From the NCBI RefSeq assembly GCF_000143415.4, contig NW_003314301.1, positions 1,480,981 to 1,544,980 of the forward strand: DNA of 64,000 bases, written 5' to 3'. Positions within the stretch are counted from its first letter, which is position 1. Every line of letters starts with the position of its first letter. Origin of the DNA: Selaginella moellendorffii (taxonomy: Eukaryota > Plantae > Lycopodiophyta). Positions 1 to 64,000 of the stretch are shown one piece after another. The translations under genes and the position numbers were made by a program. The notes under the pieces are model-generated. The model was not told the DNA's origin. It saw nothing but the letters and a program-made list of their open reading frames with translations, and made no database searches.

Positions 1-3000
1 AAGAGCTTTTGAATGGTATAATACTCTAAAGGATTTTGTACCATATGACGAGAAACTTGAACAATTCAAGGAACAGTTCCCAGCCAGAGGAACACCGAAG
101 GAGCATTATGAGCAAATTAAGAATATAAAACAACAACCAAAGGAAGGAATTCAAGACTATACTAGATAATTCAAATTACATGCAAAGAAATATAAACATT
201 TAATCACCAACAAAGGCAAGAGTTTATCTTACATACAAGGATTAAGAGAAGCCTATTGAAACATGATAACCTTGGCTGATACACCTGATGAAGAAAGTGT
301 TGATTCACTATCTCAAGGAATTTTAAAACTTGAGAAACACTTTAAGCAATTCACTAAAGGTGAATCTTCTTATACTAATGATGACTTGGATGATGAAGAG
401 GAAGAAATACTAATCAAAACCAAAAAACAATAGACACAAGATAAAGACATTAAACATGTATTAAAGAAGTTAGCTTTAACCGAGCTTAAACAAGGAGTAT
501 TTTGTACAAAATGCAAAAATGAAGGACATTCTATTTCAACTGCAAATTCTATTTACCTAAATATCATACTTGTGATAGAGAAGGACATATAGCTAAGAAT
601 TGTCGATATAGAAATACCACTGAAGTTTCAAGAGTGGAAAATGTTCAAAGAGAACCACCACGACAAAATTATTAAAGAAAAAACAACAACGAACAAAGAC
701 TACCAAGAGACTATTATTACAAAGATAATCAACAATATAATCAAGGATATAATTGTGGATATAATCCCCCACAAAATCAAAGCTATAGTTAAGCACAAAA
801 CAATTATAGAGGCAATTACAACCAATAACAATACAATGAACATTTCAACAATTATTAACATCCACAAGGGAACAATTACAACCAAAGTCAACAAAGGCAA
901 TATAACACTTTTAACAATCAAGCATTATAACAAAATTATCCACCAAGACAAATGAACCACAAGAAAATCAATCTAAACAACAATACAATCCATAAAACCA
1001 AAGAGTCAATTAAGCTTCTGTTGGAAGACCACTAGCAGCACAAGCAGTCCAAGTAGAAGTTAATATTGAATATGAAAAAAAAGTAATGACTAAAAAACCA
1101 GAAGTCTTAGCAATCACAAGAACACAATATGAATGTCAACAACTTCATAATTATGAAGAACAAGATGAAAGTGATCAAGCATTAGAAATTAAAAATACAG
1201 AATGGATAAAAAGTAAAAAAATACTTCAAACCATTCAACAAGAGCTTTAAAACAAAGATCCCAAAATTATTAATGATCAAATATACAATCAAGATGACCA
1301 AACTCAAGTATTAAGATTTACTCAAGATGAGCATACAACTATTGCTGAGCACATATTACAACAAGGAATTACTTTAACCCTACAACAAATACTACAAATA
1401 GCACCATATATAAAAGACCAAATCTTAAAGATATGTAATCAAAGGATCCCTGAAGCTCGCACACAAGGAAAACACCAATCTCAATCAACACAACAAAAAC
1501 ATACTAAAAGAATCCAACCGGTGATTATGATGATAATGTACCTTGTATCAATTGAAGGAGCTATTCTTGATGGAGGTTCTAGGGTTAACATCATTATGCA
1601 CTATACAAAGCCTTAGGACTTGGCAATATACAAACTACACCATTCAATATATGCATGGCTGATCAAAGAGTTGTCAGATTATCAGGCATTATATATGATG
1701 TCTCTATGACAATCAAAGGACATAAATTTACAGTTAACTTTATTGTGTTAAAAATGTCAATTGAAGAATCTTTTTATGAGATCTTGCTAGGTAGAACTTA
1801 GCTTAATAAAGCTGTTTATGCATAATATTGGATGGAACATGAGATATATATACAATCCCAAAAAGGACAAACTAAAATATCAATATTGAAGAGCAAGAAA
1901 ATCTTGAGAAGTTTCTGATCAACACATGTTCAAAAGTACAATTGGCAAGAAGACTTAGATGATCTTGAAGAAGCTAAATTATTTGAAGCATATCTTGAAC
2001 TTAAAGCAATCCAAGAAATTGACCTCAACAGGATACTTCCTGTATCCAAGTGTCAAGACTGTGAAGATTCAAAACAACTAAATTTAAAGACGATAAATAC
2101 AACAAAAACCACCATACAAAAAGCAAGACCAACAATACAACCAGAACAACTACAAACTACAGAATATCACTTAAATATATAATGCAAACTAACTCTCACC
2201 ACCAAAAATCAAGAATTCAAAAATCATGTAAATATCAATAAAGACAGTGAAAAATTAAATCTAGGGACTCCCTCAAACCTATATAACGTCTTAATAGCTA
2301 CACAACTCGATAAAACTTTTAAACTTAATACTATTGAACTCCTTACTAAGTATAAAGATGTCTTTTCTTGGTTATATAAAGACCTCAAAGGTATACCACT
2401 TGATTTATGTACATATCAAATCAAATTACTTCCAGGAATTCGACCCATTAAACAAACTATTTATCGGATGAATTTAACATTCACTGAAAAAATAAAAGCT
2501 GAAATCAACAAACTCCTTAAAACAGGATTTATATATCCAATACAAAATGCCCAATAGCTATCACCTTTAGTCATTGTACCCAAGACAAATGAGAAATTAC
2601 GTATTTGTGTGAACTCCAAGAAATTAAATGATGCCACTACAAAAGATGCCTTTCCCATACCATTTCAGATCAAATACTCAATGCCATAATTGGTTATGAG
2701 CTGTACTCATTTCTTGATGGTTTTTCAGACTACAATTAAGTACACATAGCTATCGAAGATTAACATAAAATAACTTTTATAAGTCTATGGGGAGCATATG
2801 CATACATGCAAATGCCATTTGGATTAACCAATGCCCCATTTACCTTTCAATAGATTAATACTGATACCTTCCAAGATTATTTGATAGATTTTATGAAAGT
2901 CTTTATGGATGACTTTAGTGTTTTTAGACCTAAAGAAAAACACCTTGAATACCTTGAGAAATGTTTTATCAAATGCAGACAAACCCAAGTTGTTTTTAAT

Positions 3001-4975
3001 CCTGAAAAATATACTTTCTTTATTAAATCAGGAATACTACTTAGCCATATTATTTCCACTCAAGGCATTCCAATCGATAAAGCTAAAACCAACATCATTA
3101 TGAAAATGCAACCACCTAATGATCTCAAAAGTTTGAGAAGTTTTCTGGGCAAGATGGGTTACCATTGAATATTTATCAAGAACTATGCCAAAGTAGCTAA
3201 ACCATTAACTAATTTATTCAAGAAAGACAAATTCTATCACTGGACTCAAGAATGTTAGCAAGAATTCTTGATAATCAAAAATAAACTTACATAGGCACTA
3301 ATTCTCATCCAACCAATCTGAACTCAAGAATTTTTTATACAAGTTGATGCCTTTGACTATGTGCTAGGAGCAATTCTTTACCAACGAAAAGATGATAATT
3401 GTGATCACCCCATATATTATGCAAATTGACAACCTTCTCCACCCGAAATGAATTATACAACTACAGAAAAAGAAGCTTTAAGCATGATATATGCCTTAAC
3501 CAAATTTTGACACTATTTACTTTCCAACAAAGTAAAAATATTTGTCGATCATCAAGCATTGATTCATCTACTTAACAAACCCATCCTTAGTGGAAGAATA
3601 GCAAGATGGTTTTTGTTATTACAAAAATTTAATTTCCAGATAATTCACAAACTTGGCAAATACCATGAACAAGCTAATCGTCTCAGCAGAATTACAACCG
3701 GGGAAAATATACAAGACCCCAACAATGACTTACCCGATTCACATCTTTTTAAGATTACCACCCACAATACACTTCAAAAAATCTGTTATTATTTAACAAC
3801 TACAAAAGTTCCCACATCATGTACCACGAAAGATCAAAGAAAAAAATTCATCTTGAGGACACGATGATACTTAGTTGTCAGAGGAAAACTTCATAAAATT
3901 GGACATAATAATATATTAAGAAGATGTGTAAGTCACAAAAAGAAATACAAGAGTTACTAGAAGAAGCCCATACAAGTTGTTCTAATGGGCATTTTGCAAA
4001 AGAAATTACAGCAAGAAAATATTGCAAGCAGGCTTATGGTGGCCTACATTATAGAAAGACACTTCACAGTTTTATAAAATTTGTGATATTTATTAATGTA
4101 CAAAATTTCCACCCAAGAAACAAACACAAGAACTAAATCTGACTATAGCAATAGAACCTTTCCAACAATGGGGCTTAGATTTTGTAGAACTTATACAAAA
4201 GAGCAGCAATGAAAATCAATATATTTTAGTGGCAATAGATTTTATGACAAAATGGGCAGAAGCTCAACTACTCAAGAAAGCGACAATAAAGAATACAACT
4301 AAGTTTCTTTATAAAATGATTATCACAAGATATAAATTACTTCAAGAAATAGTACCGGATAGAGGAACACATTTCCTCAATGAAACAATCAAGATTTTAC
4401 TAGATGAATTCATCATTAAACATAAGAAATCTACACCATATTATCCACAGTGCAATGGTCAAGCCAAATCCACAAACAAAACACTCAAGAATATACTAAA
4501 GAAAATAGTGCAAACCAATCTTAAAGATTGGGATAATAGAGTTTATAATGCTCTTTGGGCTTATGGAACAGCATATAAAGTTTCAATAAATTCAACTCCA
4601 TTCAAATTGAAGCTTTGACACCACTAGAATATACTATACCATCCTTGAGAATGGCAATTCAGCTGCAAATTAATCAAGAAGAATCAATCAAAAAAAGATT
4701 GGCTATGCTAGAAAAGTTAGATGAAGAAAGATTATATACTTTATGGACAATTGAAACCATACAAGCAAAAAGAAAAACTTATCACGATAGGAAATAAACT
4801 ATAAAGAAAATGTTCTATGGTATAAAGGAAATGTCGACAAAATGAGAGGCAAATTGGTACATCAATGGGAAGGACCATTCAAGATCACAAATATGCAAAC
4901 ACCCATCATAGCTCACTTAGGGACAAGAAATTCAAATAGTCAATCTCAACAAATTGAGAAAATATCAAGAACCAA
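1..4975 (+). mobile_element. Degenerate Ty3/Gypsy LTR retrotransposon internal region (gag-PR-RT-RNaseH-INT), many stops/frameshifts; runs off the left edge
   Basis: Gag zinc-knuckle remnant CTKCKNEGH (~503); protease ILDGGSRVNII (~1563); RT motifs SPLVIVPK, LRICV, MPFGLTNAP, VFMDDF (2550-2915); RNase H VDA..Y.LGAIL and NYTTTEKEAL (~3340-3480); integrase WGLDFV, DRGTHF, STPYYPQCNGQA (4165-4470); GPY/F-like WEGPF (~4866). PR-RT-RH-INT order is Gypsy; VFMDD is typical of non-chromovirus (Athila/Tat-like) lineages. Confidence 0.93.
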
Positions 4976-4979
4976 GCAT

Positions 4980-6420
4980 AGCATATATGCAAGCCACGCA
5001 CGCCATGCTGGAATTGACTACCAATGAAACCAATACAACTCATGTTGCACACAAAACAGTTCCACAACAATCACAAAACATAAAACTTCCCCTAAGCAAG
5101 ATTTCCATACCTGCTTTAGCCCACTTTACCAACAGAGTTTTTAGATACTCATGTTGGCTGATGGTTTGATATACTGCTTTAACATGGCCAAGAGCATGCC
5201 AAGTCTGATTGCCATCTCCATGAACAACTTCCCATCTCTTCAATCACCTTGGATATAAACTCGCACAAGTCCTTGAAGCAACTCTGCAGCTGCAAGAGCA
5301 TTCTGTCCTTGGAAAATCCTGACAATAGTCTTCATATATTGTGGCACTGTGACAATGTCCAGTCCAATGAGGCAGACCACCCTGGAGTAAACAAGTTGAT
5401 ATCCTTTACAAGGAGCTTCTTAGCCAGCTACTAGACCTTGTTCCCGTCTCGACACAACTCATTTGTGTGGGTCTGTATCGCATGCATGGCCAACTAGCAC
5501 GCTCTTCCCCCATCAACCAGATTGGGTCATAAATCTTGTTCACGCTACTTAACAGCCTTGCTCTCAAGCTTCGATTGTCCTTGTATGATCTAGCTATAAA
5601 GTTTGCTGCAAAGGCCCAAAGAATCAACAGTCTCATTTGCATAGAGCAGCAGGAATTTGTCAGCAGCCCATGGCTGTCGTAGAATGTTCCCATATGCCTT
5701 TACATCTTTATTAACATGCAGAGGTATATTGACAAGAGATTTGGTGTGCCTTCATCTCTGAGACAATTCCTTCTAGACTAGATCCATGCTTGGCAACCCC
5801 TAGAGGATCTGTTGAACTTTAAGAGGGTGCTAGCCAGAAGCACAATAACATCTGACTCATCCCAACTTTCCAGAATGGCTACAAACTGCTTGGTGCAATG
5901 AGAAAAGCCCATGCTCAGGCAGGATACATACAAGACGTGCATGCCTACATGCCAAAGCTCACACACAAGTCAAGACTTGCACCTAAATCAAAGGTGCCAA
6001 AAGAATGTATTTCATTTCCCATATCTCAAGCATGTCACCCCCAGCTGTAATAAATCTTCCACACAGTCCATCGTTGTCAACTGTGATGATCCTTTTCCTC
6101 CCAAAGGCCATTCTTGTTTTCCAAGAGATGGAATAACAAGTTTTTCAAGCAAGCAGCTTTACACTGGCTGCTCTCCTTCAGGGATTCTAGGATAAGCATG
6201 TTCAACACAATTAACTAGAGTTTCTGTGTTCTACTGGAGGAAATGTTCTGACCAAGAACAATCTATTTGTTGCTACAGCATTTATGAAATGCTTTGAATG
6301 ACACCATACTGGATTAATAAGTAGAAATAACACTACTAGCATGTGCACGTTTTAGGCATGGTCCTAGTAGCAGCTGTCAACCATGCCAAAGAGCTGATGG
6401 TTCGATTGCAAGCTGTTTCA
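4980..6420 (-). pseudogene. Possible decayed coding sequence of unknown family
   Basis: Abrupt shift to ~43% GC with several short colinear minus-strand protein-like segments separated by stops/frameshifts; no recognisable domain. Confidence 0.25.
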
Positions 6421-6563
6421 TGTATGGTGGAATTTTGAGATCTACTAGACTCAAGGGAATATTTTGTTCATAATGTCCTTATGTCCGAAAGCCAGCATAT
6501 GACACTCTCTTGTGCTGAATCTATTGCAACCATTGTCACTCCACTCTGTGGCAAGCAAGGAGC

Positions 6564-6617
6564 GGATATTGGGGGATGGTGTTCCTCTTATTTTGGGCCA
6601 TCTTAAGGATGCTAAGG
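6564..6617 (+). repeat. Short remnant related to the interior of the 57921-60735 LTR
   Basis: ggatattgggggatggtgttcctcttattttgggccatcttaaggatgctaagg aligns with ggttattggggaaggctattccccttgtccgtgggcatcctaaggatgctaagg at ~59745-59798. Confidence 0.55.
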
Positions 6618-7807
6618 TGCACTATAGGACTCCTACTAATATTGAATCAAATAAAATATATAAACTGTGGAGATATTTAATCATATTATAAGTTTTTAAT
6701 TCTAAATTCACCAAGTACTGAAATCATGTCAACAAGAAAGACCAGATTTATATCAGTTTTTCAATATATTATATTTATTTAATTTAATTTTTCAGAAAGA
6801 AAATCCATTAAGGATTCAGAAAGAAATTTCAATATTTGGAAGTAGGCAAACACTTGCAACTTGCTATGCAGCAGTTCTCCTAAAACTCTAAAGCACTACT
6901 TGCATTTACTTGTGTTGAGTTAAACTCAACTCAACTTTGGACAAAACAAAAGGAAAATATCCTCACCAAGAACATTGCTATAATAAAAACTAGACTCCAG
7001 ATCGTAGTGACACTAGATTCAATAGGTAGCCTATAGGAAAACCAGGAGAAGAAAGGAGAGAAACAAAAGCCTACCTTGCTTATTCTTCAATTTAAGAACA
7101 CAAAGCTACTGTGCTCTTGCCATTAGGTTGACACTCGTTAATCTTAGAAGTCGCTAGAGAATATTGCCATTCTAGTACTTACTCAAAAGGGGAAAGAAAG
7201 AAACAACTTAAGTAGTGGGAAGAACACAAAAGCACTGCTCCAAAAAGAAAAGAAAAGAACTCCTTGATTCGGTGTTCCAAATCTTTAATCAATGGTAGCT
7301 CCCCCTCCCTGTTAAAGCTGTCCTTGTGGATCTTGGAAACCTTCTTTACGACTTCACGACATTATCCTTGTGTCGTAGCGCCCAGCTTATGCAATGGGAT
7401 GACAATCCAGCAAAACTCACACCCTTTGTTCCCTTGGCTCACCCAGTACTGCGTGCACAAGATCTAGTCGAGAATCAAGCAGTCAAGCAGCCTGAGAAAT
7501 TAGGGTTTAGGTGCCTTAAAATGGCACCATTTAGGTGATCTGATGTTCTAGTCTTTCGTCGATCGTTTCGAGATTGCCATGGGTTGATTGTCATGGAGGA
7601 GAGTTTTTTCTCCTAGATAAGGCAAGAGATTGCAGAGAAGAGGAATCACAAGCTTGCTTGTCTATGACAAGAAAAACAGGATTTCTAGAAGAAGCCAACC
7701 TCGCTCGAGGCCGAGAAGAAAGAGCTCAAAAAAAGGCTAGAGATGAGTTTTTCTCTCGGACCTGGGCCAAAATCCAAGCACGATGGTGGAAAACTACAAA
7801 GGAAAAC

Positions 7808-9903
7808 TAATCTTGAGATGGTTACAATTCCACCATCTGTTGTGCAAGGGCACATCACTCTTCACAAACCACCTGTGCAGCAGGAGGAGCCCACTGAGCA
7901 ACACCAGCCTCAACAGCAGCTTGCTGTGCCATAGCAGTTTGCAGAGTAGCAACAGCCTCCACCACTGCAGCCTGTTGAGCAGCACCAACTTTCACTGCCA
8001 CAGCTTGCTGAGCAGCAATAGCTTGCCAAGGAGCCATCTCCATCACAGCAGTTTGTCAAGGAGCAAATATTTCTACAACAACCAGCAAAGCTACATTAGC
8101 CAGATGAGGAGCAGCCACCTTTGCCACAGCAGCCACCCAAGCTACAGCAGCTTGCTGAGCCACACCACAATCTGCAGTAACAATTGGCACCACCACAATC
8201 TGAGCACTGACGACATGCAGCCATCTGATTCAGCAATGCATTACCAATTTCTTCACAAACGCATGAACACCAAACATGAATCACTATGATAAATATGCCA
8301 CCAACAATGTTCCAATCGAAGTAGAGGAGCAGCTGTAATCGAAAGTGTACCATACCATGCCTACAAACTTTTTGGAGCAGTACCATAACTCTAATATGGC
8401 GGTGCACATGTGGGACGGCATGGAGAGCTTCTTTTGCAACATTTTTGCACGACCAAATGAAAAGAAGTTGGTGAGCATGGCTCAAGAACTCGATCAGGTA
8501 AAGGGAATCTTTTGCACTATGCAGACTCACGAACTCCCAACACCAAACACCTGCTAAGAATCTTTTGAGTTAGCGTAGTAGTACCAACTCAATAATGCTC
8601 GCCTCACCAAAGAAAACATAGAGTTCAAGGCTTGGCTTCAAGTGCTTAAGATTGCCATTAATAACTACACTCACGACGAGCTTGAGAACTACAAAGAAGA
8701 ATTAGAGGCTAACAATACAACTGCCACTACCACCATAATGGAAGCTTGAGTCACAAGAGCTACCCAACTCTAGTCGTCAGAGAGTAGAGAGGTACATGCA
8801 TTTTGCATTGTAATTTTTGCAAAGGCACTTCTTAAGTTAGGAATTTAGACCAAGAGAAATCCTAATCTCAATTTCTAACTTAGGAAATGCCTTTGCAAAA
8901 ATCACGATGCAAAATGCATATACCTTTATTCTCTGACGACTAAAGTTGAGCAGCTCCTGCGGCTCAAGCTTCTATTATGGTGGTAGTGGCAGTTATGTTG
9001 TTAGCCTCTAGTTCTTCCTCGTAGTCCTTGAGCTCGTTGCAAGTGTAGTTCTTAATGACAATCTCAAGCACTTGAACCTGGGTCTTGAGCTCCATGTTTT
9101 CTTTGGTGAGGCAAGCATTATCAAGTTGGTACTGCTACGCTAACTCGAAAGATTCTTGGCAGGTATTTAGTGTTGGGAGTCCATGAGTCTACATAGTGCG
9201 AAGGATTCCCTTTACTTAATTGAGTTCTTGAGCCATGCTGGCCAACTTCCCCTTGTGTGGTCATGCAAAAACATTGCGAAAGAAGCTCTCCATGCCATCC
9301 TGCATGTGCACTACAATATTAGAGTTATGGTACTGCTCCAAAAAGTTTGTAGGCATGGTATGGTACACTTTCAGTTGCAGCTACTCCTCTGCTTCGATTG
9401 AAATGTTGTTGATGACATATTTATCATAGTGATTCGTGCTTGGTGCTTGATGCTCATGCGCTTGTAAGGAAACTAGTAATGCATTGCTGAATGAAGCAGC
9501 TACATGTTGTTGGTGCTGATGTCTAGCACAAATGTTTGTATGTGCTCAGACTGTGGTGGTGCCAGTTGCTGCAAGCTGCTGTAGCTTGGTTGGCTGCTGT
9601 GGCAAAGCTAGCTGCTCCTTAGCAGGCTGATGTAGCTCTACTAGTTGCTGCAATAGAACAGCTGCTCCTCAGCAAGCTGCTGTGGTGGAGATAGCTGCTC
9701 GGCAAGCTATGGCAGCGAAGGTTGGTGCTGCTCAATGGGCTACAGTAGTGGAGGCTGCTACTACTTTGCAAACTGCTGTGGCACGGCAGGCTGCTATTGA
9801 GGCTGGTGTTGCTCAAGAGGCTGCTCCTACTGCACAGGTGGTTCGTGAAGAGCAATGTGCCCTTGCACAATGGATGGTGGAATAGTAACCGTCTCAGGAT
9901 TTT
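7808..9903. repeat. Long inverted repeat (foldback), arms ~7808-8849 and ~8866-9903, ~16 bp spacer
   Basis: Mirror ORFs (8096..8530- vs 9183..9401+; 7783..8289+ vs 9619..9906-). Centre reads ...tttgcaaaggcacttcttaagttaggaatttaga / tctcaatttctaacttaggaaatgcctttgcaaa...; arms differ mostly by transitions plus small indels. Confidence 0.95.
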
Positions 9904-11111
9904 CAAGAATATCCTGTGTCGGCTGAAAGTGATCGTCCACTGGAATTGTTGTCGTTGGAGATGGAGGTGGCGTTGGTTCGTGCAGTGGCGATGGTGGCAA
10001 ATCCAGCTGTGGTGAGCTTGGAGGTTGCAAGCTCTTCATTGATGGCTGTGTAGGTGCCAAACTCTGCTGCTGTTTTGTTTTGGAGCTGGAGGTTCTTGTT
10101 GGTTGTTGTCGTGTTGGCACCTTGTGCTGGACTGCTTGCACATCACTGTCGTCACTATCAACCTGTGGAGTTCTAATGTTTCTTCAGCCTTGTCCATGTG
10201 TCTTTCTTTGTGGAGTTGCTGTTGCCTTTCACTGGACTTTTTTCTTCTTGGTTGTTCATCAAGTTGTTTTCAGCTTGGCACTTTGAACTTTCTACGGCTG
10301 CGTGCTGCAGAGGCAAAGGTGGTGGATTGTAGATCACCATGGCTCGACTCCTATGTGTGATGATGGCTCAGACATACGGTAGTATCAACGTCCTCACACA
10401 TCTCCCTGCATTGAGATCTACTGTCACCTTCTTAACTTCCTTGTGAAACTTCAGGATCACATATCCTGCTAAATCCACTTTCTTCCCAGCTTGAAGATCC
10501 TCGTAGATGAAGGCCACAGATCTGCTCACTGTCGTTGCAGTCTTCTGGAACTCTAGGTTGAGAACAAAGAACTTGAAAATCTTGTAGAGCTCATCCTTGA
10601 TGTTGGAGAATTGCAAACTAAGTGCCAAGTTGTTGCTCCCAAAATCTTTCATGATGTCGTGATTTAAAGCCCATGTGCGTGGAGTAGAGACTTGCTCGCC
10701 TTCAGCTGGGAGACATAGAGCTGCTACCAACTCCGAATGTTCAAGTTCAACCTAGCCAGTGGTGAGATCCATCAAGTGAGCCCTTTCGTTGCTCACTTGA
10801 TTCATGAGATATCCCACCATTCGTTCTGCAAAGTCGAAGAGGCCATGATTGTGAGTCCAACGCTTGACATCGGCATCGAATTGCCACTCGAGATTTTGAG
10901 GATAACAGTATCTGTCTTGGGTTCGCATTATGTCAACTCTTCGGCTCTGTTGAGAATGCACTTGCACTTTCTTCTTATCTCTCTCGACCAGTGTGTTTCT
11001 TAGAATCTGATGCACTCGTTTGAGATGGGTGAGAGCACCTAGCTGATGATCACTCTCTAGCGCACTTCTGATCTCAAATTTGCTTGCCACTCTCCTCTCG
11101 CTATCAGCCAT
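8940..11111 (-). pseudogene. Disrupted retrotransposon accessory (non gag-pol) ORF: plant-transposon-protein-like N-terminus, P/Q-rich middle, coiled-coil C-terminus
   Basis: ATG at 11111; colinear ORFs 10752..11111, 10368..10730, 9827..10141 split by single stops; motifs GLFDF, LCLPAEG, GKKVDLAGYV, LILPYV resemble extra ORFs of plant Gypsy elements; its 3' half is duplicated in inverted form at 7808-8773. Confidence 0.55.
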
Positions 11112-11879
11112 CAGGGTTAAGGCTAACTCTGTTTCATTGTTTTCTTTATATGCATTTTCACTTAAGTCTTTTCATGAGTGCCCAGAAAAAAAATAATTGA
11201 CTTATTGAGAAAAGCATGAGGTCTTCAAATCCAACTTTCAGAGGGGCTTGACTAAGAAGAATAAAAAGCCGTTCACAATCCCCTAGGTTATAGTTCATAT
11301 TGTCACTGTATAAGGAAGCACTTATCTCTCTCCTTTTTTTCTAGATAACATCAATCGCTGATACATTTGTGAAAACTAACACAGATACTCTAAGAGATGG
11401 GAACCTGTTGGCTGGTGCTAGCATTGGCATTATGACTTAAGGGTGTTCTGCGCTCCAATCTCGCTCATCTCTTGGTTCAATCGCGCGCGCAAATTCTGGA
11501 AGATCGTTTGATCACCATGCCATGCGATTATAGCAGTTCCAGAGTTTAAAGCAAAAGAAAATTACTTCTCTAGATAGATTATTATTGACGCATTCTCTTG
11601 TGGAAGATTTGTTTTTCTCATTCCATAGGAGAAGTTCCAGGTTTGTGAAGACCTCGGAAAATGTGGTGCTCTGGAGGTGCAGAAAAGCCAAGGGAAATTT
11701 GCATAAAAGAGCTCCAACATTCAAGATCGTCTAGATGCCCACTTTGCGAGCATGATCATTCAGGAGAGCGACTCTTGTGAGGGATGTGGATTCGGAGGAT
11801 ACACTGGCCGGACCTTCAACCGTTTAAAGTCCCACGGCTGGAAGAATGAAAATGAATCCTTTGAGTCATATGATAGCTA

Positions 11880-12542
11880 TTGAAATCCTCCCGTCAAGAA
11901 CTTGCTGGGCTTTTCTTGGATCAAACATTCTCGGATTCCGCATGCTTGGACGTGCAATGTGGAGCCGGCAATCCCGAGAATAATCTCGCCGCGTTGTTAA
12001 GCTCATCAGAACGAATATGGCAATCCCGTTTGATTATCGTCCTCTTGATTCCTTCACCCAGTGACTTCGTCTCCAGAGTCCTGGGAAACGCCCCGCCTCC
12101 GCAGACCTGGAATGCCACTCTACTTTCCTCGGCAAATTTCCCAGCTCTGAACACCATGGGCCTCTCCTTCGGCAGAGCCGACCTGGGAGTCGGAGCCGTG
12201 ATCCCGCTGCACTACCACCCCCGAGCATCCGAGCTCTCCTTCATCATGGAAGGAGTCGTGGAACTTGGGTTTGTCGACTCGAGCAACGTCCTGTTTGCCC
12301 AGACCCTCCAGCAGGGAGACGTGATGATCGTTCCCAAAGGCATGCTTCACTACCTATACAATCCTGGCACCAGCAGAGCCACCGTGCTGGCTTCCTTCGG
12401 CAGCCAGAGTCCCGGTATCTTCCCCGCTGGCCTCGGTGTCTTTGGCTCTGGGATTCGAGACGAAGTTATCGCGGCCTCCCTCGGGGGACTGGACCACGCC
12501 ACGGTTGAAGCGCTGAAAGCTAAGTTCAAGCCTCGGTCTTGA
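11880..12542 (+). CDS. Germin-like protein (cupin, ABP19/GLP-like); 5' end uncertain or missing
   Basis: FPALNTMGLS..R.D; germin box 1 PLHYHPRASE; box 2 GDVMIVPKGMLHY; F.SQSPG; C-terminal LKAKF. ORF starts at TTG and no signal peptide is visible. Confidence 0.85.
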   Translation: MKSSRQELAGLFLDQTFSDSACLDVQCGAGNPENNLAALLSSSERIWQSRLIIVLLIPSPSDFVSRVLGNAPPPQTWNATLLSSANFPALNTMGLSFGRADLGVGAVIPLHYHPRASELSFIMEGVVELGFVDSSNVLFAQTLQQGDVMIVPKGMLHYLYNPGTSRATVLASFGSQSPGIFPAGLGVFGSGIRDEVIAASLGGLDHATVEALKAKFKPRS

Positions 12543-12687
12543 TATGTATAAGAGTCGTTCGCTTGGTGATTGATTCAAATAAGCAATCCTTCACTACAAA
12601 ATTAGTTCGTCCATGGGAGAACATCAATCGTACCTATCTTTCCTCATTTTTACTTCTTCGCTCGTGTCTGCTTCATTCCCGCGATGT

Positions 12688-14348
12688 TTACTTTTGTTTA
12701 AGAGCGAAGTGTTTTGAGGATTCCACATGCTTGAACAGCAGATTCCTGCAAAACAATAAGAAATAAGCAAATCATCACTTTGAAAAGCAAGGATTAAAAA
12801 AAGTTAAGCTATATACCTGGAATCGAAGTCTCTGCCACAAACTTCGCAGGTACTCGAGGGGACTGCTGCTGCTGCCTTGCTCTTCCCGGACTTCCTCACC
12901 TCCTTCTGTTCTACTGGTTTCTTTCCTTTCTCCTTTCTCCTGTTCTTTTTCTTGGTCGACTTTGCTTCCTCTTGAGTTTCTCCGGTGTTGAGCTCCTCCA
13001 TGAGATTTGCCACGTCTTCTTCTTCCGCATTAGCCTCGGACTCGGCTTCTTTTCCCGACGTAGCTTTTCTCTTTGACCATTCATCCTTGTCCTCAACTGG
13101 CACCTCATCGACCACAATCGAGTCCGATTCATCAGACTCCATTGCTCGATCCGTGTTACCCCTGTTCCGGTGTGAATTCAGCATCGCCTCGAGTATGCTC
13201 GACTCTTCGTCATCGTCGGCATTGCTCTCGCTGCTCGTGTCTGCTCCAGGACTTTGAGGTGGCGTCTCGGCTTCGATAACTTCCACAACCTTCGGTTCTG
13301 GAACCACGGGCTCGTCATGGTCCTCTTCTTCATCGACCGACTGAGCCTTGGCACGGACCTTCTCATCCTCCTCCAGCAGCGTCTCCTTCAAAGCCGACGC
13401 CCTCTCGATATGCTTCTTCGACTTCTCGTGGTTGTGCCACTGCTTCTCCGACTTAAAGTTCTTCTCGCACAGGATACAATAAAACTCCTGCCGCTCCCCA
13501 CCCCGGCCCGCCTTCTGGTTCTCCTCCCACACGGAGTAATCCTCCTCCACCTTAGACCACTCTTGCTCCTCGTAGCTCTCCACTTTCTTCAACTTCTCCA
13601 CCTCTTGCTGCTGGCGCCGGAGCTTCTTCTCCTTCTCCTTCTCCTCCGCCAATCTAAGCGCCTCAAGCTTCCACTCCATCACCCTCTTGTCCCTCTTCTT
13701 CACAAACGCAGCCAGCTGCCTCACCGCATCGTTAAACTCCCGCTGCTCCCTCTTCCGGATCTTCCTGTTCTCCTCCTCCATCAACCTTCTAACTTTCCTG
13801 TTTGGAGCCTCGGAGACGTCATACTCGTCGCACCAAGCGTAGTCCTTCACCGTCTTAAACCCCGACCAAAAACTATAGAAGGCCGAGACTTCGCTATGGC
13901 TGCTAGTCGGTCCACCAAAAGGAGGAGCTTCCCTCACACTGCCGGATCCAAACTTGCGATCAAACACCTGCTCCTGGACGGAAATCTTCCCAAACACTTC
14001 GCTGTAGACCGCATAGAATCCATTCCGGGAGTCGCCATAGCCGGAGAAGGCCGAGGGCGAGAAATACGACCAGAGGTTGAATTCAAACTCGGAGAGCTCA
14101 TCGCCGCTAGACAGGATCTCCGACCTGTGAGAATCGTACCATTTGCGCTCCAGCGGATCGCCGAGAACCTCCCACGCGCTGGAAATCGCCTGGAATCGCT
14201 CCGTCGCCTCGCCAGCTGAAATCCCGCTCTGCTGGATCTTGTCCGGGTGCCATCGCAGCGCCTCGCGGCGGTACGCTGACCGGATCTCCTCGGCGCTCGC
14301 GCTGCGCTCCACGCCCAGCACCTCGTAGAGGCACTGCTTGCGCTCCAT
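12688..14348 (-). CDS. JJJ1: DnaJ protein JJJ1/DNAJC21 homolog (J domain + two C2H2 zinc fingers), 2 exons
   Basis: J domain with WHPDK; APNRKVRRLMEEEN..R..REFNDAVRQLAAFVKKRDKR; zinc finger YCILCEKNFKSEKQWHNHEKSKKH; second finger CEVCGRDFDSR|NLLFKHVESSKH completed by a GT-AG intron (~12816-12746); stop TAA at 12688-12690. Confidence 0.93.
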
Positions 14349-14361
14349 GGGCGCGGGCTAG

Positions 14362-14379
14362 AACCCTAACCCTAAACCC
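14362..14379 (-). promoter_or_regulatory. Telo-box-like (AAACCCTA/TAGGGTTT) cluster at the JJJ1 5' end; similar boxes at ~22513, ~28120, ~30051, ~31472/31505, ~50030
   Basis: aaccctaaccctaaaccc just upstream of the ATG; telo-boxes are known near start sites of plant housekeeping/translation genes. Confidence 0.55.
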
Positions 14380-14666
14380 AGAGCTAAAAACTAGCCCTAC
14401 TTTTAGCCCTTCCTTTAAAATCTTTAACCCTTTAAAACACTTAAAATTTGCTCGATCCAACGGCCAGGAAGAGAGCCCAGGAGAAACAGAGGAACTCTCT
14501 TTTACTGGCAGTGGTAGCCTCACTTTTAGCCTTCCAGGAATTGGAGAAGCTGGAGAAAAAACACCATGGAACGAACCATCAGATGAGAGAAAGAAAAAAA
14601 AATCCATCTCAATGAAGGAGACGAGAAGAAAAAAGAAAGAAAAAGAGAGAAGCGGAAGAGCTCGGC

Positions 14667-17600
14667 TCAGTCCCCAAGATGCTTACGCTCATCCTGAGGA
14701 GGACTAGACATACCTTTCGGCGTCTCGGGATTCTCTCCCGCATCTCCGGATGCTTCACGCGTCTCCAGATCTTCTCTGGAGATATCCTCGGCCTCTAGCA
14801 GAGTTTTGCCGCTGTCTTCCGCTTCATCCCTGTGCTCGTGAGCGGTGACTTCTTTAACACCGGATTGTTCGTCTCTAGCTTTCAGTTGTATCCTGTTCTC
14901 GCGAGGCTCCACCGTCGACACTTTCGCTTCCAAGTCTTCCACAAGTTCCAAAGCCTCGTCTCTAGCTTCCAGTTTCTCGCGAGGCTCCATCGGCGACTCT
15001 TTCGCTTCCAAGTCTACCACAGGTTCCAAAGCCTCGGCCAGTTCTATCCTGTTCTCGCGAGGCTCCACCGTTGACTCTTTCGCTTCCAAGTCTTCCACAG
15101 CTTCGTCTCTAGCTTCCAGTTCTATCCTGTTCTCGCGAGGCTCCACGGTCGACTCTTTCGCTTCCAAAGCCTCGTCGCCAGCTTCCAGTTCTATCCTGTT
15201 CTCGCGAGGCTCCACAGTCGACTCTTTAGCTTCCAAGTCTTCCACAGGCTCCAAAGCCTGGTCTCTAGCTTCTAGTTCTAGCCTCGCGATCACTTCTGTC
15301 GCTTCGACTTCACATTTCCTGTGTTCCAGAGACTCCAGAACTCCGTCGAGTTGGCAAGAATTGGTTCTACCTTCCAATTGCTCCACGGCTTCCAGTGGCG
15401 TCATATCTTTTCCTTCTGTCCAGTCATCCTCGGCTTTTGCTAAAGTTTCTTCCACCTCAGAGACCACGCCTGTAGCTTCTTGTTCGATTTGTCGACGCAA
15501 GTTCTCCTCCTCGTGCGCTTCGGAAACTTTCTGTAAAGTCTCGGCATCTTCCCCCACGTCGCCCTGTACTCCATCTTCATCTCCGTCGCTGCCACTGCTC
15601 GTTATGACGTTATAGTCGAGATGACGATCGTCTGAGCCTGGATTGTCCCTTCCTCTTTCCTCTATGTTAGTTACGTTCTTCCTGTCGTCCGCTACCTCTA
15701 GGCCTATAACTATATCGTTTGTCTTCTTCTCCCAAGAAAAATCCCCACCACCATTAATATCTGTCACCACCTTTAACGCTTCACCAGCTTCTTGTGATGC
15801 GGCAGTCTCTCCTCGAGTGTGTCTACCGTCTACCACACTCGGGTCGTCTCCTGTGCCATATTCTACACCACTTTCCTCTCGCTTCGCGGTTTCTGAAAAA
15901 TCGTGGCTTGGATGGGCCTCTTCTTCGGATTGTAATAGAGAAACACATTCGAGCGGAAGTAAAAACGATCCCACCAGGGACTTCCGCAATCGATTTTCCT
16001 CTTCGGGTTTCCTGTAAAGCTTGAGAGCGTCCTGAAATGGTTGGCTCCATCAGTTTGAAAGGGCAGATATCCTGGTAGAGCGTACCATACCTCAAACGGA
16101 CTTGAGAGAAAAGGAGGCTCGGATAAACCATGGCCATCAACTTCTCGGAGCAAATCCTCTCCTTCGGGATCAGCCTGAAAACATCAAAAGCTTTAACAAA
16201 AAGAACAATTTAGTGTCAATAAACCGCACTCTTACCTCTAAAACAAAATCATCGTCCAAGTCTGAGGCCATAGCAGGTTCATCAGCTTCTAGCTCCACAT
16301 CTGGAGCTTCAATTTTCTCGTCCGTCATAAACTTCAAGTACTCCTCGTAAGCTTCAGGCCCCGCGAGCTCCTTCGAGACGCTCAGTCTGGACATAAGTTG
16401 CCTCATATCTTCGGTGAATCTTGCGTCTTTCAAGGAAAAGTTCTTGCCACCAGTTGGCTCTTCATACTTGTTTTCCGGAGATGCCTGCAAAGCGTGCTCG
16501 TCCAGAGGAGCTTGATCCTTGGGTTCTCGAAAGTGCTCCATAGTAGCAGCATTGTACCAGGGGTGTGAATATCCATCTTCTCCAACGAAACTTGCCGGAT
16601 CTCGCATGAATCTACTAGGATGACAATAGATCGATCCTCTCGAGCCATAGATCGAAGCTGGAAAATGCTCCAAAAATCCGCCGACACCATAATGGGGTGC
16701 AAACGGCGGAAAAAAACCGTTTTTCCAGTTCCAAGGCTCCTCCGCGCCATCTCTTCTTCGATAGGAACCACCTCGCCTTGAATAATCGTCAGGACGACCC
16801 GAGGACGAAGGCCCCCTGCGAGACCTCTCATCTGAGGAACGCTTGTAGTCCTCGTCTCTGTAATCCCTGTAATGATGAGAACGCTCGTCGCGCTCATACT
16901 TGTAGTATCTTTGCCGCCTCCTATAGTCGTCTTCATTAGAACGATCTCTGCTGCGGCTTCGTTCTCTATAATCTGACTCATGCTTACGCTTGTCCTTTCG
17001 CGAACTATAATCATCTCCTGGCGACCTCCGTTCGCTATCCTTGGTCCTGCTCTCTTCTCTTGACGATACTCTGCTGCGTTCACTCTGAGTGTCCTTGCGT
17101 TCTCTCTCGCCATCCCTGTCCTTGCGTTCTCTCTCGCCATCCCTGTCCTTGCGTTCTCTCTCGCCATCCCTGTCCTTGCGTTCTCTCTCGCCATTCCTGT
17201 CCTTGCGTTCTCTCTCGCCATCCCTATCCTTGCGTTCTCTCTCGCCATCCCTGTCCTTGCGTTCTCTCTCGCCATCGCTCCTCGGCTTCAACTTATCTTT
17301 GTCCTGCTTCTCTTCATGTCGCTCTCCACCGTTTACTCTTCGTTCTTCTTCGTGCGCTCGGTGAGACCTCTCATCCTTGCTGGACTTGACCTCGTGGTTT
17401 CGCTCCCTGTTGCTTCTACGTTCTTGATCATCGTCACGACTTCTGTGTTTGGATTCCTTGTGATGGCCATCCTCTTCCTTGGATGGCCTCGTTTGATCTT
17501 CATTGTCCCTGGACTTCTTTCGACTGTCTTTGCTTTGGTCCGGGTCTGTGTGTTTAACGTCACTGTGGCTTCTCTTAGACCGCTCATCCTTGTGTTCTCG

Positions 17601-18185
17601 ATGCTTTGCACCTCTATCTCTGTCTTTCCGGTCGTCACCATCGCGTTCTCTGTCTCTCTCCGGTTCGTCCCTATGATCTCGAGAGTAATGGCGTTCTTCG
17701 TCCTCGGCGTTGTAACAGTATCTATCACTCTCCAAGTCCGTGAAATTCCTGTCTCCATCTCTGTCAGCCACGCTATGCTTTTTCTCCTTGGACTTTTTGT
17801 GCCGAGGCCCAGAATCGCTACTTCGACCATGATCAGACTTACGGTCCTTTTTCTCGCAGGACACCAGAACTTTCTCAGGAGCACTTACCACAACCCCTTC
17901 ATTCTCACCAGACCTCGTCTTCTTGGTAGAATGGCTCGAGTGTTGAGCAGCAGCGACATCAGAGCTATGCTTCCTCTTGTGAGAACTGTGGCCACGCTTG
18001 GCCTCGTCCCTCTCTTTCTCCTTCTCGCCACTGTCCCTGCGCTTGCTGCTACTAGATTTCCTTCTCGCTACAGTACCCGAGCCCACAGAGTCGTCTTCCT
18101 CTCCCTCCTGCTCCTCTTCCAGCTCCTCTTCCGCGTCCCTTCTGTGGCGGTGCGAGCGATGGCGGGCCTTGCCGGACGGCGCCAT
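14667..18185 (-). CDS. Large R/D/E/S-rich nuclear protein resembling Arabidopsis At5g53440 (HIZ2, proposed ZC3H13-like m6A-writer associate); 3 exons
   Basis: ORFs 16170..18185 and 14667..15989 can be joined by GT-AG introns (~16234-16175 and ~16090-16033) via exon ADPEGEDLL...SPFE|DALKLYRK. N-terminal RHRSHRHR, WKNGFFPP..FP..IYG.R and LMSRLSVSKELAGPEAY recall conserved blocks of that family (from memory, not searched). Confidence 0.6.
14868..15275 (-). repeat. Coding tandem repeat, ~60-85 bp units (EAKESTVEPRENRIELEARDEALE..)
   Basis: About 5-6 copies of ttctatcctgttctcgcgaggctccac..gactctttcgcttccaa. Confidence 0.9.
17090..17277 (-). repeat. Coding 27-bp tandem repeat x~7 (GERERKDRD)
   Basis: Unit ctgtccttgcgttctctctcgccatcc repeated almost perfectly. 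Confidence 0.95.
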
Positions 18186-18721
18186 AGCTCGAGAGACTCT
18201 ACCCTAGGAGAATGCAAGCAGCGGGAGGCAGTGGCGCCTGGAGATCCAAGGCGCTCGAGCTAGACGATACCTGGCGATGATCATCGCGGCGCTGGGCTGC
18301 GCGTCGGCGCGGCGCAGCGGTCGTCCTCTAAGCGCAGACTTAGGTTTGGAGCAAAATATTTTTTCCGGGAGAGGAATATACACGCGAATATTTTCGTTAG
18401 GGATATAGTCGGTGGCGCGACCGGCGGCTGGGGTGGGCGCCACGCTTGTGAGTCTCCGCCGGCCGACGGGCGACGGCTCCTTCCGGTCTCCGCCCGTCCA
18501 TTCGAAAACGACAGCACAAAGACACCGGCATTGCCGTCGGATGGGGACATCCAACGGCCACGATCGCCCCCTCGATGGAGTGGCTACTCTACCACCGAGA
18601 ATCAAATGTGTGCAAACACCACACCACACCTCTCCCATCCCACTTCCTCCCAAAGAGAGAAAAAAACTCTTTTTTTTTTCTCTCTTTCTCCTCCATCGCT
18701 CCTCCATCGCGCACCGATGCG

Positions 18722-18784
18722 ATGCGTCGTCTCCATGGTCTGATTAAAACCCATCCCTTCCGTCACTCGAGAGCACCGCTGTAG
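18722..18784 (+). promoter_or_regulatory. Candidate upstream ORF (MRRLHGLIKTHPFRHSRAPL) in the trihelix 5' leader
   Basis: ATG 18722 to TAG 18782-18784, downstream of a CT-rich tract and 116 bp before the main ATG at 18901. Confidence 0.35.
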
Positions 18785-18900
18785 CATCACTGACTGCTTC
18801 CCATGATCGCAGTGAAGATTCTCCCTGTAGCAGCGACGAGCAATCCGTCAAGGTCGGAGTTTTCGTGAGAGCACTGGATCCATACCCCAATTCGCCGAGC

Positions 18901-20184
18901 ATGGAGCAGCAGCCTGATCTTCCAGCGACCACCAGAGAGATCGACCCAGCAGCGACGACGACGACGACGACGACGATGGCGATCTCATCACCGCCACTTC
19001 CACCACCATCGCTAGCAGCCCCGGGAAGAAGCCCATCACTGGCAGCCACCACCAAGGTGAGCAACTGCAAGGAAAACGATGAGCCGAGTGTTAGAAAGGA
19101 CAGGGAGGAGTGGAGCGAGGCGGCCATATCGACGCTCATAGATGCTTACACTGCCAAGTATGGCCAATTGAACGGCAAGGGGCTGCGGAGCAAGGACTGG
19201 GCCGAGGTCGTGGACACAGTCAACAGCAACCAAAAGTCGGCTAAGACGGTGGAGCATTGCCGGAACAAAATGGACACGCTTACCAAGCGCTACAAGTCGG
19301 AGAAGAAGAACAAGCTGTCCGGAGCCGAGAGCTCCTGGCCGTGGTATGACAAGATGGAGATCATACGGGGCTGCTCTCCGGGAAAATCTGTCACTGCTGC
19401 CGCCGCTGCTGCTGCTGCTGCTGCGGCCGCTGCCGCCGCTGCTGCCTCGGCAAGTAACAGCAACATCAGCAAAGCTTTTGTGGGAGTTATTCCTCCTGGA
19501 AAGGAGAGGATTAGAAACAAGAGAGGGAAGAAAGTAGTCCTGAGCAACAGCGAAGACGCGTCAGTCCAGAGCCAGAGCGAGAAAAACAAGGAAGGTACTT
19601 ACCCGCCAGTAAAGCCAGTGGTCGTAGTAGCACCATCGCCAGGAGGAGGAGGAATACCAGCACCAGCAGCTCCGCCACCACCACCACCGAGTTTAAGCTT
19701 TAGCAAAGTTGATGGACCCGGTTTCAAGCCTGAAATACCGACTGCCCCGTATGCCAGGATGGATTCATCCACTGCTCACCCAAACTTTCACATCCCGGCA
19801 GCCATTCCTGCTTGGCATAACTCTCCAGGAGCGGCACCACCACCACCACCACCAGCGGTAACATTTCCTCAAGTAGCAGCAGCGGCGGCGGCGGCGGCGG
19901 CAGCAGCTGCTAGAGAACAGCAAGCCACTGGTAACAGCTTGGACGGAGGAATAAGCACTGACCACCTCTCGAGAAGTATTCTGGAGCTAGCAGGAAGCAT
20001 GAGGAGCTCGGCGGGGAACTTAGCCAGCAGCATAAACGGGTTCACGGAAGTGTACGCCAGAATCGAGATTGCCAAGATGGAAATGCTGAAGGAGCTGGAG
20101 CTGAAACGGATGCAAGTACAGCTTGAGACTGCCGAGATTCTTAGCCGCAAGAGGAAGCGGGACAGTTCTTCCGATCCTGAGTGA
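18901..20184 (+). CDS. Trihelix transcription factor (Myb/SANT-like, SIP1/ASIL-type), intronless
   Basis: EEWSEAAISTLIDAY...LRSKDWAEV..V...KTVEHCRNKMDTLTKRYKSEK...SSWPWYDKME; C-terminal coiled coil FTEVYARIEIAKMEMLKELELKRM; poly-Ala/Pro tracts. Confidence 0.92.
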   Translation: MEQQPDLPATTREIDPAATTTTTTTMAISSPPLPPPSLAAPGRSPSLAATTKVSNCKENDEPSVRKDREEWSEAAISTLIDAYTAKYGQLNGKGLRSKDWAEVVDTVNSNQKSAKTVEHCRNKMDTLTKRYKSEKKNKLSGAESSWPWYDKMEIIRGCSPGKSVTAAAAAAAAAAAAAAAAASASNSNISKAFVGVIPPGKERIRNKRGKKVVLSNSEDASVQSQSEKNKEGTYPPVKPVVVVAPSPGGGGIPAPAAPPPPPPSLSFSKVDGPGFKPEIPTAPYARMDSSTAHPNFHIPAAIPAWHNSPGAAPPPPPPAVTFPQVAAAAAAAAAAAAREQQATGNSLDGGISTDHLSRSILELAGSMRSSAGNLASSINGFTEVYARIEIAKMEMLKELELKRMQVQLETAEILSRKRKRDSSSDPE

Positions 20185-20353
20185 TAGTATGTATATGTAA
20201 GAAAGATATATAGGCTGCCGCTGTGAGTTTTTGTAATGAAATTTTCCTCACAGGAAATAAAAAAACGAGTGATCTGTTTCGATTTTCAAGACGTTCAAGT
20301 ACCTGGCGGACGAGCAATCTCTCATCAAATTATACCAAAAAACCTTTCTCGAT

Positions 20354-22512
20354 TTAAGGTGCCATCTTGGCGACAATCTCTCTCATCACTGACTTTGGAG
20401 CTGCACAACATGATTCAGTGGATCAACTCAAGTACGAAACAAACTGGAAAGAAGAAAACTACCTGGCTGGCCGGTAAAAAGTTCAAACTGCCCAATTGCT
20501 TGTCGTATAAACATTTCCAAGCCGCTTACGACGACTGCACCGGATTCTTTAGCTTCTCGCAGCAGCCTGGTCTCAAGAGGCGTGTAAACCGCATCAAAAA
20601 CCACACTATATCCTTTGAGAGCGGCCTGATCAGGAGAAGAGAGGTAAGCACGCGATGAAAGAATCTAGTCTGGCCATGCCTTTGGTATCGGAGTGTCTTG
20701 AACGTTTGGCTGCATACCAACCGAGGTCGAATTCGCTAGTATCATGCCAGTTTCCGGCTGAAAACTGCTCAATGTTTCCAATGAAATGGCTTCTGCTCCA
20801 ACTGATTCAGCAAGCACCTTTGCCCTCTCTTATCATGCACAGACAAAAACGAAGTCAGCAAGCAGGAGTTCCACGACGAAATTAATAAAGTACCAAAATT
20901 CCGATTCGCAATCACAACTCTGGCCCCTCTGTGCTTCGCTCCAAAAGCAAGAGCCTTCCCAGCACCCCCGGCTCCGATAACTACGCAAAGCTTGCCAGAA
21001 AGCGGCTGGCTACCGTGGTATCCACTTTCTTCCCTTTCCAATCAACAAGGCAGGAGAAGACAATCAGAACCGCGCCATCAAACTCAAAATTCAACAATAC
21101 CTCGAACACCGTCTTCTATAGCAGAAATGGCAGCTTCACAGTCTGTGTTGTAGCCAACAAATTTTCCATCTGCCCTTCTAATGATTGTGTTGACTGCTCC
21201 AATGGCCTGCATGCTTTCAAATCAATATAAAAAAACACGAAGACTGAGTTTCGAACCTTTGCGGAAGATTCAACCTCATCACAGCATTTCAAAGCATCTT
21301 CCTTGAATGGGATCGTAACACTAGAAACAAAAAGATGAGAAGAAAAATAGATGGTCCGGGAATGTCAAGTACCTGAAGCCACCGAAATCTGGCGCGGAGT
21401 ACACCGACAAAAATTCAGCAAGGTTGTCCACCAAAAATGGAAGATAAACAGCATTGTATCCGATCGCTTCAAAAGCTGGATTGTGAAGATATGGACCTTT
21501 GCTGTGACCAACGGGGTTGCCTATGATTCCATAGACACGAGTATCACAGTCCATCTCACGCAGCCGATATGTTCGAACGAGATCAGTCAGCGTTGGCTGG
21601 CCAGGAGCCGATTCTTTGCCAGAAGAAAGCGTACCGAATGTCAAAAAGCCTCCAAACTTTGGTGACAGCAACCTGCTTATGAGACCCTTCTGTCCCATAA
21701 CGAGCGCAATCGTTGGGACCTTCAAAGAAAGCTAGCTTAACAAGCAGGATTTCTTTCGCTGGAACTTTGAAGACTTACCTGCGTATGAGCCAGCACCCGA
21801 AACACATTCGCGGAATCGACCACGTTGTTTGCAGTAGTGACAAACTTGATTATATCGGCACCAGTGGCTTGCATCCTTGCGACAAGACGTCCAATCTCCT
21901 CGGAGGAAGGAGTGGTGTGATAGTTGTGGTTGGAGACTATAATTCTGGTGCTGGACGAGCTCCGCTTGGAACTTTGGCTGGCTATGAAATCCTCGGCCAC
22001 CTGGAAGAACAAAAAACTATCTTAGAAACATTCTACGTTGTTACAAAAGAGAAGAACAAACAACTCTCTTCTACGTTAGAAGCTTAAAATCACCTGGAGC
22101 TCGACGTCGATGAAATCGGCTTGTAGCTCGATTGCGAGGCTCAATGCAGCCACTCGCGCAGCCTCGTCGCCTTCGTACAAACCTCCTTCCCAATTCGGCC
22201 TGTAGATCTGAGAGCATTCGTGATTTCCACAGGAAAATATAAATTCTCTCACCTATAGGTGATAATCACCGGCAAGACCCTGCCCTCGATCAATCGCGGC
22301 AAATCCACCCCTGGCTGGAAGCTGTTGATGTAATCCACTCGCAATTCCACCACATCGGCCCCGGATGCCTTCGCAGCCTTGATCTGATGCAGCATTTCTT
22401 CCACGGACTCGGCGACGAGCGGCGCGCAGAGCATCGTCCCATTTTGTGGAGGCGACATCGCTAGATCAGAGATCCTCGCCGTCGCCAATCCTCCTCCAGA
22501 CAGATAATCCAT
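20354..22512 (-). CDS. DHQ-SDH: Bifunctional 3-dehydroquinate dehydratase / shikimate dehydrogenase, multi-exon
   Basis: LCAPLVA..GADVVELRVD; IIVSNHNY..TPS; MGQKGLISR..PKFGGFLTFG..SAPGQP; GIIGNPVGHSKGP; SVTIPFKE; GAGGAGKALAFGA; VFDAVYTP; final exon APKSVMREIVAKMAP* with stop at 20354-20356. Confidence 0.95.
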
Positions 22513-22728
22513 AAACCCTAAGAGGACGGACTTAGAGCCGCCATTTCGCTACTCTGGTCAAGAACAAAGAATGTGTTTGTTAGCTCTTTCGATTGGAATT
22601 CTCAAAGCAAACATACCTCTTTCTCCTCGTCCTAGAAACGATTGTTTCCAAAACTTACAAAGAAGATGAGAGCTTCCAACTTACAGAATGGAAAAATACT
22701 TACACCAAAGTCGAAGATAGCGTTCTCT

Positions 22729-25700
22729 TTAAACACAGATCTTCAAGTGACCATCCTCGGTGCCGATGATAAACTGGCGTGAAAATGGCAGCACGCTGAT
22801 GGTGTGAATCGTTGACAGATTTCTGCCACTGCGATTCGGAAGATAGACTTTTCTAGGCGTTACTTTTTGACTGGAATGACCCTGAAAGAGAACATAGCTT
22901 GAAAAAAAAACCAGTCGAATACAAAAACCTTTACCAGTTTCGAAAACGAGGAAACTCCAATCTTGTTTCCAGCAGCTGAGAGTATGTTGCCTCCCCACAA
23001 AGCGAAGCTCGCCACTGCGTCTCTGTGGCCTTGAAACGTCTGTAGCTGAAGGGGCCAGCTTCTGGAAACACGAAGCACGGAAACTCGAGTAACTCACAGC
23101 AATAAAAGAAAGCACAAAGAACTCACTTCCGGAGATCCCATACTGATAGTGTTTTGTCCAAGGAGCTAGAAACGAGATAATACTCCTCCAGGGGCGCAAG
23201 CTAGAATGAAAACTCCATGAGAAAGATACGAAAGAAGAAAGTACGTTACTTACGTTTGTGATTTCAGCTCCATGAGCTCGCCAGCTTCCAATCACACTTC
23301 CACTTCTGGCATCAAGAATACTGCAATGTCCAGAATTGAAACCGACGCCTATCCAAGAAGAGAAAGACTTCGATTTCTCTTCAGGGGCTTCTCGAGACGA
23401 AGATGTCACCGACGAGACGAACGAAGAAACTGAGGTTTCTGATGAAGTTTCACAGCGCCAGGAAAACAGCTGGCGACTTGTAACAGGATCTACAAACCTG
23501 CAAATCGGGAAAACAAGAAACGACGTCCGAAGCTCGTCAAAATTTTCAAGCTCACCTGAGATGGCCATTAGTCGTTCCAATCGCAAGCTTCGTCTCTGCC
23601 TCCATGAAATGCATGAAGGTGTAAGCATTTCCAGCGGATAGTGTCCCATTCGTCAAGCTCATATCAGCAACTTCACTCTGTCTCAAAGAACCGGAGATTG
23701 AAGTTTCATCCAGCAGGGCCAAACGTTTTCCTGTTTCGGAATTCCAGATGTGAAGCATACCATCACACGAGCCAACTCTTTCGAATCCTTGAAAGACACA
23801 TATATCGTTCACGGCCTGGAAACAAAGAAGTCAGCATCGCTAAGTTTTCAGCTGCTATTTACCTCTTCGTGACCAGAATACTCCGTGATACATTCTGCAG
23901 ATGAGAGGTCCCACTTTCGAACGACAGATCTTCCACGTAAACCACCAGCCGAAAAAATCACAGTCTCGTCGCCTCCAAGTCGTGAGACTTTTACAGTGCC
24001 ACTATGAGCACGCCAGGAATGTGCGACGATCCCATTTAGCTTCCATGACTGCTCGTCTTTCGTACCGGCATGCGCCACTCCAATTCTACTCTTGTTGTTT
24101 GACTCGGCACCACCACGAGTTTCGTCATGAGTCGGCACCCAGAACCATGGCTCCTCGTTTGGTTTCACGACTAATTCTTGATCTTGGTTGCGAGAAGTAA
24201 AAGAGCCCGTCCACTTTGCAGCCTGGGATTGCGGAATAGACCATCCTACACCATTGAGTAGGAGGTTGGCAGGACTAAAGCTTCCAGTGTTTGAAGACTC
24301 TTCTACGGGCAAAGCTTCTGTAGAATGAGTGAAATGTCTGCTAGTGTCTGTCCACTGCAACAAAACTCCCACAATAAACTTACGACGGAGCCAACTCAAA
24401 CTGCATACCTTCCAATCATATTTCTTTGCAAGGCTTTGTTCCAGAACAAGCCATGTCGGGAAAGACTGACGAACTCTCTCAATTCCCAAGAGTGATGCCA
24501 ATTCAGAATACAACAAATATCTGAACGACATCAGTTATGTCAGTAAGGAAGAACCAAAAGAGAAAAAAACATACGCAAGGTCCAGTTCCTCGGAAATGTT
24601 GCTGTACGCAAGGGCATGAAAGAACTCTTTGAATTGCGGCATGACGTGTAGAAAAGTAAGCTCTGGTCCACTTCGTCTACAAGCGGCTAAAATACTTTTT
24701 GCTGCGGACTGCAAAAAGGAAAAAAAAATAAGTGACACCAAGAAAACAAAAGGTTTGAACAACCTGACGAAAGCGATGTGGCAAATTCTTTTGCTGGAAA
24801 ATTTTGTAGAGGAAATTGTTAGGTTCCTGCACAAGAAATCGATAAACGCAAGCTTGGAGTAAATCCTAGGTACCTGCAATAACTCTCTCGATACGGAAAC
24901 TGGATTCAATAGCAATACGAGACGACTTAACACGGTCAAGGCATCAGCCGCTGCCAATAAACGCCAGCTTTGTGTTGGAGCAGTCTTATGTGTTAATGGC
25001 TCAATACTGAGCATGAGAACGTACTTCAAAGGTGGAAGCCAATGCTTGATAATTGCCTCAGGTCCAAATTTCTCGCCTGAAACAGCATAATTCAAAACTA
25101 AGAAGAATGTAAAACAAAAGAAAGTGCCTGACTGACCGATTTCTACAAGAGAATCTACGCCATGCACAGTGATGTCACGTCCCAATGACTGCAAGAGTGG
25201 CAGAATTGTCTAGCAAACAAAAGAACTACGTTAATGAGTTTCTGACCAATTCAACAGTTAATCCTTTTACCTGGTTCAGTGTGACTGGCAATCCCAACTC
25301 TTGGCAAGTGTCCACCAAAACAAGTGATGCTGCACTCGCTTGCTGGCTTTCGGGCGAACGTAGAACACTGAGCACTATAAGCGAGTGGAAGTGCTGCAAA
25401 TACACGTGTGTGCCAAGGAGCCGTCTCAAGTTTCTGATGAATGAAGATCCAAGTAATCCAGCTTTCAACTGAGCATCAGCATCGTTTTCCTGCAAAAAAC
25501 AATACAAGAATTAAATACCATAGATTTATGCCATCAGTTCAGACTTACTTGCAAAATGCTTTGCACGACTGGCAAAAGTAGACGCCTTGAAGCCTGTTGC
25601 TTGAGAACTTGAAGCAAAGATTTCAACAGGATAATTACTGCCATAGGATCGAGATCATTGTAAGGATGGGCGATGACAGACAAACAAGCCGGTGCACAAA

Positions 25701-28116
25701 GCTCGGAAGCAACTGGTCCCATGAGAGCAAACGCAGACTGTTGAGCCATTTTCGCTGCATAGAACAGGCGGTCGTGGTTGCTGGCTAGAAAATGAAACGA
25801 AGAAAGGAATGTGTAAGCTGACCGAACTACCGGAGGGAAAAACGGTGACTCTAGCAACTTCTCAGCGCTTGGCCGTCTAGAAAAGAAACAAATGCCCGTT
25901 ATATGAGTTGACAAAAAAATCAAAAAGGAAATCTACCTCTTGATGTCCGCGGCGAGAGTTGTTTCCACGACAATACGGACGTGAGGTGGAAGCTGATTTA
26001 GAGTTCCTGGAAGTGATTTCCTTTCCAGCCAAACTGCAGCACTGGTTGAATCAAAGAGCGGTTTTTGAAGAAAAATCTCTGCAACCAAGCATCCGATGCC
26101 GAATATGTCAGCAGCCTCGCTCTCCCGGATCGGCTTTAACACCGAAACTTCACGTTGCCATGCAACTAGTCTCTGATAAGATACGTTCTCGTCGTCGACG
26201 TCATCGTCCTGCTCGAAATGGAGCTTCTGGAAAAGCTCACTCCAGACTTTCTCGTCGGACTCTGCGACGTTTCGCAATATCGCCTCGCAGGCGTTTGATG
26301 CAACTGGAGGATGATCCGAGTTTGTAGAATTGTGTCCTTCCGGATCGGGCACTGGTACACCATACCATGGAGACAAACTCCTTCCAGAACTGCAAAAGGA
26401 CGCTGACTCCTCCAGCTGTTCCAAGAGGTTTTTCTTGGAGCTGGAAGTCATCCGCATAGGATGCGGCTTCGAAAACAGCTGCCGTCGTCCTGATGATCTC
26501 GGCATGCTCGGTGCTGTAGTTGAAAGCGTAACATTCTTCGCCAGAACAGCAGCTTCACCCGACAACTTATAACCAAAAGTGAGATCAATCCACTCGTGGA
26601 GCTGCCTCGAAACACGGTCACTCTCTAAAGCAGAACGGTGTAAACGGATAAAGTCCTCGGGATCTTCAGCCCAGCTTGGAACAGCAAGATCACCCATACC
26701 ATGGTGTATCGACCGGAAAACTTCTGGATCACTGTAAAATTCTGGAATGCACTCGTCCGGCGTCCAGTGGTACAGCCTTTGCATGTTCACTGGGTACTCG
26801 TTCGGCTCGTACACTGAGCGCACAACTCGACGAAGTACCAGCAGCGGAAGCCTTCTAGCTTTGTAGATGCAGACCGCGAGCTCCGAAAGGCACTCGTCCG
26901 AGACGTGGTGTGGAATCTCGGCAGTGGCGTACGTAAAGTCGAGCTGCTCGTCCCCTTTGGCTAAGCGCCATTTGCTCTTCGTCAAGTCACGCCAGCCAGT
27001 GTCATTCTCTTGGTCGGGTTTTGCTGTGAAGTCTATCACCCACGGCATGACCGTATGAAAGCACCTGTCCCCCCATCTTCTTCCAGCCAGCCTGTTGAGA
27101 AGTAGAAGATAGTCGAAGTTGCTAAGCTCTCCCCGGAACCACTTCTTAAACTGGCTTCTCCACTCGAGCTCGTCTTCAACTAGAGAAGTCTCCGTTGTTG
27201 GATTAAATACTTCACGACGTATAGAGGTCGTAGCGAATCCTGTAAGCCAGCACCACATACTGCTCGTGATGAGCACGCTGGATGGATTTATGTTTCCGTG
27301 AAAAACTTCCAGCTTGTGGCAATGAGCCAAACCAGCGATGATCTGATATAGAAAGAACCGCAGCTGCCAGTCATCTCCCAAGGCACCCGGGCTAAAATGC
27401 AAGAGCGAACGCAGCGTATATGGGGCTGGCGGAAAAACTAGATATAAAGTCTCGTTCCCCAGGAACGCACCTGTGAGCGGCGCTATGCACGGATGACTAC
27501 TGCCAAGACAGAGATGGAGTAATCGCTGTTGATAATCTCCATCCCCTTCCCTTTCCTCTACAGCACTATTGCTCCTACTAAGATCCTTCAAACCACTTGA
27601 GAAAAACCTGGTTTTTTCGAGTGCCAATACGAGAGCTTCGAAGGACGCGTCTTCCAGAGTTGCATCTCTGTGTAGAACTTTCAGGAATTTGGAGAATGCT
27701 GCTAGAGGAGCTGAATCCCTGAGAGCGAAAAAGAGAAAAAAAATTAGTCATGGCTTATAAAGTATAGCTTCTGTTACCCGGGAGGAAGAGCAATAACACG
27801 CAAAACAAGTTCCATTTTTGAATCTCCCCTGGCAGAAATCGAAGAGGTTTCAGCAACAAAAGTCACGAAATCTCTACAGCATACCATTTTTTCCGATCCA
27901 AAGTCGCTGTATCCACCTGAGATTTCCACCACCAAACGAGCTCTATCAATCAATCGATCAATCAAAGCTCTAGTTAATTACCTCGCAGAACAAATGCGCC
28001 CCAAACGGATACGGCGATCGAAAGAGGCCATGAGAAACGACCACATTCTTCGAGAAATCACGCTCCACGGCAGCGCGCAGCTCATCCAACGACGCCGCGG
28101 CTCTCTTCTCCGCCAT
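22729..28116 (-). CDS. GFS12: BEACH-domain/kinase-like/WD40 protein (GFS12/BchD, WDR81 homolog), multi-exon
   Basis: GELSNFDYLLLLNRLAGRRWGDRCFHTVMPWVIDF; WRDLTKSKWRLAKGDEQLDFTY; YEPNEYP.NMQRLY.WTPDECIPEFY; WIDLTFGYKLSG; C-terminal WD40 ending GTEDGHLKICV*; ATG at 28116 (MAEKRAAASLDEL). Confidence 0.93.
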
Positions 28117-28977
28117 GATAAACCCTAGAACAGCCAAGGAGCCCTAAAAACAGAGTGACGTTTTATCAAAATTTTAGCGGCATATTTAAAGCTGGCGAAT
28201 ATTCCTTTTTAAATCTGTTTTATGTCAGCCATTTTTAAATCTTTCCTAGGGCAATGGAATGGAGCTACGCTTTATTGGAGGAAAAGACGTGGAAGAAAGG
28301 ATGCGGATTGGTCAGATCGCTCAAGAAGCTACTTGGCGGGCTGCTGAGCTGCGTGATTGGCTGCGCCTCCCAGCTCATAACAGAGATCCTAGAAGATTCG
28401 TGCGGCAGTGCTTGTGTCTTGTGCGCTGACCTACGTTGACCAATCGCTCCATGACAGTCATCGGCGGTCAAAAGTAATGGTTGTGGTTGAATTTATAATA
28501 CAAAGTGATGTGTGCTTGAGCAGGGCATTATTTTACCTATATGGTCCCTTTCATTGATCTTGTTATTGTTTGCACGGGCTCTCACATAATAGGTTATTCA
28601 TGCTCAGTTAGGTGTGCAATATAATTTTAGTATACTGAAAGTTTAAGCAACTTTGGAATTTTTATATGGCTGTGTATCTTTATTTCTAGTACCCATTAAT
28701 GTTGGTGACATCTGCTGGAATGTCCACTACATCAGTATGTTGTTAGTGTTGTTCGCACCCACAACACATAGTGGTGAAGCATGAAACTCGTGGTTACACT
28801 ATCGTATGTTGGATTGCCCTCTCAAAAATTCCAATTCTCACTTTGAAAGGTCATCCAGGGGAAAATCCACCCGACAATTATTGACTCCAGCTCCTTCTAT
28901 ACTATAGTAGCAAGGATATCGATCGATCAATATCCAGCATGATATTATCTTTGTAACATTTTGGGAGCTCACGTTGA

Positions 28978-29457
28978 TTAGTAAGATCGCGCGGCAGCCT
29001 CGAGATAGCCAATGTAGGTGAATAGAACACTCGTGAGGCGGCCGATAACCTTTTCCTGGGACGCTCCCTCCATGGGGCTCAGCTCAAACGACCACTCCAC
29101 GGTGTTATGCCCGTCCGGCCCTCCCAAAACTCTCATGGTGGCGACGTAGTCCTCCATTCCCAGGTTGGACTCTATCAGCGCATAGGAGATGGTGTGGCTG
29201 GATTCGTCCATGGTCAGGAGCTTCTCCTTGGCCCACGATTTGCGACCGTCGCATCCGGTGGACGAGCCCTCGACGTAGCGGACGCTGCCGGGCGCGCGGG
29301 GGTGATCGCCCGCGATCCAGCGGCAGACATGGAGGGCTGGGATCCACTGGTGGAGATTGCAGTAGTCGGAAGCGACGGCCCACAGGCGCTCGATTGGAGC
29401 GGAGACGACCTTGCGAGTGCTGCCGCGCCACTTGTAACGAGAGCTTGAAGAAGACAT
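28978..29457 (-). CDS. SRPBCC/polyketide cyclase-dehydrase (lachrymatory-factor-synthase-like) protein
   Basis: KWRGS..VVSAPIERLWAVASDYCNLHQWIP...C..IAG...PGSVRY...WAKEKLL.MD..H.ISY...SNLG..Y; ATG 29457. Confidence 0.88.
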   Translation of the reverse strand: MSSSSSRYKWRGSTRKVVSAPIERLWAVASDYCNLHQWIPALHVCRWIAGDHPRAPGSVRYVEGSSTGCDGRKSWAKEKLLTMDESSHTISYALIESNLGMEDYVATMRVLGGPDGHNTVEWSFELSPMEGASQEKVIGRLTSVLFTYIGYLEAAARSY

Positions 29458-30079
29458 GATTCTTACAAAAACTCCACAGAGAGAGAAAGAGAGAGAGAGC
29501 GAGAGAGCGAGCGAGCGCTTGAGAGAAGGAAAACGCAGAGCTCTAATGAGGAGCTTGGGAGGAGCTTTGCGGGAGTGAAAAGAATTAAATAGTCGATGGA
29601 TGATCGATTCATCGACCCCTCCCCTCTGAGATCTAGCGAAGCCCAAGTTTAGGGAGTTTCAGAACTCATACACGTGGACGGCCGCGATGTGGCCAGGGGA
29701 AATTTGTTTTTAAACCGGGTGTGGCGCGATTCACGGCGCGCGAATCTTTGGAGGGGCATTTTCTCAGTCCCGTGTTTGTGACAACTACTCAAGCAACTTT
29801 GAAGCACTATGGAAAAACTCGATCGTATATGGCTCTTGACAAAAAGCCCTTTGGCCTTACTGGAATGGAATCCAAAGGAGTCCGACTTCTTACTCGCACG
29901 GTAAATCATGGCACATGAGCAAACAGTTCTTTAGGTTTACAGGGCTAAATTAGGCCAAAAAACATCAAGCACCTTTTCTTGGCATTGGAACTTCGCATAT
30001 TTTATAATGGCATATTCGGCGGAAGGATATTCTATGAGAATTCCAGGATTTTAGGGTTCGTCCATTTTTGCGGGATCCA

Positions 30080-31394
30080 ATGCAGGGATTCCTCGACCAG
30101 GCAGACGACGGTGTCCTGTGCGCGATCTTCTCCTTCCTCTCTCCGCGCGACATTGCGAGCTGCGCCGCCGTGTGCCGGCGATTGCAGCGCCTCTGCCGCG
30201 ACGATACGGATCTCTGGCTCGCGCTCTGCCACCGGCGCTGGGCCGGATTCACGAGCTTGAGGGATTGGAGCAGGAGCGTGCTGGGCGACGATGGCGAGCT
30301 AGGGTTTATGCGCTACAGAGGTTTGTACAAGCTCCTGGCGAAATGGGGGAGCTTGATTGGCTTCTGGCGGGGTGTCAATGGGAATAGGTCGCAGATTCTG
30401 GGATTTGAGTGGCGCAAGAACTCGATTCATGGGTTTCGGATCGTTCCAGCGAGCAGGGGAAGCTATCAAGTGCGAAGAATTCCATTTCTGTGGCTGGGAG
30501 CTGCCGCGAATGGGAAGGAGATTTGCGTCATGAATCCAGCGCTGGATCGGGATTGTGGCTGCTGCAGTTGTCACGCACCGAAGGATCATCCAGGTAGCTC
30601 CAGGGATGATCATGGCTCTTCCAGCAGCGAAAAGATTGGCGATCTCTTCGCGGGGATGGACTCCGAGTGGGATGTGGAGGATTTATCTCGACTCGGGCTG
30701 GTTCTCGTCGACGTCCACTTTGCCGGGAAGAATCACATCGTCTTGGAGGAGCTGAATTGCCAGAGGCAAGTAGCGAGGATGAAGATCTCCCTGGCCGAGG
30801 CGGTGGCGAGTGCCTCGTTTGGATTCAGCGAGAACTTGGAGATCACGACGAGGAGCTATGGCAAGAGTCCTCCCGGGAGCTTTCCTTTCGAGATGTATCG
30901 CTTCCTCACGAGCAAAGTGACGAGCCCCGGAAGCGATAGAGCGGCCAGGAAGCAGTGGAAGAGAGACAAGGAGCGAGCCGAGAGCCGAGGAAGGCTATGG
31001 TGGCTGGAGCAATTGCATTTTGTCAAGGTGGTGGAATCCTCTCCAACGAAATCGAGGCCATTCCAAGGATTGTGGAAGGTAATCAAGATCTCTCTTTCTT
31101 TCTCTAGATCGCTCAAAGGTTTTTTTTTTTTTTATCCTCTTCCAGGGGTTGTGTCGATGCGAAGCTTTGGATTTCTTGCTCGTCTCCTACGACGACGATC
31201 GAGGCGCGATCACCTCCAGGCAAGTTGGCGAGTCCTCGTCAATTCGATCTTCGTGGATGAATCTCTCGGCCAGAAATTTCCAGCAGATTGATCTCGAGAC
31301 AATGGCATTTCGATTGCGTTTGCCGGACACGAATCTCTCCACCGATTTTAGACCGCTCGCCTCGTCCGGGAACTTACTGGACGTTGTCAGCTGA
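30080..31394 (+). CDS. F-box protein (At3g12350-like), 2 exons, C-terminus possibly short
   Basis: F-box ADDGVLCAIFSFLSPRDIASCAAVCRRL..LC..D.LWLALC.RRW; SPPGSFPFEMYRFL.SK.TSPG; HFVKV...PT.SRP.QGLWK|G; intron 31079-31145. Confidence 0.8.
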
Positions 31395-31659
31395 GAGTCC
31401 CGGGGAGAGATCTCGAACCCGCGATCCCTCTAGTTTTGTACACTCGATTTATCGCGCTTAGGCGGACTTACAAACCCTAGGCCTAGGTAGCTATGGCGGC
31501 CTCTTAGGGTTTTTCTCCGCGGCGTGGGGTTTTGTGATCTATCCGAGGCAGTGGCGATGCATGCGTAGATCGATCCGGCAGGTAGAATTTGAGATCTCCG
31601 ACTAGATGTGTATCGGATTCTAGAGTCTCGCCAGAAAATCTACAGCATTGTCTCTGGAG

Positions 31660-34209
31660 ATGGAGCGCAGCAGCAGCAAGGCCGGCAATGGCCAGGCATC
31701 CAAGATTTCCGCATCGCCGGACGACGATCAGGGGATATTTCGCCGCGCCAAGCGCTCAATCGACGATCTCATCACGCAGGCTCGTCGATTCCGGCTCAAG
31801 ACGAAGCAGCAGGAGCTCCTGATCCGGGTCAGCGCGCTGCTACTCATCTACGTCCTGGCATTCGCGACGCGGCTCTTCAGCGTACTTCGCTACGAGAGCG
31901 TGATCCACGAATTCGATCCATACTTCAACTACAGGACCACACTCTATCTCACGCAGAAAGGATTCTACGAGTTTTGGAACTGGTTCGACTATGAGAGCTG
32001 GTATCCTCTGGGCAGGATCATCGGTGGGACTTTGTATCCGGGGCTCATGGTCACTGCCGCGCTACTCTACTGGACGCTGAGGCTTCTAAGTTTCGCCGTT
32101 CATATCCGGGACGTTTGCGTGCTCACCGCGCCTTTCTTCGCCTCAAACACAGCCATGGTCGGGTACTTCTTTGGGAAAGAGCTCAAGGATCCAGGGACTG
32201 GATTGGTGGCGGCAGCGTTTCTAGCAATCTGTCCGGGATATATCTCGAGATCGGTGGCCGGGTCTTACGACAACGAGGGGGTGGCCATCTTTGCGTTGCT
32301 GCTTACGTTCTATCTGTTCGTCAAGGCTGTGAACACGGGATCGCTGGCTTGGGCCGTGGCCTCGGCGTTTGCGTACTTCTACATGGTGTCGGCCTGGGGA
32401 GGATATATCTTTATCATCAACTTGCTGCCGATCTACGTGCTGGTTTTGCTCGTCACTGGGAGGTACTCGTTGCGGCTCTATGTCGCTTACAACACGCTGT
32501 ACGTCCTGGGCATGCTCTTGGCGATGCAAATTCGCTTCGTCGGCTTTCAGCATGTCCAGTCCGGGGAACACATGGCCGCAATGGGAGTTTTTTTCCTCAT
32601 GCAGGTACTACAAATCGTTCTTTGCTGTGGAAAACGAGCTAAGACCTTTGCTTTCCTTGCTTGCAGGTGTTTTATCTAGTGAACTGGGTGAAGAGCATGG
32701 TCGAGCCCAAGCTCTTCCAAGCGTTCCTCAAGATCGCTGTGATTGTCACCGGAGGTGCCGGCGCACTGGCACTGGGTGTGGGAATGGCAACGGGTTATAT
32801 TTCTCCGTGGACAGGCAGGTTTTACTCGTTGCTGGATCCAACTTATGCCAAGGATCACATACCGATTATCGCCTCGGTCTCTGAGCACCAGCCGACAGCG
32901 TGGTCATCGTTTATGTTCGACTACCACCTCCTCCTCTTTTTGTTCCCGGCGGGGCTTTTCTTCTGCTTCCGACGACCGACGGATGCCACCATATTTATCA
33001 TGATCTATGGTCTGACAAGCTTATACTTTGCCGGGGTTATGGTTCGGCTGATCCTCGTCGCAACGCCGGCGGTATGCCTCATCGGAGCTATCGCGGTGTC
33101 CTCGACTTTGAAGAACGTATGTGGTCTTCTACGTGAGAAACCTGTGGGTAAAGTTCCTGAAAGACAAGGCAAAGACAAATCAAAGGTAAGTAGCTTTTGC
33201 TCTTTTCTTACTTGTTCTCGCCTTTGTTTAATGTCTTGTATGGCTTCTACAGGGTGGATCGGACCAGTCGATTCCGTTCCAAAGGGAAGCCTGCATTGTC
33301 GTCCTCGCCGGAGCTCTTTATCTCCTGACGAGCTATGCTTTGCACTGTACTTGGGTGACTTCCGAGGCTTATTCTTCACCCTCCATAGTTCTCGCTGCCC
33401 GGCAAAGCAACGGAGACCGAGTTATCTTCGATGACTTCCGTGAGGCTTACTTCTGGCTTCAGCACAACACTCCTCCAGACGCGAAGGTCATGTCTTGGTG
33501 GGATTATGGGTATCAGATCACCGCGATGGGAAACAGGACGGTTATAGTGGACAACAATACGTGGAACAACACACACATTGCTACTGTAGGACGAGCAATG
33601 TCGTCCTACGAGGATGAAGCTTACGAGATCATGCGGTCCTTGGATGTGGATTACGTTCTGGTAGTATTCGGTGGTGTCACTGGCTATTCCTCGGACGACA
33701 TAAACAAGTAAGCAGTTGATCTTCTGGGTTTGTTTCTTCTTTAACTGCTGACGAGAGCTCAAACTGGGACAGATTCTTGTGGATGGTTCGGATTGGAGGT
33801 GGCGTATTTCCCGTCATCAAGGAGTCCGATTATCTCAACAATGGAGAATACCGGATCGATGCAGCCGCGGCTCCAAAGATGCTAGAGTGTTTGATGTAAG
33901 CAATTTCTAAGATTGTTTTCCAATCTCTATCGTGTTTCTGTGTTTCCCCAGGTACAAGTTATGCTACTATAGATTTGGCGAAGTATCTACAGAGTATGGC
34001 AAGCCTCCGGGGTACGATATCATCGCTGCCTCTCGGTTTCCAGTTTTTGATGCATCGTTGTTTTTTTTTTTATTTATAGGTGGGATCGTGCTCGGGGAAC
34101 TGTAATTGGCAAAAAGGATTTCGAGCTGGAGTACCTGGATGAAGCATTTACAACGTCAAATTGGATTGTTCGCATTTACAAGCTCAAGCCCCCTGCAAAC
34201 AGGAAGTAA
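31660..34209 (+). CDS. STT3B: Oligosaccharyltransferase catalytic subunit STT3B, 6 exons
   Basis: [50 protein letters not shown]|FLWMVRI. Approximate exons 31660-32604, 32667-33185, 33252-33707, 33773-33895, 33952-34011, 34080-34209. N-terminal [11 protein letters not shown] is B-type. Confidence 0.96.
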
Positions 34210-37068
34210 ACAACCAATTTTTGTAATCGCAGCCAAAGACTTTTGCAAATCAAGTTTCTAACTCTCTTTTCGTATTGAGTACAATCAAACAACTTGGGTT
34301 TTTTTGACAGAACTTCCTTCTAAATGTTTGGTCCATCTTACGTTTTTGTAGATTTGGAGAGGGCCGCGCTCAACTAAGACGTCCATTCATCCACTTTGGG
34401 AAGATGGTAGCCTGGCACTCTTTCCAAGGTCTGAGCAGATCTTCACAGCCTTTCTCGATTCCTTTGCAATTGATTTGCTTTCATTTCTTGTGTGCATAAG
34501 GAAATCGAGGAAAGAATGACTGAAGAACACATCGTAGCATGTAAGTTATTAAAATCCTTCTAAACCAGATGGACTTGGATCTACAGTGGTTTTCCTTCAA
34601 CATCTACTAGGAGATTTGGAAGGACTAGGATACAAGATCTGGAGTTTTAGATGCAGAGTCTTAAGATATAAATAACCCAAAGTCATAGCTCCAGCCACAC
34701 CGTCTGTGGGGCTCCTACCCACGACCACATGAGATGGATAATAGTTAATATTTTATAATTGAGAGAGTTTAGTTTTATGGGGACAAATTATGATTAAATT
34801 TTGCTTCTTGTTGGATTTGGGATCCCCAACCTTGTTTAAGTTTTTATTTGCAAAACTTAAATCGTTTCAAGGGTTAAATGCATAAACAACTAAATCATCT
34901 CAAATACATCAAGACAAAATATTTGGCCAATAAAGAACATAATGATATCATTAACTTTCCAGAATCTAGTGCTATAAGTTCTACAATAATGAATATGTTT
35001 TTTGGGGATTTATATTATTTAATTGTTTCTAATTGTTTATGTTTAAGTAGTGTTTAATGTTATTTAAAAGTTTTAAAAAGACTAAATTCAAATCCAGTAA
35101 AATAATTACTATTTAATTTATACATCATATTTAAATAAAATAATTTTATTTTAACAAAACATGATCCAAGTAATTTGATTTAACATTTTGAGTACATGCA
35201 AAGTCATATTTTAATTAGCCATAACTCATATAAATCTAAAAACAAGAAGTATTGAAACATTTTTATATTACACAAAGCAAAGAAAAGAATATTCATTCTT
35301 AAAAGCTTTTAAAAGAGAATTTATTCTGTAAATGTTTTTAAATAAATAACCATACAACCTAGTTTTAATATATTTTAACATGCTTATCATCTTTAAAATA
35401 TATATTTAAAATAAAAGTTCACAGATTGGAATAATTACTTTTGCAATAAAGAATTATAATTTAAATATTTTATAGTGTTTACAATTTTGTCAAAACCATA
35501 TTTTGAAGCTAGCCCAGTGATAAAGGTCCATAACAAAAACATCTTTTAAACATATTGATCACTTATATTTTTCATTTATTTTAGAAAACTGTAATCAACA
35601 GTTAGCGATTTTGGTGTAGATAGATAAATATTTAGAGGAATTTTTCCTTCTGATTCTTCCCTAATTTCATCATTTATAATTTAAATATTAGTATTAGAAT
35701 AAATAATAATATAAAAAAATTTAATTTATTTTTAAAAATAAAGAATAAATATTATTTGAAACAAAAACTTATATATAATTTTAAGTGGTTGTATTGAGAT
35801 TAAAAAATTAAAATATAAATGCTTATTTCTTCATGATGAATAGAAGTGAAATATGACAGTTTATATAATACAGTATTAAATATTATTTAAACTAATAAGA
35901 TTTTAATATGTGGAGAATTTTTGGTTTGCTTAAGCAAACCTGTAGGAGGACTGGGATGGTAATGAATATACTTAGAATATACTTGGATATTCTATCATCC
36001 AATGGTGGTTATTCATTTAGATTAATTTTATATTTATAATTTATAAAAATGTTTATAATTTATAAACTTTTCTAACCACTTTGTATCATCATGAGCATAC
36101 ATGGTTTTTGGAGCATGAGCCAAAGAAACTGTGTAATGTAAAGTGCATTGGTTGGGCTCTATGTCCATAATGGCAATTGCAAGGGAGCTCTCAAAGTTCC
36201 ACTGCCAAGGCCCTCAATCCAGAAGCAGAGAATCTGGAGCCAAGACTGGATGGACGAAGCAGCCAGTGATCCACATGAAGGGAAGAATGAAAAATAGGAG
36301 GAGCGCTCATAGAGGCCTCCTAGCCTCAATTGTGACAAGCATGAAGCATTGAAACCAGCTCAAGGATTTGAGTAGTGCCCCCTCGAGATCAATCATGATG
36401 CTATCATCATTCCTGGCCACTGCATTGTCCACTGGCTCCAATGGATTGCTCTTGTCCCTGGGAAGCGTCAAGAAAATTATATTTGGACTAGTGAATTGAT
36501 TGAGAATTGGCTCTCCCTGGAGGTTTGAGCTGAGAGCCACAATCCAAGATCAGAAACCCACTATGGCAGTACTGATTGATTGCCCAGAATCAATCAATCA
36601 ACCTGGAATGCATCTATGGATGGAGCATAGATCTTCCTCTGTATGGCTCCCTATTATGTGAGTGGGCAGTGTAGAAAACAACGATCAGTGGAGGACAATC
36701 TTTCTATTCCTATTCATTCCTCTTTTCTAAAGTGACCGATGGAGGGAGATTGTAGCAGTTGAGGAGTAAAGTCAGGCTGCTTCTAGCTTCAGCTTGGTCG
36801 ATGATGAGAAGTATCTAGCAAGGATGTTTACAAATGAGGAGAGTCAGTGCACGAAAAGGTTGAAAAGGTTCAGAAGATTTGTCACCTGCCGAATTGGTTT
36901 ATTGTCTACCATAACCCTAAGTTTGGCAAGTTGACAGATTTTAATTTTTAGCTCAAAGTTTTATTCTTTTTTGTTTTCGATTCTTCAAAGTGAAGTCTAG
37001 CTTATTTTTGAATCTTTTTACTAGTATAAATTAACTAGAGGTAATTTTGTTTAATCAATCACATAGAT

Positions 37069-38587
37069 ATGTCAGATTTGGATTGTGCTATGGATATTGT
37101 TCAGTCGTCACACTGAGGATTTGTCTACAGAAACAAATTCTTATGAAGGTTTAGTTTTTCTCTTTATTCCTTAGTATTTCTTGATTTATTTCTCTTTGGT
37201 TTTGTAGTTTCACAAGCAAAGAGGACAAAGTTGACCATCCTAAAAGCCACTATTGCATCACTTGTCTTTGAAAAAGCAAATTCAACCAAAATTCTTGAGC
37301 TGAAGGTTTTATCTACGTATGGTTTTGAAATCGTTTTTTTTCTGTAGTTTTGATTTGCTTTTTGCCTAGGTATGGAACTTATAAAGTTCATCTTGCAAAG
37401 AACACTTTGCGAAGTGCAAAATACTTAACTTATATAATGGATTGTACAGATATGCATGGCTTGCAAACTTTAATATGACGATTCATCCATGTGTGCACGA
37501 TTATATAATAAATTTATGGTTGGTAAATGTTTCTCACTTACAAGGTTTGTAATTTTTTTTAAAAAAATTAACAAGATTATAATTCTCTCACTGCAGATGG
37601 GTTGAACGACAGAAAAACCCAGTTTACCACCATGGAACTTCAGAAAAAGTTCTTTATATTACAGATTCTTCTATCATTCAAATTATAGATGATTTTGATG
37701 TTAAATTAAGATTACAACCAACTAGAGGAGCTTCTATATCATCTTTAATGGCTACTAGAATTTATCCACAAGCTAGACATGCTGTTGTAATCAACATTGG
37801 TGTTTTTCCTAAAAAAAAGATTGCTTCTTTTGATAATCCTTTGGACGTTACTATCGTAATGTTTTTTCCTATTTAATTTTCTATTTCTAAGATATTTTCA
37901 TAGCTCTATATGCACCTGGAGCATGAAGAGCAATATCATCATATTGTAGCAGATTTGTATGTTGGATATATGCCAAAGTTTTTATTTTTTAATATTATGA
38001 AAAGCATGAGTGTATCAGGTGATTTAGCAACACTTGGAAGTACTTTATTTTTGCCACTAGTTGATTCAAACGAAATTCAGAGGCTCAATGAAGTTTATAA
38101 AACACACCGTGGTCTCACTTCTAAAGACAAGGTAATGTAAATTGTTTACATCTACTTTCAACTCTAACTTCCAATTATACAGATTAGTGGATATTTCATC
38201 CCTGACAACCAACAGAGCCTCACTCAAGCTGAAAGTTTTTGCTCATTTTGCTCTTTCACAATGTTAGAGCAGAGAGAAGATAGTTTTGTTGTTTGTGCAA
38301 AGTGTAAAAGGTGTTCCATCCCTCGTAAATCAGCTACAATAACTGGTTCTATTATATCAAATGATATGATGGAATATAGAGTTATAGTGCATGATAAAAT
38401 GGTGGATAAAATTTATAATTTGGATGAAGGGTCTATGGTCAAGTTTGCTATAGAGTCCCCAGAAAAGATTGCCGTTTATCTGTCTTCAAAACCAACAGGA
38501 TTCTTTCTATTGAATGAGGCAAATATTATTGTCCATTTTGAGACACCAAACAATTCAGCCATGGAAATTGCCAACAACCAAAAATAG
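37069..38587 (+). pseudogene. Spliced RPA70/RPA1-like multi-OB-fold ssDNA-binding protein gene (Helitron-associated type), with a frameshift near 37475
   Basis: GT-AG exons give YIMDCTDMHG..LYNKFMVGKCFSLT|RW...YITDSSIIQ (OB-A-like), TLGSTLFLPLVDSNEIQRL (OB-B-like end), and FCSFC-x13-CAKC followed by TITGSI...YRVIVHDK (C4-zinc OB-C). The last three exons are open in frame. Confidence 0.6.
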
Positions 38588-38709
38588 ATACAATTGTCTT
38601 TTGTCTATTTTTCAATTGCTTTCTCTATAATACAAATATCTATTCATGAAATCTTGCAGTGCTTCTTTTAACAATTTCTAGATTTCAAAGCACACAAACT
38701 AGAAATCCC

Positions 38710-38981
38710 ATGGCAACGACTCACAAGATTGCTACTGATTGCATTGCACAATCAATTAGAGAACTAATATGCAATAAACACAAGCTGCCTCTGAAAGCCC
38801 CTCTCAGGTAATCTACCACATTAACATTGTACGCCTAACACCGGAATCCAGGAAAATGATCATTGTGCATCTGGCTAAGGAGTTCCTTAAGGGCTTCAGA
38901 GAAGCTAGGTGAAGAATGTGGTGTATTGCTTTCTATACTAGATGCTAAACCACATCTTGCAGTAAATGTGCAAGAAAATGA
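38710..38981 (+). CDS. Putative small 3-exon ORF, ~57 aa (MATTHKIATDCIAQSIRELICNKHKLPLKAPLRKMIIVHLAKEFLKGFREASKCARK)
   Basis: ATG 38710; two short GT-AG introns (~38808-38851, ~38909-38962) preserve the frame to TGA 38979-38981. Confidence 0.35.
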
Positions 38982-40322
38982 ATGTGAAAGAGCTTAAGCC
39001 ACAAGCAATTCCAAATTTTAGCTTTGTTGTTGATTTGTTTGACCTAGATGCTTGAAGCCATGTACGCTCTTGTAGTGCTCTTGGCAAAAGGGTTGGAAAA
39101 GTCCTTGTATCTTTGACATCTCTTTGTCACAGAGCTTGCGGATCGCTAAACTAAGGCTCTTGCTTCTGAATGACCGTGCTCTTACTAGATTCTACTGGAT
39201 AACTTACAAAAGAAAAACAAAATAGCTTAGAAGAAAGTTAAATGGGAAGGCACACATACATCAAAGGTTTGCTTTGGTTCTTGGCCCTAGATATCTGGCA
39301 ATGTTGAGCTCTCCTTCACCCTGTAGTAGCTCAAAAGAAATCATTTCAAGTACCTGCATCAAGGTATATAAAAAAAATGTCCTAACGAGAAAGAAAGTTA
39401 CAAACTACTTCAAACCATCTTTGAGTCCATCGACTTTTCAGGGATTTGTCATTGGACGTGCAAGGGTTTTCCACAGCCAACCCTGTAAACTGAAAACATC
39501 ATGCTAGATACCAGTCTCCATAGTGAGAACAATGTTACTTGTTTGTGGAATCATCCTACCTGGTCGAAGATATCTTGCTTGACATTTTGAACAACTTTCT
39601 TTGGACTTGGCTACCTTATCCAGGGTTGCCACTGTCAATAGAGTCTGAAGATGCTCTCACTACGGATTTGTAATGATGAAAATCTTCTCTCTGGGCAGAA
39701 GTAGAAGTTTAAGGCACTGGAAGAGCTACTGTCTCATAGGATTTGGGATGACACTATCCTTACATTTGTATCCTCTAGTATAATTTTTGAACCTGCAAAG
39801 ACTCTACGTTTCCAATGGCAAAGTACTAAATCCAAACTTGAGAAACCAGCTCCAAAAACTAACAAAGCCACGATGTTACTCTAGAGCTTCTTATCCTGTG
39901 GGAGCTTATGTGAATGAAAAGGAAAAACAAAAGGAAGAAAGAAAAAAAAAGGAGGAATGATCACACACCTTGTGCTGGATCTCTCTTCAATCTTCTAACC
40001 ACGTCCAGTGCCCTGTCCAGTCCTTTAATCTAGTGTAGCGTAAAGAAGATGAAGACCATTCCTGAAAGACTTACAAAAACAAAATGTCACCTTCCCTCGG
40101 AAATCTCCTATTGCATGATCCATTCAACTGCTCAAGTGGCAAGACCCAAGAATCCATGCGAGGTAGTGGTGTTAAACCCAAAAAAAAGAGATCTAGAAAC
40201 AATACAATTGAGCAGGCAGTCAATTACCTAAGAATGTGCGAGTCTGGTACTTGTGCTCACGTTTCTCTCATAAGCCCATTTTAGGCTCATTTAAATAAAG
40301 ACTTAATATAGCTTTAGGGCAC

Positions 40323-41480
40323 TGTCGCGAATGTGACTTCGGGTATTGAAAGTTACCTGTCAGTCAGTCTTTACGGACACTCTTTCCTTACTACCACGAC
40401 GGTAGGAGGTCGGTATTGCTGGTTCCCTTTATCAGCCCCTCTTGTTCGAGTATTAATAAACTGGGCTTAGCACCTGTACTTAGCTAGATGGACATAAAGT
40501 AGGAACTCCTATGTGTTTTTAGCTAAGCATACTCAGCCTGGCTCTTAGTTCTCTTTTGCTCTGTCTTGCACTGGCTTAACAAGAACCCTCGCATATTGAG
40601 ATTAATCCCTCAATATCGCTGGATAATAACTTACTGTATCTCCCAAACACCCTCGCTATCATGCCTTTTGTGTTAGCCTCATTTTAGTCCCAAATGCTAT
40701 TTATGGAAAGTGTCCAGATTTGCTCATTTGGCATATCTACAGAATGTAGAGATCGGCCTGAATACAATGGTGTTCATCCCGTGTCTAAATTCACAATCTA
40801 TCGCCATTCCATATTTAGTAAGTTTCGAGCTTGTCCTAGAAATTAACTCCTGATATTAAAGGAGGCTTGGGGTGAAAGCCCAAAGCGTGTGTTCCTCAAG
40901 AGGGAGGGGGGGGGTGGGGTCAGGGGGGGTTGTGGGTTCCAAATGTATAGTAGGGATAATGGGTAGGTCAAGTATGGCCAACCAACCTAAGGCATAGTCT
41001 AGCTCTTGTTTGCGTGCCTATCTTTGTTTTGTGTCTGGCTTGGGTCTAAGCCCAAGTTCCATACCATGCTAGCTAGTGAAGTACCCATGTCCTCACGTTA
41101 GGCCATTGGTATGCTGAAATAGCACCAGACTCCATTTGGCTCCGTTTTGCATGCTTGTCTTGGCATTGGGATACTGATTACTTTAGGACTGTTCCAAGTC
41201 ACTCCATGCCCCTATCCTTTTGCTTCTTGCGATATATGCTTGAGAGTTGCTTCGTGGTTCGATTTTGTCACTCCTTGGCTCCATGCTTGGGAGTTTGGCA
41301 CCGTTCCTTCGTTCAATGGCCCAAGGCCCTAAACCTCAGGTTCCACACCACTGTTTATGGACATGTGGCATGTGACACGTAGCATCTGACATGTGGCACA
41401 TAGAGGGTTAGGTTCCGCTTCGTGGTGTTATCCTATGGTAAATCACCATAGGATAAAGGGTAAAAACCACGTGCACTACA
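40323..41480 (-). mobile_element. Solo LTR (short form) of the same family as 57921-60735
   Basis: TG...CA ends; flanks GGCAC/AGCAT (decayed 5-bp TSD); 40323-40860 matches 57921-58460 and 40865-41480 matches 60138-60735. Confidence 0.85.
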
Positions 41481-41691
41481 AGCATAAATAGCTTTCAACA
41501 GAATAACATTGAGAAGTAAAAGGTCTTTGATTGTTTCTATTGGTCTAGATTATCAATTATCAGCCTTCACAAAACTGTTGATTGAAAGATAGAGAATTAA
41601 TACTTGCTGAAAGTAGGCCAAAAATAGTCCATTCGGTTTGATTGTTGAATCTCTTTAAAAAATCTTGATAAGCTAAACAATCATAAAAAAA

Positions 41692-41726
41692 ACTAATCTG
41701 GATGCACCCACCTATGTGGTGGGTGT
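41692..41726. other. GC-rich hairpin after an A-run: candidate rolling-circle element terminus
   Basis: aaactaatctggatg CACCCACC-tatgt-GGTGGGTG; on the minus strand the stem is followed by 12 nt ending TTAG|TT, the Helitron-type 3' end geometry. Confidence 0.5.
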
Positions 41727-41773
41727 AAGGACATCAAGGGCAATAAGGGCATTTAACTATAAAGGGCAAAATT

Positions 41774-44700
41774 ATGACAAAGAGAAAATTTGAATGGACA
41801 AAACTTCTAGATGCAAAATTGTTATCAATTCAAGGATCTGCAAATAAAAAAGCAAAAGAACTAAAATTCAACCATAATATTGATTTAATTGAGCAATAAA
41901 TTCTTTCTAGATACTATTATTTATTAAGAAAGAATAAAAATGAGCAAATAAAAACTATTAATATATCCAACGAAAAACATGAAGAACATACTTTACAAAA
42001 CCAAAAAAATATATATACAACAGAAGAAGACAAAATAGTTATGGAAACTTGGAACTCACAAAAACAAACAAATGAAAAAATAAATATTTTTCGATAAAGA
42101 ACAAGGAGTACTATATCAGATGAAAAACTTAAAAGAAGAGTATATTATATTAGAAGCAAAGAAAAAAAAACAATAAAAGAGAAAGATCAACAAGAAAATG
42201 AATATGACATAAACAATCCAAAAAGTATGAAAGCACTACAAATGTATAATGAAGCTATACAGAATATACCGATATATCCATGTAAAATATGTAAAAGACT
42301 TTGGTTTAAATATAATAAAAAAACAAGAATATGCATGCAATCAATACATGATAAATAAAGAAAAATATAAAAGTCCAGAAAAAATTAGAATGAATCAAAT
42401 TGATTAATATATAGAACAACTAAATGATATTGAGGAGAATATGATAGCTCTACATATTTTATTTGTAAATATAACAATACCAAATCAACCTCAATATTAG
42501 CAGCGCATAAAAGGAGGAATAATAAATGTCCTAACTAATATTAAACCAATAATTAATAAACTACCAAGAAAATTTGAAGAAACACAAACAATAACAATTC
42601 ATTTGAAACAAAGATTAACTGATAAATATTATTATAAATATGGAATAGCCAGAACACATTATATTTATAATAGTATAAAAACATTACAAGAAACCAAACT
42701 ATATAAGAAAAATAAAATTAATATAGATGAAAACTGGTTTCAACAAGCACAAAATTTAGACAATATAGATAATAACACACAAATAATATTAGAAAACGAA
42801 TTACAACAAGAATTAAATCAAGATGATAAAAGTGAAAATCTTATAGACAACCCTAATAATGAAATATTACCAACAGATACTATGGTAATTAGCTTCTTAG
42901 ATGCAAATCAAATAGATAATTTTATAAATAAAGTTTTAGTTATAGCACGTGGTCAAAGACAACACCCATTAGTATTATTTGTAGATGAAAATACTGAAGA
43001 AATGGCATATCCAAAACTATTTTGTGGAAAACCAAGACCATTAAACATAAAAAGCAAATTTACATATCAAGAAATAATCCAATGGGAATTAAGGAATGAG
43101 GATAGAAAATTTGCATAACATATTGAATATATAATTACAGTAGCAGTAAAAACTGAAATCAAATTTGTCAATCAAAATGCAGGTTTTAGATTAAGAAAAT
43201 TTACTTATGAAGGAAGAAAAATCACATCAAAAGATGTGCTTGTAAATAGAAATATGGATAAAATATTAAAGTCAAACATAGGTTTTAGAGATTTAAAAAA
43301 TCTAAGAACATCACCAGATAATTTAGAAGCACTAAAAAAAGATGCATTTGCCATGATAAGACAATTAGGACCACCGNNNNNNNNNNNNNNNNNNNNNNNN
43401 NNNNNNNNNNNNNNNNNNNNNNNNNNNNNNNNNNNNNNNNNNNNNNNNNNNNNNNNNNNNNNNNNNNNNNNNNNNNNNNNNNNNNNNNNNNNNNNNNNNN
43501 NNNNNNNNNNNNNNNNNNNNNNNNNNNNNNNNNNNNNNNNNNNNNNNNNNNNNNNNNNNNNNNNNNNNNNNNNNNNNNNNNNNNNNNNNNNNNNNNNNNN
43601 NNNNNNNNNNNNNNNNNNNNNNNNNNNNNNNNNNNNNNNNNNNNNNNNNNNNNNNNNNNNNNNNNNNNNNNNNNNNNNNNNNNNNNNNNNNNNNNNTGCA
43701 CTAATATGGTTAGAAAATCCACCACAAACATTAGAAAAAATAAAAGAATATGCTAATGAAAATATATGTACTGATTCAGAGAAACTAGCAGATAATATAA
43801 AAAATATTCAAACTCATAAACATAGAAAAACATGTAAGAAATATAAAAATATAAATTGCAGATTTAATTACCCAATTCCTCCAATGCCACAAACAGAAAT
43901 CTTAGAGCCTATAAAAGACATTACAAAACATGAAAAGGATTCATATACAAAAAAATAAAAACAATACTAAAAGATAAAACTATAGATCTAAAAAATTTAG
44001 AGTTTGATGCATATTTAAAAAATAGTAGGAATAACATATGAGCAATATAAAGCTACAATAAGATAGACAATAACAAGTATAAAAAAAATTTATAAACGAA
44101 AACCAAAAGATATAAACACAAATACTTTTAATAACAAATTATCAAATTTGTGGCAATCAAATGTAGATATACTAATTATTCTTGATCCATATGTAGCAGC
44201 ATCATATTGTTTATCATACATTGCATGTATTGAAATAGAAATAACAAAAACATTATCAACTGTATTAAAAAAATGGCAAGAAGAATGAACAAATGTATTT
44301 AATAGAGTTTGGTTATTAAGAAATAACTTCATACATGGTAGGGAAATGCCAATTCAACAAGCACTTTTTTTTAATATTGTCAATCCCATTTCATCATATG
44401 ATTAGAACTGTAAAGTTCATTGATACTAAACCACAAGAACAATGAACAAAACATTTAAAAACGAAACAAAACCTTGCAAAAATGCAAGAAGATGAAACAA
44501 ACATAGTAGTACTTGGACTAATTGAAAAATACATGCAAAGACCAGAAGAATTAGAAGATTTAACATTAGCAGAGATAACAACTGAATATATAATTGAAAA
44601 AGAAGTAACAAGACGAAAACATTAAAAAAACAATATAATTAGATATATAAACTTTAGTAAAGAAAAAGATCCAGAAAAGTGGGCTTTTGATAGATTAATC

Positions 44701-47150
44701 TTACATAAAAAATTTAGAAAAAGAAGAAGATCTTAAAGAAATGTACACAACATATATGAATGCATATGAAGCAAATATGGAAAAAATAAATGAAAAACAA
44801 TATCAATATATATATATAGAATAGTAACAAATGAGAGTGAATTTGATTGGGAGAATCCAGAACAAGAAGCAAATAAAATATTAACAGAACAAGCATAGTA
44901 TATACAAGAAATAAACATAAACCAAACAGATGAATTTGATATAGGGAAAGATTTATTCAAAATGAAAAATAACAAAAACTTAAATTTATATATAAAAGAT
45001 AAAATATTAACAAATACAACAATTATAATACAAGATGAATACCTTATGGAAACTAGTAAATATCACCAATTATGAAGAACTCTTAATAAAAAGTGAAGAA
45101 TAATACATGATGACTTCATATTGAAAAAAATAAAACAACCTAACAAACAATTATGCTTATTTTTAACAAGAGGAGCAGGAACTGGAAAATCAATGCTTTT
45201 AAATACACTTACAGAAACACTCAAACAATATTATAAAACAAACCAAGATATAAATAATGAACTAGGACAGACAATATTAATAACAACACCTACAAGAAAA
45301 GCAGCATGTAATATAAATGGTTCAACAATACATTCAGCTTTTGCATTTCAACCAGAAGCATCAAAACAACGTCAAACAATATTAACAAGTGACACATTAG
45401 ATAAATATAAAAGAAAGTTTTCAATAATAAAATGTTTAGTAATAGATGAAATATCAATGGTAAGTATAGAAATGCTACAAGATATAAATAGAAGATGTGA
45501 AAGCTTCAAAACAACATATGAAATAGACTTTGATGGGATGGATTATATATTTACAGGTGATTTCTATCAATTAAATCCTACATTTGAAGCACTAATTTAT
45601 TCAACAAAAAAATATAGACCTGAAAATGATGTCTCCATACACCACCCATGGAAAAATAATTTTAAAATCTATGAACTTACTGAAATAATGAGGCAAAAAT
45701 ATGATATAATCTTTATAAAAGCTTTAAATAAAATAAAAATAGGAGAACAAACAGATAAAGAGCTAGAATATATAATTAAACAAGTCACCACAGATACATA
45801 TAACACGAAATACTATTCTATATTTACAACTAATGAACAAGTAAGAGAACATAATGAAAAAATAATACAACACATACAAGGTAAAGTTATAATTATAGAA
45901 GCACAAGACAAACATGGAAATTCCTGTCCTACACATTTCACGCTGCCTGATGACACAAGAAAAACACAAGGACTACATAAAATATTACATTTGAAAAAAA
46001 AAATGGCAATTAAAATAACACAAAATATAGCAACAGAGATGGATTAGTAAATGGAGTAGATGGAGTATTACAAGATGTAACCCAGATTGAAGAAGAACAA
46101 ATAATATAGATAGAATTCCCAAATATAAAAACAGGTGAAAAAACAAGAGCTAAAGAAAACATAACAATAAGGCAAAATAATGAATAAAACTGGACACCAA
46201 TTAAAAAAATAACAAGAACAATAAATATTACTAAAAATAAAAACTATGTTATAAGTAGAACCCAATTTCCAATACAACCATGTGCAGCAAGAACAATACA
46301 TAGAGCACAAGGATCAATAGTTATGTAATTAGGATATGACCCATATAAAACAAAATATCCAGGACAAGCATATACCGCATTATCAAGAGCACAAACACTA
46401 AAAGGGATACATTTATATAGACCAATTGAACATAAACATATTAAAATCAATAAAGATGCAGCTAAAAAAATAATAAGAATGACAACAGAAGCACCATGAC
46501 AAATTGATTTAATAGATTTACAAGAAGAAGAAAAAGCTAACCAAACAATTATACGAGTTCTAAATACAAGATCTATTACTGCACATCAAGAAGATATAAA
46601 GAGTGATTCACAATTATTAACATCAAATATAATATGTATGCAAGAAGTAAGAACACAAAAACATGAGGAATTATATTTTAATAAATATAAATCATATATA
46701 CATGAACAACCCCCACATATAGCAATATTGCATACAAATGACTACAAATCAGAAATAGTTGAACATTTAAAAACAGAAACAATGGCAATGTCATATGTAT
46801 CACTAGAAAAAAATTTAAAAAAAATTACAGATAATAAATTTACATAGAAAACCTGGAACAAATATACATATATTCATAAAACACTACAAAAATATATACA
46901 GAAAATAGATAATAAAAAACCAGTAATAATTACAGGAGATTTTAATATTGACTACCAAATAGAAGAAGTAAAACCACTTCAAACAATAATGGAGAAAGAA
47001 GGATATATACAAATAATAAAATACAATACACGTAATAATAAATTAATAGATCATATATGGATAAAAGATATAATATATACAAAAGCAGGAATAGCACCTG
47101 CATATTGGACAGATCATAACAAATTATATATCATAATAAAAAATATTTAA
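41774..47150 (+). mobile_element. Degenerate Helentron/HLE2-type Rep-PIF1 helicase-AP endonuclease transposase
   Basis: N-terminal CKICKR; DUF6570-like LNDIEENMIA...IKGGIINV...LPR...I.LKQRL; EEMAYPKLFCG; LRTSPD....KKDAFAMIRQLGPP; post-HUH ALIWL; QTHKHRKTC...CRFNYP.PP; Rep tyrosine motif DPY....YCLSYI (~44185); helicase GAGTGKS, DEISMV, GDFYQL, ELTEIMRQ, TIHRAQG, AYTALSRA; then EEP endonuclease LNTRS, ICMQE, IITGDFN, IDHIW, TDH (46550-47150). Confidence 0.9.
43377..43696. other. Assembly gap (320 N)
   Basis: Run of n; lies where Rep motifs 1-2 (HUH) would be. Confidence 1.
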
Positions 47151-47154
47151 AAAC

Positions 47155-47201
47155 AAAAACAAACCAAGCATTGCTGCAATGCAATGCGCAGCAATTTATT
47201 A
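47155..47201. repeat. Hairpin motif immediately after the endonuclease stop; candidate Helentron terminus; second copy at 61552-61594
   Basis: aaacaaaccaagca-TTGCTGC-aatgcaatgc-GCAGCAA-tttatta, also containing the palindrome GCATTGC-t-GCAATGC. Confidence 0.6.
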
Positions 47202-48023
47202 TGGATATTTATTAAATAAAATAATAAATCAATTTAATGATCTGATATTCATAACATTTTAATTTTATATTACCTCACAATCTTTTCTTTGAGGCACAAA
47301 CCAAAAAAATTAAGTGAAAACATATCCTACATTTTTAGTATGTCGTGGGGAAATTAATTTTTAAATTAATATATTTCATTTTAAGCAGAAAACAATCATT
47401 GTTGGATTTTCTTTCAGAATATAATATTAATTCTTTTTAGAATTGATATTATTAATAGGTTATTGGATTTACATTCAAATATTTTATCTGAGATATAAAT
47501 AGAGACTAAAGAAAAATAAAATATATCTTATTTAAAATAGAATTTTATAAAATTTCTAATTTATAATTTAATTAAAATACTTAAAATCTTCTAATACTAT
47601 AAATATATATTTACTCAAGAGTTGCTGGTTACTTGTGGCAGCTCAATAGCTTCTAGTCATAAAACCTAAAGTTTGTATATCTTGCTTCTTCTCGTTTTGC
47701 GTACACACAATCAAGTCAGAGAGAAGAAGTAAAAGTGGTGTGTATTCACAGGATCCTCAAACCATGTCAGAAACTTTAAAAATCATCTAAGAACTTACAT
47801 TTGTGAAGTAAGAGCATGTCACTGAGCAAACGTTTGAGATCTGGATGTCTTGACGTGCTGGGATCATGCTGGGAGCATGTTGGGAGAGGCTTGGCAACTT
47901 GAAAGATTCCTTGAATTGAAAAATCCTTTTCTTTTTCTTAAGTTTAAGTCTTACACAAGTTGATCGGCGGCAACACCCCACAATGGATTCCACTGGACCT
48001 TTGGGGCAGTGGTTCTAAGCACA

Positions 48024-48419
48024 TCACTGAAGCTCAGGAACTGAAGCGTGCACTGCCACCTTGTTGCCGCCCTTAACTTTGTCGACGGGCTCACACTCAA
48101 TCTCCATTGTCATACTTGTCTCTAATTGCTTAGTCGCCTTGGACTTGACCTCCGTCCTCATGGGCATCTCGCGAGTGGCTTCTACTTTTGCCGGATTAAG
48201 AAGACTACTGAGTTTGAGCCTGACGAGGGTCGGACCACCCCTCAAGCAAGCCTTAAGGTACTCTTGCTCCCCCTTGGTTTCCTTGTCTTGGAGCTGCTGG
48301 TCCATCTTAGTCCTCTTGATCATAGCCTTCCCACCCTTGGCCTCTTCGTTTTCGTAACATCCTCTCTTCTTCCCATCGTCCCTCACGAGTCGATTGTTAC
48401 GGATGACGAGCCTCTCCAT
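48024..48419 (-). CDS. Hypothetical basic/charged orphan protein (~131 aa)
   Basis: ATG 48419 (MERLVIRNNRLVRDD...), ~50% GC, TATA-like ctataaaa ~50 bp upstream; no recognisable domain. Confidence 0.4.
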   Translation of the reverse strand: MERLVIRNNRLVRDDGKKRGCYENEEAKGGKAMIKRTKMDQQLQDKETKGEQEYLKACLRGGPTLVRLKLSSLLNPAKVEATREMPMRTEVKSKATKQLETSMTMEIECEPVDKVKGGNKVAVHASVPELQ

Positions 48420-48551
48420 CCGCTTCCTTTTGCGCAAACCCTGATTTGTGTTAATGCTAAAAGGGTTTTTATAGGCAAAACGAAAAGGCCACAACCAAAT
48501 TGTACGAAATAACATAAACTGTGTATATTGATAAATAGTACGGATGATCGA

Positions 48552-49888
48552 TCAAAGGCCGAGGAGAGTTTTCACGTTGATCGGATAGCTTTCGTTGATG
48601 TTTCCAGACCATAGCTTGTCCGCGATGAGCTTGTAAGTGGAGCCTGTGGGATGATACTCGTCCCAGAAAATGTACTGTGCGGCATCCTCACACACTGGAA
48701 CGTTTGGCAAGCAAGGGACGGAGCCATTGAAGTTGCCAAGGCCGCAACAGGCAGTGTCATTGTAGAGAAATCCTTGAAAAGTTGAGAGTGAGCGATCGAA
48801 AAGCAAAAGAGCTGGAGTAGTTTTTCGCGTACCGTATTGCGAGTACTTCTCAGAGATGTCCATGAGAACATTGTAGAGGCTGTTGTAGATGAGATCTGCC
48901 TCGCTGAGCGAAGATCTCAGGCGGACGAGCAGATCGAAGAGCTTGGTGTTGTACTGCTGAGACATGTCGTTGAGGAAACTGGAACCATCCAGTCTGATCG
49001 TTGAGAACTTCGCGAGCTGCGATGGTACAGAGCCGAGTGGAGACAGAGAAGCGACGACGATTCGTCGGGCTCCAATGCTGTAGAGCTCGTTGAGCTGCTC
49101 GTCGAGGCCAGAGATGAGGAGATCGATGAAGCTTTTGCGGTTGTAGTCACGCAAGTAACTGGATCCCGGAACCAAGTAATTGTTGATGAAGTCGTTGCTT
49201 CCAACCGAAACGTAGAAGATCGACTTGGAAAAGATTTCGTTCGTTCGCTCTCGGCCAAACTTCTCGGACAGCTCGCTCTTGACGTCTTTGAGATAAGCTA
49301 GCTGCGTCTGCATTGGAATTCTTTGACCCTGGAAATGATAAACCAAGTCTAAGTTAAGTTCTGAGCAAACAAAAACTAGAAAGTAGGAGCTAAACAAAGA
49401 ACCAAGAAAAAAATTTCTCGACAAAAAAACTAAGATAAGAACTCACGAAGATCGAGCCAGTAGCGTTGAGGATCCCGGATCCAGCAGAGGCAAAGTTTAC
49501 ACCTTGATCATAACTTGGCCGGGACAGATATGGCGGTACCAGCGGAAGATTTAAGAAATCGGCTGGTAGAGGAAGAACACTAGATGTAAGAAGGAAACGA
49601 AAGAAGAGTTGAGATTTTGGTACCTAGATAGTCGATGCTCAAGCGTCCATTTGTGAATCTTCCAGTCGGCTCATGAGTGTCGAAATCCCTGCCATAGGGA
49701 AGAAATTTCGACTGCGCGACCGTCCAGAGCCAGTTATTGTTGCCACAATCCACAGTAGAGTCGCCGAGAATGAACAGCGCAGGGACGACAGGCTTGCCAG
49801 AAGAATCGGCAGCGGCGATGCGCGCCGCGATCACGAGAAATAGCGCAAGACGATGGATCAAACCTTTGCAGTTGCGCAACATTTCCAT
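48552..49888 (-). CDS. GDSL esterase/lipase, 4 exons
   Basis: Signal-peptide-like segment; FILGDSTVDCGNNN; PYGRDF...PTGRFTNGR; GVNFASAGSGI; GSNDFINNY; catalytic FWDEYHPT. Confidence 0.95.
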
Positions 49889-50052
49889 CGGCGATGGGAG
49901 GGAAACGATGGAGCCGACCTCGGCCCATGGATTCCATATATTCAAGGAAAGTGCTATTCTGGAAGGAGGGGGAATTCGAAATTGCCCTAAATCCCGCCCG
50001 GATTTTAGGGCTCTTGCTGGAAGAGATTTTAGGGTTTGCTGGAGGAGGAAGA

Positions 50053-50659
50053 ATGCCTGCGCCTAAGTACCACTGCGAGTACTGCGACAAGACGTTCGTG
50101 GATGGTCCCGCCGCTCGACGCAAGCATCTCCAGTCGCCGTATCATCAGATTACGAAGAAAGCGTGGTTTGATTCTTTCCGAGGTAAGTTTAGTGATCGTT
50201 TGTCTCGTTTCGGTTGGAGCAATGTAAAGATTGCGTTGCTAGATCCTGCGGAGCTCCTGGCCGAGAATCCTAACCGTGGAATTTGCGCCAAGTTCACGCG
50301 AACGGTATGAGTTTGCTCTTCTAGAATTGAGATCAGGAAAAAAACTTTCTCAGGGAAATTGTGAGTATGGATTCAGGTGCAAGTATATACATCCAGCGCG
50401 ATCATCTCAAACTTTTCCAGGCAAGAGTTTCTTTCTGTATTCTTGCTCTTCTTTACACCTCATCGTTTGGTCTTTTCAGCTGGTGGTCCTAGGAACGCGG
50501 CATTTTCTGGTGAGTCAGTTCTTGATATTCTGCTGTGTCGGTCGATTGTAACTTCATTGCATCGCTGCTACAGGGCGCTTTGCAATTCCTCCTTCCTTAC
50601 AACCCCCACCAGAAGAAGGATACGATGGTACTACAGTGCCAGTGCCTGACTGGGGATGA
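50053..50659 (+). CDS. ZMAT5: U11/U12 snRNP 20 kDa protein / ZMAT5-like (U1C-type Zn finger + CCCH), 5 exons
   Basis: KYHCEYCDKTF.D...ARRKHLQ...H...KK.WFD.FR; CAKFTRT|GNCEYGFRCKYIH; C-terminal IPPSLQPPPEEGY...DWG*. Confidence 0.9.
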
Positions 50660-51664
50660 ATCACTTCCAACGTGGCCTTTCCACAGCTTCCAGTTGACGA
50701 CAGTTTTCCTCTGAGGTCTGTGACACGGGCGAGAATTTTTATTTTCTCGTTCGGTGGCATGTCTTCCTCCCGTAACCGTTACTTTTACGTTGGTGGTGAC
50801 AAGCAGTGAAATGAAACTCGAGCGATGACGCTGCTTGCACACACAACACACCAACAAAAAAAATAAGGCTCTCTTATCTCTCTTCGCGGCGGCAGCAGCA
50901 GTCTTTAGGCAGAGAATGTCTCTGACTTAATGATTGTTTACTGATCCTAGTCCCTTTCAGGTCTGCGGTTGCGGACAACTTGGTACGACTGTGTTGTACA
51001 GCGAAGATGTGGAGTTACAGAAGCCATGGCCTTATAAGATCAAGGGCAAGCCACAGTGACAGACCAGGGAGAAGGGAAAAGAATGGGCCTTTTTATAAAG
51101 CGCTGGAGACATGACGCGGGGACAGTGTACAAAGCTCAGCTCTATCAGTTTTGCGGATAACTCTCCAGCTCAGTTAGCGTCTTTGTCGAGGTGGACGCTG
51201 ACGTGGGTGGAAGATCGGACTCCACGTCTGGGCAGTGTCGTGGCCACATTGCCATCCTTTCGTCCGGGAGGCTGGAAGTCAGTGTAGTGGGAAAGCCAGG
51301 CCTTATTTGGAGCTCGTGAAAGTGAGGTTGGTTGCTTACAAGGAAGAACAGGGACCCAGGCAACTCAAGGAAATCTCATTGGAGCTTACTGGATCGTCAT
51401 CCGACGAAACACTCGTATTTACTTCCGGCTTTGGAAGTTAAGGGAGAGCGGGAGAGCTCGCAGTCGGGATCTCTCAAAGTCATCCGGGGATTCCAGGCTC
51501 TGGCACCGTGTCACGAGATGCAGCGGTAGATGGTAGTAGCACCTGGAAGGCCGATGCAACTGGTGGTGATCGTCCAGTTGCTAATGTCCAATGGACAAGA
51601 CGCGGCTGCAAAGCGTCGATGCTGCGTTGTGAGGCCTCCTCCCCGGTGTCCCCGGAGGCTGGAG

Positions 51665-52828
51665 ATGGAACAAGGGAGCTCCTCGCGGTGGGCTTTCCGG
51701 GTGCGTGCTACGATCAAGCCTTTTGCGTCTCATGCGACCGAGACCATCGGCTCGGTTGCTTTCGACAGCTCCAACGAGTTGATGGCAACGGGGGGTATTG
51801 CTAGGAAGATCAGAGTCTACGACATCTCGGCGATCCTGGACTCCGAGGACAAACAGCAGCAGGATCAGGCTGCTGATGAAGACGATGAAGATGGTCTCGA
51901 AGACGAAGACGAAGAGGGCCGCTTCGTGAGCTCTCGCCGGCGTGCTCGCAACACTTTCGACACGGACAGGAGCTCTCTGTCTGTCATCTGCGCGCCGTCG
52001 AGGCTGAGCAGCTTGCAGTGGCGGCCGGGAAAGACAGGGACGATCGCATGCGGGGACTACGACGGGGTAGTGACAGAATGGAGTGTGGAAAGACAAATCC
52101 CGCTTGTGGAAAGAGACGAGCACGGCGGCCGGCACGTCTGGAGCGTCGACTACGCGACAGACATGTCGGGCGTGTGTGTGTCGGCCTCGGACGACGGGAC
52201 GGCTCGGGTGTGGCAAGGCGGCATGGAAAGGTCAGCTCTCACAATTCGGGCACCCGACTCAAAGCCGTTTTGCTGTGCAGAGTTTGATCCTCTCTCGAGC
52301 ACGCTGCTCGCGCTCGCCTGCGCCGACGGCAAAGTTTACGTGCACGACTTGCGAAGGCCCGAGTGCCCGGTGTGGACGCTGGCTCACCACCGCCGGGCCG
52401 CGAGCTATGCACGGTTTCTAGACAGGGAAAGGCTGGTGACCGCGTCCGTGGATAGCACTATTTGCGTGTGGGACTTGGCGGCTCCTCCGGCTCCGCGGGT
52501 GGTGGAGAGCTTTAGTCAGCACCAAAACGTGAGGAACTTTGTGGGGCTCTCGGTGTGGAGGAAGGGAGAGATGGTGGCGTGTGGATCCGAGACGAACCAG
52601 GCATACGTCTATCAGGTCGGGAGCGGTGGTGGCGGTGATCAAAGCTTTGTTTTGAGGCACCAGTTCTCGTCCAGTTCTTGGAGTTCTTCCACGGATTCCT
52701 CCTCCGCGCGGAGGAACTCGAGCTTGGCGAGCGCGGTTTGCTGGATGGAAGATTGCTCGTGTACTCTCGCGGCTGCGAACTCGGAGGGAGTGCTGCAAAT
52801 CTTGTCTGGGGAGTTTGGCGGTGTTTAG
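51665..52828 (+). CDS. RUP: WD40 protein, REPRESSOR OF UV-B PHOTOMORPHOGENESIS (RUP1/RUP2)-like, intronless; ORF also open from ATG 51530
   Basis: COP1/SPA-type WD40 without RING, kinase or coiled coil: ATGGIARKIRVY, ICAPSRLSSLQW, GDYDGVVTEW, ERDEHGGRHVWSVDY, H.N.RNFVGLSVWR, CGSE.N. Confidence 0.88.
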   Translation: MEQGSSSRWAFRVRATIKPFASHATETIGSVAFDSSNELMATGGIARKIRVYDISAILDSEDKQQQDQAADEDDEDGLEDEDEEGRFVSSRRRARNTFDTDRSSLSVICAPSRLSSLQWRPGKTGTIACGDYDGVVTEWSVERQIPLVERDEHGGRHVWSVDYATDMSGVCVSASDDGTARVWQGGMERSALTIRAPDSKPFCCAEFDPLSSTLLALACADGKVYVHDLRRPECPVWTLAHHRRAASYARFLDRERLVTASVDSTICVWDLAAPPAPRVVESFSQHQNVRNFVGLSVWRKGEMVACGSETNQAYVYQVGSGGGGDQSFVLRHQFSSSSWSSSTDSSSARRNSSLASAVCWMEDCSCTLAAANSEGVLQILSGEFGGV

Positions 52829-55800
52829 AAGATCCTCTTCATCCAAAGGCCTTTACCTTTAAAATTTTCAAACATTCACAACTCGTTTCTAACTCCAAGA
52901 TGGAAACAGGGTTCATCATTCCCAAGATTGATCTCGTGAGGAGCTGGAGTGGTGGATGTTCCGGCTCCAAGGCTCCCTCAGCTCATCAGCAGCGTTGCTC
53001 TTCCATATTCATTACTTCGACGACGAACACTTCTGGTGAAGTTATGATCTCTACAACTGGGCTTACATCCCTTCGACGAATCCACATTGGGTGGTGACTC
53101 AAGGAATTGAAAGCAAAGGTGAAATTTACTCCATAATAGTTTCTTATTCTCTTTTAACAAGTATTTAATTGAAAAAGTTTTGGTTGGAAAGAATATACCT
53201 AGAATATTTTAGTAAATTTAATACAGTTAAGCTTCCTAAACAAAAAATGAATGAATATACTAATCTCATCACGAATATTCACAGACTTTTAGGGTTCAGT
53301 AAACAGTGTTCTAGTTCAGAGGGACGTATGAAAATTTAGCATGGAATATACATACAAGAATATTCAAGTGTTATTTCCACTAGTAATGGGTCTCTATATC
53401 TTTCTTATTTTTATCCACATTAATATTCCTATTTAAATAGTTTGCTACCTATGCAGCAACATTTGCTTTTCTTTTCATTTCTATGGCTGTATTTATGTAA
53501 TATATATTTTGTGTCCATATTTTAATTGGTGTATGTTTTGAATATGTAGTAGCTGATTATGAATGTCTTGCTTAGTTCTGTTATGGAAGAAGAAAGAAAA
53601 AAATGGATAGACCAAAAGCTCTAATTCTTCTAGAAATCCAGCCAGTCATACCAAATTTATGTTTAATTGGATGCCAGAGAAGAACAGTATTTTATGACTA
53701 TGGGTTCTGACGGAGCCTAAATGGCAGCCTTGGGATGGCCTTCTAGCATTGTAATGATTAGACAAGTGAGGGAACACCAATTCCTTGCCTTATAGATCAC
53801 AATTTTTGGAGCGGCTGGCCATGTAATTGCATGTTGGATTTTAGTGGATTTCCATGTTAAATTTGCTAGTAATGATAATCTTATTAGCTTACATGCAAGA
53901 ATCCAGTTCTTGTAACAGACATAGTGGCCTGATTCCTTAGTATCGAGTTGGCTTGAATCATCAGAGACTTTAATACATTGCAATCTAAGGAGAAAGGAAC
54001 ATATTGTTTTCCCAATGTTGCTATACTAAAACGAAACAAAGTAATACAAACCTCTAAAAGGACAATCAAGATGCTTACCTTTGAAGGTTTTTAAACACAT
54101 AGTCTGATTAGGAACGAGTTTAAAAATAAAAATCAGATTGAAGAATATCCTAGAATATACATGAATATTTTAGGCACCCAAGTTTCTTTGGTATTTTAAG
54201 TATTTCTTTCTATACTATATTAACTACATTATATTTGCTTATTTAGTGGGTTTGGGTCAAATTTCAGGGAGTGGTGGTATTCTAAAGAAAACCATTACAT
54301 ATTTTTATTTAATTTAAATTTACTAGAGTGACCATAATTTATGATTTGAGGTACCTGACATCCATAATGTATTAGGCAATTAATAATTTTGATAATATAC
54401 AATTATTGTAATATTTATCAGTAGTCCATAAAGAATTTTTATTGGAAAAAATAACTAAATTACCATCATATTGTAAAATTAAGAAACAATCACAAATGTT
54501 TTTGGATTGTGAGGGCCAAGTTCCAAGCACTCACAGGATGTATTTTCTAATTCCCAAACTTTTTGGTTTAATGAATATAAAAATAATTTACAACTATATA
54601 TATTAAAATATTTTTACCATTTTGAGAAATTAAAAAATTATTAATGTGAAAAATTGAATATGAAAATAAATCATTTATTCTAATATAACATCCATATATA
54701 TTTTCAAAAGTAATATTTTGATTTTAATATGTCAATTCATCTGATATACCATTTAGTATATATCTTATAAGATACTTTTTAGTTTCTTTTTTTGAAATTT
54801 GTTTTATTTGAGAGGTAGAGCAAGAAAATAACTTTCCAAAGAGTCATGTCTCATGAATTTTGGTGCTGTGTGTTGAGGATTTTAGAATATATAATACATC
54901 ATTTATTAGTACTTTACCATATTACTGTTTAATAGCTTCACAATTTTAATTGTCTCTGATTTTAACATCTTTCTGAGCAATAGAATTTTGAAAATAACCT
55001 GGGAGTTCTTTATATAAGTAATCTTTCCTAAACTCTAAAAGCTGATCAATTCCATGTTTAATATTATTTCCTAATATTTATGTATATTTTCCCTTTAAAG
55101 AACATTGATCTTTCAATATCCTTGAGATGTTAGTATTCTATCTTCATCTATATATGTTATAGGATAATCTTTATTATGATTGATATTGTCTAATAAACTA
55201 TTAACACTTCCAAAAATTCCTACTCTTTCAATTTGAGGTTCATACATTTTAGGGGCCATAATGATTTCTTGTTGAAGAAAAAAAATAATATAAAATTTTA
55301 ATAACTGATAGATCAAAGAAGTCACAATCACTATTATTTACTCTTCCTAAAATGTTTACATTTTATATGCATGTTAACTTTATTTTTTTTATTATTTCAG
55401 TGGTTCTTAACAGTTCTATTTTTGGAGGAATGTATATTATTAGACATAGATTCAATTTTTTTTTATTTCTTGGACACTAAGTCTTTGACATATGTAATTT
55501 GACATACATACATATGATGATTTTGCTACTCATGCTTTAGATTCTATCCCAGATCCTGATTTATTATTCATTGGATATACTTATGAATATTCTATTAGAT
55601 TTTCCATTCACAGAGAATAATCTTTTCAGTGCTTTAGATCAAGTTCTGAAAAATATGCTTTAAAAAATGTTTCTAAAACTTAAAACCTGAATTATATATT
55701 ACTTATAAATTACAGCTACGAAATAGATTCTTACTTTAGATAAATTAATTTTATAGCATCTGAATAAGTGTCTATATCTTAAATTTTAAGTATTAATTTC

Positions 55801-57920
55801 AAAAAAAAGAGTTCTTAAATACCTCATATTTCAAATACATTTAAATTTTACACCTTTATCTTCTTATCTAATGCTATTTAACCGTATAACCTAATACATT
55901 AGCAAGAAAATGTAGTTTTCTCCAAATATATGTTTATTTATGAATCTATCCATCATTTTTCTCCATTTTAAGCATAAATGATAGTTTATATGATCCAACA
56001 CACATCTCAAGCCTCCTTTTTTACCATAAACTTGTAAGATTTGGAGACTTGTCTATCAACATAAACTATGGATGAGATATCTATATGTTGGAACTATGGT
56101 TAGAGATATATATAATTGTATTGAGGTAATGATCTTTGATCATGCTATTCAAAGAGTTATGTTATTAGCATAATGCATTAAAAGAAATACTCACTATATT
56201 CATAGCCAAATTGGCAATAACACCAGCAGCTACATGCCTGATAGTCTCTTAAACTGTGTTTAGCAGCACCAAAAATGACTTTCATACATCTTTTTTTTGC
56301 CAACTCTAATTGTCCCCTTGCTTTGCTAAATTGAGGCATGAGATGGCCTTTTAAAAAGCTTGTCATCATAAAAACTTTACTGAGCACTAATATAAACCCT
56401 AGTAGCATATTCCATCCACTTTTAAGTGTTTCTAAAAAATTTCTACTTTCTCTACTACTTTGCAAAGAGGCTTTCTCTTTATTCTTGACAACCATGAGTC
56501 ATTTGTATTGTGAAAAAAAAGTCAATACCATTTGAAAAATAGTATATATGTCACTTATTTGGTTCTGAAAGAATATTCTCTGTGTGAAATTGAATATTTT
56601 CTAAGTGAAATACATATTCCACTCATGAAATTGAATATTCTTAGTGATTTAGAATCTAATGGGTATTATGGGTGATTATATGGGGACCATGGCTATGTAA
56701 ATAGCCCATTACATGACCATTGATAACAATTCATCCATACCCATTCTTCATATTTGAAGCTTAAATACCACAAGTTCAAAATTTCTCAAATTTATCAACT
56801 TACTTGCTATATCATATGGCCTTCAACAAAAACACCTTAATTAATAAAAGATTTTTTGCATTGCTCAAGTTTACTAAGGGGTTGAGGAGTTTAGAGAGAG
56901 CAATTTCAACTATTAATAGTTGTGTAGTATGGCACTATGTAGTATAGTGCATGAAATTCTATAGAATTCTATTTTTTTTATAAAGAAGCTAATATAACCA
57001 TTTAGGATTTCAAAGTGCTTGAATACCTAGTTGCTCTTGTTGTTTGCAAGAATTGGCTAAAATTTCCCACTATATGTTATGTGTAGAAGAATGAGGATAA
57101 GATTTTATTGAGATTGGAAAATAATTGTACCATTAATAAGTCATATAATCACATATAATTTATTTTCTAGCAAATCAAACAATTTCCTCCAAAATCTACT
57201 CAATAAAGAAATTTCTTCTCAGCCTGCAAAACCAAAATCTAGCTTAATAAATTATCAAGCTCAAAGGTATTATGTGCTCCCAAACCTTCATATGTTTCAC
57301 CCACCTCTTCATATTGAAAAACTTAAGGAGTTTGAAATGTTTGAGGAGTAAAGTGATATTATAATTGTGAAGCTTCAAAAGGTTATTTGTTTAGAGAGTG
57401 ATGCTTGTAAGCAAGTAGGCTCTTTTTTGGAGAACTTTAATAGTATATCATTGGGCACGAATGGTAAGTGATGGTAATTACAAGATAGCCACTAAAGGTA
57501 TTTGAAAGAATATATAGAATATTTTGCATATTCAAATTTTCCTTTTCCATAACTGTATAGATTCAATATGAAAGTTCCATTCTATAATATCATATTATTT
57601 CTAAACTTATAATTACATATTACTATACAAGATGGGGTTCATCAATGACTCTAAAAGTTGCTTGTGCAACCATTCCTCGCTAGGATATGATTTGGGAATG
57701 AAAATCACTTACCTACATATTGTTGATCATAGAAATGAATTTTATTTTCAAAATAAGTCATCTCTTCATACATGAATAATCCATGAAAATGAATTTGGTT
57801 CTTGGAATAATTATCCCTTCAAACATAAATGATCTCCCTAGGCTGGAATTTTGACAAATCTATTGCAAAATAGTGTAACTTATATAACAATACTTTTTTG
57901 AATTCTATAAAGTGAGGAAA

Positions 57921-60735
57921 TGTCGTGCATGTGACTTCGGGTATCAAAAGTTACTTGTCAACCAATCCTTACGGACACTTTTACCTTACTGCCACAATGG
58001 CAGGAGGTCGGTATTGCTAGTTCCCTTTATTAGCCCCTCTTGTTCAAGTGTTAGTTTACTGGGCTTAGCACATGTACTTAGCTAGATGGACATAAGGTAT
58101 GAACTCTTATGTGTTTCTTGCTGAGCATACTCAGCCTAGCTCTTAGTTCTCTTTTGCTCTGTCTTGCACTGGCTTGACAAGAACCCTCGCGTATTGAGAT
58201 TGGTCCCTCAATATCGCCGGATGATAGCTTACCGTGTCTGCCAAACACCCTCGTTATCATGCCCTTAGCGTTAGTCTCAATTCGGTCCCAAATGCTATTT
58301 ATAGAAAGTGTCCAGATTTGCTTATTTGGCATATCTACGGAATGTAGAGATTGGCCTGAACACAATGGTGTTCGTCCCGTGTCCAAATTCGCATTCTAGC
58401 GCCATTCCATATTTAATAAGTTTTAAACTTGTCCCAGAGACTAACTCCTGGTATTAAGGGTAGGTTTGTGTGAGACACAAAATCCCTAGGCCCCAAAGTG
58501 GAGCCAGAAGGGCGCCACGTGGTAGTGGCCGAAGCGAGAGCTAAACGAGCGTAACACGTTTGGACCAAAAGCTCCGACTTGAAAAGTCAAGAGCGGGAGT
58601 GGAACTCCTAAAGAAGTGCTCGAGGAATGAGCACGAAGCGAGCCATAGGCAAGGCTCCAAAAAGGGACCCAAAAAGGACCAACACATGACACGTGGAAGT
58701 GTCCGAGATGGACCCGAGTTGGAGTCCGAAGTGGAGTCTGAGATGGAGTCCGAAGTGGAGTCCGAAGTGGAGTCCGAGAAGGACCCGAGATGGAGTCCGA
58801 GATGGACCCGAGATGGAGTCCGAGATGGACCCGAGATGGAGTCCGAGATGGAGTCCGAGATGGACCCGAGATGGAGTCCGAGATGGACCCGAGATGGAGT
58901 CCGAGATGGAGTCCGAGATGGACCCGAGATGGAGTCCGAGATGGAGTCCGAGATGGACCCGAGACGGAGTCCGAGATGGAACCGAGACCGAGACCAAGAC
59001 CGAGGCCGAGACCGAGATCGAGACCGGGACCAGGTCCGAAACCGGGACCGAGTCCGAGTCCGAGTCCGAGTTCGAGCCCGAGTCCGAGTCCGAATACTAA
59101 TACAGGAAGTTGGGTGAAAGCCCAAAGCGATCGTCCCCTAGGGGGGGGGGGGCTGCGGGGGGCTCCAAAAGTATAGTAGGGAGAGTGTGGGGGTTGGAGC
59201 CCAGTGGAGCCAGTTGGGCCAGGAAGGGCCAGTTTGGCCCAGGAAGGGCTAGTTTGGTCCGGGAAGGCCATACCCAGTGTTGGGTGATGAACTGACCACT
59301 GGGAAGTCCAAGACTAGAGTGAATACGGACCGACAAGCGGGGTAGCTTGGTGAAGTGTTCAAGAGCCGGCTCTAGTTCCCCCGAGAGATCGACTGGCCGA
59401 TGCTCCCAGTCCAAGTGTGAGTGGCACTACCTACTTGGATACCTGTCGTGGCTCAACGGAACCTCGCTCTAAGCCCATGGCTAGAGCACCTAAAGGCGGA
59501 AGGCAGGGAGAGTACCCAGGTGGCTCGCGTAAGGCCACGGTGTTCCGAAATGTTGTCCCAAAGGCCCAGACTGTGGAAAGGAAGAGGAGTAGTCCTCTGG
59601 GGTAGTGACCAAAGACACGGTCGTGGGGTGAGGAAGTCCCAGAGGACCGTGGGACTTAGTGGTCGGGCCTGTGGGCCCCGATCCAGTGGCAGTGTTGGCA
59701 AACACGGCCAAGGGCAGAAAGGGACTTAGTGGGGACTGACAGAGGGTTATTGGGGAAGGCTATTCCCCTTGTCCGTGGGCATCCTAAGGATGCTAAGGAG
59801 TGGATCTGAGATGACCACTCACGGATGGTTTGCCTAGTCTTGGAGAGCCAAGACTGTGATGCAAGTGGTATTGGACTACCAGTGTGGCAAAGGTGATTGG
59901 GCATGGCCTTAGCGTAACGGGCTGCTATGTCGGTGGTACCTTTGAGTGTCGGTCATGGGATCGGACACGTGGAGCACTTGGACCAAGTGCAAATGTTGAG
60001 TGGCATGGATGCCATTCTCGGGGCTAGCAAGTCCCAAGTCCTGAATTGGACTTATGGAGGTTGTGAAGGAGACTCCTCCAAGTGGTCAGAGGTGTGGTTA
60101 AGTGACTAAAGTAGAATGGAAAATTTAGTCGCTTACAGTTTGGGGTGAAAGCCCAAAGCATGTGTTCCTCAAGGGGGGGGGGGGGGGGGGGCTATGGGGG
60201 GTTCCAAATGTATAGTAGGGATAGTGGGTAGGTCGGGCATGGCCGACCAACCTGAGGCATAGTCTAGCTCTCGCTTGCGTGCTTGTCCTTGTTCTGCATC
60301 CGGCTTGGGTCTAAGCCCAAGTTCCATTCCATGCTAGCTGGTGGAGTACCTATGTCCTCGCATTAGGCCACCAGTATGCCGAAATAGCGCCAGACTCCGT
60401 CTGGCTCCGTTTTGCGTGCTGGTCTTGGCATTAGGATGCTGGTTACTCTAGGACTATTCTAAGTCGCTCCGGGCTCCTGTCCCTTCGCTCCTTGGGCTTT
60501 ACGCTTGGGAGTTGCTCCGTGGTTCGGTTCCATCACTCCTTGGCTCCACGCTTGGGAGTTTGGCACTATTCCTTTGTTCAGTGGCCCAAGGCCCTGAACC
60601 TTGGGTTTCTATGGACACGTGGCATGTGACACGTGGCATCTGTCATGTGGCACAAAGAGGGTTTAGGTTCCACTCCGTGGTGTTATCCTATGGTAAATCA
60701 CCATAGGATAAAGGGTCAAAACCACGTGCGTTACA
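57921..60735 (-). mobile_element. Solo LTR (long form, ~2.8 kb) with perfect 5-bp TSD
   Basis: GGAAA|TGTCG...TTACA|GGAAA; reads TGTAAC... on the minus strand; no gag/pol motifs; homologous to 40323-41480. Confidence 0.9.
58703..59095. repeat. Compound minisatellite in the LTR: 12-mer GAGATGGAGTCC interleaved with 11-mer GAGATGGACCC, then 6-mer GAG(A/T)CC
   Basis: About 24 long units followed by about 18 hexamers, read directly. Confidence 0.95.
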
Positions 60736-61551
60736 GGAAATAATGGATTAAAAAAATAAGATTCTTAAATGGTTGAAGGTATACCTTGAATGATCTCTAT
60801 GAACCATTGGTGCAAATTTTCTCTAAAGCCTTTAAAGTATAAGGCTACCATCATATCCTCTTTTTGGATCACGCCTTGTATTGTAAATACTTATAATAAG
60901 GAGTTAGTGCCAATGTTTACTAGTGTTCTGAGGAGTACTCTAAGTTTTATAAGATAATAGTGAGTGCTAGAAACTTATTTGCAAGATGTCCCTGATTAGC
61001 TGTGGCTCTAAGAAAATCATGAAATAAACCAAAATTGCCATATACTCCTCTACAATATCATCATAATTGCTATTGCAGTGTCCTAGCTATCTTCAAAATT
61101 TAGTGGAAATAAATGATTCTTAATATCTCATTTACCACTTTTTTCCTTTCATTTGTAATCTAGAAACCCAAGGTGGCTTATAGTATATTTACTCCATCCC
61201 AAATCTAAGGAGCACATGACTTCAAGTCCATCTTGAAAGGCCATCTCGTGATAGTCTTTTATCATATAGATCTAGGATCTCCCTTACAGCCATGGCTAGT
61301 ATAACTATGTTGCACAATTGAGAGATTTGTCCTTTGGTTTCGAAACACTTGAATAACAACCAACAAAATATTTAAAAGAATTGAAAGTATTAAACTTGTA
61401 GGTCATACCTTTCTCTTGTCAGCTTCTCATAAATCATTCAATATAGGAGTTTCTTTGGATGCCAATGCAAAGTATAATTTATAAACTGATTTATAAATCA
61501 TAAACATATTTATAATTATGGATCAATTGAATTATTCATGACACTACTATT

Positions 61552-61594
61552 AAACAAACCAAGCATTGCTGCATGCAATGTGTAGCAAATTATT
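61552..61594. repeat. Second copy of the 47155 hairpin terminal motif
   Basis: aaacaaaccaagcattgctgcatgcaatgtgtagcaaattatta; flanks are unrelated to those at 47155. Confidence 0.7.
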
Positions 61595-62403
61595 AATTTC
61601 TCAAGAAGTTATAAACCTTTGATACCTATTATGAAAAATAAGGTTTATTACATGTGTATATACATTACCTATAACACAAGTTCATTTATTAATATACTTA
61701 GTTGATAAGTTAGAGATGGTTGGTCCTAGAGATAGCCAGAATATATTTTTCATCAAGTGTTATTTCTGGGTTTTAAAATCTTTAGTAAGACAGAAAATAA
61801 AACTTGAAAGATCTATAGTTGAAAGTTTATTATTAATAGAGATTTTTTTTATATGCATAATATTTTAGTGATAATTTGGTTATTGGTAGTCCATAGTTTA
61901 TATCTTTATTTGATTATAGTAGCATTTGATTGAAAACTCCAGGAAAATAAATTTAACCTAGTACATAAGAGCATAAACATTTTCCCTTTATATTTGCATT
62001 TGAAGAGGAAATGCAACCTATCAGAAATATCAACAAGAAAAAATTGTAAGAGATAATACAAGAATGCAATATATTATTTACTATCCAAACCAGTAGGTTC
62101 TTGAAATTTTAAAATGTCTACCACTATTATCTAAAATAGCCTTCATAACTTATTTGTGATGTCTCTATTTAGTCAAAGATGCCTATATTTAAAACTATCC
62201 ACTAAGACAAAAACTCTAATTCTTAATGCTTTTCCAAGTATTAGCATCTTATAGTCTTTATGATAGTGTAGGCATTTAGATCATATAAATTCTCCACCAT
62301 AGTATTGGTAGTTCCATCATGTTTATATTCAGCCTCCACAATACCTATTTAATCGAGAATGCATTGCCACTGATAAACAAAAAAGTCAGACGGAAGGAAT
62401 ATT

Positions 62404-63152
62404 TGGCAGCACAATTTCATACATCAAAATGCTGCTAAGTCCCAAACAGTTGGACTCAAGGTCCAACTGCCCAAGTTCCAACCCAATGACCAACTTCAGT
62501 TTCTTAGCAATCTCGGTTCAACACTCTACAGCAGCAACTCTACAACAGACTCGAACACCGGACGGGTACAAATGACCCGAAAGCGGTTACCAGGAGCGGT
62601 TGCCAGATGATGACATCTGTACTGCAGACATAAACCCGAAAGGACCATGGCAACAAGCATGGACATGGTTGCCCAGGACTTAGTATAAATAGGCTAGCTG
62701 TGAGAGTGATAATTTTATCCCATCTCTACTCTACACAAAGAAAAGCTTTGTAAAAATTTTCTTTATCAACTGCTTGTGAGATTTGACTTCCTACTCTGTG
62801 TTCTGGGATTGACACTGAGATGCATTTAGTTTTCACTCAGTTTTCCTTTCTATTGTATCAGTGCATTCACTTGTTCTGGGTTTTTGTTGATTTTGTGGCC
62901 TGCGCCATCCTTGCCTACCTTCAGTTCTATTGACAGCCAAGTTCTTAGTGTGGATCAAGGAGTTGTACGACCGGCCAATCATGTAGCCTCTCTTTCTATT
63001 CTCGTCAGACTTGTAATCCGACTGGCAACCAAATACTCAACTGAGCCAACCATTTCATGATTTCACCATTCCAACCCCTTTTCCATTTTCCCCTTTGTTT
63101 CCTTCTTTTCTCCATAACACTTGTTTTTCCATGATAACAGCCACTCCTGCCA
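62404..63152 (+). mobile_element. Solo LTR of a second family (~750 bp)
   Basis: TGGCAG...CTGCCA terminal inverted repeat; flanks ATATT/ATATG (4/5 TSD); internal TATA gtataaatagg at ~62683 followed by a T-rich U5-like tract; GC higher than flanks. Confidence 0.7.
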
Positions 63153-64000
63153 ATATGGCATTGCATTTTTATTAAAAACTCAACATAGAAAAGAGCTTCT
63201 TATAAGCTAAGGGATTCTATTACTATTTCCACTATGTCCTTATCCTCTATATTTGCTATCTCATATTGCTTAAAAACCTTAGTCTTCAACCATGTTACTA
63301 TGACTATCATATTGTTATTACAAGATTCTAAAGTAGCGATCTTTATTACTCCTATTGTATGCTTAAAAACACCAATCTTCTTTATTTGTAACACTTGGAA
63401 TTTCACATTCTTTTGCAAGGTTATATGAACTTTTCATGCATACTACTCACATGCTCGGGACCAATATATTCAAACCTACATGTGCAATTGTTACAAAGAT
63501 GTCAACAAAACTAATGAAAAGCTTACTTTAGTATTTCTCCAATTTCAAGATCTTTTAAACACATAGGTGATTGCATGTTGCTCCCATTAGAATTTGAACT
63601 AGGAATGATGAATCTTCTTTTATTAGTCATCCTCATTATCGGAAATGACAAATAGCCACCTTATAAAGAAGTGTCAAGGATAGAGGCAATAGAAAATAAC
63701 TTATTTTACCTAAACTACAAATGATGAGAGTTCTAGTGCATTTTTTATTTCTTCAAGTTCTTCTTCTAAATACTAATTATCTTATTTATCATTTATATCA
63801 TCCCCACCAGCATTAACAATTATGTCCTCATTGCACTATTTTTATAGAATTGCAAGCAAATTTCTTCTTCTCATTAGATTTCCATCTAGGAAATAGAGGA
63901 TATCAATCTAAGAATTGCTAACAATGTTGATATATGTGGCTTCATCACATGCTTAGTAGCAAATATTGCAGCCATGACCACATCCTCGTCATTGTTTTGA

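Follow-up and report, generated by a model that had tools for sequence, protein, structure and literature searches.

A probable Helentron (HLE2) copy with a fused endonuclease in Selaginella moellendorffii

Results and discussion

Extent and termini of the insertion

The window, that is, the whole 64-kb stretch of DNA that was analysed, contains an AT-rich island (24% GC) between flanks of 45-50% GC; a GDSL gene in the flank shares 98% identity with a protein of S. moellendorffii. The features that delimit the insertion are as follows.

35923..47200, + strand: whole inserted element, delimited by the empty site in S. moellendorffii GL377672.1
35921..35940, + strand: 5' terminus, consisting of the left inverted repeat TTGGTTTG and then the 18-nt palindrome GGTTTGCTT/AAGCAAACC
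47161..47200, + strand: 3' terminus, consisting of the right inverted repeat CAAACCAA, the stem-loop ATTGCTGC...GCAGCAAT (47170-47195) and then the end ...TTTATT

Over a collinear stretch with 92-96% identity to the window, the S. moellendorffii scaffold GL377672.1 joins the position corresponding to approximately 35922 directly to that corresponding to approximately 47201, the element copy being absent from this reference stretch. If 35923-47200 is excised from the window in silico, the remainder aligns seamlessly to the empty site, GAGAATTTTT|ATGAATA, with no target duplication and with a TT-ambiguous joint compatible with insertion at T^T; each element boundary is hence ambiguous by 2 nt (TT). 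The element is 11,278 bp long, or 10,115 bp without a nested solo LTR and the target duplication of this LTR. The sequence-only reading had placed the element at 41692-47201, an interval that does cover the transposase gene but falls short of the full element as defined by the empty site. Comparison of the 41.4-41.8 kb region with the 3' end yielded no terminal inverted repeats above chance; this region is not the 5' end, which lies 5.6 kb further upstream. We assign 35923-40322 to the same mobile unit on the basis of the empty site and the inverted repeat, although several adjacent insertions could in principle mimic a single one.

At the left end, TTGGTTTG is the reverse complement of CAAACCAA at 47161-47168. 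The repeat is perfect over 8 nt and retains 11 matches of 15 if extended, being shorter than the 12-16 nt of HLE2 elements. The 5'-terminal sequence is unique within the window and has a DNA fold z of -2.96. At the right end, the 8-bp stem (47170-47195) directly follows CAAACCAAGC and stops 5 nt before the element end; its energy is no better than that of shuffled sequences (z -0.16), so that thermodynamically it is not exceptional. The 3' end is defined both by the empty site and by the depth of Logan contigs, which drops at 47200 from thousands to 71-94.

The transposase pseudogene

The right half of the element is occupied by a single gene on the plus strand.

41706..41729, + strand: GC-rich hairpin CACCCACC/GGTGGGTG (DNA fold -10.4 kcal/mol, z -2.9), followed 45 nt downstream by the transposase ATG
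41774..47150, + strand: Rep-Hel-EN transposase pseudogene, from translations and profile tiling
42098..43115, + strand: N-terminal CxxC zinc finger and DUF6570-like block (profile positions 154-221, 281-309, 311-531)
43119..44622, + strand: Rep (HUH nuclease) domain, interrupted by the gap (profile positions 536-618, 716-806, 852-916, 977-1026)
43377..43696, no strand: assembly gap of 320 N inside Rep, hiding about 97 Rep residues including the HUH histidines
45097..46496, + strand: PIF1-like SF1 helicase (Pfam PIF1, E 1.3e-19)
46500..47147, + strand: C-terminal EEP/AP endonuclease (profile E 2.4e-7 and 4e-14; Exo_endo_phos_2 at 6.5e-5, sub-threshold)

We compared the translations with a homologue profile of 1927 positions, built from 13 full-length Helentron proteins. 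The plus-strand pieces are colinear with profile positions 154-1926 (E 1e-5 to 1e-77), in the order zinc finger, DUF6570-like block, Rep, PIF1 helicase and EEP endonuclease, and no other match to the profile was observed in the rest of the 64-kb window or on the whole minus strand. The profile is thereby tiled almost from end to end, and the single colinear, decayed plus-strand frame proposed from the letters alone is borne out. In-frame stops interrupt it at 13 or more positions and frameshifts at five or more (probably seven), and this copy of the transposase is dead; at three of its stops other copies have sense codons. Exact-protein look-ups of three element ORFs returned no match. GC content at the first, second and third codon positions is 36, 28 and 12%, respectively, a gradient from which it follows that the A-rich bias arose while the reading frame was under selection.

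The DUF6570-like block matches profile positions 311-531 with an E-value of 3e-38; the matched part overlaps what Pfam marks as DUF6570 in three homologues (P0061, P0034, P0043), and the best Atlas matches of the block are DUF6570 clusters (0.96). The Pfam DUF6570 model itself gave nothing at E 0.1 on the transposase pieces, as the domain is split by a stop. The Rep pieces match the homologue profile at E 1e-15 to 1e-19; Pfam Helitron_like_N was called in the homologues and not on the transposase pieces. The Rep motifs named in the sequence-only reading are present in the plus-strand translation: AMIRQLGPP and ALIWL, which adjoin the gap on its left and right, respectively, and the two-tyrosine motif YVAASYCLSY at approximately 44190-44230, where the tyrosines invariant among homologues are kept and an invariant lysine is replaced. 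The helicase retains GAGTGKS, VIDEISMV and GDFYQL and, further on, ARTIHRAQGS and YTALSRAQT, and the endonuclease LNTRS, MQEV, GDFN, IDH and TDH, again as had been claimed. The helicase pieces match the profile at E 6e-78, 3e-17 and 7e-8, and solved PIF1 helicases at 5.5e-21. Hence, of the four families proposed for checking, Pfam models applied to stop-free pieces recovered PIF1 and, below threshold, Exo_endo_phos_2, but neither Helitron_like_N nor DUF6570.

The HUH histidines fall within the assembly gap, one codon before ALIWL. The last profile position to the left of it is 618 and the first to its right 716; judged by 34 homologues, the median number of missing residues is 97 (94-98 in 24 of the 34, range 64-116), whereas 320 N would correspond to 106.7 codons, and only a gap of exactly 320 would put the two sides in one mod-3 phase. 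The composition of the island, the position of the gap in its middle and the failure to find a bridging contig among those listed might together suggest contamination or a scaffolding artefact joined over the gap. This is extremely improbable, as the flanks outside the two ends, 5' on the left side of the gap and 3' on the right, lie next to each other in an independent assembly, DNA runs of the organism itself contain the family in abundance, and CpG depletion is similar to that in the surrounding repeat block. Since both sides of the gap belong to one insertion, their order and orientation are right.

The endonuclease could, alternatively, be a fragment of a LINE lying by chance beside an ordinary Helitron, and among solved structures the endonucleases of the family are indeed most similar to those of LINE-1 (E 1e-15 to 1e-16), a likeness that is also consistent with the ancient capture proposed in the literature. 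If this were the case, the fragment would hardly be expected to share the frame of the helicase C-terminus (46188-47147), to have the same depth as the rest of the element, and to lie inside the termini defined by the empty site. In addition, 23 of the 150 nearest proteins match the endonuclease at their own C-terminus; the endonuclease pieces match Helentron-type proteins at the C-terminus but gave no match to the one RT-EN protein compared; and among all frames of the element we observed only Helentron-type profile matches and no reverse transcriptase. The LINE explanation has next to no chance of being correct, and the endonuclease is an integral part of the element, as the sequence-only reading had held.

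Other contents of the element

Upstream of the transposase gene the insertion contains three further features.

36310..36549, - strand: putative captured host fragment with a GPAT-like HAD N-terminal motif (Pfam HAD_RAM2_N, E 0.047, sub-threshold)
37597-37855, 37904-38131 and 38183-38587, + strand: three consecutive exons in frame, free of stop codons and separated by GT-AG introns of 48 and 51 nt
40323..41480, + strand: nested solo LTR (TG...CA, 1,158 bp) of a hyper-abundant LTR retrotransposon, flanked by GGCAC and AGCAT

The three-exon gene lies within the insertion delimited by the empty site and likely has further exons upstream of 37597. Its product contains CxxC...CxxC and then YRVIVHD. 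Pfam and PDB sequence searches gave no match for it, and a single-sequence AlphaFold model was unusable (pLDDT 43). By Atlas language-model features (0.91), 19 of 30 matches belong to a Pfam set headed by the Rep_fac-A_C cluster, and the gene is possibly RPA70-like.

The nested LTR is 83-87% identical to 57921-58468 and 60140-60735, and its depth is 2.4e5 to 6.5e5. Other copies of the LTR stop at 41480/41481, mostly continuing into TTTGGTATCAGAG, the tRNA-iMet primer-binding site. The GPAT-like segment has 41% GC within the AT-rich element and gave no usable match in the Atlas; as a captured host fragment it is a weak lead.

Family, class and relatives

A multi-copy family is indicated by the depth drop at 47200 and by the thousands of Logan contigs, 85-100% alike, with which the transposase part is covered throughout. 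The full-length nearest relatives have DUF6570, Helitron_like_N, PIF1 and Exo_endo_phos in the same order. When 22 further long neighbours were scanned, all proved to have DUF6570, Helitron_like_N and PIF1, with Exo_endo_phos in 11 and Herpes_teg_N in seven; five neighbours beyond these 22 also carry the endonuclease.

The domain order, the homologue profile, the insertion site and the termini support the assignment to the Helentron/HLE2 class that had been proposed from the letters, the in-frame endonuclease, the T^T-compatible insertion, the inverted repeat and the 3' stem-loop all pointing the same way. With a probability of roughly 0.9, we read 35923-47200 as one member, now dead, of a multi-copy family of Helentrons (HLE2, Helitron-like with an endonuclease), inserted without target duplication.

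As RepHel is common to HLE1 and HLE2, one could instead assume a canonical plant Helitron (HLE1) that has acquired an endonuclease. This is very improbable: HLE1 elements have TC...CTRR ends and A^T sites and lack both DUF6570 and the endonuclease, whereas the Selaginella element has a DUF6570-like block, begins with TTGGTTTG, ends with ...TTTATT and is compatible with T^T. DUF6570 upstream of Rep is an HLE2 marker (HELIANO; Li et al., NAR 2024, PMC11417382), and it is this marker that all 22 scanned neighbours share. Helraiser, the bat HLE1 transposase (PDB 7LCC), similarly combines an HUH Rep with a PIF1-like helicase and moves by rolling-circle transposition, but it has neither DUF6570 nor an endonuclease and is only a distant match: the comparison with the helicase piece did not reach E 0.001, and the neighbours' profile gave Helraiser 157 bits versus about 760 bits summed over the pieces of the Selaginella element.

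Within HLE2, the Selaginella element most resembles subgroup b ("Helentron"), which is rich in endonucleases and includes land-plant hosts (PMC11417382). Members of this subgroup likewise have DUF6570, Rep, PIF1 helicase and fused Exo_endo_phos, and they share insertion at TT, short terminal inverted repeats and a 3' stem-loop past the right repeat; a further resemblance is that neighbours of the Selaginella protein contain Herpes_teg_N and OTU. Compared by features, the Selaginella element differs in the inverted repeat of only 8-11 nt and in the possible upstream RPA-like gene, RPA-like genes being reported as limited to HLE2 subgroup a (PMC11417382). Like the Selaginella element, HelenSM92 from Sphagnum magellanicum (PMC11417382) is an HLE2 of a non-seed land plant and has both terminal inverted repeats and TT sites; compared by description, its family has a captured GIY-YIG domain, the Selaginella nuclease being a fused EEP domain. 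Animal Helentrons and their derivatives, e.g. DINE-1, are likewise described as Rep-Hel-EN by Thomas et al. 2014, as cited in PMC8788227. From these the Selaginella element differs in helicase identity of only 31-41%, in its lycophyte host and in a far more A-rich sense strand.

The nearest proteins are 31-41% identical, and the named ones all come from animals (bivalves, wasps and a fish); the protein searches retrieved no relative above 41% identity and no plant match, and a profile search of a word-indexed database gave only 13 proteins. These distances, the extreme codon usage of the transposase (A3 59%, GC3 12%) beside adjoining host genes of 50-58% GC, and the mixed hosts of subgroup b (PMC11417382) would be consistent with horizontal transfer of the family from an AT-rich donor rather than long vertical descent. 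We consider such a transfer unlikely. A close donor sequence was not found, copies differing by up to 15% imply long residence, and the upstream gene has Selaginella-sized introns (48-51 nt); composition alone is weak evidence, as there are other AT-rich islands in the window. A fuller scenario seems doubtful to a similar degree: the family would combine the subgroup b endonuclease with an upstream intron-bearing RPA-like gene, would have been active recently, given that the copy is absent from the reference scaffold and that other copies retain sense codons at the three stops, and would have arrived horizontally from an AT-rich donor, to which its extreme A-rich codon usage might be due.

Possible mechanism and significance

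An active copy would move by rolling-circle transposition, as is established for Helitron-like elements. The Rep tyrosines would nick one strand at the termini, the 5'-3' helicase would peel the nicked strand off, and the single strand would be re-inserted at TT, with the terminal repeat and the 3' stem-loop presumably serving as recognition and stop signals. The upstream spliced gene, if its putative RPA identity holds, may supply single-strand DNA binding. For the fused endonuclease the usual guess is target nicking.

To our knowledge, land plants were thought to lack HLE2 before 2024. The view that this architecture occurs only rarely in them, expressed in the sequence-only reading, is dated: HELIANO (PMC11417382) lists HLE2 in 13 of 74 land-plant species, endonuclease-bearing HLE2 elements having been already reported there, and the Selaginella copy is a well-defined but ordinary one. 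It leaves the knowledge of how Helitron-like elements work unchanged. Its value is that of a cleanly bounded lycophyte example of HLE2, with both termini, an empty site and evidence for a multi-copy family, and with a nested LTR from which the order of events can be read. It can be used in the annotation of Selaginella repeats, helps to keep Helentron helicases from being taken for PIF1 genes of the host, and is a starting point for considering the spread of endonuclease-bearing Helitron-like elements among plants.

A terminal fragment elsewhere in the window

One more trace of the same family is present downstream of the element.

61552..61596, + strand: isolated 3'-terminal fragment of the same family, 45 nt, 91% identical

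An apparent second copy past the LTR at 60.7 kb is in fact composed of a solo LTR, an unrelated 816 bp and this 45-nt fragment, and no matching 5' terminus was found near it. The 3' stem-loop sequence is preserved in the fragment, and the stretch around it (window 60781-62140) is also present in GL377672.1, at 88% identity.

Extent and termini of the element

The reference scaffold stretch that contains the S. moellendorffii GDSL protein gene (L003; GCA_000143415.2, GL377672.1:328131-349466) follows the window collinearly (92-96% identity), except that window position ~35922 is joined straight to ~47201. If 35923-47200 is removed, the window aligns without a break to the empty site ...GAGAATTTTT|ATGAATATTT..., and no Helentron coding remnant was observed in L003. 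The element is thus precisely bounded; it is twice as long as the 41692-47201 assigned by the sequence-only reading. The empty-site joint shows no target duplication and, with its position ambiguous by TT, a T/T insertion fits.

The 5' end of the element is TTGGTTTG, followed by an 18-nt palindrome. The reverse complement of this 5'-terminal sequence, CAAACCAA, is found at 47161-47168, followed in turn by a stem-loop of 8 bp and the terminal ...TTTATT.

Features in and around the element
35923-47200 (+): Helentron copy
37597-37855, 37904-38131, 38183-38587: three in-frame exons upstream of the LTR, separated by GT-AG introns (48 and 51 nt)
40323-41480: solo LTR nested in the Helentron
41774-47150 (+): decayed transposase gene
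43377-43696: assembly gap (320 N) inside Rep
48552-49424 (-): GDSL lipase ORF, neighbour of the element, 98% identical to the S. moellendorffii protein
57921-60735: sister solo LTR, flanked by a perfect target duplication (GGAAA) and interrupted by a nested insertion of 1.67 kb
61552-61596: 45-nt copy of the 3' terminus

About 140 bp upstream of the insertion site of the Helentron, L003 has an insertion of its own, 4.2 kb long (3859-8105 of the reverse complement, opposite window ~35780), which is 42% GC and has no Helentron coding sequence. Different insertions struck both versions of the intergenic spacer.

Transposase gene

The initial observation is confirmed: all motifs named by the sequence-only reading were seen in the three-frame translation. 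Of the domains it expected, PIF1 was recovered by Pfam from a single piece, that is, a stop-free translation (45097-46044, E = 1.3e-19), Exo_endo_phos_2 was sub-threshold (46848-47147, E = 6.5e-5), and Helitron_like_N and DUF6570 had no Pfam match on any single piece. By language-model features, 42501-43115 resembles DUF6570 clusters (score 0.96). A profile constructed from 13 of the long helicase relatives tiles the plus-strand pieces colinearly over positions 154-1926 of 1927, with no match outside the transposase pieces in the 64-kb window. In the present copy the gene is broken by 13 or more in-frame stops and by five or more, probably seven, frameshifts. In the leader, which is otherwise rich in AT, a stable GC-rich hairpin (41706-41729, z = -2.9) precedes the start codon of the transposase by 45 nt.

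To the left of the assembly gap the profile match ends at position 618, after AMIRQLGPP, and to the right it starts at 716, at ALIWL, the tail of the HUH motif in the consensus of homologues. The missing residues implied by homologues have a median of 97 (n = 34), and 320 N correspond to 106.7 codons. As judged from the profile positions and the spacing in the 34 homologues, the two sides are consecutive parts of one gene, whose frame continuity cannot be read across the N, and the gap is about the right size. Among the contigs listed, none bridges the gap, and some enter it from the left. Independent evidence that the order and orientation across it are correct comes from the empty site: the gap separates the two ends of the element, 5' to the left and 3' to the right.

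Protein relatives and placement

With the helicase piece as query, an exhaustive phmmer search yielded 12,149 relatives, all at most ~40% identical. Many long relatives match other pieces as well, in the same order, and the C-terminal endonuclease piece was matched in 23 of them. In all five long relatives scanned with Pfam we observed Helitron_like_N, PIF1 and Exo_endo_phos (DUF6570 also in three), while all 22 further long relatives contained DUF6570, Helitron_like_N and PIF1 (Exo_endo_phos, 11/22; Herpes_teg_N, 7/22). Helraiser, an HLE1 transposase, scored only 157 bits with the profile of the neighbours. DUF6570 is the HLE2 marker according to the HELIANO survey (PMC11417382). The domain content of the relatives, many of them with the endonuclease, supports the initial assignment to Helentrons.

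The neighbours' endonuclease is closest to LINE-1 endonucleases, an affinity already proposed in the literature for Helentrons. HLE2 elements were reported in 13 of 74 land-plant species (HELIANO, PMC11417382), and our literature search found no paper pairing Selaginella with Helentron or Helitron2. The element is a further member of the already known HLE2/Helentron kind.

Copies and decay

The element is present in DNA runs of organism A, two of which contain 1,717 and 3,944 contigs matching 41400-47399 at 85-100% identity. Summed over contigs, the depth is in the hundreds to thousands throughout the transposase gene and drops to 71-94 past 47200. Thus, the family is multi-copy, and its 3' boundary is sharp. 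A run of organism B contains near-identical element fragments at low depth, together with the same LTR family, and so is the same or a sibling species.

The present copy has many private changes, mostly A against G in other copies. Among the 40 best-supported differences (41774-47150), 15 are A here and G elsewhere (reverse, n = 3), and six are T here and C elsewhere (reverse, n = 2). The decay of this copy is therefore biased from GC to AT, more strongly on one strand. At three of its stop codons other copies have sense codons, and at four of the frameshifts deduced from homology other copies differ in length by 1-2 nt.

Upstream region

The LTR family (40323-41480 and 57921-60735) has contig depths that sum to 2.4e5 to 6.5e5, and most copies continue with TTTGGTATCAGAG, a tRNA-iMet primer-binding site. 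Given its TG start and CA end, this abundance and the primer-binding site 3' of most copies, 40323-41480 is a solo LTR. The sister LTR is absent from L003 as well.

The three upstream exons have no stop codon over 296 codons; had they decayed at the rate of the transposase gene, with a stop about every 90 codons, they would be stop-free with a probability of ~0.04. The last exon encodes a CxxC...CxxC motif and resembles Rep_fac-A_C clusters (0.91, language-model features); Pfam, PDB and a single-sequence fold returned nothing. RPA has been reported upstream of RepHel in HLE2 (HELIANO, PMC11417382). The gene may be RPA-like, and its position fits that report.

Inside the Helentron, a 41% GC patch (36310-36549, minus strand) encodes a peptide similar to the N-terminal HAD motif of plant glycerol-3-phosphate acyltransferases (Pfam E = 0.047; nothing from an Atlas search). 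This patch may be a captured host exon.

Composition

The window contains an AT-rich island (23-28% GC, 50% A on the plus strand) between flanks of 44-50% GC. GC at codon positions 1, 2 and 3 is 36, 28 and 12%, respectively, with A at 59% of third positions; hence, the A-rich bias dates from a time when the frame was under selection, and it is a family trait. In two related metagenome loci the Helentron coding regions have 36-43% GC. The composition is compatible with a horizontal origin but does not show one.

CpG is depleted over 34.5-48 kb (observed/expected 0 to 0.6) and is near 1 in the two genes flanking 34500-48000, STT3-like on the left and the GDSL lipase on the right. Heavy methylation-type decay is limited to this repeat block.
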